This document shows, piece by piece, positions 1-41,058 of a DNA stretch of 41,058 nucleotides (the stretch's first letter is position 1; the number at the start of each line of letters is the position of its first letter). The DNA is from a virus. Lineage: Duplodnaviria; Caudoviricetes. The position numbers and the translations under genes are program-made. Under the pieces are notes generated by a model. The model did no database searches. It was not told where the DNA came from and worked only from the letters and a program-made list of their open reading frames with translations. The stretch is taken from IMG/VR virus record IMGVR_UViG_3300020413_000989, positions 1 through 41,058 of that record, one strand, 5' to 3'.

Positions 1-4
1 CACA

Positions 5-319
5 ATGGATAAAACAAAAGAAAAATGCAGTGTGGAGTTTGTGTTAAATCCAATGGTAGATATGATTCACACAACAATTAAACGTGATAATTTTGTTGAA
101 GGTAGCGAAAATTTAAGCGATGAATATCAAGTGCAATTACAAATTAATGACCATGTGTACAACATTGGAAAAGAATATCATGAAGGAAATACCAAACTTA
201 TTAAGTGCAATCACAATGTGGACCTCAATGACATTGTTAATATAAAATTAGAATCTAAAAAAGTTTTTAACAACAGTAAAGAAGTAACATATGATCAAAT
301 TGAGGTTATACTGATATGA
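5..319 (+). CDS. Hypothetical protein, possibly 5'-truncated by the window edge
   Basis: Open frame from the window start; its stop overlaps the next start (ATGA at 316-319), which suggests it is part of the operon. No motif recognised. Confidence 0.6.
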   Translation: MDKTKEKCSVEFVLNPMVDMIHTTIKRDNFVEGSENLSDEYQVQLQINDHVYNIGKEYHEGNTKLIKCNHNVDLNDIVNIKLESKKVFNNSKEVTYDQIEVILI

Positions 320-1410
320 AACATCTAAAAGGACTTATACCAGGTGAACAACAGTTGACCAGTGTGGCTAAACCAAATTGGCAGTATGGATACATCAAAG
401 ATGGCAAAAAAATAATTGATCCGTTGTTGCACTACGGGTGTTTTGTTTTAGGGTTTCAAAGAGATGACATATTGGATTATGTGTTTAATAATATAAAAGT
501 CAAGCCAGAGATAGCGGAAAGCATTGTTAAAAATGAAGATCTCTATCTTAACAACGCAACATATAAATTAAGTGACACTCTACACAGCATGACTGGATAT
601 AAAAATATTTTTGCTCTCAGTGGCAGTGATGCCAATGAAGGAGCAATCAAACTGGCATCTGCCTATCAGAAGACAATTGGACAAAACAAGAGGACCAAGA
701 TTATTTGTTTTGAAAACAGTTATCATGGCAGTACATTCTTGAACTACAACATGGGTGACAGTTTGTTTGAGGATCCTTTGTACACAATGAAACCGTACAA
801 TGAAGTGATCCGATTAAAAAGAGACTTCGATCCTTCCAGTGTCAACTGGGACGAAGTGATGTGCATCATGGTAGAAACTTGTTCCTACGGTCAACAACTC
901 AGACCCAACACGGATGAGTTCTGGAACAAGATTACGCAAATACAACACAGTGGTGTTGTGTTAATCTTAGATGACATCTTTATAGGGGGAGGCAAGACAG
1001 GTACGTTCGTCGGTTGGCGTAATTTGCCTGTCATGCCCGATATATTCACAATGGGCAAAGCCATCACAGCAGGATTTTTTCCGCTGAGTGCTACAATGTA
1101 TGGACCAAAGATTGCAGAAGCACTGCCCAACAATTTCAATTGGGAACATGGCTTCACATACAATTTTAGTTTGGCAGGTATCCTAAGTTGTATCAAATAT
1201 TTAGAAATACTCAATGACGAGAAGCCAATGGAAGAACACAGCAGGATTGTGTTGACAGCAAAAGAAATTTTTGAGCAGGCAGGCTATGACATCGTGGGAC
1301 AGTTTGGCACACACTTTGACATACGTCGTGGAGACGATCATAGATTCTTTATCATACCTATCAATGCCACAGAAGAATATTTTGATGTACTCAAGGAACA
1401 GGTTAAATGA
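316..1410 (+). CDS. Class III PLP-dependent aminotransferase (BioA/GabT/ArgD-like, compact)
   Basis: Motifs SGSDANEGAIK, SYHG, LILDDIFIGGGKTG (cf. DEVQTGFGRTG), DIFTMGKAITAG (PLP lysine) and HGFTY. Confidence 0.9.
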   Translation: MKHLKGLIPGEQQLTSVAKPNWQYGYIKDGKKIIDPLLHYGCFVLGFQRDDILDYVFNNIKVKPEIAESIVKNEDLYLNNATYKLSDTLHSMTGYKNIFALSGSDANEGAIKLASAYQKTIGQNKRTKIICFENSYHGSTFLNYNMGDSLFEDPLYTMKPYNEVIRLKRDFDPSSVNWDEVMCIMVETCSYGQQLRPNTDEFWNKITQIQHSGVVLILDDIFIGGGKTGTFVGWRNLPVMPDIFTMGKAITAGFFPLSATMYGPKIAEALPNNFNWEHGFTYNFSLAGILSCIKYLEILNDEKPMEEHSRIVLTAKEIFEQAGYDIVGQFGTHFDIRRGDDHRFFIIPINATEEYFDVLKEQVK

Positions 1411-1943
1411 AAGTAATAGATAATTTTTTACCAGCAGAAGTCTACACTGATTTGTGGAATCATCTGCAACAGTTGAAGACACCTTTGGAATGTCCAAGGG
1501 ACGAAGAGGATCATCAAGGTTTACAGAATTGCGATAGATTTGCCATAGAGGGCGAAGCAAAAACTCTGTTTATGACCGAACTGGTCAATCAGGATGTGTG
1601 CAGAATCAATTGGCTGGAACCCAAGTACGAAATGACATACCACAGGATGAAGGCACCATATTACAGTCATTTCCATTGCGATAGATTGAGCGACTGGCAC
1701 AGCGACGAGATAGATTATGTGGGCATATCGTTCTTTATGAACGACGACTGGAAATACAACGACGGTGGATTGTTTGCATGGAAACAGACTTGGGACAGCA
1801 ACAGAGGAGAGTTTGTGGAACCCATACAGAACAGATTGATAATAAATCCAATGGATTATCCACACGCAGTCACACAGATAACCAATCCGGATGTGATGAG
1901 GCACAGCATACAGATTTTTATTGCCAAGGAGTATGTGAAATGA
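1407..1943 (+). CDS. 2OG-Fe(II) oxygenase (prolyl-4-hydroxylase-like)
   Basis: N-terminal VIDNFLP, HxD (HCD), WxxxDGG, distal His (HAVT) and RxS (RHSIQIF). Confidence 0.85.
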   Translation: MKVIDNFLPAEVYTDLWNHLQQLKTPLECPRDEEDHQGLQNCDRFAIEGEAKTLFMTELVNQDVCRINWLEPKYEMTYHRMKAPYYSHFHCDRLSDWHSDEIDYVGISFFMNDDWKYNDGGLFAWKQTWDSNRGEFVEPIQNRLIINPMDYPHAVTQITNPDVMRHSIQIFIAKEYVK

Positions 1944-3004
1944 TCTACACAGAATATGATCCATTACAATCTGTAATAGTGGGAGACACATATGCTCCTG
2001 GAGATGTGGATCACTTGTTGACTGAAGGCAACATCACACAGTTTAACAAAATATTAGAAGACACCAAGCAGGATCTAGACAGTCTGGCAGACTTTCTCAA
2101 GCAGGGAAAAGTTGAAGTGCATCGTCCTCACATACACAATTATGACAGTGTGAAGATGCCTCAGTTTGATATCAAACTGCCAATAGCACCTGTGGTGCCA
2201 AGAGATGCACTGATGGTGATGGGCAACACAATCATACAGACATACACCAGTTACACAGACAGATACTTTGATGCTATCAGTTACTATCCTATATTTGAAA
2301 AAATGTTCAAGGAAGGATACCGTTGGATCAGTCAGCCAGCACCCATGCTACAGAATCTAAACACAGAGGATGATTGGTTTGTGAATGATAAAACCTACAA
2401 AGAAAAATTATGGGACAGAGTGTTGTGGCACACTGCCACAATGTACAAGGCAGGAGATGCCTTTATTGTTAATCAAGAAGGTCCCGGATCTATGACAGGA
2501 TTGGAATGGTGCAGACGTGAATTGAGTGACTACAAGTTTCACACAAATCAAGGCACACGCTTCAATGGATTTGGACACATTGACCACGGCTTTATAATGA
2601 TAGATGATGACACAGTGATACACGCAGGCATTGATTGGGTACCAGAGTGTCTACGCAACAAAAAATTAATAGACGTCAGTGACTGTTTGCCTGAATTAAA
2701 GATGGATAGATATGTGCAGGATTATGCAGAAGCCAAAAACAAAATGGATGTTGCATGGTTAGACAAGTACTTGGACAACTGGAGAGGTTACAGTCAAGAA
2801 GTTTGCTTTGATCTCAATGTGTTGGTGATAGACAGAAATAACATTGTGTTTGCTAGACACATACCCAAACTGTTTGCAAAACTGAAGTCCTTGCATATAG
2901 ACTGCCACGTAGTGGAACAGCGCCATTATTTGTTTTGGGATGGTGGTATACATTGTAGCACATTGGACGTGAAACGTTCAGGCGTCAAAAGAAAAATCAT
3001 ATAA
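1940..3004 (+). CDS. Amidinotransferase (glycine/inosamine-phosphate amidinotransferase family)
   Basis: Start re-assigned to ATG 1940 (MIYTEYDPLQSVIVGD), which has AAGGAG upstream and an ATGA overlap. Motifs PRD, GHID, DLNVLVID and GGIHCST (catalytic Cys). Confidence 0.9.
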   Translation: MIYTEYDPLQSVIVGDTYAPGDVDHLLTEGNITQFNKILEDTKQDLDSLADFLKQGKVEVHRPHIHNYDSVKMPQFDIKLPIAPVVPRDALMVMGNTIIQTYTSYTDRYFDAISYYPIFEKMFKEGYRWISQPAPMLQNLNTEDDWFVNDKTYKEKLWDRVLWHTATMYKAGDAFIVNQEGPGSMTGLEWCRRELSDYKFHTNQGTRFNGFGHIDHGFIMIDDDTVIHAGIDWVPECLRNKKLIDVSDCLPELKMDRYVQDYAEAKNKMDVAWLDKYLDNWRGYSQEVCFDLNVLVIDRNNIVFARHIPKLFAKLKSLHIDCHVVEQRHYLFWDGGIHCSTLDVKRSGVKRKII

Positions 3005-3087
3005 AAACCTGCTTACCGAATCGCTTTGCTGTCCGCTTCGCGGTTTAAAAATCTGCGTTACCGCTTCGCGGAAAATTGGCTTTCCGC
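3003..3087. repeat. GC-rich repeat/hairpin element between convergent genes; two CCGCTTCGCGG copies
   Basis: CCGCTTCGCGG at 3033-3043 and 3061-3071. Imperfect direct repeat AAAAACCTGC-TTACCG / AAAAATCTGCGTTACCG. Additional stem GCGGAAA (3068-3074) / TTTCCGC (3081-3087). Confidence 0.85.
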
Positions 3088-3088
3088 C

Positions 3089-3727
3089 TTAGGCTTTCTT
3101 CTGATGAATGTAGTTGTTATCGTTTGAAAATTTAATACGCTGGTTTCGTATTGCTATGTTGGATAGAAATAATTGTTTGTTGTCCATAAATTTACTTTGT
3201 TCCGTTTTTTGGAATGCATAGTATATTAAGTGCTGTTCTGTATATGTTTTGCGTATTAATTTATAATTGCTTTCTTTTATTAAAGTATCGAAAAAATTTT
3301 CACTGTAATAATAATGACAGTGTTTTCTAAAAAGATTTTCTTTATCATGTTTATTAATTTCAGGTACACCATGAATCATAATTCCATTTGTTTTACAACA
3401 ATGATCTGCTATTTTAAAACAAGTATATTGTGCGTCAAATGGTTCTACGTGCTCTGTTGTTCCTATATTATATACAACATCAAATAAATTACCCCAATCT
3501 GTAAAATCGTTAAAAACTGATAAGTCTTTAACTACTGCTCCACGTTTTCCGTTTAAATCAATCGAAGTATGATCAAATCCTTTTTCAATCCAATATTCTT
3601 TTGCTGGTCTGACATTGGGTCTTATTATTTGATCACCATACTCTAACATTTTTAAATTGTTGCATTGATTAAAAACAGTGAGAACATCTTCCTCAATAAA
3701 TTTTAGTAGATCTTGTTTAATAGCCAT
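3089..3727 (-). CDS. Class I SAM-dependent methyltransferase-like protein
   Basis: MLEYGDQ, SIDLNG, FDVVYNIGTTEHVE and KTNGIMIHGVP fit the Rossmann methyltransferase motif order. Confidence 0.7.
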   Translation of the reverse strand: MAIKQDLLKFIEEDVLTVFNQCNNLKMLEYGDQIIRPNVRPAKEYWIEKGFDHTSIDLNGKRGAVVKDLSVFNDFTDWGNLFDVVYNIGTTEHVEPFDAQYTCFKIADHCCKTNGIMIHGVPEINKHDKENLFRKHCHYYYSENFFDTLIKESNYKLIRKTYTEQHLIYYAFQKTEQSKFMDNKQLFLSNIAIRNQRIKFSNDNNYIHQKKA

Positions 3728-3737
3728 ACTGTATATA

Positions 3738-5369
3738 TCAGGTTTCTAACCACTGCTGGAATGAATGAAGTTGCACATCTGCACACTCCACATAGTCTGA
3801 ATTGTTATGATGTTTAACTTTGCCTCTACCTGATATGATATCACCATCTCTATGACTGAAAGGCTTTTTAACTGTGATGTCTATGTATTCTCCTGGACCT
3901 ATTCCAAGTGTTACAAATGTTACGTACTTGCCGTTTTTGCCTCTGAACACTCTACCATTAGCGACCACTCCTGCAAACTCTACATAATCTAAATACTGCG
4001 TTGCAACTTTACACTTAGGTATGAATCCTCTTCTCCACCAACCAGGTTCATTGTCTACACCAACTCTCTGTGCTTCTGTGTTGTATACCCAACGTCTGTA
4101 TGAACCTTCACAGTGTTTTAAACAAGCCTCCCAAAATTTTTGAGGATTGTGTGCTTTCTGATATGCTAGTGCCCAAATTAATCTTCCAAGATTTACTGCG
4201 TGTGCCCTACACAATCCAAATCCTGAAAGAGTCATCAGTGTATCTATTGCTTCTTGCTTCTTAGGATGATTGCCTAATTTTTCTACAAACTCTAAAATTT
4301 TTTCATCTTTCTTTTTTGCAAATGCTCTGCGATACATATCTGCTTCATACATATCAATACCTATAATTTCAGAAATAATTTCGATAGCATCATCTTCGAA
4401 CACAATACTATCTTGTACTCCGTCTTTTGTCCAGTCATTAAACATTGATGCTTTTTGTCTTCCTGTTAGTGCCACAGGTCTTATCATGGCTGTTGCAAAC
4501 ACACAATCATATACACTTTTAGGTTGTATTGCTCTAAACAGTCTACGCATAGCAGGTGACTCTCCTTGTGTAACTCCTAACACATCTCCTCTGCGTAGAA
4601 GATTGGCTGTTGCTTCATCTTCTTCAGGATAGTCTGTTAAATTTCTATCAGGATCTATTTCTAATAATTGACTTAATCCTCTATTAGCAAGTATGTCAAC
4701 TTTTAAATGTTCTAAGTCTTCTACTTCGTATTTGTCTAATAATATTTGATTGTCTTCACTGATTAAACTTTTAGGCAGTTGTCGATCAAACATTATTATA
4801 CCACCACAATGTTTTGATATGCAACGTTTTTTGCCTAATAGTTTTTGTTCAATACGTTTTGCTTCTTTAGGATCTATATCATAATCTTCATATTTAAAAT
4901 TACGTGGCAGGTTTCCTTTTACGCCTAAACGTTTTGCCGCTTCACGTTTTGCTGATTTAGGTTGATAAGTTACATAATTTGAAATACGTGCAGTCTTGCC
5001 GGGCCATTTTTTAAAGATACGTTCCATTACATCTTTTTGTCGCCAATGTTCAAAGTCTATATCTACATCTGGTAAATCATCACGCAGTGGATTTAAGAAA
5101 CGTGCAACAGGTATATTCCATTTAACTGGATCTACATCAGTTATTCCTAACAAGTAGCACACAAGAGATGATCCTGCTGAACCTCTTGTCATGTGTTTTA
5201 TGTCTTGTGTTATGTCTATGATATCGCAAATTTTTAAGAAGTATTCTGTGAATCTTTGTTTTAATATTAATTCAAATTCTTCTGCGAGTCTTTGTTGGTA
5301 CACTTCATCGTTGGGCATTTGCCTTTTAAAACGTTCAGTGAGCCTTTGTATATTTTCTAAATCTTTCAT
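3738..5369 (-). CDS. dnaE: Family C DNA polymerase (DnaE/Pol III alpha-like), lacking the PHP domain
   Basis: RGSAGSSLVCYLLGIT, RFLNPLRDDLPDVDIDF, KHCGG, KVDILA, QGESPAMR, IRP, GFGLCRAHA and a C-terminal OB-fold-like segment. Confidence 0.92.
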   Translation of the reverse strand: MKDLENIQRLTERFKRQMPNDEVYQQRLAEEFELILKQRFTEYFLKICDIIDITQDIKHMTRGSAGSSLVCYLLGITDVDPVKWNIPVARFLNPLRDDLPDVDIDFEHWRQKDVMERIFKKWPGKTARISNYVTYQPKSAKREAAKRLGVKGNLPRNFKYEDYDIDPKEAKRIEQKLLGKKRCISKHCGGIIMFDRQLPKSLISEDNQILLDKYEVEDLEHLKVDILANRGLSQLLEIDPDRNLTDYPEEDEATANLLRRGDVLGVTQGESPAMRRLFRAIQPKSVYDCVFATAMIRPVALTGRQKASMFNDWTKDGVQDSIVFEDDAIEIISEIIGIDMYEADMYRRAFAKKKDEKILEFVEKLGNHPKKQEAIDTLMTLSGFGLCRAHAVNLGRLIWALAYQKAHNPQKFWEACLKHCEGSYRRWVYNTEAQRVGVDNEPGWWRRGFIPKCKVATQYLDYVEFAGVVANGRVFRGKNGKYVTFVTLGIGPGEYIDITVKKPFSHRDGDIISGRGKVKHHNNSDYVECADVQLHSFQQWLET

Positions 5370-5393
5370 TGTTTGCCTCTTTGCCTAAAACAA

Positions 5394-5400
5394 TATTTAT
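5394..5400 (-). promoter_or_regulatory. T4-late-like promoter ATAAATA upstream of the 543-aa DnaE
   Basis: ATAAATA 24 nt before the ATG; the same motif recurs upstream of many structural genes in the window. Confidence 0.55.
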
Positions 5401-5419
5401 GTTTAAAAAATTATTGGAT

Positions 5420-6268
5420 TTATGATTTTGGTAAAATGTTTAAGCCGTAATATGCCATGAAAGGTGCAAGGAATGTGCCATTACCTAGTTCTTCTGAACT
5501 CCATTGAATACTACTTAAACAATTAAAAACTTTTTGTCTTTCTAAATCTGAAGGATAATATAAATCATTTATTTTTGAAATATTGTCTACACTATAATCT
5601 TTTAGCACACCAGGGACTAAAGATATCACAGGCACTCCTTCTCTTAATGCTTCTGTTACAGCCATGGTGTGTAAACTAATTACGCAATAAATGTTGTCTA
5701 AAGAATCACAAAAACCTCGTGAACCTCTAGACTTCTTGTTTCCTTTTTTTCTTATCTTTATAGGTCTATTGGTATATTTCTTAACTTCAGTTTCTACTTC
5801 TGCTATCCATTCGTCAACAGACTTTTTAATTCCATAAAAATCCAATCCATTTTGGCTAGGAGCAACAATGTATACTTGTTCACCCTTTTGCCATTTTTTA
5901 ATTGGCATATTAAATTTATTAAATCTTGTGTTATCAAATCCTTGTTTAATTTTAGTAACTTGATTTTCGTTAAAACAAATCCGCCAAAATTTTGGTTTCC
6001 ACCAATTACAATAACCTTTTTCAACATTAATATAATCTATGCCTTTTGCTTCTAATTTTTGATGTATCCTTGGATCGTCATGCCCACCAACTCCACCGAG
6101 TATAACCAGATCATCCTTTTCAATATCAGTATCTGCACTTACAACCATAGGCAGATAAAATTTACGCGAAATATTTTTTGCAATCCATGTGGAAGTTTCT
6201 GTTGACGTTCCTGTGTCTAAATCTTTTGGAACAACTACTCTTGAATATGTTTTATTCATTTTCATCAA
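5420..6268 (-). CDS. Putative glycosyltransferase (KpsS/capsule-synthesis-like GT-B); true start probably 6259-6265
   Basis: C-terminal CVISLHTMAVTEALREGVPV...ER...LSSIQW..EEL..G is shared with three paralogs at 18.6-22.0 kb. Confidence 0.55.
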   Translation of the reverse strand: MMKMNKTYSRVVVPKDLDTGTSTETSTWIAKNISRKFYLPMVVSADTDIEKDDLVILGGVGGHDDPRIHQKLEAKGIDYINVEKGYCNWWKPKFWRICFNENQVTKIKQGFDNTRFNKFNMPIKKWQKGEQVYIVAPSQNGLDFYGIKKSVDEWIAEVETEVKKYTNRPIKIRKKGNKKSRGSRGFCDSLDNIYCVISLHTMAVTEALREGVPVISLVPGVLKDYSVDNISKINDLYYPSDLERQKVFNCLSSIQWSSEELGNGTFLAPFMAYYGLNILPKS

Positions 6269-7697
6269 GGTTCTTTAAGAAGTCCCTTAATTTAGTCTGA
6301 TCTGTGTTGTCAGTGTTTACTCTGCCTACTGTGTCACCTTTTCTTGGATCAGGTGGAGTAATTTCTTTTGGAGCAGATGCATCTTCAGTGATTGTGGAAG
6401 TTTGTTTTAATGAATTATAGATTGTGCTTTTACGTTTGTCAAACTCTTGATATTCTGCATCATCACCTAAGTCTCTAATACGCAAACTGTCTACATCAAA
6501 TTCTAAATCAATTTTCATACCAACACCACTAGAACTTCTTGTTTTCATTAATTGTATTTGATATCTGCCACGTTCTCTCATTGCTCTACTTGTGAATATA
6601 CCAAACACGTTGTCAGCAGTTTGTATTTTACTTAAACCACCTGCTATGTGCGAATGATCAAACTCTATTTCTTCTACTGCACCTCTGTTCAACTGTGATG
6701 CTGTTACAAATATTACATTCAATTCCATAGCCAAGTTTCTTAATTCTTCTGAAACAAATTTATCTTTTACAAATAAATCACTTGGACTTACTTTTTTATT
6801 CATTGGCATCATTAAATCTAGATAATCAACTAGCACAACATCTAGTTTTGTGCCTGTTTTAATTTCATATTCTTTAATATAACTTCTTAAATCATTTGTA
6901 GTTTTACCACTTGGCATATATTTTATTTGAAACTTACCTGACTTTTTACCAAGTAATTTAACTTTCATTTCTACACCATCTAAGTCTTTGAATATTTCTT
7001 TTGTTGGAACATCTGTCAACATAGAATCTACCCTCATACTTACAAGTGGTTCGCTTAATTCAAAAGTGATGTACGCAACATTCATTCCATTCAATACCCA
7101 GTTGCAACCTAAGTTTGCAAGGAACAAAGACTTACCTGCACCTGATCCTCCTGCAAAAATATTCAATTCACCTTTGTTGAATCCACCAAACAATCTTTTA
7201 TCTAGTGTTGCCCAACCTGTGCTGACTTGACCATTTTGATTTTTCAATCCCATTAATCTTGCTTTAGGATCTGCAAAGTAATCTGTTCCTATATCTTTGT
7301 GTAATCCAATCTGCACTGCCTTTTTGACCAAATCTTCAACTGGACCATATTCACCTTTTTCAAGCATATCAGCAGATTTTAATATTGCTCTTTCTAAACT
7401 TTTATGTCTAACAAAAGTTTCAAAGTCATTTAGTAACCAGTCGAAATGTTCTTCTGTAAGTTGTTCAGTATGTTTTAGATCCACATTGCAAGATTTATTA
7501 ACAATATCATACGTTGGCAACTGATTATAATCAGTCACATATTTGTTTATGAATTGTGCTGTGTCTTGAAGTTTTCTATCAAACAATGAATGATCAAATA
7601 TAGATTGGCAACGCACGAATGTTTCTGCGTTCTGTAACATCATTTCTAGATACAACTTTTGTATGTCATATCCATAATCTTTATTCTGTTTTGCCAT
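6252..7697 (-). CDS. Replicative DNA helicase (DnaB / T4 gp41-like)
   Basis: Walker A GGSGAGKS, VDYLDLM, TASQLNR and MKTRSS. Start re-assigned to ATG 7697 (MAKQNK), directly downstream of a consensus promoter. Confidence 0.95.
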   Translation of the reverse strand: MAKQNKDYGYDIQKLYLEMMLQNAETFVRCQSIFDHSLFDRKLQDTAQFINKYVTDYNQLPTYDIVNKSCNVDLKHTEQLTEEHFDWLLNDFETFVRHKSLERAILKSADMLEKGEYGPVEDLVKKAVQIGLHKDIGTDYFADPKARLMGLKNQNGQVSTGWATLDKRLFGGFNKGELNIFAGGSGAGKSLFLANLGCNWVLNGMNVAYITFELSEPLVSMRVDSMLTDVPTKEIFKDLDGVEMKVKLLGKKSGKFQIKYMPSGKTTNDLRSYIKEYEIKTGTKLDVVLVDYLDLMMPMNKKVSPSDLFVKDKFVSEELRNLAMELNVIFVTASQLNRGAVEEIEFDHSHIAGGLSKIQTADNVFGIFTSRAMRERGRYQIQLMKTRSSSGVGMKIDLEFDVDSLRIRDLGDDAEYQEFDKRKSTIYNSLKQTSTITEDASAPKEITPPDPRKGDTVGRVNTDNTDQTKLRDFLKNLDENE

Positions 7698-8691
7698 GTT
7701 CCTTATTATACCACATTTCGTTTGAATTGTCAATGTGCTTGTGATATTTGGCAAGTACAGCACCTATGCAACTACCAGGGTCGCCAGGATTTTTTGGAAC
7801 CCATATGTCATCCCAAACATTTTCTAATTTGCCTACTGCTGTTTTATTCAACGCACAACCACCTACCAAAATAATATTTGATGTGTTGATATTCATCTGT
7901 ATCCATGAACTTGCACACATTAATACTTGTTCAAAAATATGTTGTGTAGTTGCGGCAATGTCAGCCAAATCTTGTTCTGTGTTTAATTCTGGTCTCCACC
8001 AGTTGCAACCTCTATGTAAATTAACTCGCGTTTTGAAAGGCATTCTTGTATCAATTAATTCTTCCATAAACATTCTGTAATATTTTCTCCACTTACCTTT
8101 TTTAGCAAGTTGTTCGAATTTGTGTTCCTCTGCATTTGCTTTGAGACCAACCCTTTGAGTCATTGCTGAATAAAATAAACCAATGCTGTGCGGATAATTT
8201 TGTGTGTATTTCTTTTCTAGTTTTCCACCATGTCCATGCCATATTGTAAAAGTTTCAAACTCTCCTATGCTGTCTAAAACAACAACTGCGGCATCTCTAT
8301 ATGGAGAAGTGTAGTATCCATATGCGGCATGACTTTCATGATGATTAACATATTCTATTGGCACATGGTGAATGCCTGCTTTACCTAAAAATTTTTTAAT
8401 GTTATTTTCTTTCCACTTCCATCCTTGACCTGCAATAAGTTGGCGCATAGTTTTTTTGAAAGGTTTTTCATAGAAATATATTTTTGCAGGAAAGGCCCAT
8501 TTAGGATTTGATCTTACTTCTGCCATAAGTTTAGGACAAAGTGTAGGGTCTCCAGGTATACCGCTGAAGTCTTTAGACATTCCTGCCCATTTTAATTTTA
8601 AATTATAGTGATCTGTAAGTCCTGCTACTCTCCACTCCATCACGGCAAGACTGGCATCGTGATTGTTTCCTGTTACTCCCCAAACTATCAT
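7681..8691 (-). CDS. Carbamoyltransferase, N-terminal (Kae1-like) domain only (NodU/CmcH/TobZ family)
   Basis: NHDASLA, FYEKP, HHESHAAYGYY, VLDSIGE, SIGLFYSAMT, GGCALN and PGDPGSCIGA. The protein ends about 25 aa later with no C-terminal domain. Confidence 0.88.
   Translation of the reverse strand: MIVWGVTGNNHDASLAVMEWRVAGLTDHYNLKLKWAGMSKDFSGIPGDPTLCPKLMAEVRSNPKWAFPAKIYFYEKPFKKTMRQLIAGQGWKWKENNIKKFLGKAGIHHVPIEYVNHHESHAAYGYYTSPYRDAAVVVLDSIGEFETFTIWHGHGGKLEKKYTQNYPHSIGLFYSAMTQRVGLKANAEEHKFEQLAKKGKWRKYYRMFMEELIDTRMPFKTRVNLHRGCNWWRPELNTEQDLADIAATTQHIFEQVLMCASSWIQMNINTSNIILVGGCALNKTAVGKLENVWDDIWVPKNPGDPGSCIGAVLAKYHKHIDNSNEMWYNKEHGKTE
7705..7733 (-). promoter_or_regulatory. Consensus sigma70 promoter for the helicase
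   Basis: TTGACA-17 nt-TATAAT with a TG extended -10, 7 nt before the ATG. It lies inside the 3' end of the carbamoyltransferase gene. Confidence 0.85.
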
Positions 8692-8698
8692 TTTTCTC

Positions 8699-8833
8699 CT
8701 ATTTGTATATAAACGGATCTCTCTTTTGTAATTCTCTTATTTTTTTCTTGTATTTGATGTAATTAACAAGTTTTCTAATAGGAGAGGTTACAAAATAGTA
8801 AACCTTTTTTAATAATTCTTTTACGCGAACCAT
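8699..8833 (-). CDS. Small basic protein, 44 aa (MVRVKELLKK...RELQKRDPFIYK); not in the ORF track
   Basis: Translated by hand. It fills the primase-carbamoyltransferase gap and its stop runs into the AGGAG RBS of the next gene. Confidence 0.75.
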   Translation of the reverse strand: MVRVKELLKKVYYFVTSPIRKLVNYIKYKKKIRELQKRDPFIYK

Positions 8834-9825
8834 TTTTTCATCCTCAGTTTGATTTTTAGTTGTGACTCTTCAGCATTCTTCACTATTGTGTATAAAGTGT
8901 ACAGTCTACCATATTTACGCACGGCATCATTAACATCTTTGATATCTTGGCTCCAATCAGGCATACTTACACTCCAGCCTGCTTCAATACTGTCATGCAC
9001 TAATTTTTGACCTGCTTCATCTCTGTCAGGAACAACTATTACGTGTTTGCCTAAACTGTTCAACAATGCTGTTTGTTGTTCTTTGACTTCACTGCCTAGC
9101 AGTGCAACACCATCAATAGCAATAGCATCAATTGGCCCTTCAACAGCAACAACATATTTTCTGTCATCATTTTGTTCATCAATGTTAAACACATACCCTG
9201 GTTGTTGTTCTGATAGATACTTAACTTTGCTTTCAACTGTTTTTCTTGCTGTGTACCCTACAATTTTTTCTCTATAATAGAAAGGAATAATTAATCTGTC
9301 TTTAAAGCCTACTTCTGGACTCCAATAAAATTCATAGTCATTTAGAGTCATTTTTCTTTCCATGATATATGACAGCACCTTAAACAAGTTAGGATCCATA
9401 CCACTTGGTTCTAATTCTTTGTATGTTGCCCATTCATGTATAGGCTTGGACTTTGCTGGAAGTTCTTTTGTTTCAAACTTAGGTAAACTTATAATTGATT
9501 TGTATCCAACTGTATCAGTTTTTGTTTGCAGTGCCTGAAGTGCCAATTTTGTAATCACATCATCTGGAACATTTAGCCATCGCATAAACTTTTTCATTTT
9601 GTAAGAAATGTTTCTGCCTATACGCCAACTTGTTTTGAATCCACAGTTGAAACAATGATAACTTACACCTTCTTCTGCATTTGCAATCAATCCACCTCTT
9701 TGTCTTGTGTCAGGAGTTGTACCATTATGCTCACAACATGGAGCATTAAAAGCCAACCAGCCACTTGGTGTTTGTTTCCGTTTTGCAGGCAAGTAAATTT
9801 GTAATGCATCAAAGACAATGTTCAT
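8821..9825 (-). CDS. DNA primase (T4 gp61/DnaG-like)
   Basis: Zn-binding region (PCCEH...HCFNCG), TOPRIM motifs VEGPIDA and PDRDEAG, and KDVNDA. Confidence 0.92.
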   Translation of the reverse strand: MNIVFDALQIYLPAKRKQTPSGWLAFNAPCCEHNGTTPDTRQRGGLIANAEEGVSYHCFNCGFKTSWRIGRNISYKMKKFMRWLNVPDDVITKLALQALQTKTDTVGYKSIISLPKFETKELPAKSKPIHEWATYKELEPSGMDPNLFKVLSYIMERKMTLNDYEFYWSPEVGFKDRLIIPFYYREKIVGYTARKTVESKVKYLSEQQPGYVFNIDEQNDDRKYVVAVEGPIDAIAIDGVALLGSEVKEQQTALLNSLGKHVIVVPDRDEAGQKLVHDSIEAGWSVSMPDWSQDIKDVNDAVRKYGRLYTLYTIVKNAEESQLKIKLRMKKWFA

Positions 9826-9831
9826 GCATTA

Positions 9832-9860
9832 ATAATATAACCTTTTGGTCAAAAAGTCAA
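9832..9860 (-). promoter_or_regulatory. sigma70-type promoter for primase
   Basis: TTGACT-17 nt-TATTAT, 6 nt before the ATG. Confidence 0.75.
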
Positions 9861-10667
9861 TTAATTTCGAACTAAAACTTTGGTAATTTTATTTTGAAAC
9901 ACATTGTTCACTTGAATTGTGCTAGTGTGTTTGATTCTTAAGTTGCTGTACACACCATTGAAATTGACATATTTCAAAGTGTCCGAACTTGTTGCTGTGA
10001 AAGTATCTATGTCCACCCAAAATGTTGATACAGTTGGACGGTTTTCTAAAGTACCTTGTATTACTATGTTACCTTCTGCACCATCCAAATAATAAGCAAC
10101 AGTGTGAAGTGCTGAATTACCATTTATGGCTGGTTGAGCAGGAATATTTTCAGAATAGAATATATCAGATGCTCCTTGATCCTGTGTAAAGGTTGTAACT
10201 GAAGTGGAATCTAAAGGACCTGGAAACTCATCTTTTGAAACAAAAATAGTTCCTTTAGCGTCAAAGTTTGTTCCTGAATGTAAAATAGTTTTTGAGTTAT
10301 CACCTGTTTTGTGTAAAAATACTGAGTATGAAAGGTACTGTGATGGAATGTTTAATAGGTCGTTTTCGCTGATTGTAATTGTAAAATGTCCAACTTTGCT
10401 TGGAGTTGATGTTTCCAGCACTGTGCCGTCTCTTTCAACTATTAACCTATTGTTTTCATCATATAATTTAAATTTAGGTGTGTAGGTGTTCAGTATGCTG
10501 ACAGGCTTTTGATCCGCATTCAGCACATTAAATTGAATCGATGTGTCTATTCCACGATATACATTGATATTTCTTTGATACACAGTTCTATACTCCGTTA
10601 CTTCGCCAGCCAGATTCGCTGTCAGGCTTATACTGTTATTTAATAAATATTTTGGCACAAGTTGCAT
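9861..10667 (-). CDS. Hypothetical, probably virion structural protein
   Basis: Start re-assigned to ATG 10667 (MQLVPKYLL), which removes the overlap with the plus-strand gene. Ser/Thr/Asn-rich and beta-type; preceded by ATAAATA (10688-10694). Confidence 0.6.
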   Translation of the reverse strand: MQLVPKYLLNNSISLTANLAGEVTEYRTVYQRNINVYRGIDTSIQFNVLNADQKPVSILNTYTPKFKLYDENNRLIVERDGTVLETSTPSKVGHFTITISENDLLNIPSQYLSYSVFLHKTGDNSKTILHSGTNFDAKGTIFVSKDEFPGPLDSTSVTTFTQDQGASDIFYSENIPAQPAINGNSALHTVAYYLDGAEGNIVIQGTLENRPTVSTFWVDIDTFTATSSDTLKYVNFNGVYSNLRIKHTSTIQVNNVFQNKITKVLVRN

Positions 10668-10704
10668 AATCTTTAATAATTTTAATGTATTTATTGGTTT
10701 AAGA

Positions 10705-11070
10705 ATGCTGTTAGACGACATAGAAAAGAACTTTCCATTTATATCCGTAGTAGAATACGGAGGACAGGAGTATGTGGGAGTTATAAACAATCAGGACAAC
10801 GCAATTACCAGTATGTACATATACACAGACATACATTCTAAACTAAAAGAAGCATTTCTTGAACTGGGTAACACATGGTGGCATGAGTCCAATAGAATGA
10901 TTCCGATTGGTATATTTTTGAGGCAGGAAATGGAAAAATTTAGAAATGTGTTGATGATTATGAATACAAAAGATGTATCTGTTAAATTAGGTCCAGTAAC
11001 AAGCCTTGCAAATTTAGCCATGAAACGCAGTAAACGTAAGTCGGTTCAATTAGTACGTAAGCCTAAGTAA
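10705..11070 (+). CDS. Hypothetical phage protein (only credible plus-strand gene after 3 kb)
   Basis: Fits exactly in the gap between minus-strand genes. Natural composition with WWHESNRMIPI and a basic tail; ATAAATA on the plus strand at 10643-10649. Confidence 0.75.
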   Translation: MLLDDIEKNFPFISVVEYGGQEYVGVINNQDNAITSMYIYTDIHSKLKEAFLELGNTWWHESNRMIPIGIFLRQEMEKFRNVLMIMNTKDVSVKLGPVTSLANLAMKRSKRKSVQLVRKPK

Positions 11071-11385
11071 TCAATCAAATAAAAGTTTTGCTAGACGCTT
11101 ATTGCCTTTTTTATCAAGGTAATTTTTTACTCTTTTAACTTTCCAATCTTCGTATGGAAAGACATATGTTGGGTGATCTGTTTTGTCTTTACCCCATCTA
11201 ATTTTATTCCAAACTCTTTCGTGTCCGTAATACAAAAACATTTTTGTTATTACTTCTATACCTGCTATGGCTCCAGCCATACTTATTGTTCCGGTGATAA
11301 ACCACGAAATAAGAAACGTATCACTTGTTGCTAGGATACGCCATGATAGTGTTTTTGCTAAACTTCTTCTTGCTTTACTTTTCAT
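11071..11385 (-). CDS. DUF2061-like small membrane protein
   Basis: RSLAKTLSWR...FITG...YYGHERVW..I.WG signature with two hydrophobic segments. Confidence 0.85.
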   Translation of the reverse strand: MKSKARRSLAKTLSWRILATSDTFLISWFITGTISMAGAIAGIEVITKMFLYYGHERVWNKIRWGKDKTDHPTYVFPYEDWKVKRVKNYLDKKGNKRLAKLLFD

Positions 11386-11941
11386 TTTTCAATTGCTCAC
11401 AAATTAAATTCATATGAACAACTACTGCAACAGCATAGGACGTTGCGTGGGACTTTTTAAAAAAATATTTGTCATCAGATGGTTTCACCCAAACTTCTTG
11501 CATAATTTTATTCCAAGTTTCATTTAACAAATACCTTTTGCTAGGTCTTATAATTGCCAACACTGCCGCTAGTTGTTCAATGCTTTTTGGTTTCAACTTT
11601 CTTAATATTTCTGAATGACCATTTAAATGAAACACTTTGTCGCTAAAGTCTTTGGCTTCTAGCAACTCCCACATAGGTTGCTTGTTCATTAATTGTTTAA
11701 GATGATCATCATCTTTAATATCTTTGTAGATGCTTACGTTCAAGCAATCTATTTTAAAATAATTTCTATCTTCAGCAGTTTCATAATCTATTGTTGCCAT
11801 ATTTGTTGCTGGATCATGCGGAACTTCTGTGAAGTAAACACCTGTGTTGTGTTTCTTATCTGTATCTAATTTTGCTATCCTATGTTTTAATTTGTCTAAC
11901 AAAATTGTTCTATCTGCAAAGTCTATGTCTACATCAGGCAT
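11375..11941 (-). CDS. Miniature DnaE-like protein (palm/partial fingers only)
   Basis: Begins MPDVDIDFADR, followed by KHNTGVY, YFKIDCL, LAAVLAIIRP and FFKKSHATSYA, all in DnaE order. Confidence 0.85.
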   Translation of the reverse strand: MPDVDIDFADRTILLDKLKHRIAKLDTDKKHNTGVYFTEVPHDPATNMATIDYETAEDRNYFKIDCLNVSIYKDIKDDDHLKQLMNKQPMWELLEAKDFSDKVFHLNGHSEILRKLKPKSIEQLAAVLAIIRPSKRYLLNETWNKIMQEVWVKPSDDKYFFKKSHATSYAVAVVVHMNLICEQLKNEK

Positions 11942-12063
11942 TATATTGTTCCTTGTAAAAAATTTAAAAGCACTGCAAGTAGATATATAAATCCACCAAT
12001 ACTTACAATACCAAGTAATATTTTTTTAGTAAAAAGTTTTCTTACGTAATACATTTCAAGCAT
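11941..12063 (-). CDS. Small single-pass membrane protein, 40 aa (MLEMYYVRKLFTKKILLGIVSIGGFIYLLAVLLNFLQGTI); not in the ORF track
   Basis: Translated by hand. It overlaps the rpiB stop and has a TAATG junction with the mini-DnaE start. Confidence 0.65.
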   Translation of the reverse strand: MLEMYYVRKLFTKKILLGIVSIGGFIYLLAVLLNFLQGTI

Positions 12064-12499
12064 CTAATTTTTTTACCCTTCTTGTGTGTCTACCTTTTAA
12101 AAATTTAGTTTTAAAAAATGCCTCTATCATATATTTTGCTGTTTCAAAATCTACGTAGTCTGCACCAATACATAATACATTCATATCGTTATGTTGTCTA
12201 GCCTGTTCCACATCAAATATATCAAAACACACTACCGCTCTTGCACCTTTGAATCTATTTGCCTGTATTGCCATACCAAAACCACTGCCACAAAATAAAA
12301 TTACCCTATCATCTTTATCTAAACCTCCGCAGGCTTTTTTGGCTATGTCGTTATAATCTGTTCTCTTATTTTCATATATGCCTATGTCATGGAACGTAAC
12401 AATATCGTCCATGCACTCGTCAATAGGACATATCCATTTGGAAACTTTATCCTTTAGTTCCATACCTCTGTGATCAGCACCTATTGTTAAATCTATCAT
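12056..12499 (-). CDS. rpiB: Ribose-5-phosphate isomerase B (RpiB/LacAB family)
   Basis: IGADHRG, CGSGFGMAIQANR..GARA, ARQHNDMNVLCIG and F..GRH.RRV. Confidence 0.93.
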   Translation of the reverse strand: MIDLTIGADHRGMELKDKVSKWICPIDECMDDIVTFHDIGIYENKRTDYNDIAKKACGGLDKDDRVILFCGSGFGMAIQANRFKGARAVVCFDIFDVEQARQHNDMNVLCIGADYVDFETAKYMIEAFFKTKFLKGRHTRRVKKLDA

Positions 12500-13149
12500 A
12501 ATTTTAACTTACTGTGACCTCCACCAACTTCACCTTCTACCCATGTGTTAAAGGACAATGTGTATCTTAAATCAGTTGGACTCGCATTAATTTCAACACT
12601 GTGGTTTAAAAAACTAGGAAACAACATCAAGTCCCATTTCTTCGGACAAACTGCCATCCTTGTTTGATGATACAAATAACTTCTTTTGTTTGTGAAATCA
12701 AATTGTTCTTTGTGATCTAGTCTTACAGTATCAGTAAAAATATTTGTATGACTCTTATCTTTGTGAAATACTATGTTAGATGTGTCTTTACAATCTGTTA
12801 AAAACAAAACACCAGAGATTAAACTATTACTGTGATAATGCTCCTGTATGTATTGATTTTGTTCGTATTTGTTACACCAACTTGTTGTTAAAACAAATTT
12901 ATGTTTTTCATGCACATCTAAATATCCGTGCATGAATTCACTTACTTGCTGTAAAATTTCTGTTTTTAACGGCAATAAGTTATCTTTATCTAACACATAA
13001 TCATCTTTTGAAATGTATGATACTTTGTGTGAACGTAATTCATAATCTAATTTTTCTTTGATAAATTTTTCACTTTCTTCATATGGTTTAATTTGCGTTT
13101 GACACAAAGGTATACCAAATAAAGGTACAACATTATTTTCTTTTATCAT
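12496..13149 (-). CDS. Putative 2OG-Fe(II) oxygenase (TIGR02466-like phage family)
   Basis: SWCN, HYHSNSLISGVLF, LMLFPSFLNHSV and RYTLSFN. Confidence 0.85.
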   Translation of the reverse strand: MIKENNVVPLFGIPLCQTQIKPYEESEKFIKEKLDYELRSHKVSYISKDDYVLDKDNLLPLKTEILQQVSEFMHGYLDVHEKHKFVLTTSWCNKYEQNQYIQEHYHSNSLISGVLFLTDCKDTSNIVFHKDKSHTNIFTDTVRLDHKEQFDFTNKRSYLYHQTRMAVCPKKWDLMLFPSFLNHSVEINASPTDLRYTLSFNTWVEGEVGGGHSKLKL

Positions 13150-13829
13150 ATTCTTGCCTCTTTTGTTATTTCTTTTACCATTTCAATATCTGCTGGTAAT
13201 CGCTTAAATCTTAATGCCCAATGATTAGGATCCATTATAGGATACACAATTTGTAGTTGTTCATTGTTAAATCTATTCATCATTTGTTTTCCGCTCTTAC
13301 AATTTAATATTAACCAAGGACTTATTTTGCCATCTTTAATATCCATTACTGCTCTATTTAGACTTGCATAACGAAAGTAATCACTCCAAGTGGCTTCTTT
13401 TTCATCTCCCCAATCCATCATAGTTTTGATTGATCTTTCCATTGCTGTTTCAACCTTTTCACGTAAGATTAAATCTATTGCATACTTTTGATACAATTCT
13501 TCTCTACACCAGTGGTCTAATTTTACTCCGCTTGTGACAACGTAATCAATGTATTTGCTAGGATACAACGGCTTAACATTGCTGATAAAACTTCCAAATT
13601 TTACAAATGCTGTATAATATGGACTTTTGCAAAACTCTTCATATGTTTTGGTTTTAGATGCTTTTTGACACAGTTCATAAAATCTTACAAAAGTTTGATA
13701 ACCTAATTGTACTCTTCGTTCGTCTTTTTGTAAGAACCTTCTTTTTTGTTCGCACATATGAACTGATAAAGTTTTTTCTTTAGTAAATTTAGCACTACAA
13801 TATGGACAAGTGTATAATTTTTCTATCAT
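13146..13829 (-). CDS. Hypothetical protein with N-terminal zinc finger
   Basis: YTCPYCSAKFTKEKTLSVHMC (C2H2/C2HC-like pattern). Confidence 0.7.
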   Translation of the reverse strand: MIEKLYTCPYCSAKFTKEKTLSVHMCEQKRRFLQKDERRVQLGYQTFVRFYELCQKASKTKTYEEFCKSPYYTAFVKFGSFISNVKPLYPSKYIDYVVTSGVKLDHWCREELYQKYAIDLILREKVETAMERSIKTMMDWGDEKEATWSDYFRYASLNRAVMDIKDGKISPWLILNCKSGKQMMNRFNNEQLQIVYPIMDPNHWALRFKRLPADIEMVKEITKEARI

Positions 13830-14305
13830 AATTGCTTTTTAATCTGCTCCGGAGTCATTCCAAAGTCTTTTGCTAATTGTTTTATTTCTTTTGCGTCATT
13901 TATAGCAACAAGTAATTTTATTTCATCTGGCTTCATTGTAGGATATAGTTTTTCTAAAAATTTTGTTGTTTTGGCATTGCCGCCGGACTCTTTAAATTTA
14001 TATCCTATCCATTCATGATACCTAATATTTTTCTTAGAACTTGCAGTCATGCAAAGTAGATACCATAAAAGTTTTTTGTGTTTTGTTAGTGTAAAGAAGT
14101 GCTTATTATAATATTGATTTGTTTTCAGTATTTGTAATTCTTTGTCCTGTTGACTACCTTTTATAGCACTTGCATATCTATTCAACAAGTAGAAACTAAC
14201 TTGCTTTCTTTCATCATCTGATAAATCTTCCCAAACGTTCTTTGCGTTCATGTCAATTGCCGCAAGTACATCTTTCAAAGGTAATTTGTTAATCTTCGTA
14301 GCCAT
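13826..14305 (-). CDS. Possible clamp-loader small subunit (T4 gp62-like)
   Basis: Size and pattern (L.AID...FYLLNRYAS...NQYYN...LLWYLL...EWIG) resemble gp62 of T4-like phages; replication context. Confidence 0.45.
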   Translation of the reverse strand: MATKINKLPLKDVLAAIDMNAKNVWEDLSDDERKQVSFYLLNRYASAIKGSQQDKELQILKTNQYYNKHFFTLTKHKKLLWYLLCMTASSKKNIRYHEWIGYKFKESGGNAKTTKFLEKLYPTMKPDEIKLLVAINDAKEIKQLAKDFGMTPEQIKKQL

Positions 14306-14549
14306 ATAATTCTAATAACATTGTATACTTTTCCCATGCTTTTTGCAAGCCTTTATGTGCCAAACACATTTCTACAGCACGTTCAGTTACAAAAAACTGT
14401 CGATTTTGACACTCTTCTTCTATTGTTGCTTTGTTGCTTTTGGAAATTAATACCTTTGGACCTTTACCACCGATTGGTTCTCCATAAACGGTTTCACCAC
14501 CATCGGGAGAGGTAAAAATCATTTGTTCTTCTTTTTTCTTTTTTGCCAT
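14289..14549 (-). CDS. Hypothetical protein
   Basis: Overlaps both neighbouring genes; contains IFTSPDGGETVY. Confidence 0.65.
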   Translation of the reverse strand: MAKKKKEEQMIFTSPDGGETVYGEPIGGKGPKVLISKSNKATIEEECQNRQFFVTERAVEMCLAHKGLQKAWEKYTMLLELYGYED

Positions 14550-15055
14550 TATAACAACTGCGTGTATTCAATACTTTCACACTGTCTTGAAATATCTTTA
14601 ACAAAGAAAGCACAATCTGGTTGTTTTCCATTTGTTAAAGGTGTACTGATCAATTGATTATTTTTCATTTTCGGAAAGTACCATTTTACTTCATTATAAA
14701 AATTTACAACATTTACTTCTTCAAAGTCTGCTTTAAAACTGCTTAATGGATTAAAAATAAATGCTGAAAATCCTCTATCTGCTATGCTGGTTAAAGGCAC
14801 AACTTCAACAGTATTACTGTCTTCTTTATCTCCAACTGCTATGCTCCAATCTAATGGCATAGTAATTTCTTTGCCTCCGATGTCTAGCACTATTGCTGGT
14901 GCACTAAAAGATTCAATGTAAATTAAAGGTATAAAGAAAAAGTCTGGCTCTTTAGGATTACTGTTGTCTAAAACAGAAAAAGCCATATCTTCCGATACTG
15001 TTTCCGGCAACTTATCTAAATTGTAGGACAAATTGTCCACTGTTAGTATTCTCAT
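14549..15055 (-). CDS. Hypothetical protein, possibly a degenerate Hint-like fold
   Basis: Translationally coupled ORF with a beta-rich pattern; see findings. Confidence 0.6.
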   Translation of the reverse strand: MRILTVDNLSYNLDKLPETVSEDMAFSVLDNSNPKEPDFFFIPLIYIESFSAPAIVLDIGGKEITMPLDWSIAVGDKEDSNTVEVVPLTSIADRGFSAFIFNPLSSFKADFEEVNVVNFYNEVKWYFPKMKNNQLISTPLTNGKQPDCAFFVKDISRQCESIEYTQLL

Positions 15056-15870
15056 TTTTGTTCTCCAAATCCTGTTTTGTTTGTATTGGTATCATACCAA
15101 AAATACTGTGTGCCTTGTTTGGGTGCCTTATATAAAGTTTCGAAAGGTAAAAATACTCCTGATGGCATTGACGCTCCTTTTTTATTATCTCTGCCGTCGG
15201 TACTCCATGGATTGTCCACGGTAATTAATGGAACGTTTGAAGCATATGACATCATTTTAATGCAAGACAGATGCCAATCATCGTGTGCTTGTTGAATGTA
15301 AGGAAATAAATCTTTGTCAGCATTACTGGCATGGAGTATGGCTTGTACACCTTTATCTGAATATGCTTTTACAAGATTTTCAGTGCCGTCCCAATAATTT
15401 CCTACTAGATCATTACAAATCATTGCACCAACTTTAAATTTTTCATTTTTGTTTGTAAGTTCTACTACAACTCCCGGCTCGCCTGGCTGACAACCAGTGT
15501 CATAGTGTACAATATATCTCTTACAAATAGTTCCAATGTGTTCACCTTGTTGGTTAATAAAACGTAATTGGTTTGTTTTTTTACCAAAAACAAAATTATG
15601 TCTTTTATCTTTTTCATCCAACCACAATGTTCCTAAAATTAATCCTAAACTATTTTTACTACAATATTCTTGTAATTTTTTTACCGCATCTTCAGTGTCT
15701 TGACAAGTGTTGACAGTGAAACTAGGAGCATCATATCCACTCACAGATGCTTCAGGTGTCATAAGATAATCTATACCATTTGCTACTGCCCAGTCACAGG
15801 CTTTTAAAATACTTTCATAATTTACTTTTGCATCCATCGTTACCGGTATTTGTGCTACACCTATTTTCAT
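15052..15870 (-). CDS. Carbon-nitrogen hydrolase (nitrilase superfamily)
   Basis: MKIGVAQ start and the Glu-Lys-Cys triad: TPEASVSGY, CKRYI, MICNDL. Confidence 0.88.
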   Translation of the reverse strand: MKIGVAQIPVTMDAKVNYESILKACDWAVANGIDYLMTPEASVSGYDAPSFTVNTCQDTEDAVKKLQEYCSKNSLGLILGTLWLDEKDKRHNFVFGKKTNQLRFINQQGEHIGTICKRYIVHYDTGCQPGEPGVVVELTNKNEKFKVGAMICNDLVGNYWDGTENLVKAYSDKGVQAILHASNADKDLFPYIQQAHDDWHLSCIKMMSYASNVPLITVDNPWSTDGRDNKKGASMPSGVFLPFETLYKAPKQGTQYFWYDTNTNKTGFGEQK

Positions 15871-15871
15871 A

Positions 15872-17326
15872 TTAATTCCAATCTAACTTTTCTAATGTAA
15901 AAGGATAATTTGCTTCTTTGTAAAATTTTTTCCTATGTGTCAAATGTCTTTTAGCAAACTTACAACTTGACGTGATATCCCAAATTTGTACAAAGTCTTT
16001 GTCTTTTGCTTTACGAATTCCACGTCCTATTGACTGTATTACTCTTACAAATGACTTTCCTGGCTCTATTAATACTAAATTAAATATTCTTGGAATATTA
16101 ATACCTACTGATGCTACACCATATGTTGCAATTATAACTTTGTCATCCGAACTGCTTATTTCATCATACTGCTCTTTTCTTTCTTCTAATTTTGTTTCAC
16201 CCTGTATAAAAACACTACCGTCTATCAATTTTTGTAATTCTGTTCCTGCTGTTAGTCTGTCAATTAATACAAGTGTATTGCCCGAGACTCTTATTTTTTC
16301 AATTAGTTTTGCAATATATTCTAAACGTTTTTGATTTGTTGTAAGATATTTCAGTTCTTCTTGATAATTTTTATAAACTGGAGTGTCAAGCATTTGTACA
16401 ACATTTACATGACATTTAGATAATACTCCTTTGTCTTGCAATTCTTTTGCACTTATTTGATTAACCACGGGCCCGATACTTGCCAATATGCTTTGAAATT
16501 CAAATTGTTCTTTAGGCACTGTGCCGGTTAGTCCCCATCTGATAGGAGCATTTTTTAAATGATGTGTAAGTAATTTTTTCAACACATCTGCTTTTGCTTG
16601 GTGAACTTCGTCAACGATTATTGCTTTAACACCATCTAAAAATTCTGTTAGTGTTAGTACTGAGTCTCCTGATTTTGCTCTCTTGTCTAAAATATTTAGA
16701 CTTTGCCACGTGCAAATGGTGTGTGTTCTGTTCAACTCTTTTCTATCACCAAAGTAAACACCTACGTCTAGTCCAACAGTTTTATAATCTTCTTCTGTTT
16801 GTGTGACAAGTGACTTATTTGGAACTATTACAACTGTTCTTCCTATGCTTTCACATAAACTTGATAAACAAGCAGTAATAATAGTTTTACCAGCACCAGT
16901 GGCAACCTCTTGTAAACTTTGTGGTGTACGTAAAAAATTATTTACAACTTCTACTTGATAATCTCTTAATTCAATTGCTTGACCTTCGCATTGATGTCCT
17001 TTGGGCCATTGTTTATTAGCAAAGTAATCTTTGTCTATTAAATTAAAATTTAAATCTGTTTTCTGTCTTTTGTCATCAATTGAATCTACTTCAATACCTT
17101 CTTCATGAATTATTTGTAAAATTTTATCTAAATGATTAACATAACCATTACCACCTAAACCAAAGAAACCAACTTTACCATCCCATCTACCTAACTTATA
17201 TTGAGGCAAATATCTAGCATACGGAACTTGCCATTTCATTTTATTTGATATTTTTCTTCTTACATCAACAGGAAGTCCATCAATTTTTACATTGACTTCA
17301 TCATTTATTATAATTTTACATCTCAT
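15872..17326 (-). CDS. uvsW: Superfamily 2 DNA helicase (UvsW-like)
   Basis: LRDYQ, ATGAGKT, DEVH, GLTGT, GINIP and QSIGRGIR. Confidence 0.9.
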   Translation of the reverse strand: MRCKIIINDEVNVKIDGLPVDVRRKISNKMKWQVPYARYLPQYKLGRWDGKVGFFGLGGNGYVNHLDKILQIIHEEGIEVDSIDDKRQKTDLNFNLIDKDYFANKQWPKGHQCEGQAIELRDYQVEVVNNFLRTPQSLQEVATGAGKTIITACLSSLCESIGRTVVIVPNKSLVTQTEEDYKTVGLDVGVYFGDRKELNRTHTICTWQSLNILDKRAKSGDSVLTLTEFLDGVKAIIVDEVHQAKADVLKKLLTHHLKNAPIRWGLTGTVPKEQFEFQSILASIGPVVNQISAKELQDKGVLSKCHVNVVQMLDTPVYKNYQEELKYLTTNQKRLEYIAKLIEKIRVSGNTLVLIDRLTAGTELQKLIDGSVFIQGETKLEERKEQYDEISSSDDKVIIATYGVASVGINIPRIFNLVLIEPGKSFVRVIQSIGRGIRKAKDKDFVQIWDITSSCKFAKRHLTHRKKFYKEANYPFTLEKLDWN

Positions 17327-18600
17327 ATTGTCTCAGCAGTGTCATAAAAGTTTAAAAACATACTGGTTTGACCATTTATGTTAAAAACTAAATCAGACTC
17401 ATACAAAAAAGTATCTACCTTTGTATAGTTTTTGGATCCATCGCAACATATTACTGATTCTGGACGCCAAGTAGATTGTACTAAAGGCTTAGGTATCTTT
17501 TTACTGTTAATATACACTATTTTTGTTGTGTTTGCAAGTGAATTGTTTATGCCATTATCTTTAACGTAGGTATTAAATTCAGCCCCCGTTCCTTTATTTG
17601 GTAATCTTACTAATACTGATATGTCTTTTGGATCTATTAAATTTTTAAATTGAGTATGGAATTGTTGTAATTGCTCTAGTGCTCTTTTATCTTGCATACT
17701 TACTATTACTAATAAAGGATATCTTTGTAACTGATCAATGCACTCAGTTAGATGATTCAGTTGCCATTTTTTTAAATCAATATTAATCATAGGATATTTT
17801 CTATCTAAAATTTTTTTAGTCAACACAGATAGATTAGATTTACTTTTTTCAACTTCAAATGTATCGAAATGTTTTAGTCCTAATTTTATTTTTCTATCGT
17901 AGAATAAGAATAAATTATCTGCACTAGGCTTACCAAACTTATTTAAATGATGTGTTGTTACTGCTTTGCTAGAATTTTTAATTTCATAATTATATATTCC
18001 TGGCACATAGTCATTAGGATTATTTAAAATGTGTTCGACTTCATCATAAATTTTCAACAAAACAGGATCTATATCTTTTATTCTCCCTTTAAATCTTCCT
18101 ACAAGTTTATGTATAATTCTTTCATCAAAAGGTAAAAGATATTTGTCTTTTATTCTCTGTGAATAGAATCTGCCAACTTTATGTGGAAATAATTTTTTAA
18201 TATCGCCTACTAATTTACTTAACATCAAGTTAAATGGAAATCTTATTACAATTATTTTTAATGGTGTAAATCCACCCCAAATGCCGTCTTGATAATCGCC
18301 ACCGTCTTCTATTCTAATGTATTTCGTTCTATCTAAATGTCGAATAGGTTTACGTAAAATATTTGCACTGTTTTGTATATCTATATCTCTTAATTTAAAT
18401 TGTGAAGCATACCTGTTGACCAAAATACGTTTTACAACTTCGTATTGTTTGTCGGTCAAAGCACTACCTTTGAATACTTTTTTTGCAATATCTACTAAAA
18501 TTTTCTTATCTCTTTCTAAAATTACAAACGACTTTGCTACTGGGCCAGTCTCAAGTCCAGCCATTATCTCTAAACATTGCTCTATTGGATATGTTTGCAT
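17323..18600 (-). CDS. Hypothetical protein, first gene of the UvsW operon
   Basis: Long basic ORF with an ATGA overlap to the helicase and its own promoter. Confidence 0.75.
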   Translation of the reverse strand: MQTYPIEQCLEIMAGLETGPVAKSFVILERDKKILVDIAKKVFKGSALTDKQYEVVKRILVNRYASQFKLRDIDIQNSANILRKPIRHLDRTKYIRIEDGGDYQDGIWGGFTPLKIIVIRFPFNLMLSKLVGDIKKLFPHKVGRFYSQRIKDKYLLPFDERIIHKLVGRFKGRIKDIDPVLLKIYDEVEHILNNPNDYVPGIYNYEIKNSSKAVTTHHLNKFGKPSADNLFLFYDRKIKLGLKHFDTFEVEKSKSNLSVLTKKILDRKYPMINIDLKKWQLNHLTECIDQLQRYPLLVIVSMQDKRALEQLQQFHTQFKNLIDPKDISVLVRLPNKGTGAEFNTYVKDNGINNSLANTTKIVYINSKKIPKPLVQSTWRPESVICCDGSKNYTKVDTFLYESDLVFNINGQTSMFLNFYDTAETI

Positions 18601-18606
18601 ATCAAT

Positions 18607-18635
18607 AGTATAACGGATTTTGGTTAAAAAGTCAA
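18607..18635 (-). promoter_or_regulatory. sigma70-type promoter for the UvsW-to-mini-DnaE operon
   Basis: TTGACT-17 nt-TATACT, 6 nt before ATG 18600. Confidence 0.8.
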
Positions 18636-19460
18636 TCTAGAAAAGGGCAATCCTTGGGCAATTTCGTCAACGGTCCACTCTGTATTTGCATAATTGTTCA
18701 GCCATTGCTGTCTTTCCGGCATCAAAGGTTCATTGATGGTGCTGAAATCTTTATTTGCTACATCATAAGCAATACTCTGCTCACTAACATAAGCAGGTAT
18801 CCCATTTAATACAGCATGAATTCCAGGATTGCTACTGTGACTGACTACTGCCCATGCTTTTGTAAAATTTAAATCGAAATCATCATATGTATTTGTAATC
18901 TGTTTAGGCACTTCGTAACTCACATTGTCTAACACAGGTAAATTTAACAAAGGACATCTAGGGTGCGGTCTTACTATTATTTTTCTATCAGTATATTTTC
19001 TAATTTCTGTAACAGTGTTTCTTACATATTGATCTAATGCAGGTTGATCTTTCCATTGTTCACTCTTGTCATGTTGTAAACAAATTAGAATGTGTTCACC
19101 GTTTTGTCTCCAAGGTTTTACATTTATGTTAAATTGTTTTGCACGTGAATCATTATTATCTGTGGTTCCGAAATTTGCTTTTCGATTGATGCCATTTAAT
19201 CCAACTTTCCATGTGGTGTTTCTTTTTATGCCACCAACTTCAATCACTAAAACATTTTTATTTTGTTTTCTAAAATGTTCCCAAATGTCTTTATTGCGAG
19301 CCATTCTACCATGCCATAGCAATGACCATATCACTGGCACATCACAATCCATATTGTTTTCATCAACAGTATGTCCTAAAGTTTTAAGTCCTTTTGATAC
19401 GGCTTCCCATATAGGAGGACTGACTAAAGCACTATTTTTTGTAAACAAACTAAATTTCAT
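18624..19460 (-). CDS. Putative glycosyltransferase (KpsS-like paralog)
   Basis: IIVRPHPR, AVVSHSSNPGIHAVLNGIP and ERQQWL..YA.TEW..DEI..G. Confidence 0.6.
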   Translation of the reverse strand: MKFSLFTKNSALVSPPIWEAVSKGLKTLGHTVDENNMDCDVPVIWSLLWHGRMARNKDIWEHFRKQNKNVLVIEVGGIKRNTTWKVGLNGINRKANFGTTDNNDSRAKQFNINVKPWRQNGEHILICLQHDKSEQWKDQPALDQYVRNTVTEIRKYTDRKIIVRPHPRCPLLNLPVLDNVSYEVPKQITNTYDDFDLNFTKAWAVVSHSSNPGIHAVLNGIPAYVSEQSIAYDVANKDFSTINEPLMPERQQWLNNYANTEWTVDEIAQGLPFSRLTF

Positions 19461-20286
19461 TCCAATATTTTTCTGTTCGTTGTTGCATTAAATCTTTTCT
19501 AGCACTCTTGCGTTGTGTTTTTCTTGATCCTTTCATGTGATCAAAGTATTTTCCCAGTTCGGAATTGATTAAAGGATGACCACCACCGCCTGTCTTTGCA
19601 GTTTTAACATAGATATTTTTAGAATAATCATAATATGATGTATCTAATTTTGCAAGTGTTTTTAAAATATAACCAAACACAAAACTATCATGCCATTCAT
19701 TTAAAGTAAAGATGCCTTTGTCAGCGTCTTCGTACATCTTTTCAAACTGTTGCATAAATTTTTTACAAGTATTATTTGTTCTATTCAATCCATAAAAACC
19801 GCACTCGGGCCAGGTTTGTGTGCCACGTCCTCTACCTACAAAAGTGATCCATTTATCATCTGGTAGTAAATCTTCAAATTGTTTATATGATATAGGACTA
19901 TGCACAAATGTATCTGCGTCTATCCATACTACCCATTTTGAATCAGCAGACTTATAAGTTTCAAACACCGCATAAGTTTTATTTGCAAATCTTATTGCGT
20001 CCCATTTAAATTCTTTATGGTGATCTCTTGGTCGCTTTTCTGGGAAAGGACATTTACCATTTGCTTTGGGAACATTACGCCATTTGTTTTTAAACTCTAC
20101 TAATTGTTTAAGATTTGTTTGAGGCAATATTGTAATTTGTGTTTGATCAGGATTTACAGGCTCACAATCTTCTGCATACACAATAAGTTTTACTCCTTTG
20201 TCTACATTCTTAGCAAAACTGTTAAGAAATCTTTGTCCATACAAATCTAAACCTTCTTTGTGAAATGTTGTTACTGCTGTGATCAT
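19450..20286 (-). CDS. GT-A fold glycosyltransferase-like protein
   Basis: WIDADT (DxD), ECGFYG, WHDS and DHMKG. Start re-assigned to ATG 20286 (ATGA overlap). Confidence 0.7.
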   Translation of the reverse strand: MITAVTTFHKEGLDLYGQRFLNSFAKNVDKGVKLIVYAEDCEPVNPDQTQITILPQTNLKQLVEFKNKWRNVPKANGKCPFPEKRPRDHHKEFKWDAIRFANKTYAVFETYKSADSKWVVWIDADTFVHSPISYKQFEDLLPDDKWITFVGRGRGTQTWPECGFYGLNRTNNTCKKFMQQFEKMYEDADKGIFTLNEWHDSFVFGYILKTLAKLDTSYYDYSKNIYVKTAKTGGGGHPLINSELGKYFDHMKGSRKTQRKSARKDLMQQRTEKYWNEI

Positions 20287-21233
20287 TTTACATATTTCCT
20301 CATATGTTTCCAAGCCAATCCTTGTTTTACTTCATCTAAAGTCCAATGTGTTTGTGCAATTCTTCTTATCCAAAGTTCTCTATCATATGCTTGAGGATTG
20401 TCTAATTCTTCAAATTTTTTCATACAAACATCTTTTGCTTGAGCACGTTCAGGGTCAGTAACGAGTGTAGGAATCCCTTCGATTACACTCGCCACTGTTG
20501 GACTGCTGTTATGCCCAATCACTGCTTGAGCATGAACCAGTTCAGTTTTTAAATCTTTAGCACCGCTTATTTCAACGTTTGAAAAATCTCTATTGCCTGT
20601 GTTTATCCAATTACGAAGTGTGGCAATATGGGCACCTGTATTTTTGTCACCTGGATGAAATCTTACTCTAATTAATTTTTTTGGCAAAACTTTTCTTATA
20701 GATTGCACAACCATTAGTAACCAGTCTAATACTTTGGTGCCTCGCATACTCCAGCCGCCGTCTCTTTGACAACATATTAGAACGTATGCTCCTCCTCCTA
20801 GTCTCCATGGTTGCAAATCAATTTTAAGATTTTTCTTTATCTCTTCCCAACGCATTGGATCTGGTTTATCCCAGCAATATTCTGCTGTGTTAGGAAATAT
20901 TCCATCGTATCCATAACGTAAATAATTCTTTGATTGTGTTGGATCTGCAAATAAAAATAAACTACTGTCAACAATTACGGTCCTTTTTCCTTTTTGTTGC
21001 TGTCTATCATAGACTGCTTTACGTAAAATTAAATGTCTATGTTTTTGTGAATCTTGATGTGTAAAGCCTTGAATAACAGCCACGTCGGCATCTACAATAG
21101 ACCAAGTATTAAGCACTAATCCTTTATCACCAACTGCATTTACACCTTCAATAAAGTTTTTAATTATTAAAGGTTTTTGTGGCTTTTTGTTTCCAGGAGG
21201 AATACATTTCATATATGATACAACTTTTATCAT
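20283..21233 (-). CDS. Putative glycosyltransferase (KpsS-like paralog)
   Basis: IRVRFHPGD, HNSSPTVASVIEGIP and RELW..IAQTHW..DEV..G. Start re-assigned to ATG 21233. Confidence 0.6.
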   Translation of the reverse strand: MIKVVSYMKCIPPGNKKPQKPLIIKNFIEGVNAVGDKGLVLNTWSIVDADVAVIQGFTHQDSQKHRHLILRKAVYDRQQQKGKRTVIVDSSLFLFADPTQSKNYLRYGYDGIFPNTAEYCWDKPDPMRWEEIKKNLKIDLQPWRLGGGAYVLICCQRDGGWSMRGTKVLDWLLMVVQSIRKVLPKKLIRVRFHPGDKNTGAHIATLRNWINTGNRDFSNVEISGAKDLKTELVHAQAVIGHNSSPTVASVIEGIPTLVTDPERAQAKDVCMKKFEELDNPQAYDRELWIRRIAQTHWTLDEVKQGLAWKHMRKYVK

Positions 21234-22027
21234 GTTAATCCGTACCTCTGCATTATTCTCCAAGCCTCACCTGTTCCTAATTCTTTCCAATGATATTGAC
21301 AATATGCCAACCAATGTTGCCATTTTTTGACTTGCATAGGGTCAGCATATAGTGGTGATTCTATTTTACTTAAATCTTTCAATGTTACACTATCAGCGGC
21401 TGTCTTTTGTGTTGTAAATGCAGGAACTCCTACACAAACACTTTCTATTGCCGCTATACTTTGATATGTGACAACTGCATAAATTTTTTCTCTGATTAGA
21501 TACCAAGGTACAGATCCTTGTCCAACTCTTGAATGTCGCTTTCCTTTGTCTCTAATTATAATTTCTTTGTCTGTATGCTTTTTTAGTTCAGCAACAGTTT
21601 CTTTTACCCATTCGTCTCTGTTTATGTTATAAAATTTACAAGGCTTTTCACTAGGTGTTACTAGTAAAATTTTTCCGCTATGGTCTCTTCGCCATTCTAC
21701 AAAGTCTAGTTCCTGGCTTTGTTGTGCTATTCTCTTCCAACGATCATCTGGGCAATCAAAAATATTTGTGTGTTGCACATCATTTTTAACAATTCTATGC
21801 CAATGTTTCTTTTTTATTAAATTACCTACGTATCCTGTGTCGATGTAATAGAATGGTCTTTTGTTTCCTATAGACTCAAATATAACTTTTCTTTTTGCTA
21901 AACTTCTAAAACTTATTGGATTTGTTACTGGAGTTTTTAAAATTTCTTCGTAAGGAAGATATTCGGCACCTATACCTTGTACCCACGCTTTAAGAATCGG
22001 ATCGTCTTTGTCCCAATAATAGTGCAT
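21230..22027 (-). CDS. Putative glycosyltransferase (KpsS-like paralog)
   Basis: YYIDTGY, AVVTYQSIAAIESVCVGVP and W..WLAYCQY...EL..G. Confidence 0.6.
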   Translation of the reverse strand: MHYYWDKDDPILKAWVQGIGAEYLPYEEILKTPVTNPISFRSLAKRKVIFESIGNKRPFYYIDTGYVGNLIKKKHWHRIVKNDVQHTNIFDCPDDRWKRIAQQSQELDFVEWRRDHSGKILLVTPSEKPCKFYNINRDEWVKETVAELKKHTDKEIIIRDKGKRHSRVGQGSVPWYLIREKIYAVVTYQSIAAIESVCVGVPAFTTQKTAADSVTLKDLSKIESPLYADPMQVKKWQHWLAYCQYHWKELGTGEAWRIMQRYGLT

Positions 22028-22028
22028 A

Positions 22029-22709
22029 TCATTTTTGCATCATTTCGGCAAGATATTTTTTCCATACATCGCCATATTCGCAATTTCTATAATTTTTAAA
22101 CCAAGGACCGCCTTCGGTATAATGAATTGCACACGGTTTTCCATCTTCTGGTTCTTTATACCAACCCACTAACCAATTCCATTCATGTGATAATTTGCCT
22201 ACCTCTTCGTCTTTTAACCAACTGAATCTATGGAAATATTTTCCATCATAGTTTGGATTGTTAACTAAATCTACTGATAATTTTTCATTTGAAGGATGAC
22301 CACAATTATATAAAACCATAGAACTCCAATTTTTTCTTGGATACTGCGTTTGTTTTTGTCCATCCATTTTTATTCCTGGCTTAGGAGTATAATCATGTTG
22401 CACACACATCACAGCATATTTGTCGTCTGCTTGGTCAAAAAGTTCTTTTACATCTTTTAAAAATACAATATCAGAATCACAAAATAATGCCCATCCTTCA
22501 TAATTTGCAAGTGCTGGAACTAAAAATCTAGTAAACGTAAATTCTGTAGAAGCAAGTTTATCTTCACCTCTCCAATACCATTTGTCTTGACGTAGAGTAT
22601 TTTGATTTAAAGGAATAACTTCTGCTGAGTCACTGTGTGAGTAAATCGAATGTTCACACACTTGATAAGCAATATCTTCTCTTGTGTCGTATCCTACATA
22701 AATTTTCAT
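22029..22709 (-). CDS. Glycosyltransferase (GT8-like)
   Basis: VGYDTRE, STEFTFTRFLVP, FCDSD, YPRKNWSS, WNWLVG and HYTEGGPW. Confidence 0.85.
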   Translation of the reverse strand: MKIYVGYDTREDIAYQVCEHSIYSHSDSAEVIPLNQNTLRQDKWYWRGEDKLASTEFTFTRFLVPALANYEGWALFCDSDIVFLKDVKELFDQADDKYAVMCVQHDYTPKPGIKMDGQKQTQYPRKNWSSMVLYNCGHPSNEKLSVDLVNNPNYDGKYFHRFSWLKDEEVGKLSHEWNWLVGWYKEPEDGKPCAIHYTEGGPWFKNYRNCEYGDVWKKYLAEMMQK

Positions 22710-23056
22710 GACTTTGTGCCTACTGTTCGTCTTTCAATATCATCATGATTAAATTCTGCCCAATACAATTCGAAAGCAATGCCATCTTCTAATCCTTCAA
22801 ACTGGTGAAACTTTCCTGGTTTCACAGTTGTGTAATCGCCTGCGTTCAGAATTGTTTCATCAACAAGACCTTGTTGTTCAGCGTCTTGCCACACTCTTAC
22901 AATCATTTTGCCTGACTCAACAAAGAATCCATTCCATTTGTATTTGTGTTTGTGTTCTGAACATTTGAATCCTGCTTTGAATTCAATTCGATGAAATTCT
23001 AATACACCGTTAGCATGAATTAATTCTGTTTTGCCCCAAATTTTTCCTGCTTTCAT
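22706..23056 (-). CDS. Cupin-domain protein (sugar isomerase-like)
   Basis: K.WG start, CSEHKH....NGFFVESG and PGKFHQF. Confidence 0.8.
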   Translation of the reverse strand: MKAGKIWGKTELIHANGVLEFHRIEFKAGFKCSEHKHKYKWNGFFVESGKMIVRVWQDAEQQGLVDETILNAGDYTTVKPGKFHQFEGLEDGIAFELYWAEFNHDDIERRTVGTKS

Positions 23057-23775
23057 TACAGTTTATTTTCATATCCTTGTTTCGCTAAAAACTCTTTAAC
23101 GGATATAGTAGGTTTCCAACCTAGTTCTTTCATTTTTGTTATATCTGCTTTTGTATCAGGTCTTTCACCAGGCATACCTTCTCTCACTGGTAAGTTAGGT
23201 GCAATATCTTTTACACTTACACTTTCACCTGTTCCAACATCGATTGGTCCTTTGAAGTCACTTGCCATTAAAACAATCATTGCTTCTACAACGTCATTTA
23301 CGTGTATAAAGTCTCTTGTGTGGGGTGTTACATATTCTAATTGATTTGATAACAGTTTGTCAAAGAACATATTCAATCTTGGTGTTTCAGAATAAACAGT
23401 GTGAAATCTCATTGCTACCACGTTAGGATGTGGTATGTATTCTATCACGTGCTTAGAAGCCGCATATGGATTTCTCCATGGATCGTATTGTGAACTTGAA
23501 CTAGCAAACATCACTCTTGTGTTTTGATAATGTGCAAGTATTCTTTTTGTGCCTTCCACATTGTTATCCCAATATTTTTTAGGATCATTCATAGATTCTC
23601 TAACACCACCTATACCTGCAAGATGTATTACTAAATCTACTTCTGGTAAATCTGCTGTAAGAATATTGGCTTCTGCTTTTGTGTCAATACCAACTACTTC
23701 ATGTTTCTCTGTTTGTAATCGTTTTACTAAGGCTGAACCGATAAAACCTTTATCACCTGTAACTAATATTTTCAT
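23056..23775 (-). CDS. NAD-dependent nucleotide-sugar epimerase/dehydratase
   Basis: ILVTGDKGFIG, HLAG, ASSS, YAASK, RDFIHV.D and LGWKP. Preceded by ATAAATA (23798-23804) and AAGGA. Confidence 0.92.
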   Translation of the reverse strand: MKILVTGDKGFIGSALVKRLQTEKHEVVGIDTKAEANILTADLPEVDLVIHLAGIGGVRESMNDPKKYWDNNVEGTKRILAHYQNTRVMFASSSSQYDPWRNPYAASKHVIEYIPHPNVVAMRFHTVYSETPRLNMFFDKLLSNQLEYVTPHTRDFIHVNDVVEAMIVLMASDFKGPIDVGTGESVSVKDIAPNLPVREGMPGERPDTKADITKMKELGWKPTISVKEFLAKQGYENKL

Positions 23776-23812
23776 ATAGGATTCCTTTGTTTAAAAATAT
23801 TTATTGGGCGAA

Positions 23813-24481
23813 TTATTTTGATGTAGTAGATTTGATACCTTGTGTTTTGGTAAAATATGGTTTAAACACATACAACCATTCACATAATTGACGACACATA
23901 ATTGCATCGTTTGGCCACCATCCTATTCTATCTTGTTTTTCAATTATGTCTTTAGCCGCCCAGGGTGTAATTACATAGGCGCTATGTCCTGGTAAACCTT
24001 GCGGAATATTTTCAGGTGCAACCCAAGGCACTTTATTAAAACCATCAACTAAATTATTATGGTAATCTTTTGCTTTAAACGTGGCACCTCTTGGATCATT
24101 TATACTGTATGCTCCTACTAGTATGGCAGACGTTTCCTGTGCTGTAAATTTTTTTGTGAATATAGCATCATGTTCTAATATCATAATAGGTTGGTTCATA
24201 GACGCACACATTTGCCATAATCTAAAATGACTTTGTGCCGCGGCTATGCGTTTGAGATTGTCATAAGTTTTGTAAGGTTTTAGAAATAAATTTGTTTTTG
24301 GGCAAGTAATTTTTTTACCTGTAGGCCAAGTCCACGCAACAGGAAAAATTGTTTCCGGAGTTGTGGCATTAAAGAGTGTTGCTTCAATCTCGCTTTCTGT
24401 GTCTTGAATACTTTGCAAACAACGTTCAGCATATGACAAACTCCAAGCGTCATTCATTAATGTTATTATGAATGCTTTCAT
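23813..24481 (-). CDS. Glycosyltransferase family 25-like
   Basis: AFIITL, SHFRLW..C, ILEHDA and AYVITP.AA. Confidence 0.8.
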   Translation of the reverse strand: MKAFIITLMNDAWSLSYAERCLQSIQDTESEIEATLFNATTPETIFPVAWTWPTGKKITCPKTNLFLKPYKTYDNLKRIAAAQSHFRLWQMCASMNQPIMILEHDAIFTKKFTAQETSAILVGAYSINDPRGATFKAKDYHNNLVDGFNKVPWVAPENIPQGLPGHSAYVITPWAAKDIIEKQDRIGWWPNDAIMCRQLCEWLYVFKPYFTKTQGIKSTTSK

Positions 24482-25068
24482 TTTACAACTTTTAAGATAT
24501 AACTATCTTGCTTTTTCTTTGAACGCCAATCGTGATGTGTTACTTTATATTTTCCTATTGATTCAAGTAGTGTATTCCATTTTTTAGATGTAAAATCGTT
24601 TGAATGGCTTTTAATCCAAGGATGACTCATGGCAACTTTATCTAAGTTCCATACATCTTCAATATAGTAAGTGTCTGTAAACTCTATAAGATTATCAAAA
24701 GTTTTTTGTTGTCCTTCCGGAGTATGAAGTCCGTCGTCGATAATAAAATTAAACTTTTGTCCTAATGCTTTAAAATGTTCGTTACATTCAGGTGCAGTGC
24801 TATCTAGTTTCGCATAACTTACTCTAGAATTTTTAAGCATGGGTAAGTTTTCTGGTGCAACTCTACCAAACGTATCAATAGTGTAAATTGTGGCATTAGG
24901 AAAATATTCTAACCATACATTAATACTTTCACCTCTAAATGTTCCTACTTCTAATATATTAATAGGATCATTACGCATAGGTTCAAAATCTGCTTCGTAC
25001 AAGTCGCTGTAACTGTGCCAAATCTTTTCGCACCCATACTTGCGAAATAATTGCTCCATAATACTCAT
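24478..25068 (-). CDS. SAM-dependent (sugar O-) methyltransferase
   Basis: ILEVGT..GES, YFPNA.I..ID, FIIDDGLH and YYIEDV. Confidence 0.82.
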   Translation of the reverse strand: MSIMEQLFRKYGCEKIWHSYSDLYEADFEPMRNDPINILEVGTFRGESINVWLEYFPNATIYTIDTFGRVAPENLPMLKNSRVSYAKLDSTAPECNEHFKALGQKFNFIIDDGLHTPEGQQKTFDNLIEFTDTYYIEDVWNLDKVAMSHPWIKSHSNDFTSKKWNTLLESIGKYKVTHHDWRSKKKQDSYILKVVK

Positions 25069-25637
25069 AACTGTACCTCAAATTGATCGTCATGGAAGTT
25101 GTTTAGTTTGTATCCTGTGTTTTTAATAAACTGATTTACAGCATCTTTTACACCAGGTTTCTTAGGCCCATAGTCATCACCAAATAGTTTTCCGCCCGGC
25201 TTAATCATAGTAACTGCTTTTGTTAAATCGTGTAAACAGCCTTCATAACCATGACTTGCATCTACGTATATCCAATCTAGTTTTTGATCAAATGTGTTAA
25301 ACCATTGTTCTGTTGACATACGATGAATTGTTACAGGCTTGCCTGTAAATCTCTTTTTTACACCTTCGTATATCTTGTCGTAATATCTTTGGAAGCCTTC
25401 TGTAGTTGCTTCACCTGTAAGTTTTGAATAGCGTTCTAAGTATGCTTGGTAGCCACCAAATTCATTTGATCCTTTAAATACTTCAGGTGCCCAAGCATCA
25501 ACTAAATGAATATGTTTCGCTCGATTTAAAAATTTTAAAGCACTATCTCCTTGCCATACTCCTAACTCTGCACCAATACTATCTGCTGGAATTCGTTTCC
25601 ATGTTTGATCTGTACCTGGGTTTTTTCCAAACATCAT
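25065..25637 (-). CDS. Class I methyltransferase (Methyltransf_24-like)
   Basis: GAELGVWQG, LVDAW, DWIYVDASHGYE and KPGG.LFGDDY. Confidence 0.88.
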   Translation of the reverse strand: MMFGKNPGTDQTWKRIPADSIGAELGVWQGDSALKFLNRAKHIHLVDAWAPEVFKGSNEFGGYQAYLERYSKLTGEATTEGFQRYYDKIYEGVKKRFTGKPVTIHRMSTEQWFNTFDQKLDWIYVDASHGYEGCLHDLTKAVTMIKPGGKLFGDDYGPKKPGVKDAVNQFIKNTGYKLNNFHDDQFEVQL

Positions 25638-26410
25638 AAAATTTCTTCCTTTAAATTTATTTTCATTCCGTTATTGTACCCTCGACGTAAATGATGACTC
25701 CATTTACTTGGATCTCTCGTAGTATATATGTGTATTTTTTCAGGATCAAAATAAAGTTGTGACATATGTAAAAAACCACTATCAACTCCTACATGAAACT
25801 TTGCTTGTGACATTGCAAAAGCGATATGCGCCAGACTGTTTTTCAAAAGTGGATTTGTCGATTCGCCACCTACAATAATTTTTTCATAATTTTTGTATTT
25901 TGCAAGTATTTGTTGCCTATTTTTCTGCTTCATCATTCTGTTCTTAGAAGTAGAATCAAATTGCACTGTGATGAAATTATTACTTGGCAAACTTAAATCC
26001 TGTTGCCCTTTTGCTGTTAAATTAGGAAATAATTTAAGATACTTGGAACAATGAATTCCTTCTTTAGGTTCAAATCTTTGAGGGAAATCATCGTAAATTT
26101 GCTCTTCTGCATTTTTGTATCCTATATTTTTAACAAATTCTAAAAAGGATTTATTGTCTTTAGGTTCGTGATCTAAATGTTTTTCAATAAAAACTTTTCC
26201 TTCTGGAAACAGTGACATAATTTCAGGCCAACTGTCTGGCTTGTGTCTATTCCATTGGTATTTTGTTAAATGCAGTGTGACAGGTGTATTTTCTACTAGA
26301 CTGTAATTGTAACACAACATGATATGATGTATTCTATCTCCCAAACCAGGTGCTCCGTAAAAGAAGTTTTTTTTGATAGTGCTGTATGCTCTCATTACTA
26401 AATGTTTCAT
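25634..26410 (-). CDS. Putative glycosyltransferase (GT9/heptosyltransferase-like)
   Basis: N-terminal GLGDRI and C-terminal FHVGVDSGFLHMS. Confidence 0.6.
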   Translation of the reverse strand: MKHLVMRAYSTIKKNFFYGAPGLGDRIHHIMLCYNYSLVENTPVTLHLTKYQWNRHKPDSWPEIMSLFPEGKVFIEKHLDHEPKDNKSFLEFVKNIGYKNAEEQIYDDFPQRFEPKEGIHCSKYLKLFPNLTAKGQQDLSLPSNNFITVQFDSTSKNRMMKQKNRQQILAKYKNYEKIIVGGESTNPLLKNSLAHIAFAMSQAKFHVGVDSGFLHMSQLYFDPEKIHIYTTRDPSKWSHHLRRGYNNGMKINLKEEIL

Positions 26411-27186
26411 ATTTTTTTCAATATTTCTTCTATGTTTTCACCACGTTGTGGTAATTTATCACGTAAAAAGAAGTGAACGAAGTAACTTTCATTTTGTTTA
26501 TGTTTGTCTACTGCGGTGTATAATGAATTCCAACGCCAGTCCATATTTTTAACTTTCATTTGTTCTTTTTTCACCCACCAGTTCAACAACATCTGATCTG
26601 TACTCCACTTGTAAAAACCTACTCCATCTACAAAGTTCTTAAATTCAGGTCTTGAAATGAATTCTTTTGGTGTTTGACCTTTGAGGTATTTCGCAAATGA
26701 TTTATTCATTACCATCAATCCCATATTATAAAATTCAGCACCTAAGTGGTTCCATTTCCAGTCAACATCTTTTAAATTAGTAAAAGCACTTCTTGAATAT
26801 TTCGTAATTTTGTTTTTGTATTTGTGGTTTAATGGCAATTCTCTTTCAGCCACACCGCCAAAATCGTATTCCAACGGCAAGTCTAAGAAAATGTCAGGAG
26901 CATTAGATTTAATATAGATGTCACTGTCAACTATTGCTATCTGGTCATATCTATCAAAGTATTCAAATGCATTTTCTTTTTCATAAATTGGCATATACCC
27001 CAGTCTTTCAACGGCTTCTTTACTCCTACCTGTTCTTTCCATATCAGGTCGTATTTTTAATTTAGGTTCAGTCAGAACAATGTGATCTATACTATATTTT
27101 TTACAATATTCTGCTACACTGTTAATACAAGTGGTATAAAGTTTACTTGGTTTACCCACACTAACTTGAAATATTAATTTTTTCAT
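26407..27186 (-). CDS. GT-A glycosyltransferase (GT8/GT34-like)
   Basis: YCKKY, IVDSDIYI, YNMGLMV, DQMLLN, WN and FVHF. Confidence 0.8.
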   Translation of the reverse strand: MKKLIFQVSVGKPSKLYTTCINSVAEYCKKYSIDHIVLTEPKLKIRPDMERTGRSKEAVERLGYMPIYEKENAFEYFDRYDQIAIVDSDIYIKSNAPDIFLDLPLEYDFGGVAERELPLNHKYKNKITKYSRSAFTNLKDVDWKWNHLGAEFYNMGLMVMNKSFAKYLKGQTPKEFISRPEFKNFVDGVGFYKWSTDQMLLNWWVKKEQMKVKNMDWRWNSLYTAVDKHKQNESYFVHFFLRDKLPQRGENIEEILKKI

Positions 27187-27764
27187 TTATAATCCTTTGT
27201 AAAACTAAAATCTTTCTTAGAAAATGTAACTTTGTTATCCAAGTCAAAGTCCACATTACAAATGCCGTTGTTCAAACACCAATCTGCCGGCATCGCTCCA
27301 TTTTTGTCTATCCAACTAACAATTTTTTTTGCTCCGGCTGGTGTAATACCGTAGGCTCTTGCACCTTCCCACCATTGTCCAACATTCATAGGCTTTGATG
27401 GACGGAATCCTTCGAACTTTATAACATCTTTAAAATTTTTATCTATTGAAAAATGTTTTTTAAACAAAACATCATGTTCAAAAATACATATATTGTCTTT
27501 ACGCTCTGCACATTGTTTCCATAAATGGTATTGACTTAAAAAACAACCTTGTGTTCCTGGTCTAGACAATAAACGAGCACATTTTTTACTTCCTTGATAA
27601 ATTTTTACGCCAAAGTCATCAAGGCTTTGTTTAGTGCCATCTATACCTTCATACAGTTCAAGATTCCAACCTAATGTAGTACCTGATGCCAATGCTTCAT
27701 TGGCCCATTGCACCGAATATTCATGATTTTTTACGTAAATGATGTATCCTTTAGGATTTTCCAT
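27183..27764 (-). CDS. Glycosyltransferase family 25-like
   Basis: GCFLSQYHLW, IFEHDV, GARAYGITPAGAKK and PAD. Confidence 0.8.
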   Translation of the reverse strand: MENPKGYIIYVKNHEYSVQWANEALASGTTLGWNLELYEGIDGTKQSLDDFGVKIYQGSKKCARLLSRPGTQGCFLSQYHLWKQCAERKDNICIFEHDVLFKKHFSIDKNFKDVIKFEGFRPSKPMNVGQWWEGARAYGITPAGAKKIVSWIDKNGAMPADWCLNNGICNVDFDLDNKVTFSKKDFSFTKDYK

Positions 27765-28599
27765 AATTTTTATTCCGTTCTTTATGATATCTTAATTTTT
27801 CTTTGTCAGTGAACCAGGTGTACTTTAAATTTTTGTATCTGTGTCCATATTTCTTTTTTCCTTTTGCTGTACTGAACACTTCGCCCCCAGATTTAAGTCC
27901 CCAACTGTTCCAATGATAAGGAATTGACTCAAAATTTCTTGTATCTAAAATATCTTTTAATACGTGTTGGTCTATAAACCAATATATAGGTTTTTTAAAT
28001 GCATCTATCATTTTATTTGACAGTTCAGTTTTAAATTCACTACCTGCTGAACCTATTCCTGGAGAAATACAACTAGCAATGTAAACTGATGGGTCTTTTG
28101 GCTTCCTCATAGCACAAGGTTGGCGTGTAATTCTTTTAAAGTCATGTATCGCGAAAGTATTACGGCAAATTCCGTCTGCGTCTATTTGTAACACGTGTTG
28201 ATAGTGATCAAACAGTTTATTCATTAGCATAAATCTTGCACTTGACAGATAAATTTTTCTTTTTAAGTCGTAATCGTTTTTTGTTTGACAAATTTCAGGA
28301 CCTCTAGCAAAAACAGGATGTTGTTTGTTCAATTCAAACTGATCATAAAAATCTTTCGGGTGTCTTTCAAATGTATATGTAATACTTGGATTTTTTATTA
28401 AATGTTTCATGGAATGTTCTTGGCCTTCTTCATAAATCATGTGTACGTGAATATGACTTTGTTTGCCATTGTAATATAATGTGCTTCTTGCTAGATATTG
28501 CCCGTGCTCTGCCCAGTATTGTGGGTCACAACTATAATAAATTATGCATTGTTTGTTTTCAGGTTTGTCACCTTGTATTATTTGTTTGTCGAATATCAT
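27751..28599 (-). CDS. GT-A glycosyltransferase-like protein
   Basis: ARF, QIDADGI, WFIDQHVL and TAKGKKK. Confidence 0.6.
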   Translation of the reverse strand: MIFDKQIIQGDKPENKQCIIYYSCDPQYWAEHGQYLARSTLYYNGKQSHIHVHMIYEEGQEHSMKHLIKNPSITYTFERHPKDFYDQFELNKQHPVFARGPEICQTKNDYDLKRKIYLSSARFMLMNKLFDHYQHVLQIDADGICRNTFAIHDFKRITRQPCAMRKPKDPSVYIASCISPGIGSAGSEFKTELSNKMIDAFKKPIYWFIDQHVLKDILDTRNFESIPYHWNSWGLKSGGEVFSTAKGKKKYGHRYKNLKYTWFTDKEKLRYHKERNKNYGKS

Positions 28600-29327
28600 T
28601 AGTAATATTTCAATTGGTCTTTCTTATATTTTTTTGGTCTACAAAAACTATTTGCACTTCTTCCTTTTCTATTGACCCAGTATTTTTCATTGATTCTAAA
28701 ATAACTGGTATCTGTGTATTTCAAGTTTACAGCAACTGAATTTAGTGCAACATCCGGACTTAATGCTCCCTTGGCCCACACATAATCAATCATTTTATTT
28801 GCACCTATTGGTGTTATTATGTAACTGTGACTGCCTTTTATACTTGTTTTGTTAAGTAATTCTGTGCCAGACAAATCCGGAACTCTGTCACAATGATTAT
28901 GTATTCCTTCACCTCGATTACTTAAACAATGTGCATTGTAATCTGCAACAAGCCTGCTATATCTATCAAGATGTAATACATCTTCAAATTTACTTAAAAA
29001 ATATTCTGGTATATCACGAAGTTGCACGGCATCGTGTTCTAGTATTAAAAATGGTTCATTTTGTTCTCTACATAATTTCCATAACCGCAAATGAGATAGT
29101 AGACATCCAATCAATCCTTGATTTAATGTTTTAAATTTTTGCCCAATCTTGAATCGCTTTAAATCATGTTCTTTCCAATGTGTGTCTACACTATCTCCGT
29201 AAGTTGCAGGAAATTTTTGACCTTGTTCACCAAATTTACCGAGTGATTCTAAAGTATCTTGTGCTATTGCTTCACTGAATGGTTCGCCCATCATGGTTAT
29301 GACGTATGTTGGAATCTTTAAAGACAT
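28599..29327 (-). CDS. Glycosyltransferase family 25-like
   Basis: GCLLSHLRLW, ILEHDA and GSHSYIITPIGA. Start re-assigned to ATG 29327 (MSLKIPTY), 8 nt after ATAAATA. Confidence 0.82.
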   Translation of the reverse strand: MSLKIPTYVITMMGEPFSEAIAQDTLESLGKFGEQGQKFPATYGDSVDTHWKEHDLKRFKIGQKFKTLNQGLIGCLLSHLRLWKLCREQNEPFLILEHDAVQLRDIPEYFLSKFEDVLHLDRYSRLVADYNAHCLSNRGEGIHNHCDRVPDLSGTELLNKTSIKGSHSYIITPIGANKMIDYVWAKGALSPDVALNSVAVNLKYTDTSYFRINEKYWVNRKGRSANSFCRPKKYKKDQLKYY

Positions 29328-29364
29328 ATTTTGAATATTTATTGGAAAGTATTTTTGGTGTGCT

Positions 29365-29823
29365 TTATATAGAAGCGTCTTCCATTCCAGCAACTCTCAG
29401 TTTGACAATGTTTGTGATTTGCCATTGTTTTTGGTCTAGTCCTTTTGTAATTCCTAGCCATTTATTTCTTAACAATGCAAATTCGTTGATTATTTTTTCA
29501 TAATCAACTACATCATCTTCACCGTCAACATATTTTTCAACGTCTCTGCTGGATAGTGCTCTTTGGTAATTTTCTAAATACTTTTTGAAATGTTTTGAAC
29601 GTAGTCTACGTAATTCTATGTTCATGTATTGCAATATTGCTTCAATTTCTTGCAGTTGGTTGAATCTTTGTTCTACAATACCAGGCATATTTGCTGATGC
29701 TTTCTCAACATTGCCTTTTATTTTTATTTCGTAACGTGCTTGTTGTAACTCGTCTTCATAATGTTTAATAGCATCAGGAATAGCACTGATGTCTTTGGCT
29801 ATTTTTTGATACCATCCTGACAT
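29365..29823 (-). CDS. uvsY: Recombination mediator protein (UvsY-like)
   Basis: Helical ~150-aa protein downstream of UvsX, with YLENYQRALSSRDVEKYVDGE and the KGLDQKQWQITNIVKLR.AG C-terminus typical of UvsY. Confidence 0.7.
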   Translation of the reverse strand: MSGWYQKIAKDISAIPDAIKHYEDELQQARYEIKIKGNVEKASANMPGIVEQRFNQLQEIEAILQYMNIELRRLRSKHFKKYLENYQRALSSRDVEKYVDGEDDVVDYEKIINEFALLRNKWLGITKGLDQKQWQITNIVKLRVAGMEDASI

Positions 29824-30044
29824 TAATAGTCCTCTTCTTCGGAGTTTCCAATTTCTAAACAGTATGTAATTGCTTTGTCTAAATCATCGTCGGCACCCAG
29901 AGCATCTTTTAAATCATCATCTTCTGCTCCGTGATCCACTAATAAGTCTACAAATTTTTCTGCAATAACTTCCATTGGTTGTTTTTTATCTATGTACTCT
30001 TTAAAAAATGTCCATAGTTCCACAACTTGACTTCCAGATAACAT
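29823..30044 (-). CDS. Small acidic hypothetical protein
   Basis: Translationally coupled between UvsX and UvsY. Confidence 0.7.
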   Translation of the reverse strand: MLSGSQVVELWTFFKEYIDKKQPMEVIAEKFVDLLVDHGAEDDDLKDALGADDDLDKAITYCLEIGNSEEEDY

Positions 30045-30045
30045 C

Positions 30046-31101
30046 TTATTCCTCTTCTTTTACAGTTTCTTTATCTTCTTCGGGTACTAAATTAGTAAAA
30101 TCTTTCATTATATTATCTAATAGTTCTCCACCTGATTCCCAAACTCTTCTATATTCTTTAACTTCTGTTCCTTTGGAATCAACATATTTAAGTCTGTTAC
30201 CGTCTTTAGTTAAGATGCCTTTTTTCTCAAACAAATCTACAAGTCCTGAGTAAGGGTTCATTCCAGTTTCATATGGAATCTTAACTTGTACACCTTCAAA
30301 AGGTTTTGCATATCTTGTTTTCATTACTTTACAAGCCGCTCTTATACCTTTTACATCAGTTGTTTTGTTTCCTTCTTCATCTTCTTTTAATTTTAATTTA
30401 CGCATTGCAACCACAATTGAACTTGCATAGATAAAACCTTGACCACCTGATATTTTATCATCTGGATCAAACATATCTTGTGATGCATATGTGTGATTTG
30501 TAGCAACAAGTCCTACATTGTGACTACCAAACATATTAACTGTGTTTCTAACAAGTGCCGTAAGTGCCTTGGGTTTTCTACCCATGTCACCTTTCATATC
30601 ACCTTTTGTAAACTGATCAACGTCTGTTGGAGTTAATAACATACCTAAAGAATCAATAACAAATAATACTTTTGGTCTTTCTTCTTCTGCCATTGCCTTA
30701 TAGTCTTGCATGAAAGTTGATACTGTTTTCGCAACATCATCTATCATAGACATATTAAGTTTTAATAATTTTTTCTCATCTGTATCAACATCTAATGCTG
30801 TTAACCATTGTTCGTCTAATGCGTTTTCAGAATCGATTAGTACAACAAATATACCTTGATCCTGTGCGGCTTTTACAATGTTACCTGCACAGATATAAGA
30901 TTTACCTGAACCGGACTCGCCTGCGAACACAGTGACTTTTCCTAATGGAATACCTTTGTTAAAATCTCCACTTACTAGATAGTTAAGTGCGTAATTTCCT
31001 GTTGAAATCCAATCAGTTGGATCATGAAATCCTGAACTCATACCTGTAATGGATTTTGTTAAACTTTTTCTAAATTTGCTTACGTCGAATGCCTTTACCA
31101 T
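30046..31101 (-). CDS. uvsX: RecA-like recombinase (UvsX)
   Basis: STGNYALN, GESGSGKS, IDSENA, VIDSLG, NHTY, SGG.G and KTRY.KP. Confidence 0.95.
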   Translation of the reverse strand: MVKAFDVSKFRKSLTKSITGMSSGFHDPTDWISTGNYALNYLVSGDFNKGIPLGKVTVFAGESGSGKSYICAGNIVKAAQDQGIFVVLIDSENALDEQWLTALDVDTDEKKLLKLNMSMIDDVAKTVSTFMQDYKAMAEEERPKVLFVIDSLGMLLTPTDVDQFTKGDMKGDMGRKPKALTALVRNTVNMFGSHNVGLVATNHTYASQDMFDPDDKISGGQGFIYASSIVVAMRKLKLKEDEEGNKTTDVKGIRAACKVMKTRYAKPFEGVQVKIPYETGMNPYSGLVDLFEKKGILTKDGNRLKYVDSKGTEVKEYRRVWESGGELLDNIMKDFTNLVPEEDKETVKEEE

Positions 31102-31122
31102 AATATTTTCCCTTTAAGTTAC

Positions 31123-31142
31123 GTGGGGAGTTGCCTCCCCAC
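31123..31142 (-). terminator. Strong hairpin between SSB and UvsX (attenuating terminator or mRNA stabiliser)
   Basis: GTGGGGAG-GCAA-CTCCCCAC: an 8-bp stem with a GNRA loop and no clear U-tract. Confidence 0.6.
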
Positions 31143-31153
31143 AGTATACTTCT

Positions 31154-32119
31154 TTATTTTTGTTGTCTTGCTCTTATCATTGCCAAGATGTCCTCTGCTT
31201 TACTACCTGATTTATTATCATCTGTAGCAGGCTTTGGTGCTTCTTGAGTTTTAGTTTCAGCAACTGGTTCCGCTTTTACTGCCGGAGCAGGTGTTTCTGC
31301 TTTTGGAGTAACTGGATCTCCTGTTCTTGAACTAGCACCTGCCGGTCTAAAATATGAACCAAACTTTTCTTGATCATATGCTTCACCGTCAACTGATGCC
31401 TCAAACATCTCTTTCATTACCTTAACATCTACTTCAGAAGGTTTTTTAGGAAGGAAACCATTTAAGTCGAATAGACCGTTGGATTCAATCGCTTTATTTT
31501 CTTCTTCAGTTAAAGGTCTTGATTTTCTTGACCATGTTGATGTTGAATAATCAGCATAACCACCTTTTGATGTTTTGATTATTCTGAAGTCAACACCGTT
31601 TGTTGAGTCTGTTGGAAGATCTTCCATATCTGGATCCATCAATGCTCCTTTAATTATTTGGAATATTTGTGGACCAATTATGAATCTTCTTACTGGATTC
31701 TCTGGAGTGTTTTCTTCGTTTAGTGGATCATCTTTCACAAAACCTTGGAAGATATAACTTCTTTTCTTCCAATATTTTCTTCCCATGTCCTCTAATTTAG
31801 GATCCTTGAACCAACCTCTTACTTCAGAAAGTATTGGACAAGTTTCACCATACATTTCCATACATGGTACTTGTACTGTCGTTGGTCTTGAATCAGTATC
31901 ACCTTTTACTCCTGCGAAAGGAAGTTTGATCATCAATCTCTCTTTCCAGAAAAAAGTGTTTTCTTTATCGCCATCTGGCAAGAAACGAACAGTTGCCTGT
32001 TCTCCTTCTTTTAGATTCCAAAATGGGTAAATGGCGTTGTCTCCGCCTGTTCTTGAAGAGCCACCTGACTTTGTTTCTTGTTCTTTCAGTTTCGCTCTTA
32101 TCTCTTGTAGTGTTGCCAT
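31154..32119 (-). CDS. Single-stranded DNA-binding protein (T4 gp32-like)
   Basis: VRFLPD, CPI, YWKKRSY, G.DF.I.KT.KGGYADYSTS and a Pro/Ala linker; strong AGGAGG RBS. Confidence 0.9.
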   Translation of the reverse strand: MATLQEIRAKLKEQETKSGGSSRTGGDNAIYPFWNLKEGEQATVRFLPDGDKENTFFWKERLMIKLPFAGVKGDTDSRPTTVQVPCMEMYGETCPILSEVRGWFKDPKLEDMGRKYWKKRSYIFQGFVKDDPLNEENTPENPVRRFIIGPQIFQIIKGALMDPDMEDLPTDSTNGVDFRIIKTSKGGYADYSTSTWSRKSRPLTEEENKAIESNGLFDLNGFLPKKPSEVDVKVMKEMFEASVDGEAYDQEKFGSYFRPAGASSRTGDPVTPKAETPAPAVKAEPVAETKTQEAPKPATDDNKSGSKAEDILAMIRARQQK

Positions 32120-32169
32120 AATGTTTAGCCTCCTATATTGCCTGTTATTATTATGTGCCTGTTTATATT

Positions 32170-32226
32170 AGTATAGCACAAGACAAACATATTGTCAAAT
32201 ATATACTAATATTACTATTTAGTCAA
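32170..32226 (-). promoter_or_regulatory. Stacked promoters for SSB
   Basis: TTGACA(32198-32193)-17-TATACT, TTGACT(32226-32221)-17-TATATT and TAAATA (32216-32221). Confidence 0.8.
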
Positions 32227-32242
32227 TCGGAAATGGTAAAGT

Positions 32243-34429
32243 TTATTGCTGGACGCCTGCCAATTTTTTAATTCTGCTCATTTTAGGATCTTTGTCAGCC
32301 ATCAATCTAGCAATGGCTTCCTGTGCTGTTTTGATTTGAGCGTCACCATATTTCTTTTCTACTGCTGTGATAACTGCTGTTTCACCTTTTGGAAATTGGT
32401 TGTTTGTATAGTCATAGAAACTTTTTACAAACTCTTGTACATCTTCTTCAGATGCATTTGGTGTTTCTGGTTTTGGTTCTTCGTCTTTTTCAAATTTGCT
32501 TCTTAAATGATCAAGATGTGCTTGGAAGTCATCTGATTTTAAATATTCACCAAAACTTCCATATTGTTCTTTTTCTTCTTTAGACATATTATTCCATTGA
32601 TCAAGTGCTATCTCTTTTGACTCATCGCCATACTGTGCATTGCCTTCTGGATCTACCATTGCTTCTTTTTCTTTTGAACCGTATCTTAATTTGTCAAAAT
32701 TCTTTTTCAAATATGCCATTGCCGCTTTGGCATCACCAAATTTTTCTACTGACTCACCGTCTTTGCCCAATACATCAAACACCATCTTGCCATCGTCACC
32801 TTTGTACATTGAAACATAAGGTTTAATATCTTCGAATGTAATCGCTTCGTCCTCTTCTTCTTTAGGCTCATTGTTCATGTCACCTGTGTCTAATTTTGTT
32901 GCTACTTGAGGATCTCTTTTCATCACATAATCCATAATCATTGGACGTAAACAAGCATCGCTGTTTTCTTTACTTGCATTTCTAATAGAATCATTAAATT
33001 CTTCATCATCAATTATACCTGCTAGACTTTCAATACCGTTCGTTCCGTTAACACCTACAGGAAAATGTTTAGCCATTAATGCATTTAATCTTTTAATTGC
33101 TTGATCTTTTTCTTCTGGATTATTTGAAAATAATTCATTGTCATCTGAAATGATAGATTCCATTGCATCTTCGAATTCATTAAATGAATCTGATGTGTTC
33201 AAAGTTTCTATCATGCCACCTAAAACTTTTTCTACTGCATCTCTTGGAGCATCTGTGTGAATCACAATTCCTTGATAACGCATTTCGTTTGGTTGTACAT
33301 CTGCTTCTATGCCTGCTTTGTTTAACAGTTCTTTTACATCCATTGCATCTTTATCTGTTACTGCTTTTTCAGGTTCATAGTCTCCTGCTAAATCATATTC
33401 ATATTTTCTAGGTTCAGTTCCACCTTGATAGCCATGTGCTTCAAAAGATTCTGGGTCTAGTGATTGTACAGCAGTTTTTTCTGAAATTAATTTGTAGATG
33501 TATGGAAATACATCTTGTAATTCTTCTTTGAATGTTTTGATTGTTAATTCGTCTATCCAATTCTTTTTGATATCTTCTGGAACTTCTTCTAATGTTGACT
33601 CTTGGAAATTTTCAAATGTTTCTTTGTAAGCAGTTGCTCTTTGTAATTTTTGACATTCAGTTTTGATTGTTTCAATTCTTTCATCCACAATTGATTGATA
33701 TTCTTTTAAACCTTCTGCCATTACATTGGATCTGTTCATATAAGTTTTGAATGATCTTAATTTGCTTAATTCTTCTGATAAACCAACTATGTGTTTGCCA
33801 AATGAATCAAATGGATTTCCACCTTCCGACACGTGACGTGCCATCGCTCTTGCACCATTTAAATGTTTAATTGGATATTTGAATCTTTCGCCTGCACTTG
33901 ATTCAATAAAGATAGATTCTATTTTGTGAGATCTGCCACCTGCAACTGTTTGGTCTACTGGTGCTGAATGCTTAATAACTAAACGTGCTTCACCTACAGA
34001 TTGAAAACTTGTTTTTGTTGTTCCGTATAAATTTGATTCACTCACCTGTGCTACCTCTTTTTCTTGTCCTAAAAATTCGTAATCTCTTTTTTCAAGATTG
34101 CTTTTTGTAATATCTCTAGTATCAAACCCAAGCACTCTTGCTTTTGCAAATTGGCCCATTTCTTTTAAAAAACTGTACCAATCATTTTTTACTGCCTCGT
34201 CTGTGCCTTCTGTGAAGTCTTTGTTATGCAATATTACAAGACCTTCATCTTCACTTATACTAATACTTACCTTTCCAAGCGTGTTTCCACCACTGTTAAA
34301 ATCGAAGTCAAAAAACCTTGCATCCTCGGGTTTTTTAGTAATTGTGCCCTGAGAATCACCTAACTGTACCGAAGGAAATTGTCCTCTGATCTTATTAAAA
34401 AGGTCTTTTGCTATAATACTAAGGTTCAT
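32243..34429 (-). CDS. Large acidic virion/head-associated protein
   Basis: Adjacent to the terminase, with a late-type promoter 6 nt upstream. Glu-rich and modular, ending in RIKKLAG. Confidence 0.6.
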   Translation of the reverse strand: MNLSIIAKDLFNKIRGQFPSVQLGDSQGTITKKPEDARFFDFDFNSGGNTLGKVSISISEDEGLVILHNKDFTEGTDEAVKNDWYSFLKEMGQFAKARVLGFDTRDITKSNLEKRDYEFLGQEKEVAQVSESNLYGTTKTSFQSVGEARLVIKHSAPVDQTVAGGRSHKIESIFIESSAGERFKYPIKHLNGARAMARHVSEGGNPFDSFGKHIVGLSEELSKLRSFKTYMNRSNVMAEGLKEYQSIVDERIETIKTECQKLQRATAYKETFENFQESTLEEVPEDIKKNWIDELTIKTFKEELQDVFPYIYKLISEKTAVQSLDPESFEAHGYQGGTEPRKYEYDLAGDYEPEKAVTDKDAMDVKELLNKAGIEADVQPNEMRYQGIVIHTDAPRDAVEKVLGGMIETLNTSDSFNEFEDAMESIISDDNELFSNNPEEKDQAIKRLNALMAKHFPVGVNGTNGIESLAGIIDDEEFNDSIRNASKENSDACLRPMIMDYVMKRDPQVATKLDTGDMNNEPKEEEDEAITFEDIKPYVSMYKGDDGKMVFDVLGKDGESVEKFGDAKAAMAYLKKNFDKLRYGSKEKEAMVDPEGNAQYGDESKEIALDQWNNMSKEEKEQYGSFGEYLKSDDFQAHLDHLRSKFEKDEEPKPETPNASEEDVQEFVKSFYDYTNNQFPKGETAVITAVEKKYGDAQIKTAQEAIARLMADKDPKMSRIKKLAGVQQ

Positions 34430-34445
34430 ATAAGGTATTTATCTG

Positions 34446-36029
34446 TTAATGGCTCACAAAGATAGGCATTGGCATTACCTTGTCAGCAGTGTCTTCGTCT
34501 GCTTGACTGAATGATGTGTACACTTTAGGATCCCAATCCTTTAATACAGCAATTATACGCATTGCCAACAGCATAGCACTCACTAGATCATCATGTTCTC
34601 CTGATTTGGCTTTGTATGATGAACCTGATGCCACAAATGCTTTCAATTCACTTATGAGTGGTTTGCTGTATATTTTTAACTTGCCTTTTTCAATCATATT
34701 TTTGAGTCTTGAACAGGCACTAATTTTTGTTTTGTGTGTGGTGTTAAACCCTTTTCTAAACTTTCTAATGTGACCTTTTCTAATTGGTTCACTTACGAAC
34801 ATTCCTGGTATTTGGTCTTCACCAAAGTCGTTTATTACTAACAGTGCTGACTCTCCAATAGTGTTGTTCTCAACACTCCAATAAATGTTTGAACCTGAAC
34901 TTTTTGTTTCATCTTTTATGTGATTGCAAATATCTTTAAGTATTCTTACTTGCTGTGGGACAGGTGTTGTGTTATGTTTCCATTCAGCAACTTGTTCAAA
35001 TGTAGGCAATTCTAAAACTTCAATTGCGGCATTGTCACCACCAGTACCCATAGCAGGGTCTAAGGCAACCACATACGTTTTTTGTGGATCCATTTTTTTA
35101 TACCATCTAGTTTGTCCCATGTTAAGTTGCGGTTCGATACCTTCTAAAGTTGAAAGTACCATACTGTTTACTAATGTTTCGTCAAATACTAAAAACTCAC
35201 AACCATACTCACGTCTAAATCTTTCTTCGCCTATACGTCCAAGTTCTTGTTTCTTCCATTCTTCATCTCGATCAGGATGTTCGTCCCAAGCGGCAGTAAA
35301 ACCATGAAAGCCATTTATACCTAATTCTTGTTCATTACCATGTTCATCAAATTTGTTTTGACTTTCTCTCCATATTGTTGCAAATACATCTTCATCAGAG
35401 TTAGGTGTAGATGTAATAATTGCTCTACCACCTGTTGCAAGTGTAGGTGAAATCGAAGTCCAAAACTCCTGTGCTATTCCTGGATTAACAAACGCAAACT
35501 CATCACAGTATAGTAAAGATATCGACATACCTCTACCTGTATTTCCAGTTGTGGTTGCACTTACAATACGTGAGCCGTTTTCAAATTCCATTGATCCTTT
35601 GTTGTAGTTTACAACACCTGCTCGTACAAAGTCAGGACAAAGTTCATAACCGTATCTTATACGTTGCATAATTTCTTGTGCACCTGTGTATTTGTGTGCC
35701 GCAATTAATATAGTTTGATCAGGATGGAACATAGCAAACCATAATAGGTAACAAGCCGCAGTGGTTGTCTTACCACTTTGTCTAGGTAACATATTGATGT
35801 TGAATCTATGATTATGATAACTGTATAATAAATTTTTTTGATATTCAAATGCTTTGAATAACATTTTGCCTTCAACAGGGTGTTGAATAAAGAAAAACTT
35901 TCTTGCAAAGTATTCAAATCCTGTTTTAGGATCTGAACAAGAGGCAAGGTCCGCTATCTGCTCCTCTGTAAATCTTTCACGTTGGTGTGCTTTTTTAGTT
36001 AATACACCGTCTAAACTTTTATTACTCAT
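34446..36029 (-). CDS. Terminase large subunit (T4 gp17-like)
   Basis: PRQSGKTT, RGMS..LLYCDEFAF, ITSTPN, FRREYGCEF, ALDPAMG.GGD, ENNTIG and HDDLV. Confidence 0.97.
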   Translation of the reverse strand: MSNKSLDGVLTKKAHQRERFTEEQIADLASCSDPKTGFEYFARKFFFIQHPVEGKMLFKAFEYQKNLLYSYHNHRFNINMLPRQSGKTTTAACYLLWFAMFHPDQTILIAAHKYTGAQEIMQRIRYGYELCPDFVRAGVVNYNKGSMEFENGSRIVSATTTGNTGRGMSISLLYCDEFAFVNPGIAQEFWTSISPTLATGGRAIITSTPNSDEDVFATIWRESQNKFDEHGNEQELGINGFHGFTAAWDEHPDRDEEWKKQELGRIGEERFRREYGCEFLVFDETLVNSMVLSTLEGIEPQLNMGQTRWYKKMDPQKTYVVALDPAMGTGGDNAAIEVLELPTFEQVAEWKHNTTPVPQQVRILKDICNHIKDETKSSGSNIYWSVENNTIGESALLVINDFGEDQIPGMFVSEPIRKGHIRKFRKGFNTTHKTKISACSRLKNMIEKGKLKIYSKPLISELKAFVASGSSYKAKSGEHDDLVSAMLLAMRIIAVLKDWDPKVYTSFSQADEDTADKVMPMPIFVSH

Positions 36030-36050
36030 ATATTGTACTTATCTTGCTTT

Positions 36051-36692
36051 TTAAAGCATTTCAAAAATTTCTTTATCTACGACAGCATTGAAAGAGATCG
36101 ATCTTCTTTCTTCAGAGGTATCCTTAAATGGATATACAGTGTGCATCAAATAGTGTGGAAAAAAATAAAAATCTCCTACTTCAGGTTTAATTGAAAACAC
36201 TGATTCAGACAAAAAGGACTTTTGACCATGAACTAAATTTAATGTTCCTCCAAAATAATCTTTTTCTTCCTTTTCTTTTCCTTGCACGTGAGTACCTAAG
36301 GATGTTGGTACTTTTAAAAAACCTGCTCCTGATATGTGTCCTGTGTGATAATGTATTGGATTGTATTCATTTTTAAATTGTCTAACAATCCATGAGTCCA
36401 TGATAGAAAAATTTTTTATTTTATTTCCAGTCACATTTTGTATCCAATTTGATGTACAATTTCCAAGAAATCCAAGCCAACCTACCTGTTTCATAAAATC
36501 TTCTTCTAGTTTAAATTCCTGTGTAACGTCACCTATAAGTTGGTTGCCATAATCTAATTGATTTGCTTTTGTTTTATCTGCAATAGTATTGTCTACATAT
36601 TGATTAAGATCATCAACAATTTGTTTTGGTATTTTGACTTTCAATATTGATGGCCCAAACGGCTTGATTATTTCTGCATTTACTTCAGTCAT
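36051..36692 (-). CDS. Putative 2OG-Fe(II) oxygenase
   Basis: SWIVRQ...YNPIHYH.G.ISG, FFPHYLMHTVYPF and RRSISFN. Confidence 0.85.
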   Translation of the reverse strand: MTEVNAEIIKPFGPSILKVKIPKQIVDDLNQYVDNTIADKTKANQLDYGNQLIGDVTQEFKLEEDFMKQVGWLGFLGNCTSNWIQNVTGNKIKNFSIMDSWIVRQFKNEYNPIHYHTGHISGAGFLKVPTSLGTHVQGKEKEEKDYFGGTLNLVHGQKSFLSESVFSIKPEVGDFYFFPHYLMHTVYPFKDTSEERRSISFNAVVDKEIFEML

Positions 36693-36736
36693 ATAATGTA
36701 CTTATAGGGTAAAAGGGGGGTGTAAATTATTTGTGA

Positions 36737-36907
36737 TTAAGCGTTCTTCTTTGCCATTTTATTAATGGTACCATACATTACAGCATCGGCGTCTTTGCCA
36801 TAACGTTTCTTAAAGTCTTTTTTCAGACCTTTTTTGTCAAACTTTTTCTTGTAGAAGTCTGCTTTTTTCTTTTCTGGTTTGGTAAGTTTACGTTCTAGTC
36901 TTTTTTT
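36737..36907 (-). CDS. Start-less 56-codon ORF; probable -1 frameshift extension of the upstream protein
   Basis: KKRLERKLTKPEKKKADFYKKKFDKKGLKKDFKKRYGKDADAVMYGTINKMAKKNA*. It is bounded upstream by TAA and overlaps an A9 run. Confidence 0.65.
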   Translation of the reverse strand, partial: KKRLERKLTKPEKKKADFYKKKFDKKGLKKDFKKRYGKDADAVMYGTINKMAKKNA

Positions 36908-37338
36908 TTAAAGTCCTGGTAGGCTTTTTGTAGTTCTTCTTTTATTGAAGGTGTTGCATCTTCTTGTTCTACTGCCATTGGATTGTCTCCAGGATATTCT
37001 TTTTTGTACATTTTTTTAGGACCGTTTGCACCGCCTGACAAATCTTTTGTCATGTACTTCGTGTCTTTGTATGTTGGATTAGGAGTTGTTGTTGCTTTGC
37101 CTGGAACTTCTTCAGTTGCTGAAACTTCTTCTGCTTCTGGCTTAGGCCCTTCAACTGGCGCTGGAGGAGTTACTCCTGCATTTTTAAAAATCTGTGCAAT
37201 AGCATTCATGTCTTCTGGTGTGTCACCATATAACATAACTTGCGATGCTTCTTTAACGTGTATTCTTTTCACGTCTTCTTTCATCTGCTCTTTGTTTTGA
37301 ATACTATCTACTTTTTTTAAAAAATCTCTTATGTCCAT
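36895..37338 (-). CDS. Acidic/Pro-rich putative head (core/internal) protein
   Basis: Start re-assigned to ATG 37338 (MDIRDFLKK), 5 nt after TAAATA. Contains GDNPMA and ends at a slippery A9 run. Confidence 0.7.
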   Translation of the reverse strand: MDIRDFLKKVDSIQNKEQMKEDVKRIHVKEASQVMLYGDTPEDMNAIAQIFKNAGVTPPAPVEGPKPEAEEVSATEEVPGKATTTPNPTYKDTKYMTKDLSGGANGPKKMYKKEYPGDNPMAVEQEDATPSIKEELQKAYQDFKKKD

Positions 37339-37342
37339 ATAA

Positions 37343-37939
37343 TTATTTACCTTTCGTCTTGCCAGAGATAGGTGAAGTTTTATTGCCATCATCTACTTTA
37401 GATGTTGCGCCACCGTCTTTTGGTGCTTTAATTTCTCCTATTGCATCTGGAGCCGATCTTTCTTTTCTCTCTTTTTCAAGTTCTTTAAGTAAATCCATTA
37501 CTCTACTATTGCCACCACTTTTTTGTTCGTCTTTGCTGTCTTCATATGCTGAATTTAATTTTGCTTCATATGGAGCATCTGATTTTTCTTCTTGATATTC
37601 TTCTTGTGGTTCATTTGGATTTCTTACAATCAAATGACTCTCTTGTATACCACAACAATTTTTAATGTATTGTTGTAATCCGTATGCTGTTGTTGGATAA
37701 CCCAATTCAACATCATAATATGTAACTTCCATGTTTTCTAATGCAGGAAAATCCAATGGTCTTTTTGTAATAGGTGTCTTTTTACCAGCACTTATTTTTT
37801 CAACAACAAATTTAGCCAATGCTGACTCCATAGCATCTACAGTTTCTTTAGATACCTCACCTGCTATACCTATTTTAAATGGGTATGTTTTTTTGCTTTC
37901 AGTTAATATTTGTTGTAATCTACTTGTCATCTTTGTCAT
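37343..37939 (-). CDS. Hypothetical phage structural protein
   Basis: LTESKKTY.FKI N-terminus; late-type ATAAATA at 37957-37963. Confidence 0.7.
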   Translation of the reverse strand: MTKMTSRLQQILTESKKTYPFKIGIAGEVSKETVDAMESALAKFVVEKISAGKKTPITKRPLDFPALENMEVTYYDVELGYPTTAYGLQQYIKNCCGIQESHLIVRNPNEPQEEYQEEKSDAPYEAKLNSAYEDSKDEQKSGGNSRVMDLLKELEKERKERSAPDAIGEIKAPKDGGATSKVDDGNKTSPISGKTKGK

Positions 37940-38471
37940 TGTTCCCGTCTTTGTTATATTTATCCAGGTTTTTAAGTTTCTCGATTAAACTATTGCGATC
38001 TGAAACCACATATCCCTCACCAGATATCACATTACTGTCCGCATCGCCCGATTTTTGGTCTTGTTTCTGCTTTTTTAGTTGTAATTCAACCATTTTAAGT
38101 TTCTTGTCCAATTTTGCAGTTTTAGCCTCTAAATTAGTCTTAAGCATCTGCCCTGCAACCTCAAATATACGTGCAGAGTATCTGCTTTCTACGTTCATAC
38201 CTAAATCCATTAAATCTTCATATGCAGTGCTGGCTCTATTTGAAATATCGTCTAATTCTGTATCGCCCATTTCACCCAGTCCATCTACCTTAGGCAATGC
38301 CGCCGCAATCTTGTCAAACTCAGCAATATCACGCATTGTGTCTTTTTGTGCTTGTATTGATTTGGCTTTTTGTTCTTGTTGTTTTTCTTGTGCTTCTGAC
38401 TTTGCTTGTTCTTCTTGCACTATTTCCTGAGATTCAGGCAAATTTAATAATTCTTCTAATTTTTTTGTCAT
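37920..38471 (-). CDS. Probable terminase small subunit (gp16-like)
   Basis: Helical core (DLMDLGMNVESRYSARIFEVAGQMLK) plus a C-terminal VVSDRNSLIEKL resembling gp16; close to TerL, with ATAAATA at 38486-38492. Confidence 0.55.
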   Translation of the reverse strand: MTKKLEELLNLPESQEIVQEEQAKSEAQEKQQEQKAKSIQAQKDTMRDIAEFDKIAAALPKVDGLGEMGDTELDDISNRASTAYEDLMDLGMNVESRYSARIFEVAGQMLKTNLEAKTAKLDKKLKMVELQLKKQKQDQKSGDADSNVISGEGYVVSDRNSLIEKLKNLDKYNKDGNNDKDDK

Positions 38472-38498
38472 AACTGTGATGGAAATATTTATTGGTTG

Positions 38499-38567
38499 TT
38501 ACCAAACGTATATGCCAAGATAGGCTGATATACCAATTACTATTATCCAAAAAACAATTTTGTCCAT
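38499..38567 (-). CDS. 22-aa hydrophobic micro-protein (MDKIVFWIIVIGISAYLGIYVW); not in the ORF track
   Basis: TAATG coupling to the upstream stop; the whole product is one transmembrane-like helix. Confidence 0.55.
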   Translation of the reverse strand: MDKIVFWIIVIGISAYLGIYVW

Positions 38568-38776
38568 TATTTTAATATAATCGCTTTGATTGATTTCTCG
38601 CCCATGTATATCTCTGTTTCGGCTTCGCCTTTCCAACATTGATATTTTACACTTGCACTGTATTGTCTCTCTGCCTGTCTTTTACCTCTAAGGCATTTTG
38701 CCATGTTTTCTTGGATACGATGTTCTTTAATCTCACCGTTTACAAACATTAATAAGGCTACAACTGATTCTATCAT
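38567..38776 (-). CDS. Small protein with hydrophobic N-terminus and two Cys
   Basis: ATGA overlap with the upstream gene; CL..KR...Y.C pattern. Confidence 0.7.
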   Translation of the reverse strand: MIESVVALLMFVNGEIKEHRIQENMAKCLRGKRQAERQYSASVKYQCWKGEAETEIYMGEKSIKAIILK

Positions 38777-38985
38777 ATCGTTTCGTTCCTTTCACAACCC
38801 ACTTCTAAATGTTCAACAATCAAAAAACCTTCTTCATCTGTTAACTGTTCTCTTGTTGTTGCTTCTTTAACAACAGCCGCCGCTAAACATTCTTCTTTTG
38901 TTTCAAATGTTCTTGGCGGGTCTTCGTACATTGTTTTACAATCTAATACTGTTGCAAAACAGATGATTGCAAACATCTCAAACAT
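38773..38985 (-). CDS. Small Cys-containing protein with hydrophobic N-terminus
   Basis: TAATG coupling; contains FETKEECL and four Cys. Confidence 0.65.
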   Translation of the reverse strand: MFEMFAIICFATVLDCKTMYEDPPRTFETKEECLAAAVVKEATTREQLTDEEGFLIVEHLEVGCERNETI

Positions 38986-39434
38986 TAATGACCGTTACCG
39001 TTTTTGTAAACAATTTCTCTGTCAGCATCTTTTAACTTTTCAATATTTTCTTGAGCCTTTTCTAATTGTTTTGTTAAGAACTCAATATTAATTTTATTGT
39101 TAGCCATGTCATCTAGATGCTGTTGCATTCTGTCCACTGATTTATAAAGATCCTCAATCAACATGAATTGTTCAATATCCTGTGAACTTTGACCTAATTC
39201 ACCTCTTGGATATTTTATTCTAAACTCTGTATTTTGTTTAACTTCGTTGTGTAGTCTCTCATCTTCAGCAGTCACGTCTTTTTCTATTAAAACTGTTTGC
39301 GTTTCTAACTTGTTCAGTCTTTCAATAACACCAAAATATGCCCATACACCAACTGCCACTGCTGACACAATGGCTATCAAGTTTTTCATTGGCATACTGA
39401 TTGCAGTTTGATCGCTTATATCTAGTCTTTTCAT
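38985..39434 (-). CDS. Membrane-anchored coiled-coil protein
   Basis: Transmembrane segment LIAIVSAVAVGVWAYFGVI followed by heptad-rich helices; ATAAATA 8 nt upstream. Confidence 0.75.
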   Translation of the reverse strand: MKRLDISDQTAISMPMKNLIAIVSAVAVGVWAYFGVIERLNKLETQTVLIEKDVTAEDERLHNEVKQNTEFRIKYPRGELGQSSQDIEQFMLIEDLYKSVDRMQQHLDDMANNKINIEFLTKQLEKAQENIEKLKDADREIVYKNGNGH

Positions 39435-39445
39435 AATATACGTAT

Positions 39446-39979
39446 TTATCTATACGCCACTGTATCTGACTTGAACATTTTGGTCTGGTAGCCAAGACTC
39501 TCTAAAAAGTGTGTACAATCGCTGGCTTCGTTGCGTTTGTTTTCAAACATCACTGTAGGCATACACCTTTTAAACGTATTTTCCGCTCCTTTGCATACCT
39601 GTAATTCAAAGTGTTCAACATCTATCTTTACAAAGTCAATATTTGTAAAATTGTAACTGTCTAAAGTTTTAATATCAACAGCAAAAGTTTTTACACCTTT
39701 TCCATACCTAGTTACACTGCCATGAGCGGCAAGATTCAAGCCATTATCAGGTAGAATAAGATTTCGTGTTTCCGTTTGATCACCCAGACCAACATTGTAT
39801 TTTTCTATAGATTCTGGAATCATTTTAAAAACTTCTGGATTAGGTTCAAAGGCAATAATTTTTTCAAAGTTATCGACAAAGGGTTTTGCTGTATCTCCGT
39901 CCAATGCTCCTATGTCTATGTATGTTCTGAAATTTTTAATGTAAGGCCAGGCCCATTCACGAATTTTTTTGGCACTCAT
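39446..39979 (-). CDS. FkbM-family methyltransferase
   Basis: IDIGALDG, AFEPNP, TLDS...IDFVKIDVEHFELQV.KGA. Confidence 0.9.
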   Translation of the reverse strand: MSAKKIREWAWPYIKNFRTYIDIGALDGDTAKPFVDNFEKIIAFEPNPEVFKMIPESIEKYNVGLGDQTETRNLILPDNGLNLAAHGSVTRYGKGVKTFAVDIKTLDSYNFTNIDFVKIDVEHFELQVCKGAENTFKRCMPTVMFENKRNEASDCTHFLESLGYQTKMFKSDTVAYR

Positions 39980-40413
39980 TACCTTCTTTTGCCTTGATGA
40001 AATAAATCTTTTTCGTTTACTATTCTAAAACGTAATCCTTTATTCTTACACCATGCTTGAGCACTTTGCCATTTTGCTTTGTTTACAATAAGTTGACCTT
40101 GATTCATTCTTCCTTTTGCTTTTTCAACTAAAGTTTGATTTTCAGGTTTTATTTCTATTACTTCTGCGTGTGGTCTTCCGTTTTTATCAACATATGCAAT
40201 AAAAAAATCAGGAATATAAATTGTGTATTGTCCTGTAAAAGGATGTCTATACGGAATTTTAATTGATTCACTTGCCCATTTGTTAATGCTAGGACTTTCA
40301 TCACAAAATTTCATAAATGCAAACTCCCAACTGCTTCTATACAAAGGAGTTCTACCGCCAACATATTTGTCAGGGTTTTTCATACTGAATCTACCTGATG
40401 CAAACTTCCCCAT
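39979..40413 (-). CDS. Head completion nuclease (T4 gp4-like, TnsA-like fold)
   Basis: G.F..KNP.KY.G, YRSSWE..FM..CD, WASE...IPY, YIPDF, EIKP and N.AKW..A..WC. Confidence 0.9.
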   Translation of the reverse strand: MGKFASGRFSMKNPDKYVGGRTPLYRSSWEFAFMKFCDESPSINKWASESIKIPYRHPFTGQYTIYIPDFFIAYVDKNGRPHAEVIEIKPENQTLVEKAKGRMNQGQLIVNKAKWQSAQAWCKNKGLRFRIVNEKDLFHQGKRR

Positions 40414-40416
40414 GGC

Positions 40417-40779
40417 TTATACCATTATGTTTCTTTTTTCAGATAAGTTTGTAGGTGATTCTACTTTATAACCAAGAGATGATGTTAATGATCTACTGTT
40501 GTTTAAAACTTCAGTGACTATGTAACTTAATTGTACTTTGTCTAAACCTTTTAGACTATCAAGTAATTCAAAAACTTTTATGTTGTCTATTTTTGCTTGT
40601 TTTAAAACTACTGCCGCTGTGTTAATACTTGAAGTTTTTTCAAAACCTCTAGATTCAAAAAATCCTACTACCGCATCAACGTCATTAGATGGAAAACTTA
40701 AAGGCTCATTGAAGTAATTGTCGAAGAAATCTTTTACTGGTGCTGAACTATCATTAGTTTGTTTTGGTAAACTTGTCAT
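40417..40779 (-). CDS. Hypothetical phage protein
   Basis: Clean ORF within the structural operon; contains GFFESRGF. Confidence 0.7.
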   Translation of the reverse strand: MTSLPKQTNDSSAPVKDFFDNYFNEPLSFPSNDVDAVVGFFESRGFEKTSSINTAAVVLKQAKIDNIKVFELLDSLKGLDKVQLSYIVTEVLNNSRSLTSSLGYKVESPTNLSEKRNIMV

Positions 40780-40782
40780 GTG

Positions 40783-41058
40783 TTAAACTCTCTTCTTTGC
40801 GAATGTTACTGCTTTCTTTAAACCTTTTCCAATGTTAGTTGCACTTCTACCTATAAATGTATTTGGTACTCCGTACGAACTATCTGCTGTGCCACCTATA
40901 CGTCCAATAGCACCTGTTAATATATTAAAACCTTCTTGACGTAATCCTTCTTTAGATAATTTTTTTGCATTTTTAATTCTATTGGCTGTTGTTATTATTG
41001 ATGCTAAAGTTATGCCTCTTCTACCTGCACCTAATTGACTTCCAATGTAAGTGTTTGG
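40783..41058 (-). CDS. C-terminal part of a gene truncated by the window end (Gly-rich, probably structural)
   Basis: 92 open codons translated by hand (PNTYIGSQLG...KKAVTFAKKRV*), stopping 3 nt before the next ATG. Confidence 0.7.
   Translation of the reverse strand, partial: PNTYIGSQLGAGRRGITLASIITTANRIKNAKKLSKEGLRQEGFNILTGAIGRIGGTADSSYGVPNTFIGRSATNIGKGLKKAVTFAKKRV

What the first reader, a model, noticed from the sequence alone, without database searches (positions are those of the whole stretch)
11375..11941. 188-aa 'palm-only' DnaE that keeps all three catalytic aspartates
Seen: the ORF starts exactly at the catalytic motif (MPDVDIDF) and keeps HxxG, KIDCL (third Asp), IRP and FKKSHA-Y in DnaE order, with the sequence between motifs deleted. 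It is translationally coupled on both sides. Known: DnaE is about 1100 aa, and the RGS/Arg residues that bind the triphosphate lie upstream of PDxDxD; these are absent here, as are the PHP, clamp-binding and OB domains. Inference: clean motif-preserving shrinkage looks like selection rather than decay. It could be a minimal nucleotidyltransferase or primer-handling enzyme, or one subunit of a split polymerase. It shares an operon with UvsW and a gp62-like protein.
Basis: partly seen in the sequence, partly recalled or inferred. Interest (0 to 1): 0.85.

Follow-up and report, generated by a model that had tools for sequence, protein, structure and literature searches.

The report
Catalytic half of split phage mini-polymerase
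This small jumbo-phage gene encodes the aspartate-bearing half of a two-gene, stripped-down relative of the bacterial replicative DNA polymerase, a family described from sequence in 2021; a distant partner gene is predicted to complete its active site, and a few related proteins appear to carry both halves in one 375-residue chain, which would make this apparently untested enzyme easy to assay.

Summary
The 188-aa ORF is real, under purifying selection (median dN/dS 0.14) and keeps the DnaE aspartates. It is not 'palm-only' and probably does not work alone. It is the C-terminal unit (PHROG 11778) of the split minimal Pol III alpha of group 2.2 jumbo phages described by Iyer et al. 2021. The missing GRGS half is a separate ~170-aa gene (PHROG 11127), 15-224 kb away in five cultured phages that also carry PolB; it is not in this 11%-complete contig. 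A predicted complex with a relative's N-unit scored 0.94 against a best control of 0.00, possibly from likeness to solved DnaE. New here: three protein clusters (375-376 aa) fuse both halves in DnaE order and nest inside a split clade, so the fusion looks secondary; I did not see their DNA. Most dNTP-pocket residues, including the anti-rNTP histidine, survive. Thumb helices, index finger, clamp site and proofreading are lost, so a distributive short-patch DNA polymerase is likely. No assay was found. The 543-aa DnaE nearby is an accessory gene, not the partner. This scan found the family on other DNA at least five times before. New member of a known kind.

The parts
11375..11941 (-). C-terminal unit of split minimal Pol III alpha, 188 aa (E. 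coli DnaE ~399-784 with thumb helices and index finger deleted)
11921..11935 (-). D3-x-D5-x-D7 (= D401, D403, D405)
   Evidence: invariant in 96 of 96 aligned
11849..11851 (-). H31 (= H511, thumb beta-2, primer contact)
   Evidence: (95 of 96)
11747..11755 (-). K63-x-D65 (= K553, D555)
   Evidence: 96 of 96
11543..11548 (-). R132-P133 (= R639, P640, templating-base contact)
   Evidence: 96 of 96; role
11447..11467 (-). Y159..H165 helix-loop-helix (= Y754, F756, N757 replaced by K, K758, H760 steric gate)
11950..11954 (-). Shine-Dalgarno-like AAGGA, 8 nt before the ATG
   Evidence: sequence only
13146..13829 (-). 227-aa C2H2 zinc-finger protein of unknown function (PHROG 11058); most constant neighbour, not shown to be a partner
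   Evidence: 65 of 65 loci with enough upstream DNA
13826..14305 (-). 159-aa conserved neighbour, possibly gp62-like clamp-loader small subunit (lead only)
   Evidence: 50 of 65 loci
15872..17326 (-). UvsW-like helicase of the conserved block
   Evidence: 53 of 65 loci
6252..9825 (-). primase (8821-9825) and DnaB/gp41-like helicase (6252-7763) downstream in the conserved block, with a carbamoyltransferase-like gene between them
   Evidence: each in 53 of 73 loci
3738..5369 (-). separate 543-aa PHP-less DnaE with its own RGS and aspartate motifs; accessory, not the partner

Best explanation
The ORF encodes the C-terminal, aspartate-bearing half of the split minimal DNA polymerase III alpha of group 2.2 jumbo phages, which is predicted to pair with a ~170-aa N-terminal half from a distant gene and likely acts as a slow, distributive, template-directed DNA polymerase beside the phage's PolB. 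Shown: family identity, conservation, selection, co-occurrence of the two genes in relatives, and fused proteins in the protein collection. Predicted: the heterodimer, in which the N-unit (residues ~70-168 = E. coli 271-393) lays its R-G-S loop against the D3/D5/D7 strand and rebuilds the nucleotidyltransferase palm. The cut falls at the border between the rigid palm part (271-393) and the mobile part that carries D401/D403. Inferred: D3, D5 and D65 bind two Mg2+; K63 and H31 hold the primer; R132-P133 sit at the templating base; Y159 stacks on the incoming base; H165 excludes rNTPs; gained lysines K162 and K135 stand in for lost R390, R396, R709, R710, K714 and K715. With no thumb helices, clamp-binding region, OB or PHP it would add a few dNTPs per binding event without proofreading. 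Most likely job (about 0.35 within this reading): extending primase primers or invading 3' ends before hand-off to PolB; otherwise gap filling or lesion bypass.
For: Family: PHROG 11778, E 3.6e-59; 96 phage records incl. Atu_ph07 (45.9%), PA5oct and Paride (50.5%), same gene order; Iyer et al. describe this split form. Partner: 5 of 5 cultured phages have a separate 169-182-aa GRGSS protein ending just before the PD motif position and PolB; a fused query hits 187 places in 96 records, none in one piece; 4 of 29 N-bearing IMG/VR contigs carry the C-unit, including 2 of 2 complete ones; 4 of 5 C-bearing long contigs carry the N-unit; PolB in 5 of 5. Fusion: P0261, P0287, P0288 (375-376 aa, 78-81% identical; five distinct sequences from ENA and Logan) align to both units (hhalign 99.9% and 100%) and to PF07733 across the junction. 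Complex: score 0.94, best control 0.00, runs agree in at least 98% of contacts, partner pLDDT at least 93; the mark was reached by 116 of 157 solved and 2 of 215 mismatched pairs; a pass may come from memory of solved DnaE. Fold: pLDDT 95.6; the top 7 VIA hits are DnaE/PolC, Z 9.9-6.5, 183-185 residues aligned, rmsd 3.2-4.1 A, next Z 4.2. Selection: median dN/dS 0.14, max 0.43, in 653 of 1,891 pairs. The residues whose loss kills E. coli Pol III (R362, K553, K510/H511) are kept.
Against: No activity data exist in anything I read. This phage's own N-unit and PolB were not seen (contig 11% complete; none in 48 related fragments), and the complex used a non-cognate N-unit from G075, whose C-unit is 59% identical. 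R390 is replaced by an acid (E 61, D 3 of 64), and R396, R709, R710, K714, K715 have no counterpart; K543 is mostly Y (80 of 96) and R560 is lost; R390A alone lowers efficiency 27-fold in E. coli. The two genes were never near each other: 0 of 188 C-unit loci hold an N-unit in up to 10 kb of flank. The DNA of the fusions was not found. The biological role rests on gene neighbourhood only.
Confidence: 0.62

Rival explanations
1. The same N+C heterodimer is an active nucleotidyltransferase but not a templated DNA polymerase: it tails DNA or RNA ends, modifies a protein, or makes a small nucleotide product.
For: The thumb helices and index finger that grip duplex DNA and close on the dNTP are deleted; K543, R560, R390 are lost; PolB is already present.
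Against: Template- and primer-contact residues R639/P640, H511, K553 and the Y754/H760 selection loop are kept in nearly all members; the gene stays in a replication block.
Confidence: 0.2
2. The pair is catalytically idle and acts as a DNA-binding scaffold or as a decoy for host replisome parts or antiphage sensors.
For: Several triphosphate-binding arginines are lost; no activity is on record.
Against: All metal ligands and K553 are invariant down to 30% identity (96 of 96); the domains that bind host clamp, tau and epsilon are the ones deleted.
Confidence: 0.08
3. The 188-aa protein is a stand-alone minimal enzyme, or pairs with an operon neighbour (227-aa zinc-finger protein, 159-aa protein, 543-aa DnaE) rather than the distant N-unit.
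For: It folds confidently alone in AlphaFold2; the zinc-finger gene is beside it in 65 of 65 loci.
Against: It lacks the GS motif; the N-unit co-occurs and is fused to it in three clusters; the 543-aa DnaE has a full active site of its own and is missing from 7 of 17 close loci and from 5 of 5 cultured phages. The zinc-finger protein could still be a third subunit; not tested.
Confidence: 0.07
4. It is a decaying DnaE fragment.
For: It is about one sixth of DnaE's length.
Against: dN/dS 0.01 against the nearest relatives (21-24 synonymous to 1 non-synonymous change), median 0.14 overall; constant length in thousands of clusters.
Confidence: 0.01

Closest known systems
Split minimal DNA polymerase III alpha of group 2.2 jumbo phages, C-terminal Mg2+/template-binding unit (Iyer et al. 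2021, PMC7824862; PHROG 11778, partner PHROG 11127)
   Same: Size, motifs, gene order (UvsW, 168-aa, 159-aa, zinc finger, C-unit, reverse ORF, virion protein, primase, helicase), 36-51% identity to the genes of Atu_ph07, PA5oct, Paride, 121Q; distant N-unit and PolB in relatives.
   Different: Uncultured lineage. This genome also carries a second, 543-aa DnaE, whereas the paper says these phages hold no other Pol III domains. The passages I read mention no fused form; I found 375-aa fusions. The supplement could not be read and may list them.
Bacterial DnaE1 (E. coli Pol III alpha, 1160 aa; PDB 2hnh, 5lew, 2hpi) and PolC (3f2b)
   Same: Fold over 183-185 residues; D401/D403/D555, K553, H511, R639/P640, Y754, F756, H760 equivalents.
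   Different: No PHP, no 271-393 palm part in this chain, no thumb helices, index finger, clamp-binding region, OB or C-terminal domain; N757 is K; R390 and R709/R710 equivalents are lost.
Split-intein DnaE of cyanobacteria (recalled) and the larger intein-free two-gene phage DnaEs in this scan's notes (e1-5377904, e1-5466535, e1-5645093; unchecked)
   Same: DnaE encoded as two genes.
   Different: No intein family matched either unit. The larger split DnaEs are reported as near full-size replicases with duplicated junctions; this one is a ~360-aa core beside PolB.

Membership tests
Group 2.2 split minimal Pol III alpha, C-unit | Stand-alone small gene with the Mg-binding aspartates and template-binding subdomain | tested here: met
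Group 2.2 split minimal Pol III alpha, C-unit | Orthology with the gene in named group 2.2 phages | tested here: met
   45.9% to Atu_ph07 (named as group 2.2), 50.5% to Paride, same neighbours
Group 2.2 split minimal Pol III alpha, C-unit | Separate, distant N-terminal NTP-binding gene in the same genome | tested here: inconclusive
   Not in this 11%-complete contig; present in 5 of 5 cultured relatives and 4 of 5 long contigs
Group 2.2 split minimal Pol III alpha, C-unit | Family B polymerase in the same genome | tested here: inconclusive
   No PolB among 54 window proteins scanned; present in 10 of 10 relatives searched
Group 2.2 split minimal Pol III alpha, C-unit | The two units reconstitute an active enzyme | not testable with these tools
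   Modelled only; fusions; no assay found
Full-length DnaE replicase (family C) | PHP, GS motif, thumb, clamp-binding and OB regions in one chain | tested here: not met
   188 aa; far below NCBIfam cut-offs; alignments
Full-length DnaE replicase (family C) | Catalytic D-x-D ... K-x-D triad and the HLH loop with the histidine gate | tested here: met
Stand-alone Pol-beta-like nucleotidyltransferase | GS/GG motif in the same chain ahead of DxD | tested here: not met
   The chain starts two residues before the first Asp; open frames in 78 related loci are at most 238 aa
Stand-alone Pol-beta-like nucleotidyltransferase | Whole Pol-beta palm fold in the single chain | tested here: inconclusive
   Best matches are family C; a Pol X chain scores Z 3.3 on helical residues 96-186 only
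Split-intein DnaE | Intein fragments at the junction | tested here: not met
   No intein family in Pfam scans of the C-unit, an N-unit or the fusions; the units end and start at DnaE residues ~393 and ~399

The most novel reading that the evidence does not exclude
The N+C pair is a working family-C DNA polymerase of about 360 residues, a third of E. coli DnaE, with a rewired triphosphate site (K135/K162 replacing the index-finger arginines), and one phage lineage has re-fused it into a natural 375-aa single chain that is active on its own: a ready-made minimal Pol III core for biochemistry and structure.
Probability: 0.5. Interest if true: 0.65.

Novelty: new member of a known kind. Interest (0 to 1): 0.36.

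Why it matters
The gene itself is one of thousands of members of a family described in 2021. The open question is what this two-gene miniature Pol III does beside PolB in a whole group of jumbo phages; I found no test of it. Two results make the question easier to test. The natural 375-aa fusions are independent evidence that the halves work together and give single-chain constructs. The residue map says which Pol III functions should remain (dNTP selection, templating) and which should not (processivity, proofreading). Because the fusion nests inside a split clade, it is not a surviving ancestor; it neither supports nor refutes the proposal that the minimal module is ancient.

Tried and rejected
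543-aa DnaE as partner: rejected (own RGS and aspartates, only short local similarity; in 10 of 17 close loci with enough downstream DNA; in 1 of 5 long contigs). Search for this phage's own N-unit: none in the window or in 48 related fragments of at most 26% completeness; a pattern scan gave 59 contigs, the longest 92 kb. Longer forms by word search: 2 of 407 candidates, P0121 (joined to a UvsW-like C-terminal part) and P0122 (unrelated N-terminal part), both singletons on 2-3 kb contigs and probably chimeric; this search missed the true fusions. DNA of the fusions: not found in viral, metagenome or genome contigs, so the fusions rest on protein records. AlphaFold2 of the fusion with three sequences failed (pLDDT 38.7) and says nothing. 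A mixed alignment of fusion, N- and C-units was misaligned and not used. Foldseek gave no match at E <= 0.001, though ranks 1-15 were all Pol III/PolC. Expression: pieces 90-99% alike occur in contigs of 4 of 4 seawater or marine RNA libraries laid, which does not show transcription. Zinc-finger neighbour: no named family. Invariance of GRGS in alignment A4 is by construction (loci were found with that pattern); the independent count is 12 of 12 (five cultured phages, four HMM-found contigs, three fusions). Literature searches returned no experimental study of the family and no mention of a fusion; the library lacks most subscription journals.

Full report
Observation. The ORF is at 11375-11941 on the minus strand, 188 aa, starting two residues before the first catalytic aspartate. 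Profile alignments to E. coli DnaE place D3/D5/D7 on D401/D403/D405, H31 on H511, K63/D65 on K553/D555, R132/P133 on R639/P640 and Y159-H165 on Y754-H760. The stop of a 40-aa ORF overlaps its start and a DUF2061 gene overlaps its end, but these flanks are variable: RpiB was found in 6 of 65 and DUF2061 in 12 of 73 related loci. 'Palm-only' is wrong. The AlphaFold2 model (pLDDT 95.6) aligns over 183-185 residues to DnaE/PolC residues ~400-784 (top 7 of 48,161 chains, Z 9.9-6.5, rmsd 3.2-4.1 A; next Z 4.2). It holds the catalytic strands, the thumb beta-hairpin and a reduced fingers domain, and it lacks the first part of the palm.

Setting. The window is a 41-kb linear virus record, 11% complete, with T4-like terminase, gp32, UvsX, UvsY, UvsW-like helicase, primase and DnaB-like helicase. 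The block UvsW, 168-aa, 159-aa, 227-aa zinc finger, this gene, reverse 121-aa ORF, virion protein, primase, helicase recurs in PA5oct, Atu_ph07, Phosso and (without a detected 159-aa match) 121Q; in XacN1 no neighbour was detected. Among 154 loci examined, the zinc-finger gene was found in 65 of 65 with at least 7.5 kb upstream, UvsW in 53 of 65, primase and helicase in 53 of 73 with at least 6.5 kb downstream (tblastn misses in distant loci are not absences).

Family and selection. The protein matches PHROG 11778 end to end (E 3.6e-59). 7,976 of 7,999 scored candidates of 103-329 aa passed E 0.001, as did 429 representatives at 50% clustering and 96 of 50,697 phage records. In 78 of 80 IMG/VR loci an ORF of 175 (cut) to 207 aa was recovered, with open frames of at most 238 aa (one locus was cut at the start, one missed my pattern). 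With one truncated sequence dropped, 62 distinct coding sequences gave median dN/dS 0.14 (IQR 0.08-0.27, max 0.43) over the 653 of 1,891 pairs with dS 0.05-1.5; the nearest relatives show 21-24 synonymous against 1 non-synonymous change. D3, D5, D7, K63, D65, R132 and P133 are invariant in 96 of 96 sequences down to 30% identity; in 380 distinct aligned sequences D3 was 365 of 365 non-gap, D5 366 of 366, D65 376 of 377, H165 355 of 356 (some of those loci were fetched with motif patterns). Decay is excluded.

It is known. Iyer et al. 2021 (PMC7824862; passages read; supplement unreadable) describe a minimal Pol III alpha in group 2.2 jumbo phages, split into an N-terminal NTP-binding and a C-terminal Mg2+- and template-binding protein on distant genes, beside PolB, and suggest a role in strand synthesis or repair. 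They name Atu_ph07 in that group; Paride is placed there too (PMC10761892, passages). Our protein is 45.9% and 50.5% identical to their genes. This scan noted the same family on other DNA several times; I had reached the reading before looking.

The partner. Five of five cultured phages have one PF07733 hit elsewhere, 15-224 kb away, and PolB. The hits are 169-182-aa proteins (PHROG 11127) that carry GRGSS and end at the equivalent of E. coli N393. In 79 complete of 80 viral loci the protein ends 33-35 residues after the start of GRGS. Residues ~70-168 align to E. coli ~271-393; the first ~70 are unassigned. A cryo-EM preprint (10.64898/2026.06.29.735100; passages and section 7) the part of the palm that stays rigid while the D401/D403 part moves, so the cut lies at a natural hinge (inference). 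Four of 29 N-bearing IMG/VR contigs also hold the C-unit, including both complete ones; the 25 misses are at most 44% complete. Four of 5 long C-bearing contigs hold the N-unit. PolB was in 5 of 5. The window has no N-unit, as expected for a fragment; no N-unit lay within the flanks of 188 of 188 C-unit loci. The window's protein folded with the N-unit of G075 (non-cognate; its own C-unit is 59% identical) scored 0.94 against a best control of 0.00, with runs agreeing in at least 98% of contacts and partner pLDDT at least 93. The mark was reached by 116 of 157 solved and 2 of 215 mismatched pairs. The GVGRGSS stretch touches residues 6-8 and the N-unit's last helix touches K163/S164. Since DnaE is solved, the pass may reflect likeness and does not show binding.

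Natural fusions. P0261 (375 aa) reads N-unit, a short linker, then C-unit. Two more clusters, P0287 and P0288 (376 aa, 81% and 78% identical), are fused alike: five distinct sequences on ten contigs from ENA and Logan assemblies, the longest 33 kb. They match both unit profiles (99.9% and 100%), and PF07733 runs across the junction. Ten residues separate the N-unit's usual last residue from the first aspartate, against seven in E. coli. The linker has diverged in frame and holds no Gln or Trp, which argues against a recoded stop (inference). Against the phage collection a fusion hits 187 places in 96 records and never in one piece; 39 of the 40 rows shown list two places. In trees, the C halves form a 100/99 group inside a nine-row group (100/99) and a 26-row group (100/100) whose other members are stand-alone C-units, and the N halves are sister to the N-unit of G082, whose C-unit is in the same nine-row group (midpoint-drawn, bootstrap of the C tree not fully settled, no test_one_clade run). 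The simplest reading is a recent re-fusion. That clade includes contigs titled human gut metagenome. I could not find the fusions' DNA. My paper searches and a word search of this scan's notes showed no mention of them; the unread supplement may.

Mechanism. The preprint lists the dNTP pocket as R362/G363/S364, D401/D403, Y754/F756/N757/H760, with R390, R709, K714, K715 nearby and R639/P640 at the templating base; R362A and K553A abolish activity, R390A costs 27-fold, and H760 is the gate against rNTPs; K510A-H511A is inactive. In the pair, R-G-S is kept (12 of 12 units not found by that pattern), Y754 is Y in 73 of 96, F756 F or Y in 91, H760 H in 95, H511 H in 95. N757 is K or R in 95 and a new K135 is in 89. 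R390 is E or D in 64 of 64, R396 falls in the cut, the index finger with R709/R710/K714/K715 is deleted, K543 is mostly Y and R560 is lost. I infer an active but slow and distributive dNTP-using enzyme with no proofreading or clamp site. The C gene sits between recombination and primase-helicase genes; in PA5oct, 121Q and Atu_ph07 the N gene lies just before a chaperonin and an RFC-like clamp-loader gene (the RFC label is my reading of the sequence). Primer or D-loop extension before hand-off to PolB is my first choice, gap filling or lesion bypass the second. None of this is shown.

The 543-aa DnaE at 3738-5369 has its own RGS and aspartate motifs, is present in 10 of 17 close loci with at least 9 kb downstream, in 1 of 5 long contigs and in none of five cultured phages. 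It is an accessory third polymerase, not the partner.

Verdict. The fusions and the residue map add a practical route to a first assay. Interest 0.36. Other papers seen: PMC12926913 (passages; no mention of this family in them), PMC11895373 (one passage; annotation only); the rest as search listings.

Noticed in passing
proteins P0261, P0287, P0288, P0302, P0303: Natural 375-376-aa single-chain fusions of the N- and C-units, nested in a split clade; DNA not seen.
   Followed up: yes
window 3738-5369 (-): 543-aa DnaE without PHP, with full catalytic motifs; patchy among relatives, 62% identical copy in complete genome G060 that also has PolB and both mini-units, so three polymerases in one phage. 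Best NCBIfam match is the error-prone DnaE2 model, far below cut-off; best phage record 36%.
   Followed up: partly
window 13146-13829 (-): 227-aa C2H2 zinc-finger protein, the only neighbour found in 65 of 65 loci, even the most distant; no named family. Candidate third subunit or loader.
   Followed up: partly
window 13826-14305 (-): 159-aa protein with a weak link to clamp-loader small subunits (PF16790 in about 13% of members of some Atlas clusters); an RFC-like large subunit gene lies near the N-unit gene in relatives.
   Followed up: partly
window 11941-13149 and 11071-11385 (-): Variable inserts around the gene: 40-aa membrane-like ORF, RpiB, 2OG-Fe(II) oxygenase, DUF2061; an insertion hotspot inside a conserved replication block.
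   Followed up: partly
window 18624-29393 (-): Long run of glycosyltransferase, methyltransferase, epimerase and cupin genes, typical of surface or virion glycan modification clusters.
   Followed up: no
window 316-3004 (+): Aminotransferase class III, 2OG-Fe(II) oxygenase and an amidinotransferase-like ORF (my reading of the sequence; PHROG 25854 unknown) on the opposite strand with higher GC (about 0.41 against 0.33); possible small-molecule pathway.
   Followed up: no
window 7681-8691 (-): Carbamoyltransferase N-terminal domain alone (336 aa) between primase and helicase; found in 18 of 73 related loci.
   Followed up: no
window 10705-11070 (+): 121-aa ORF on the opposite strand (PHROG 11637) that follows the C-unit gene in 54 of 73 loci; function unknown.
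   Followed up: no
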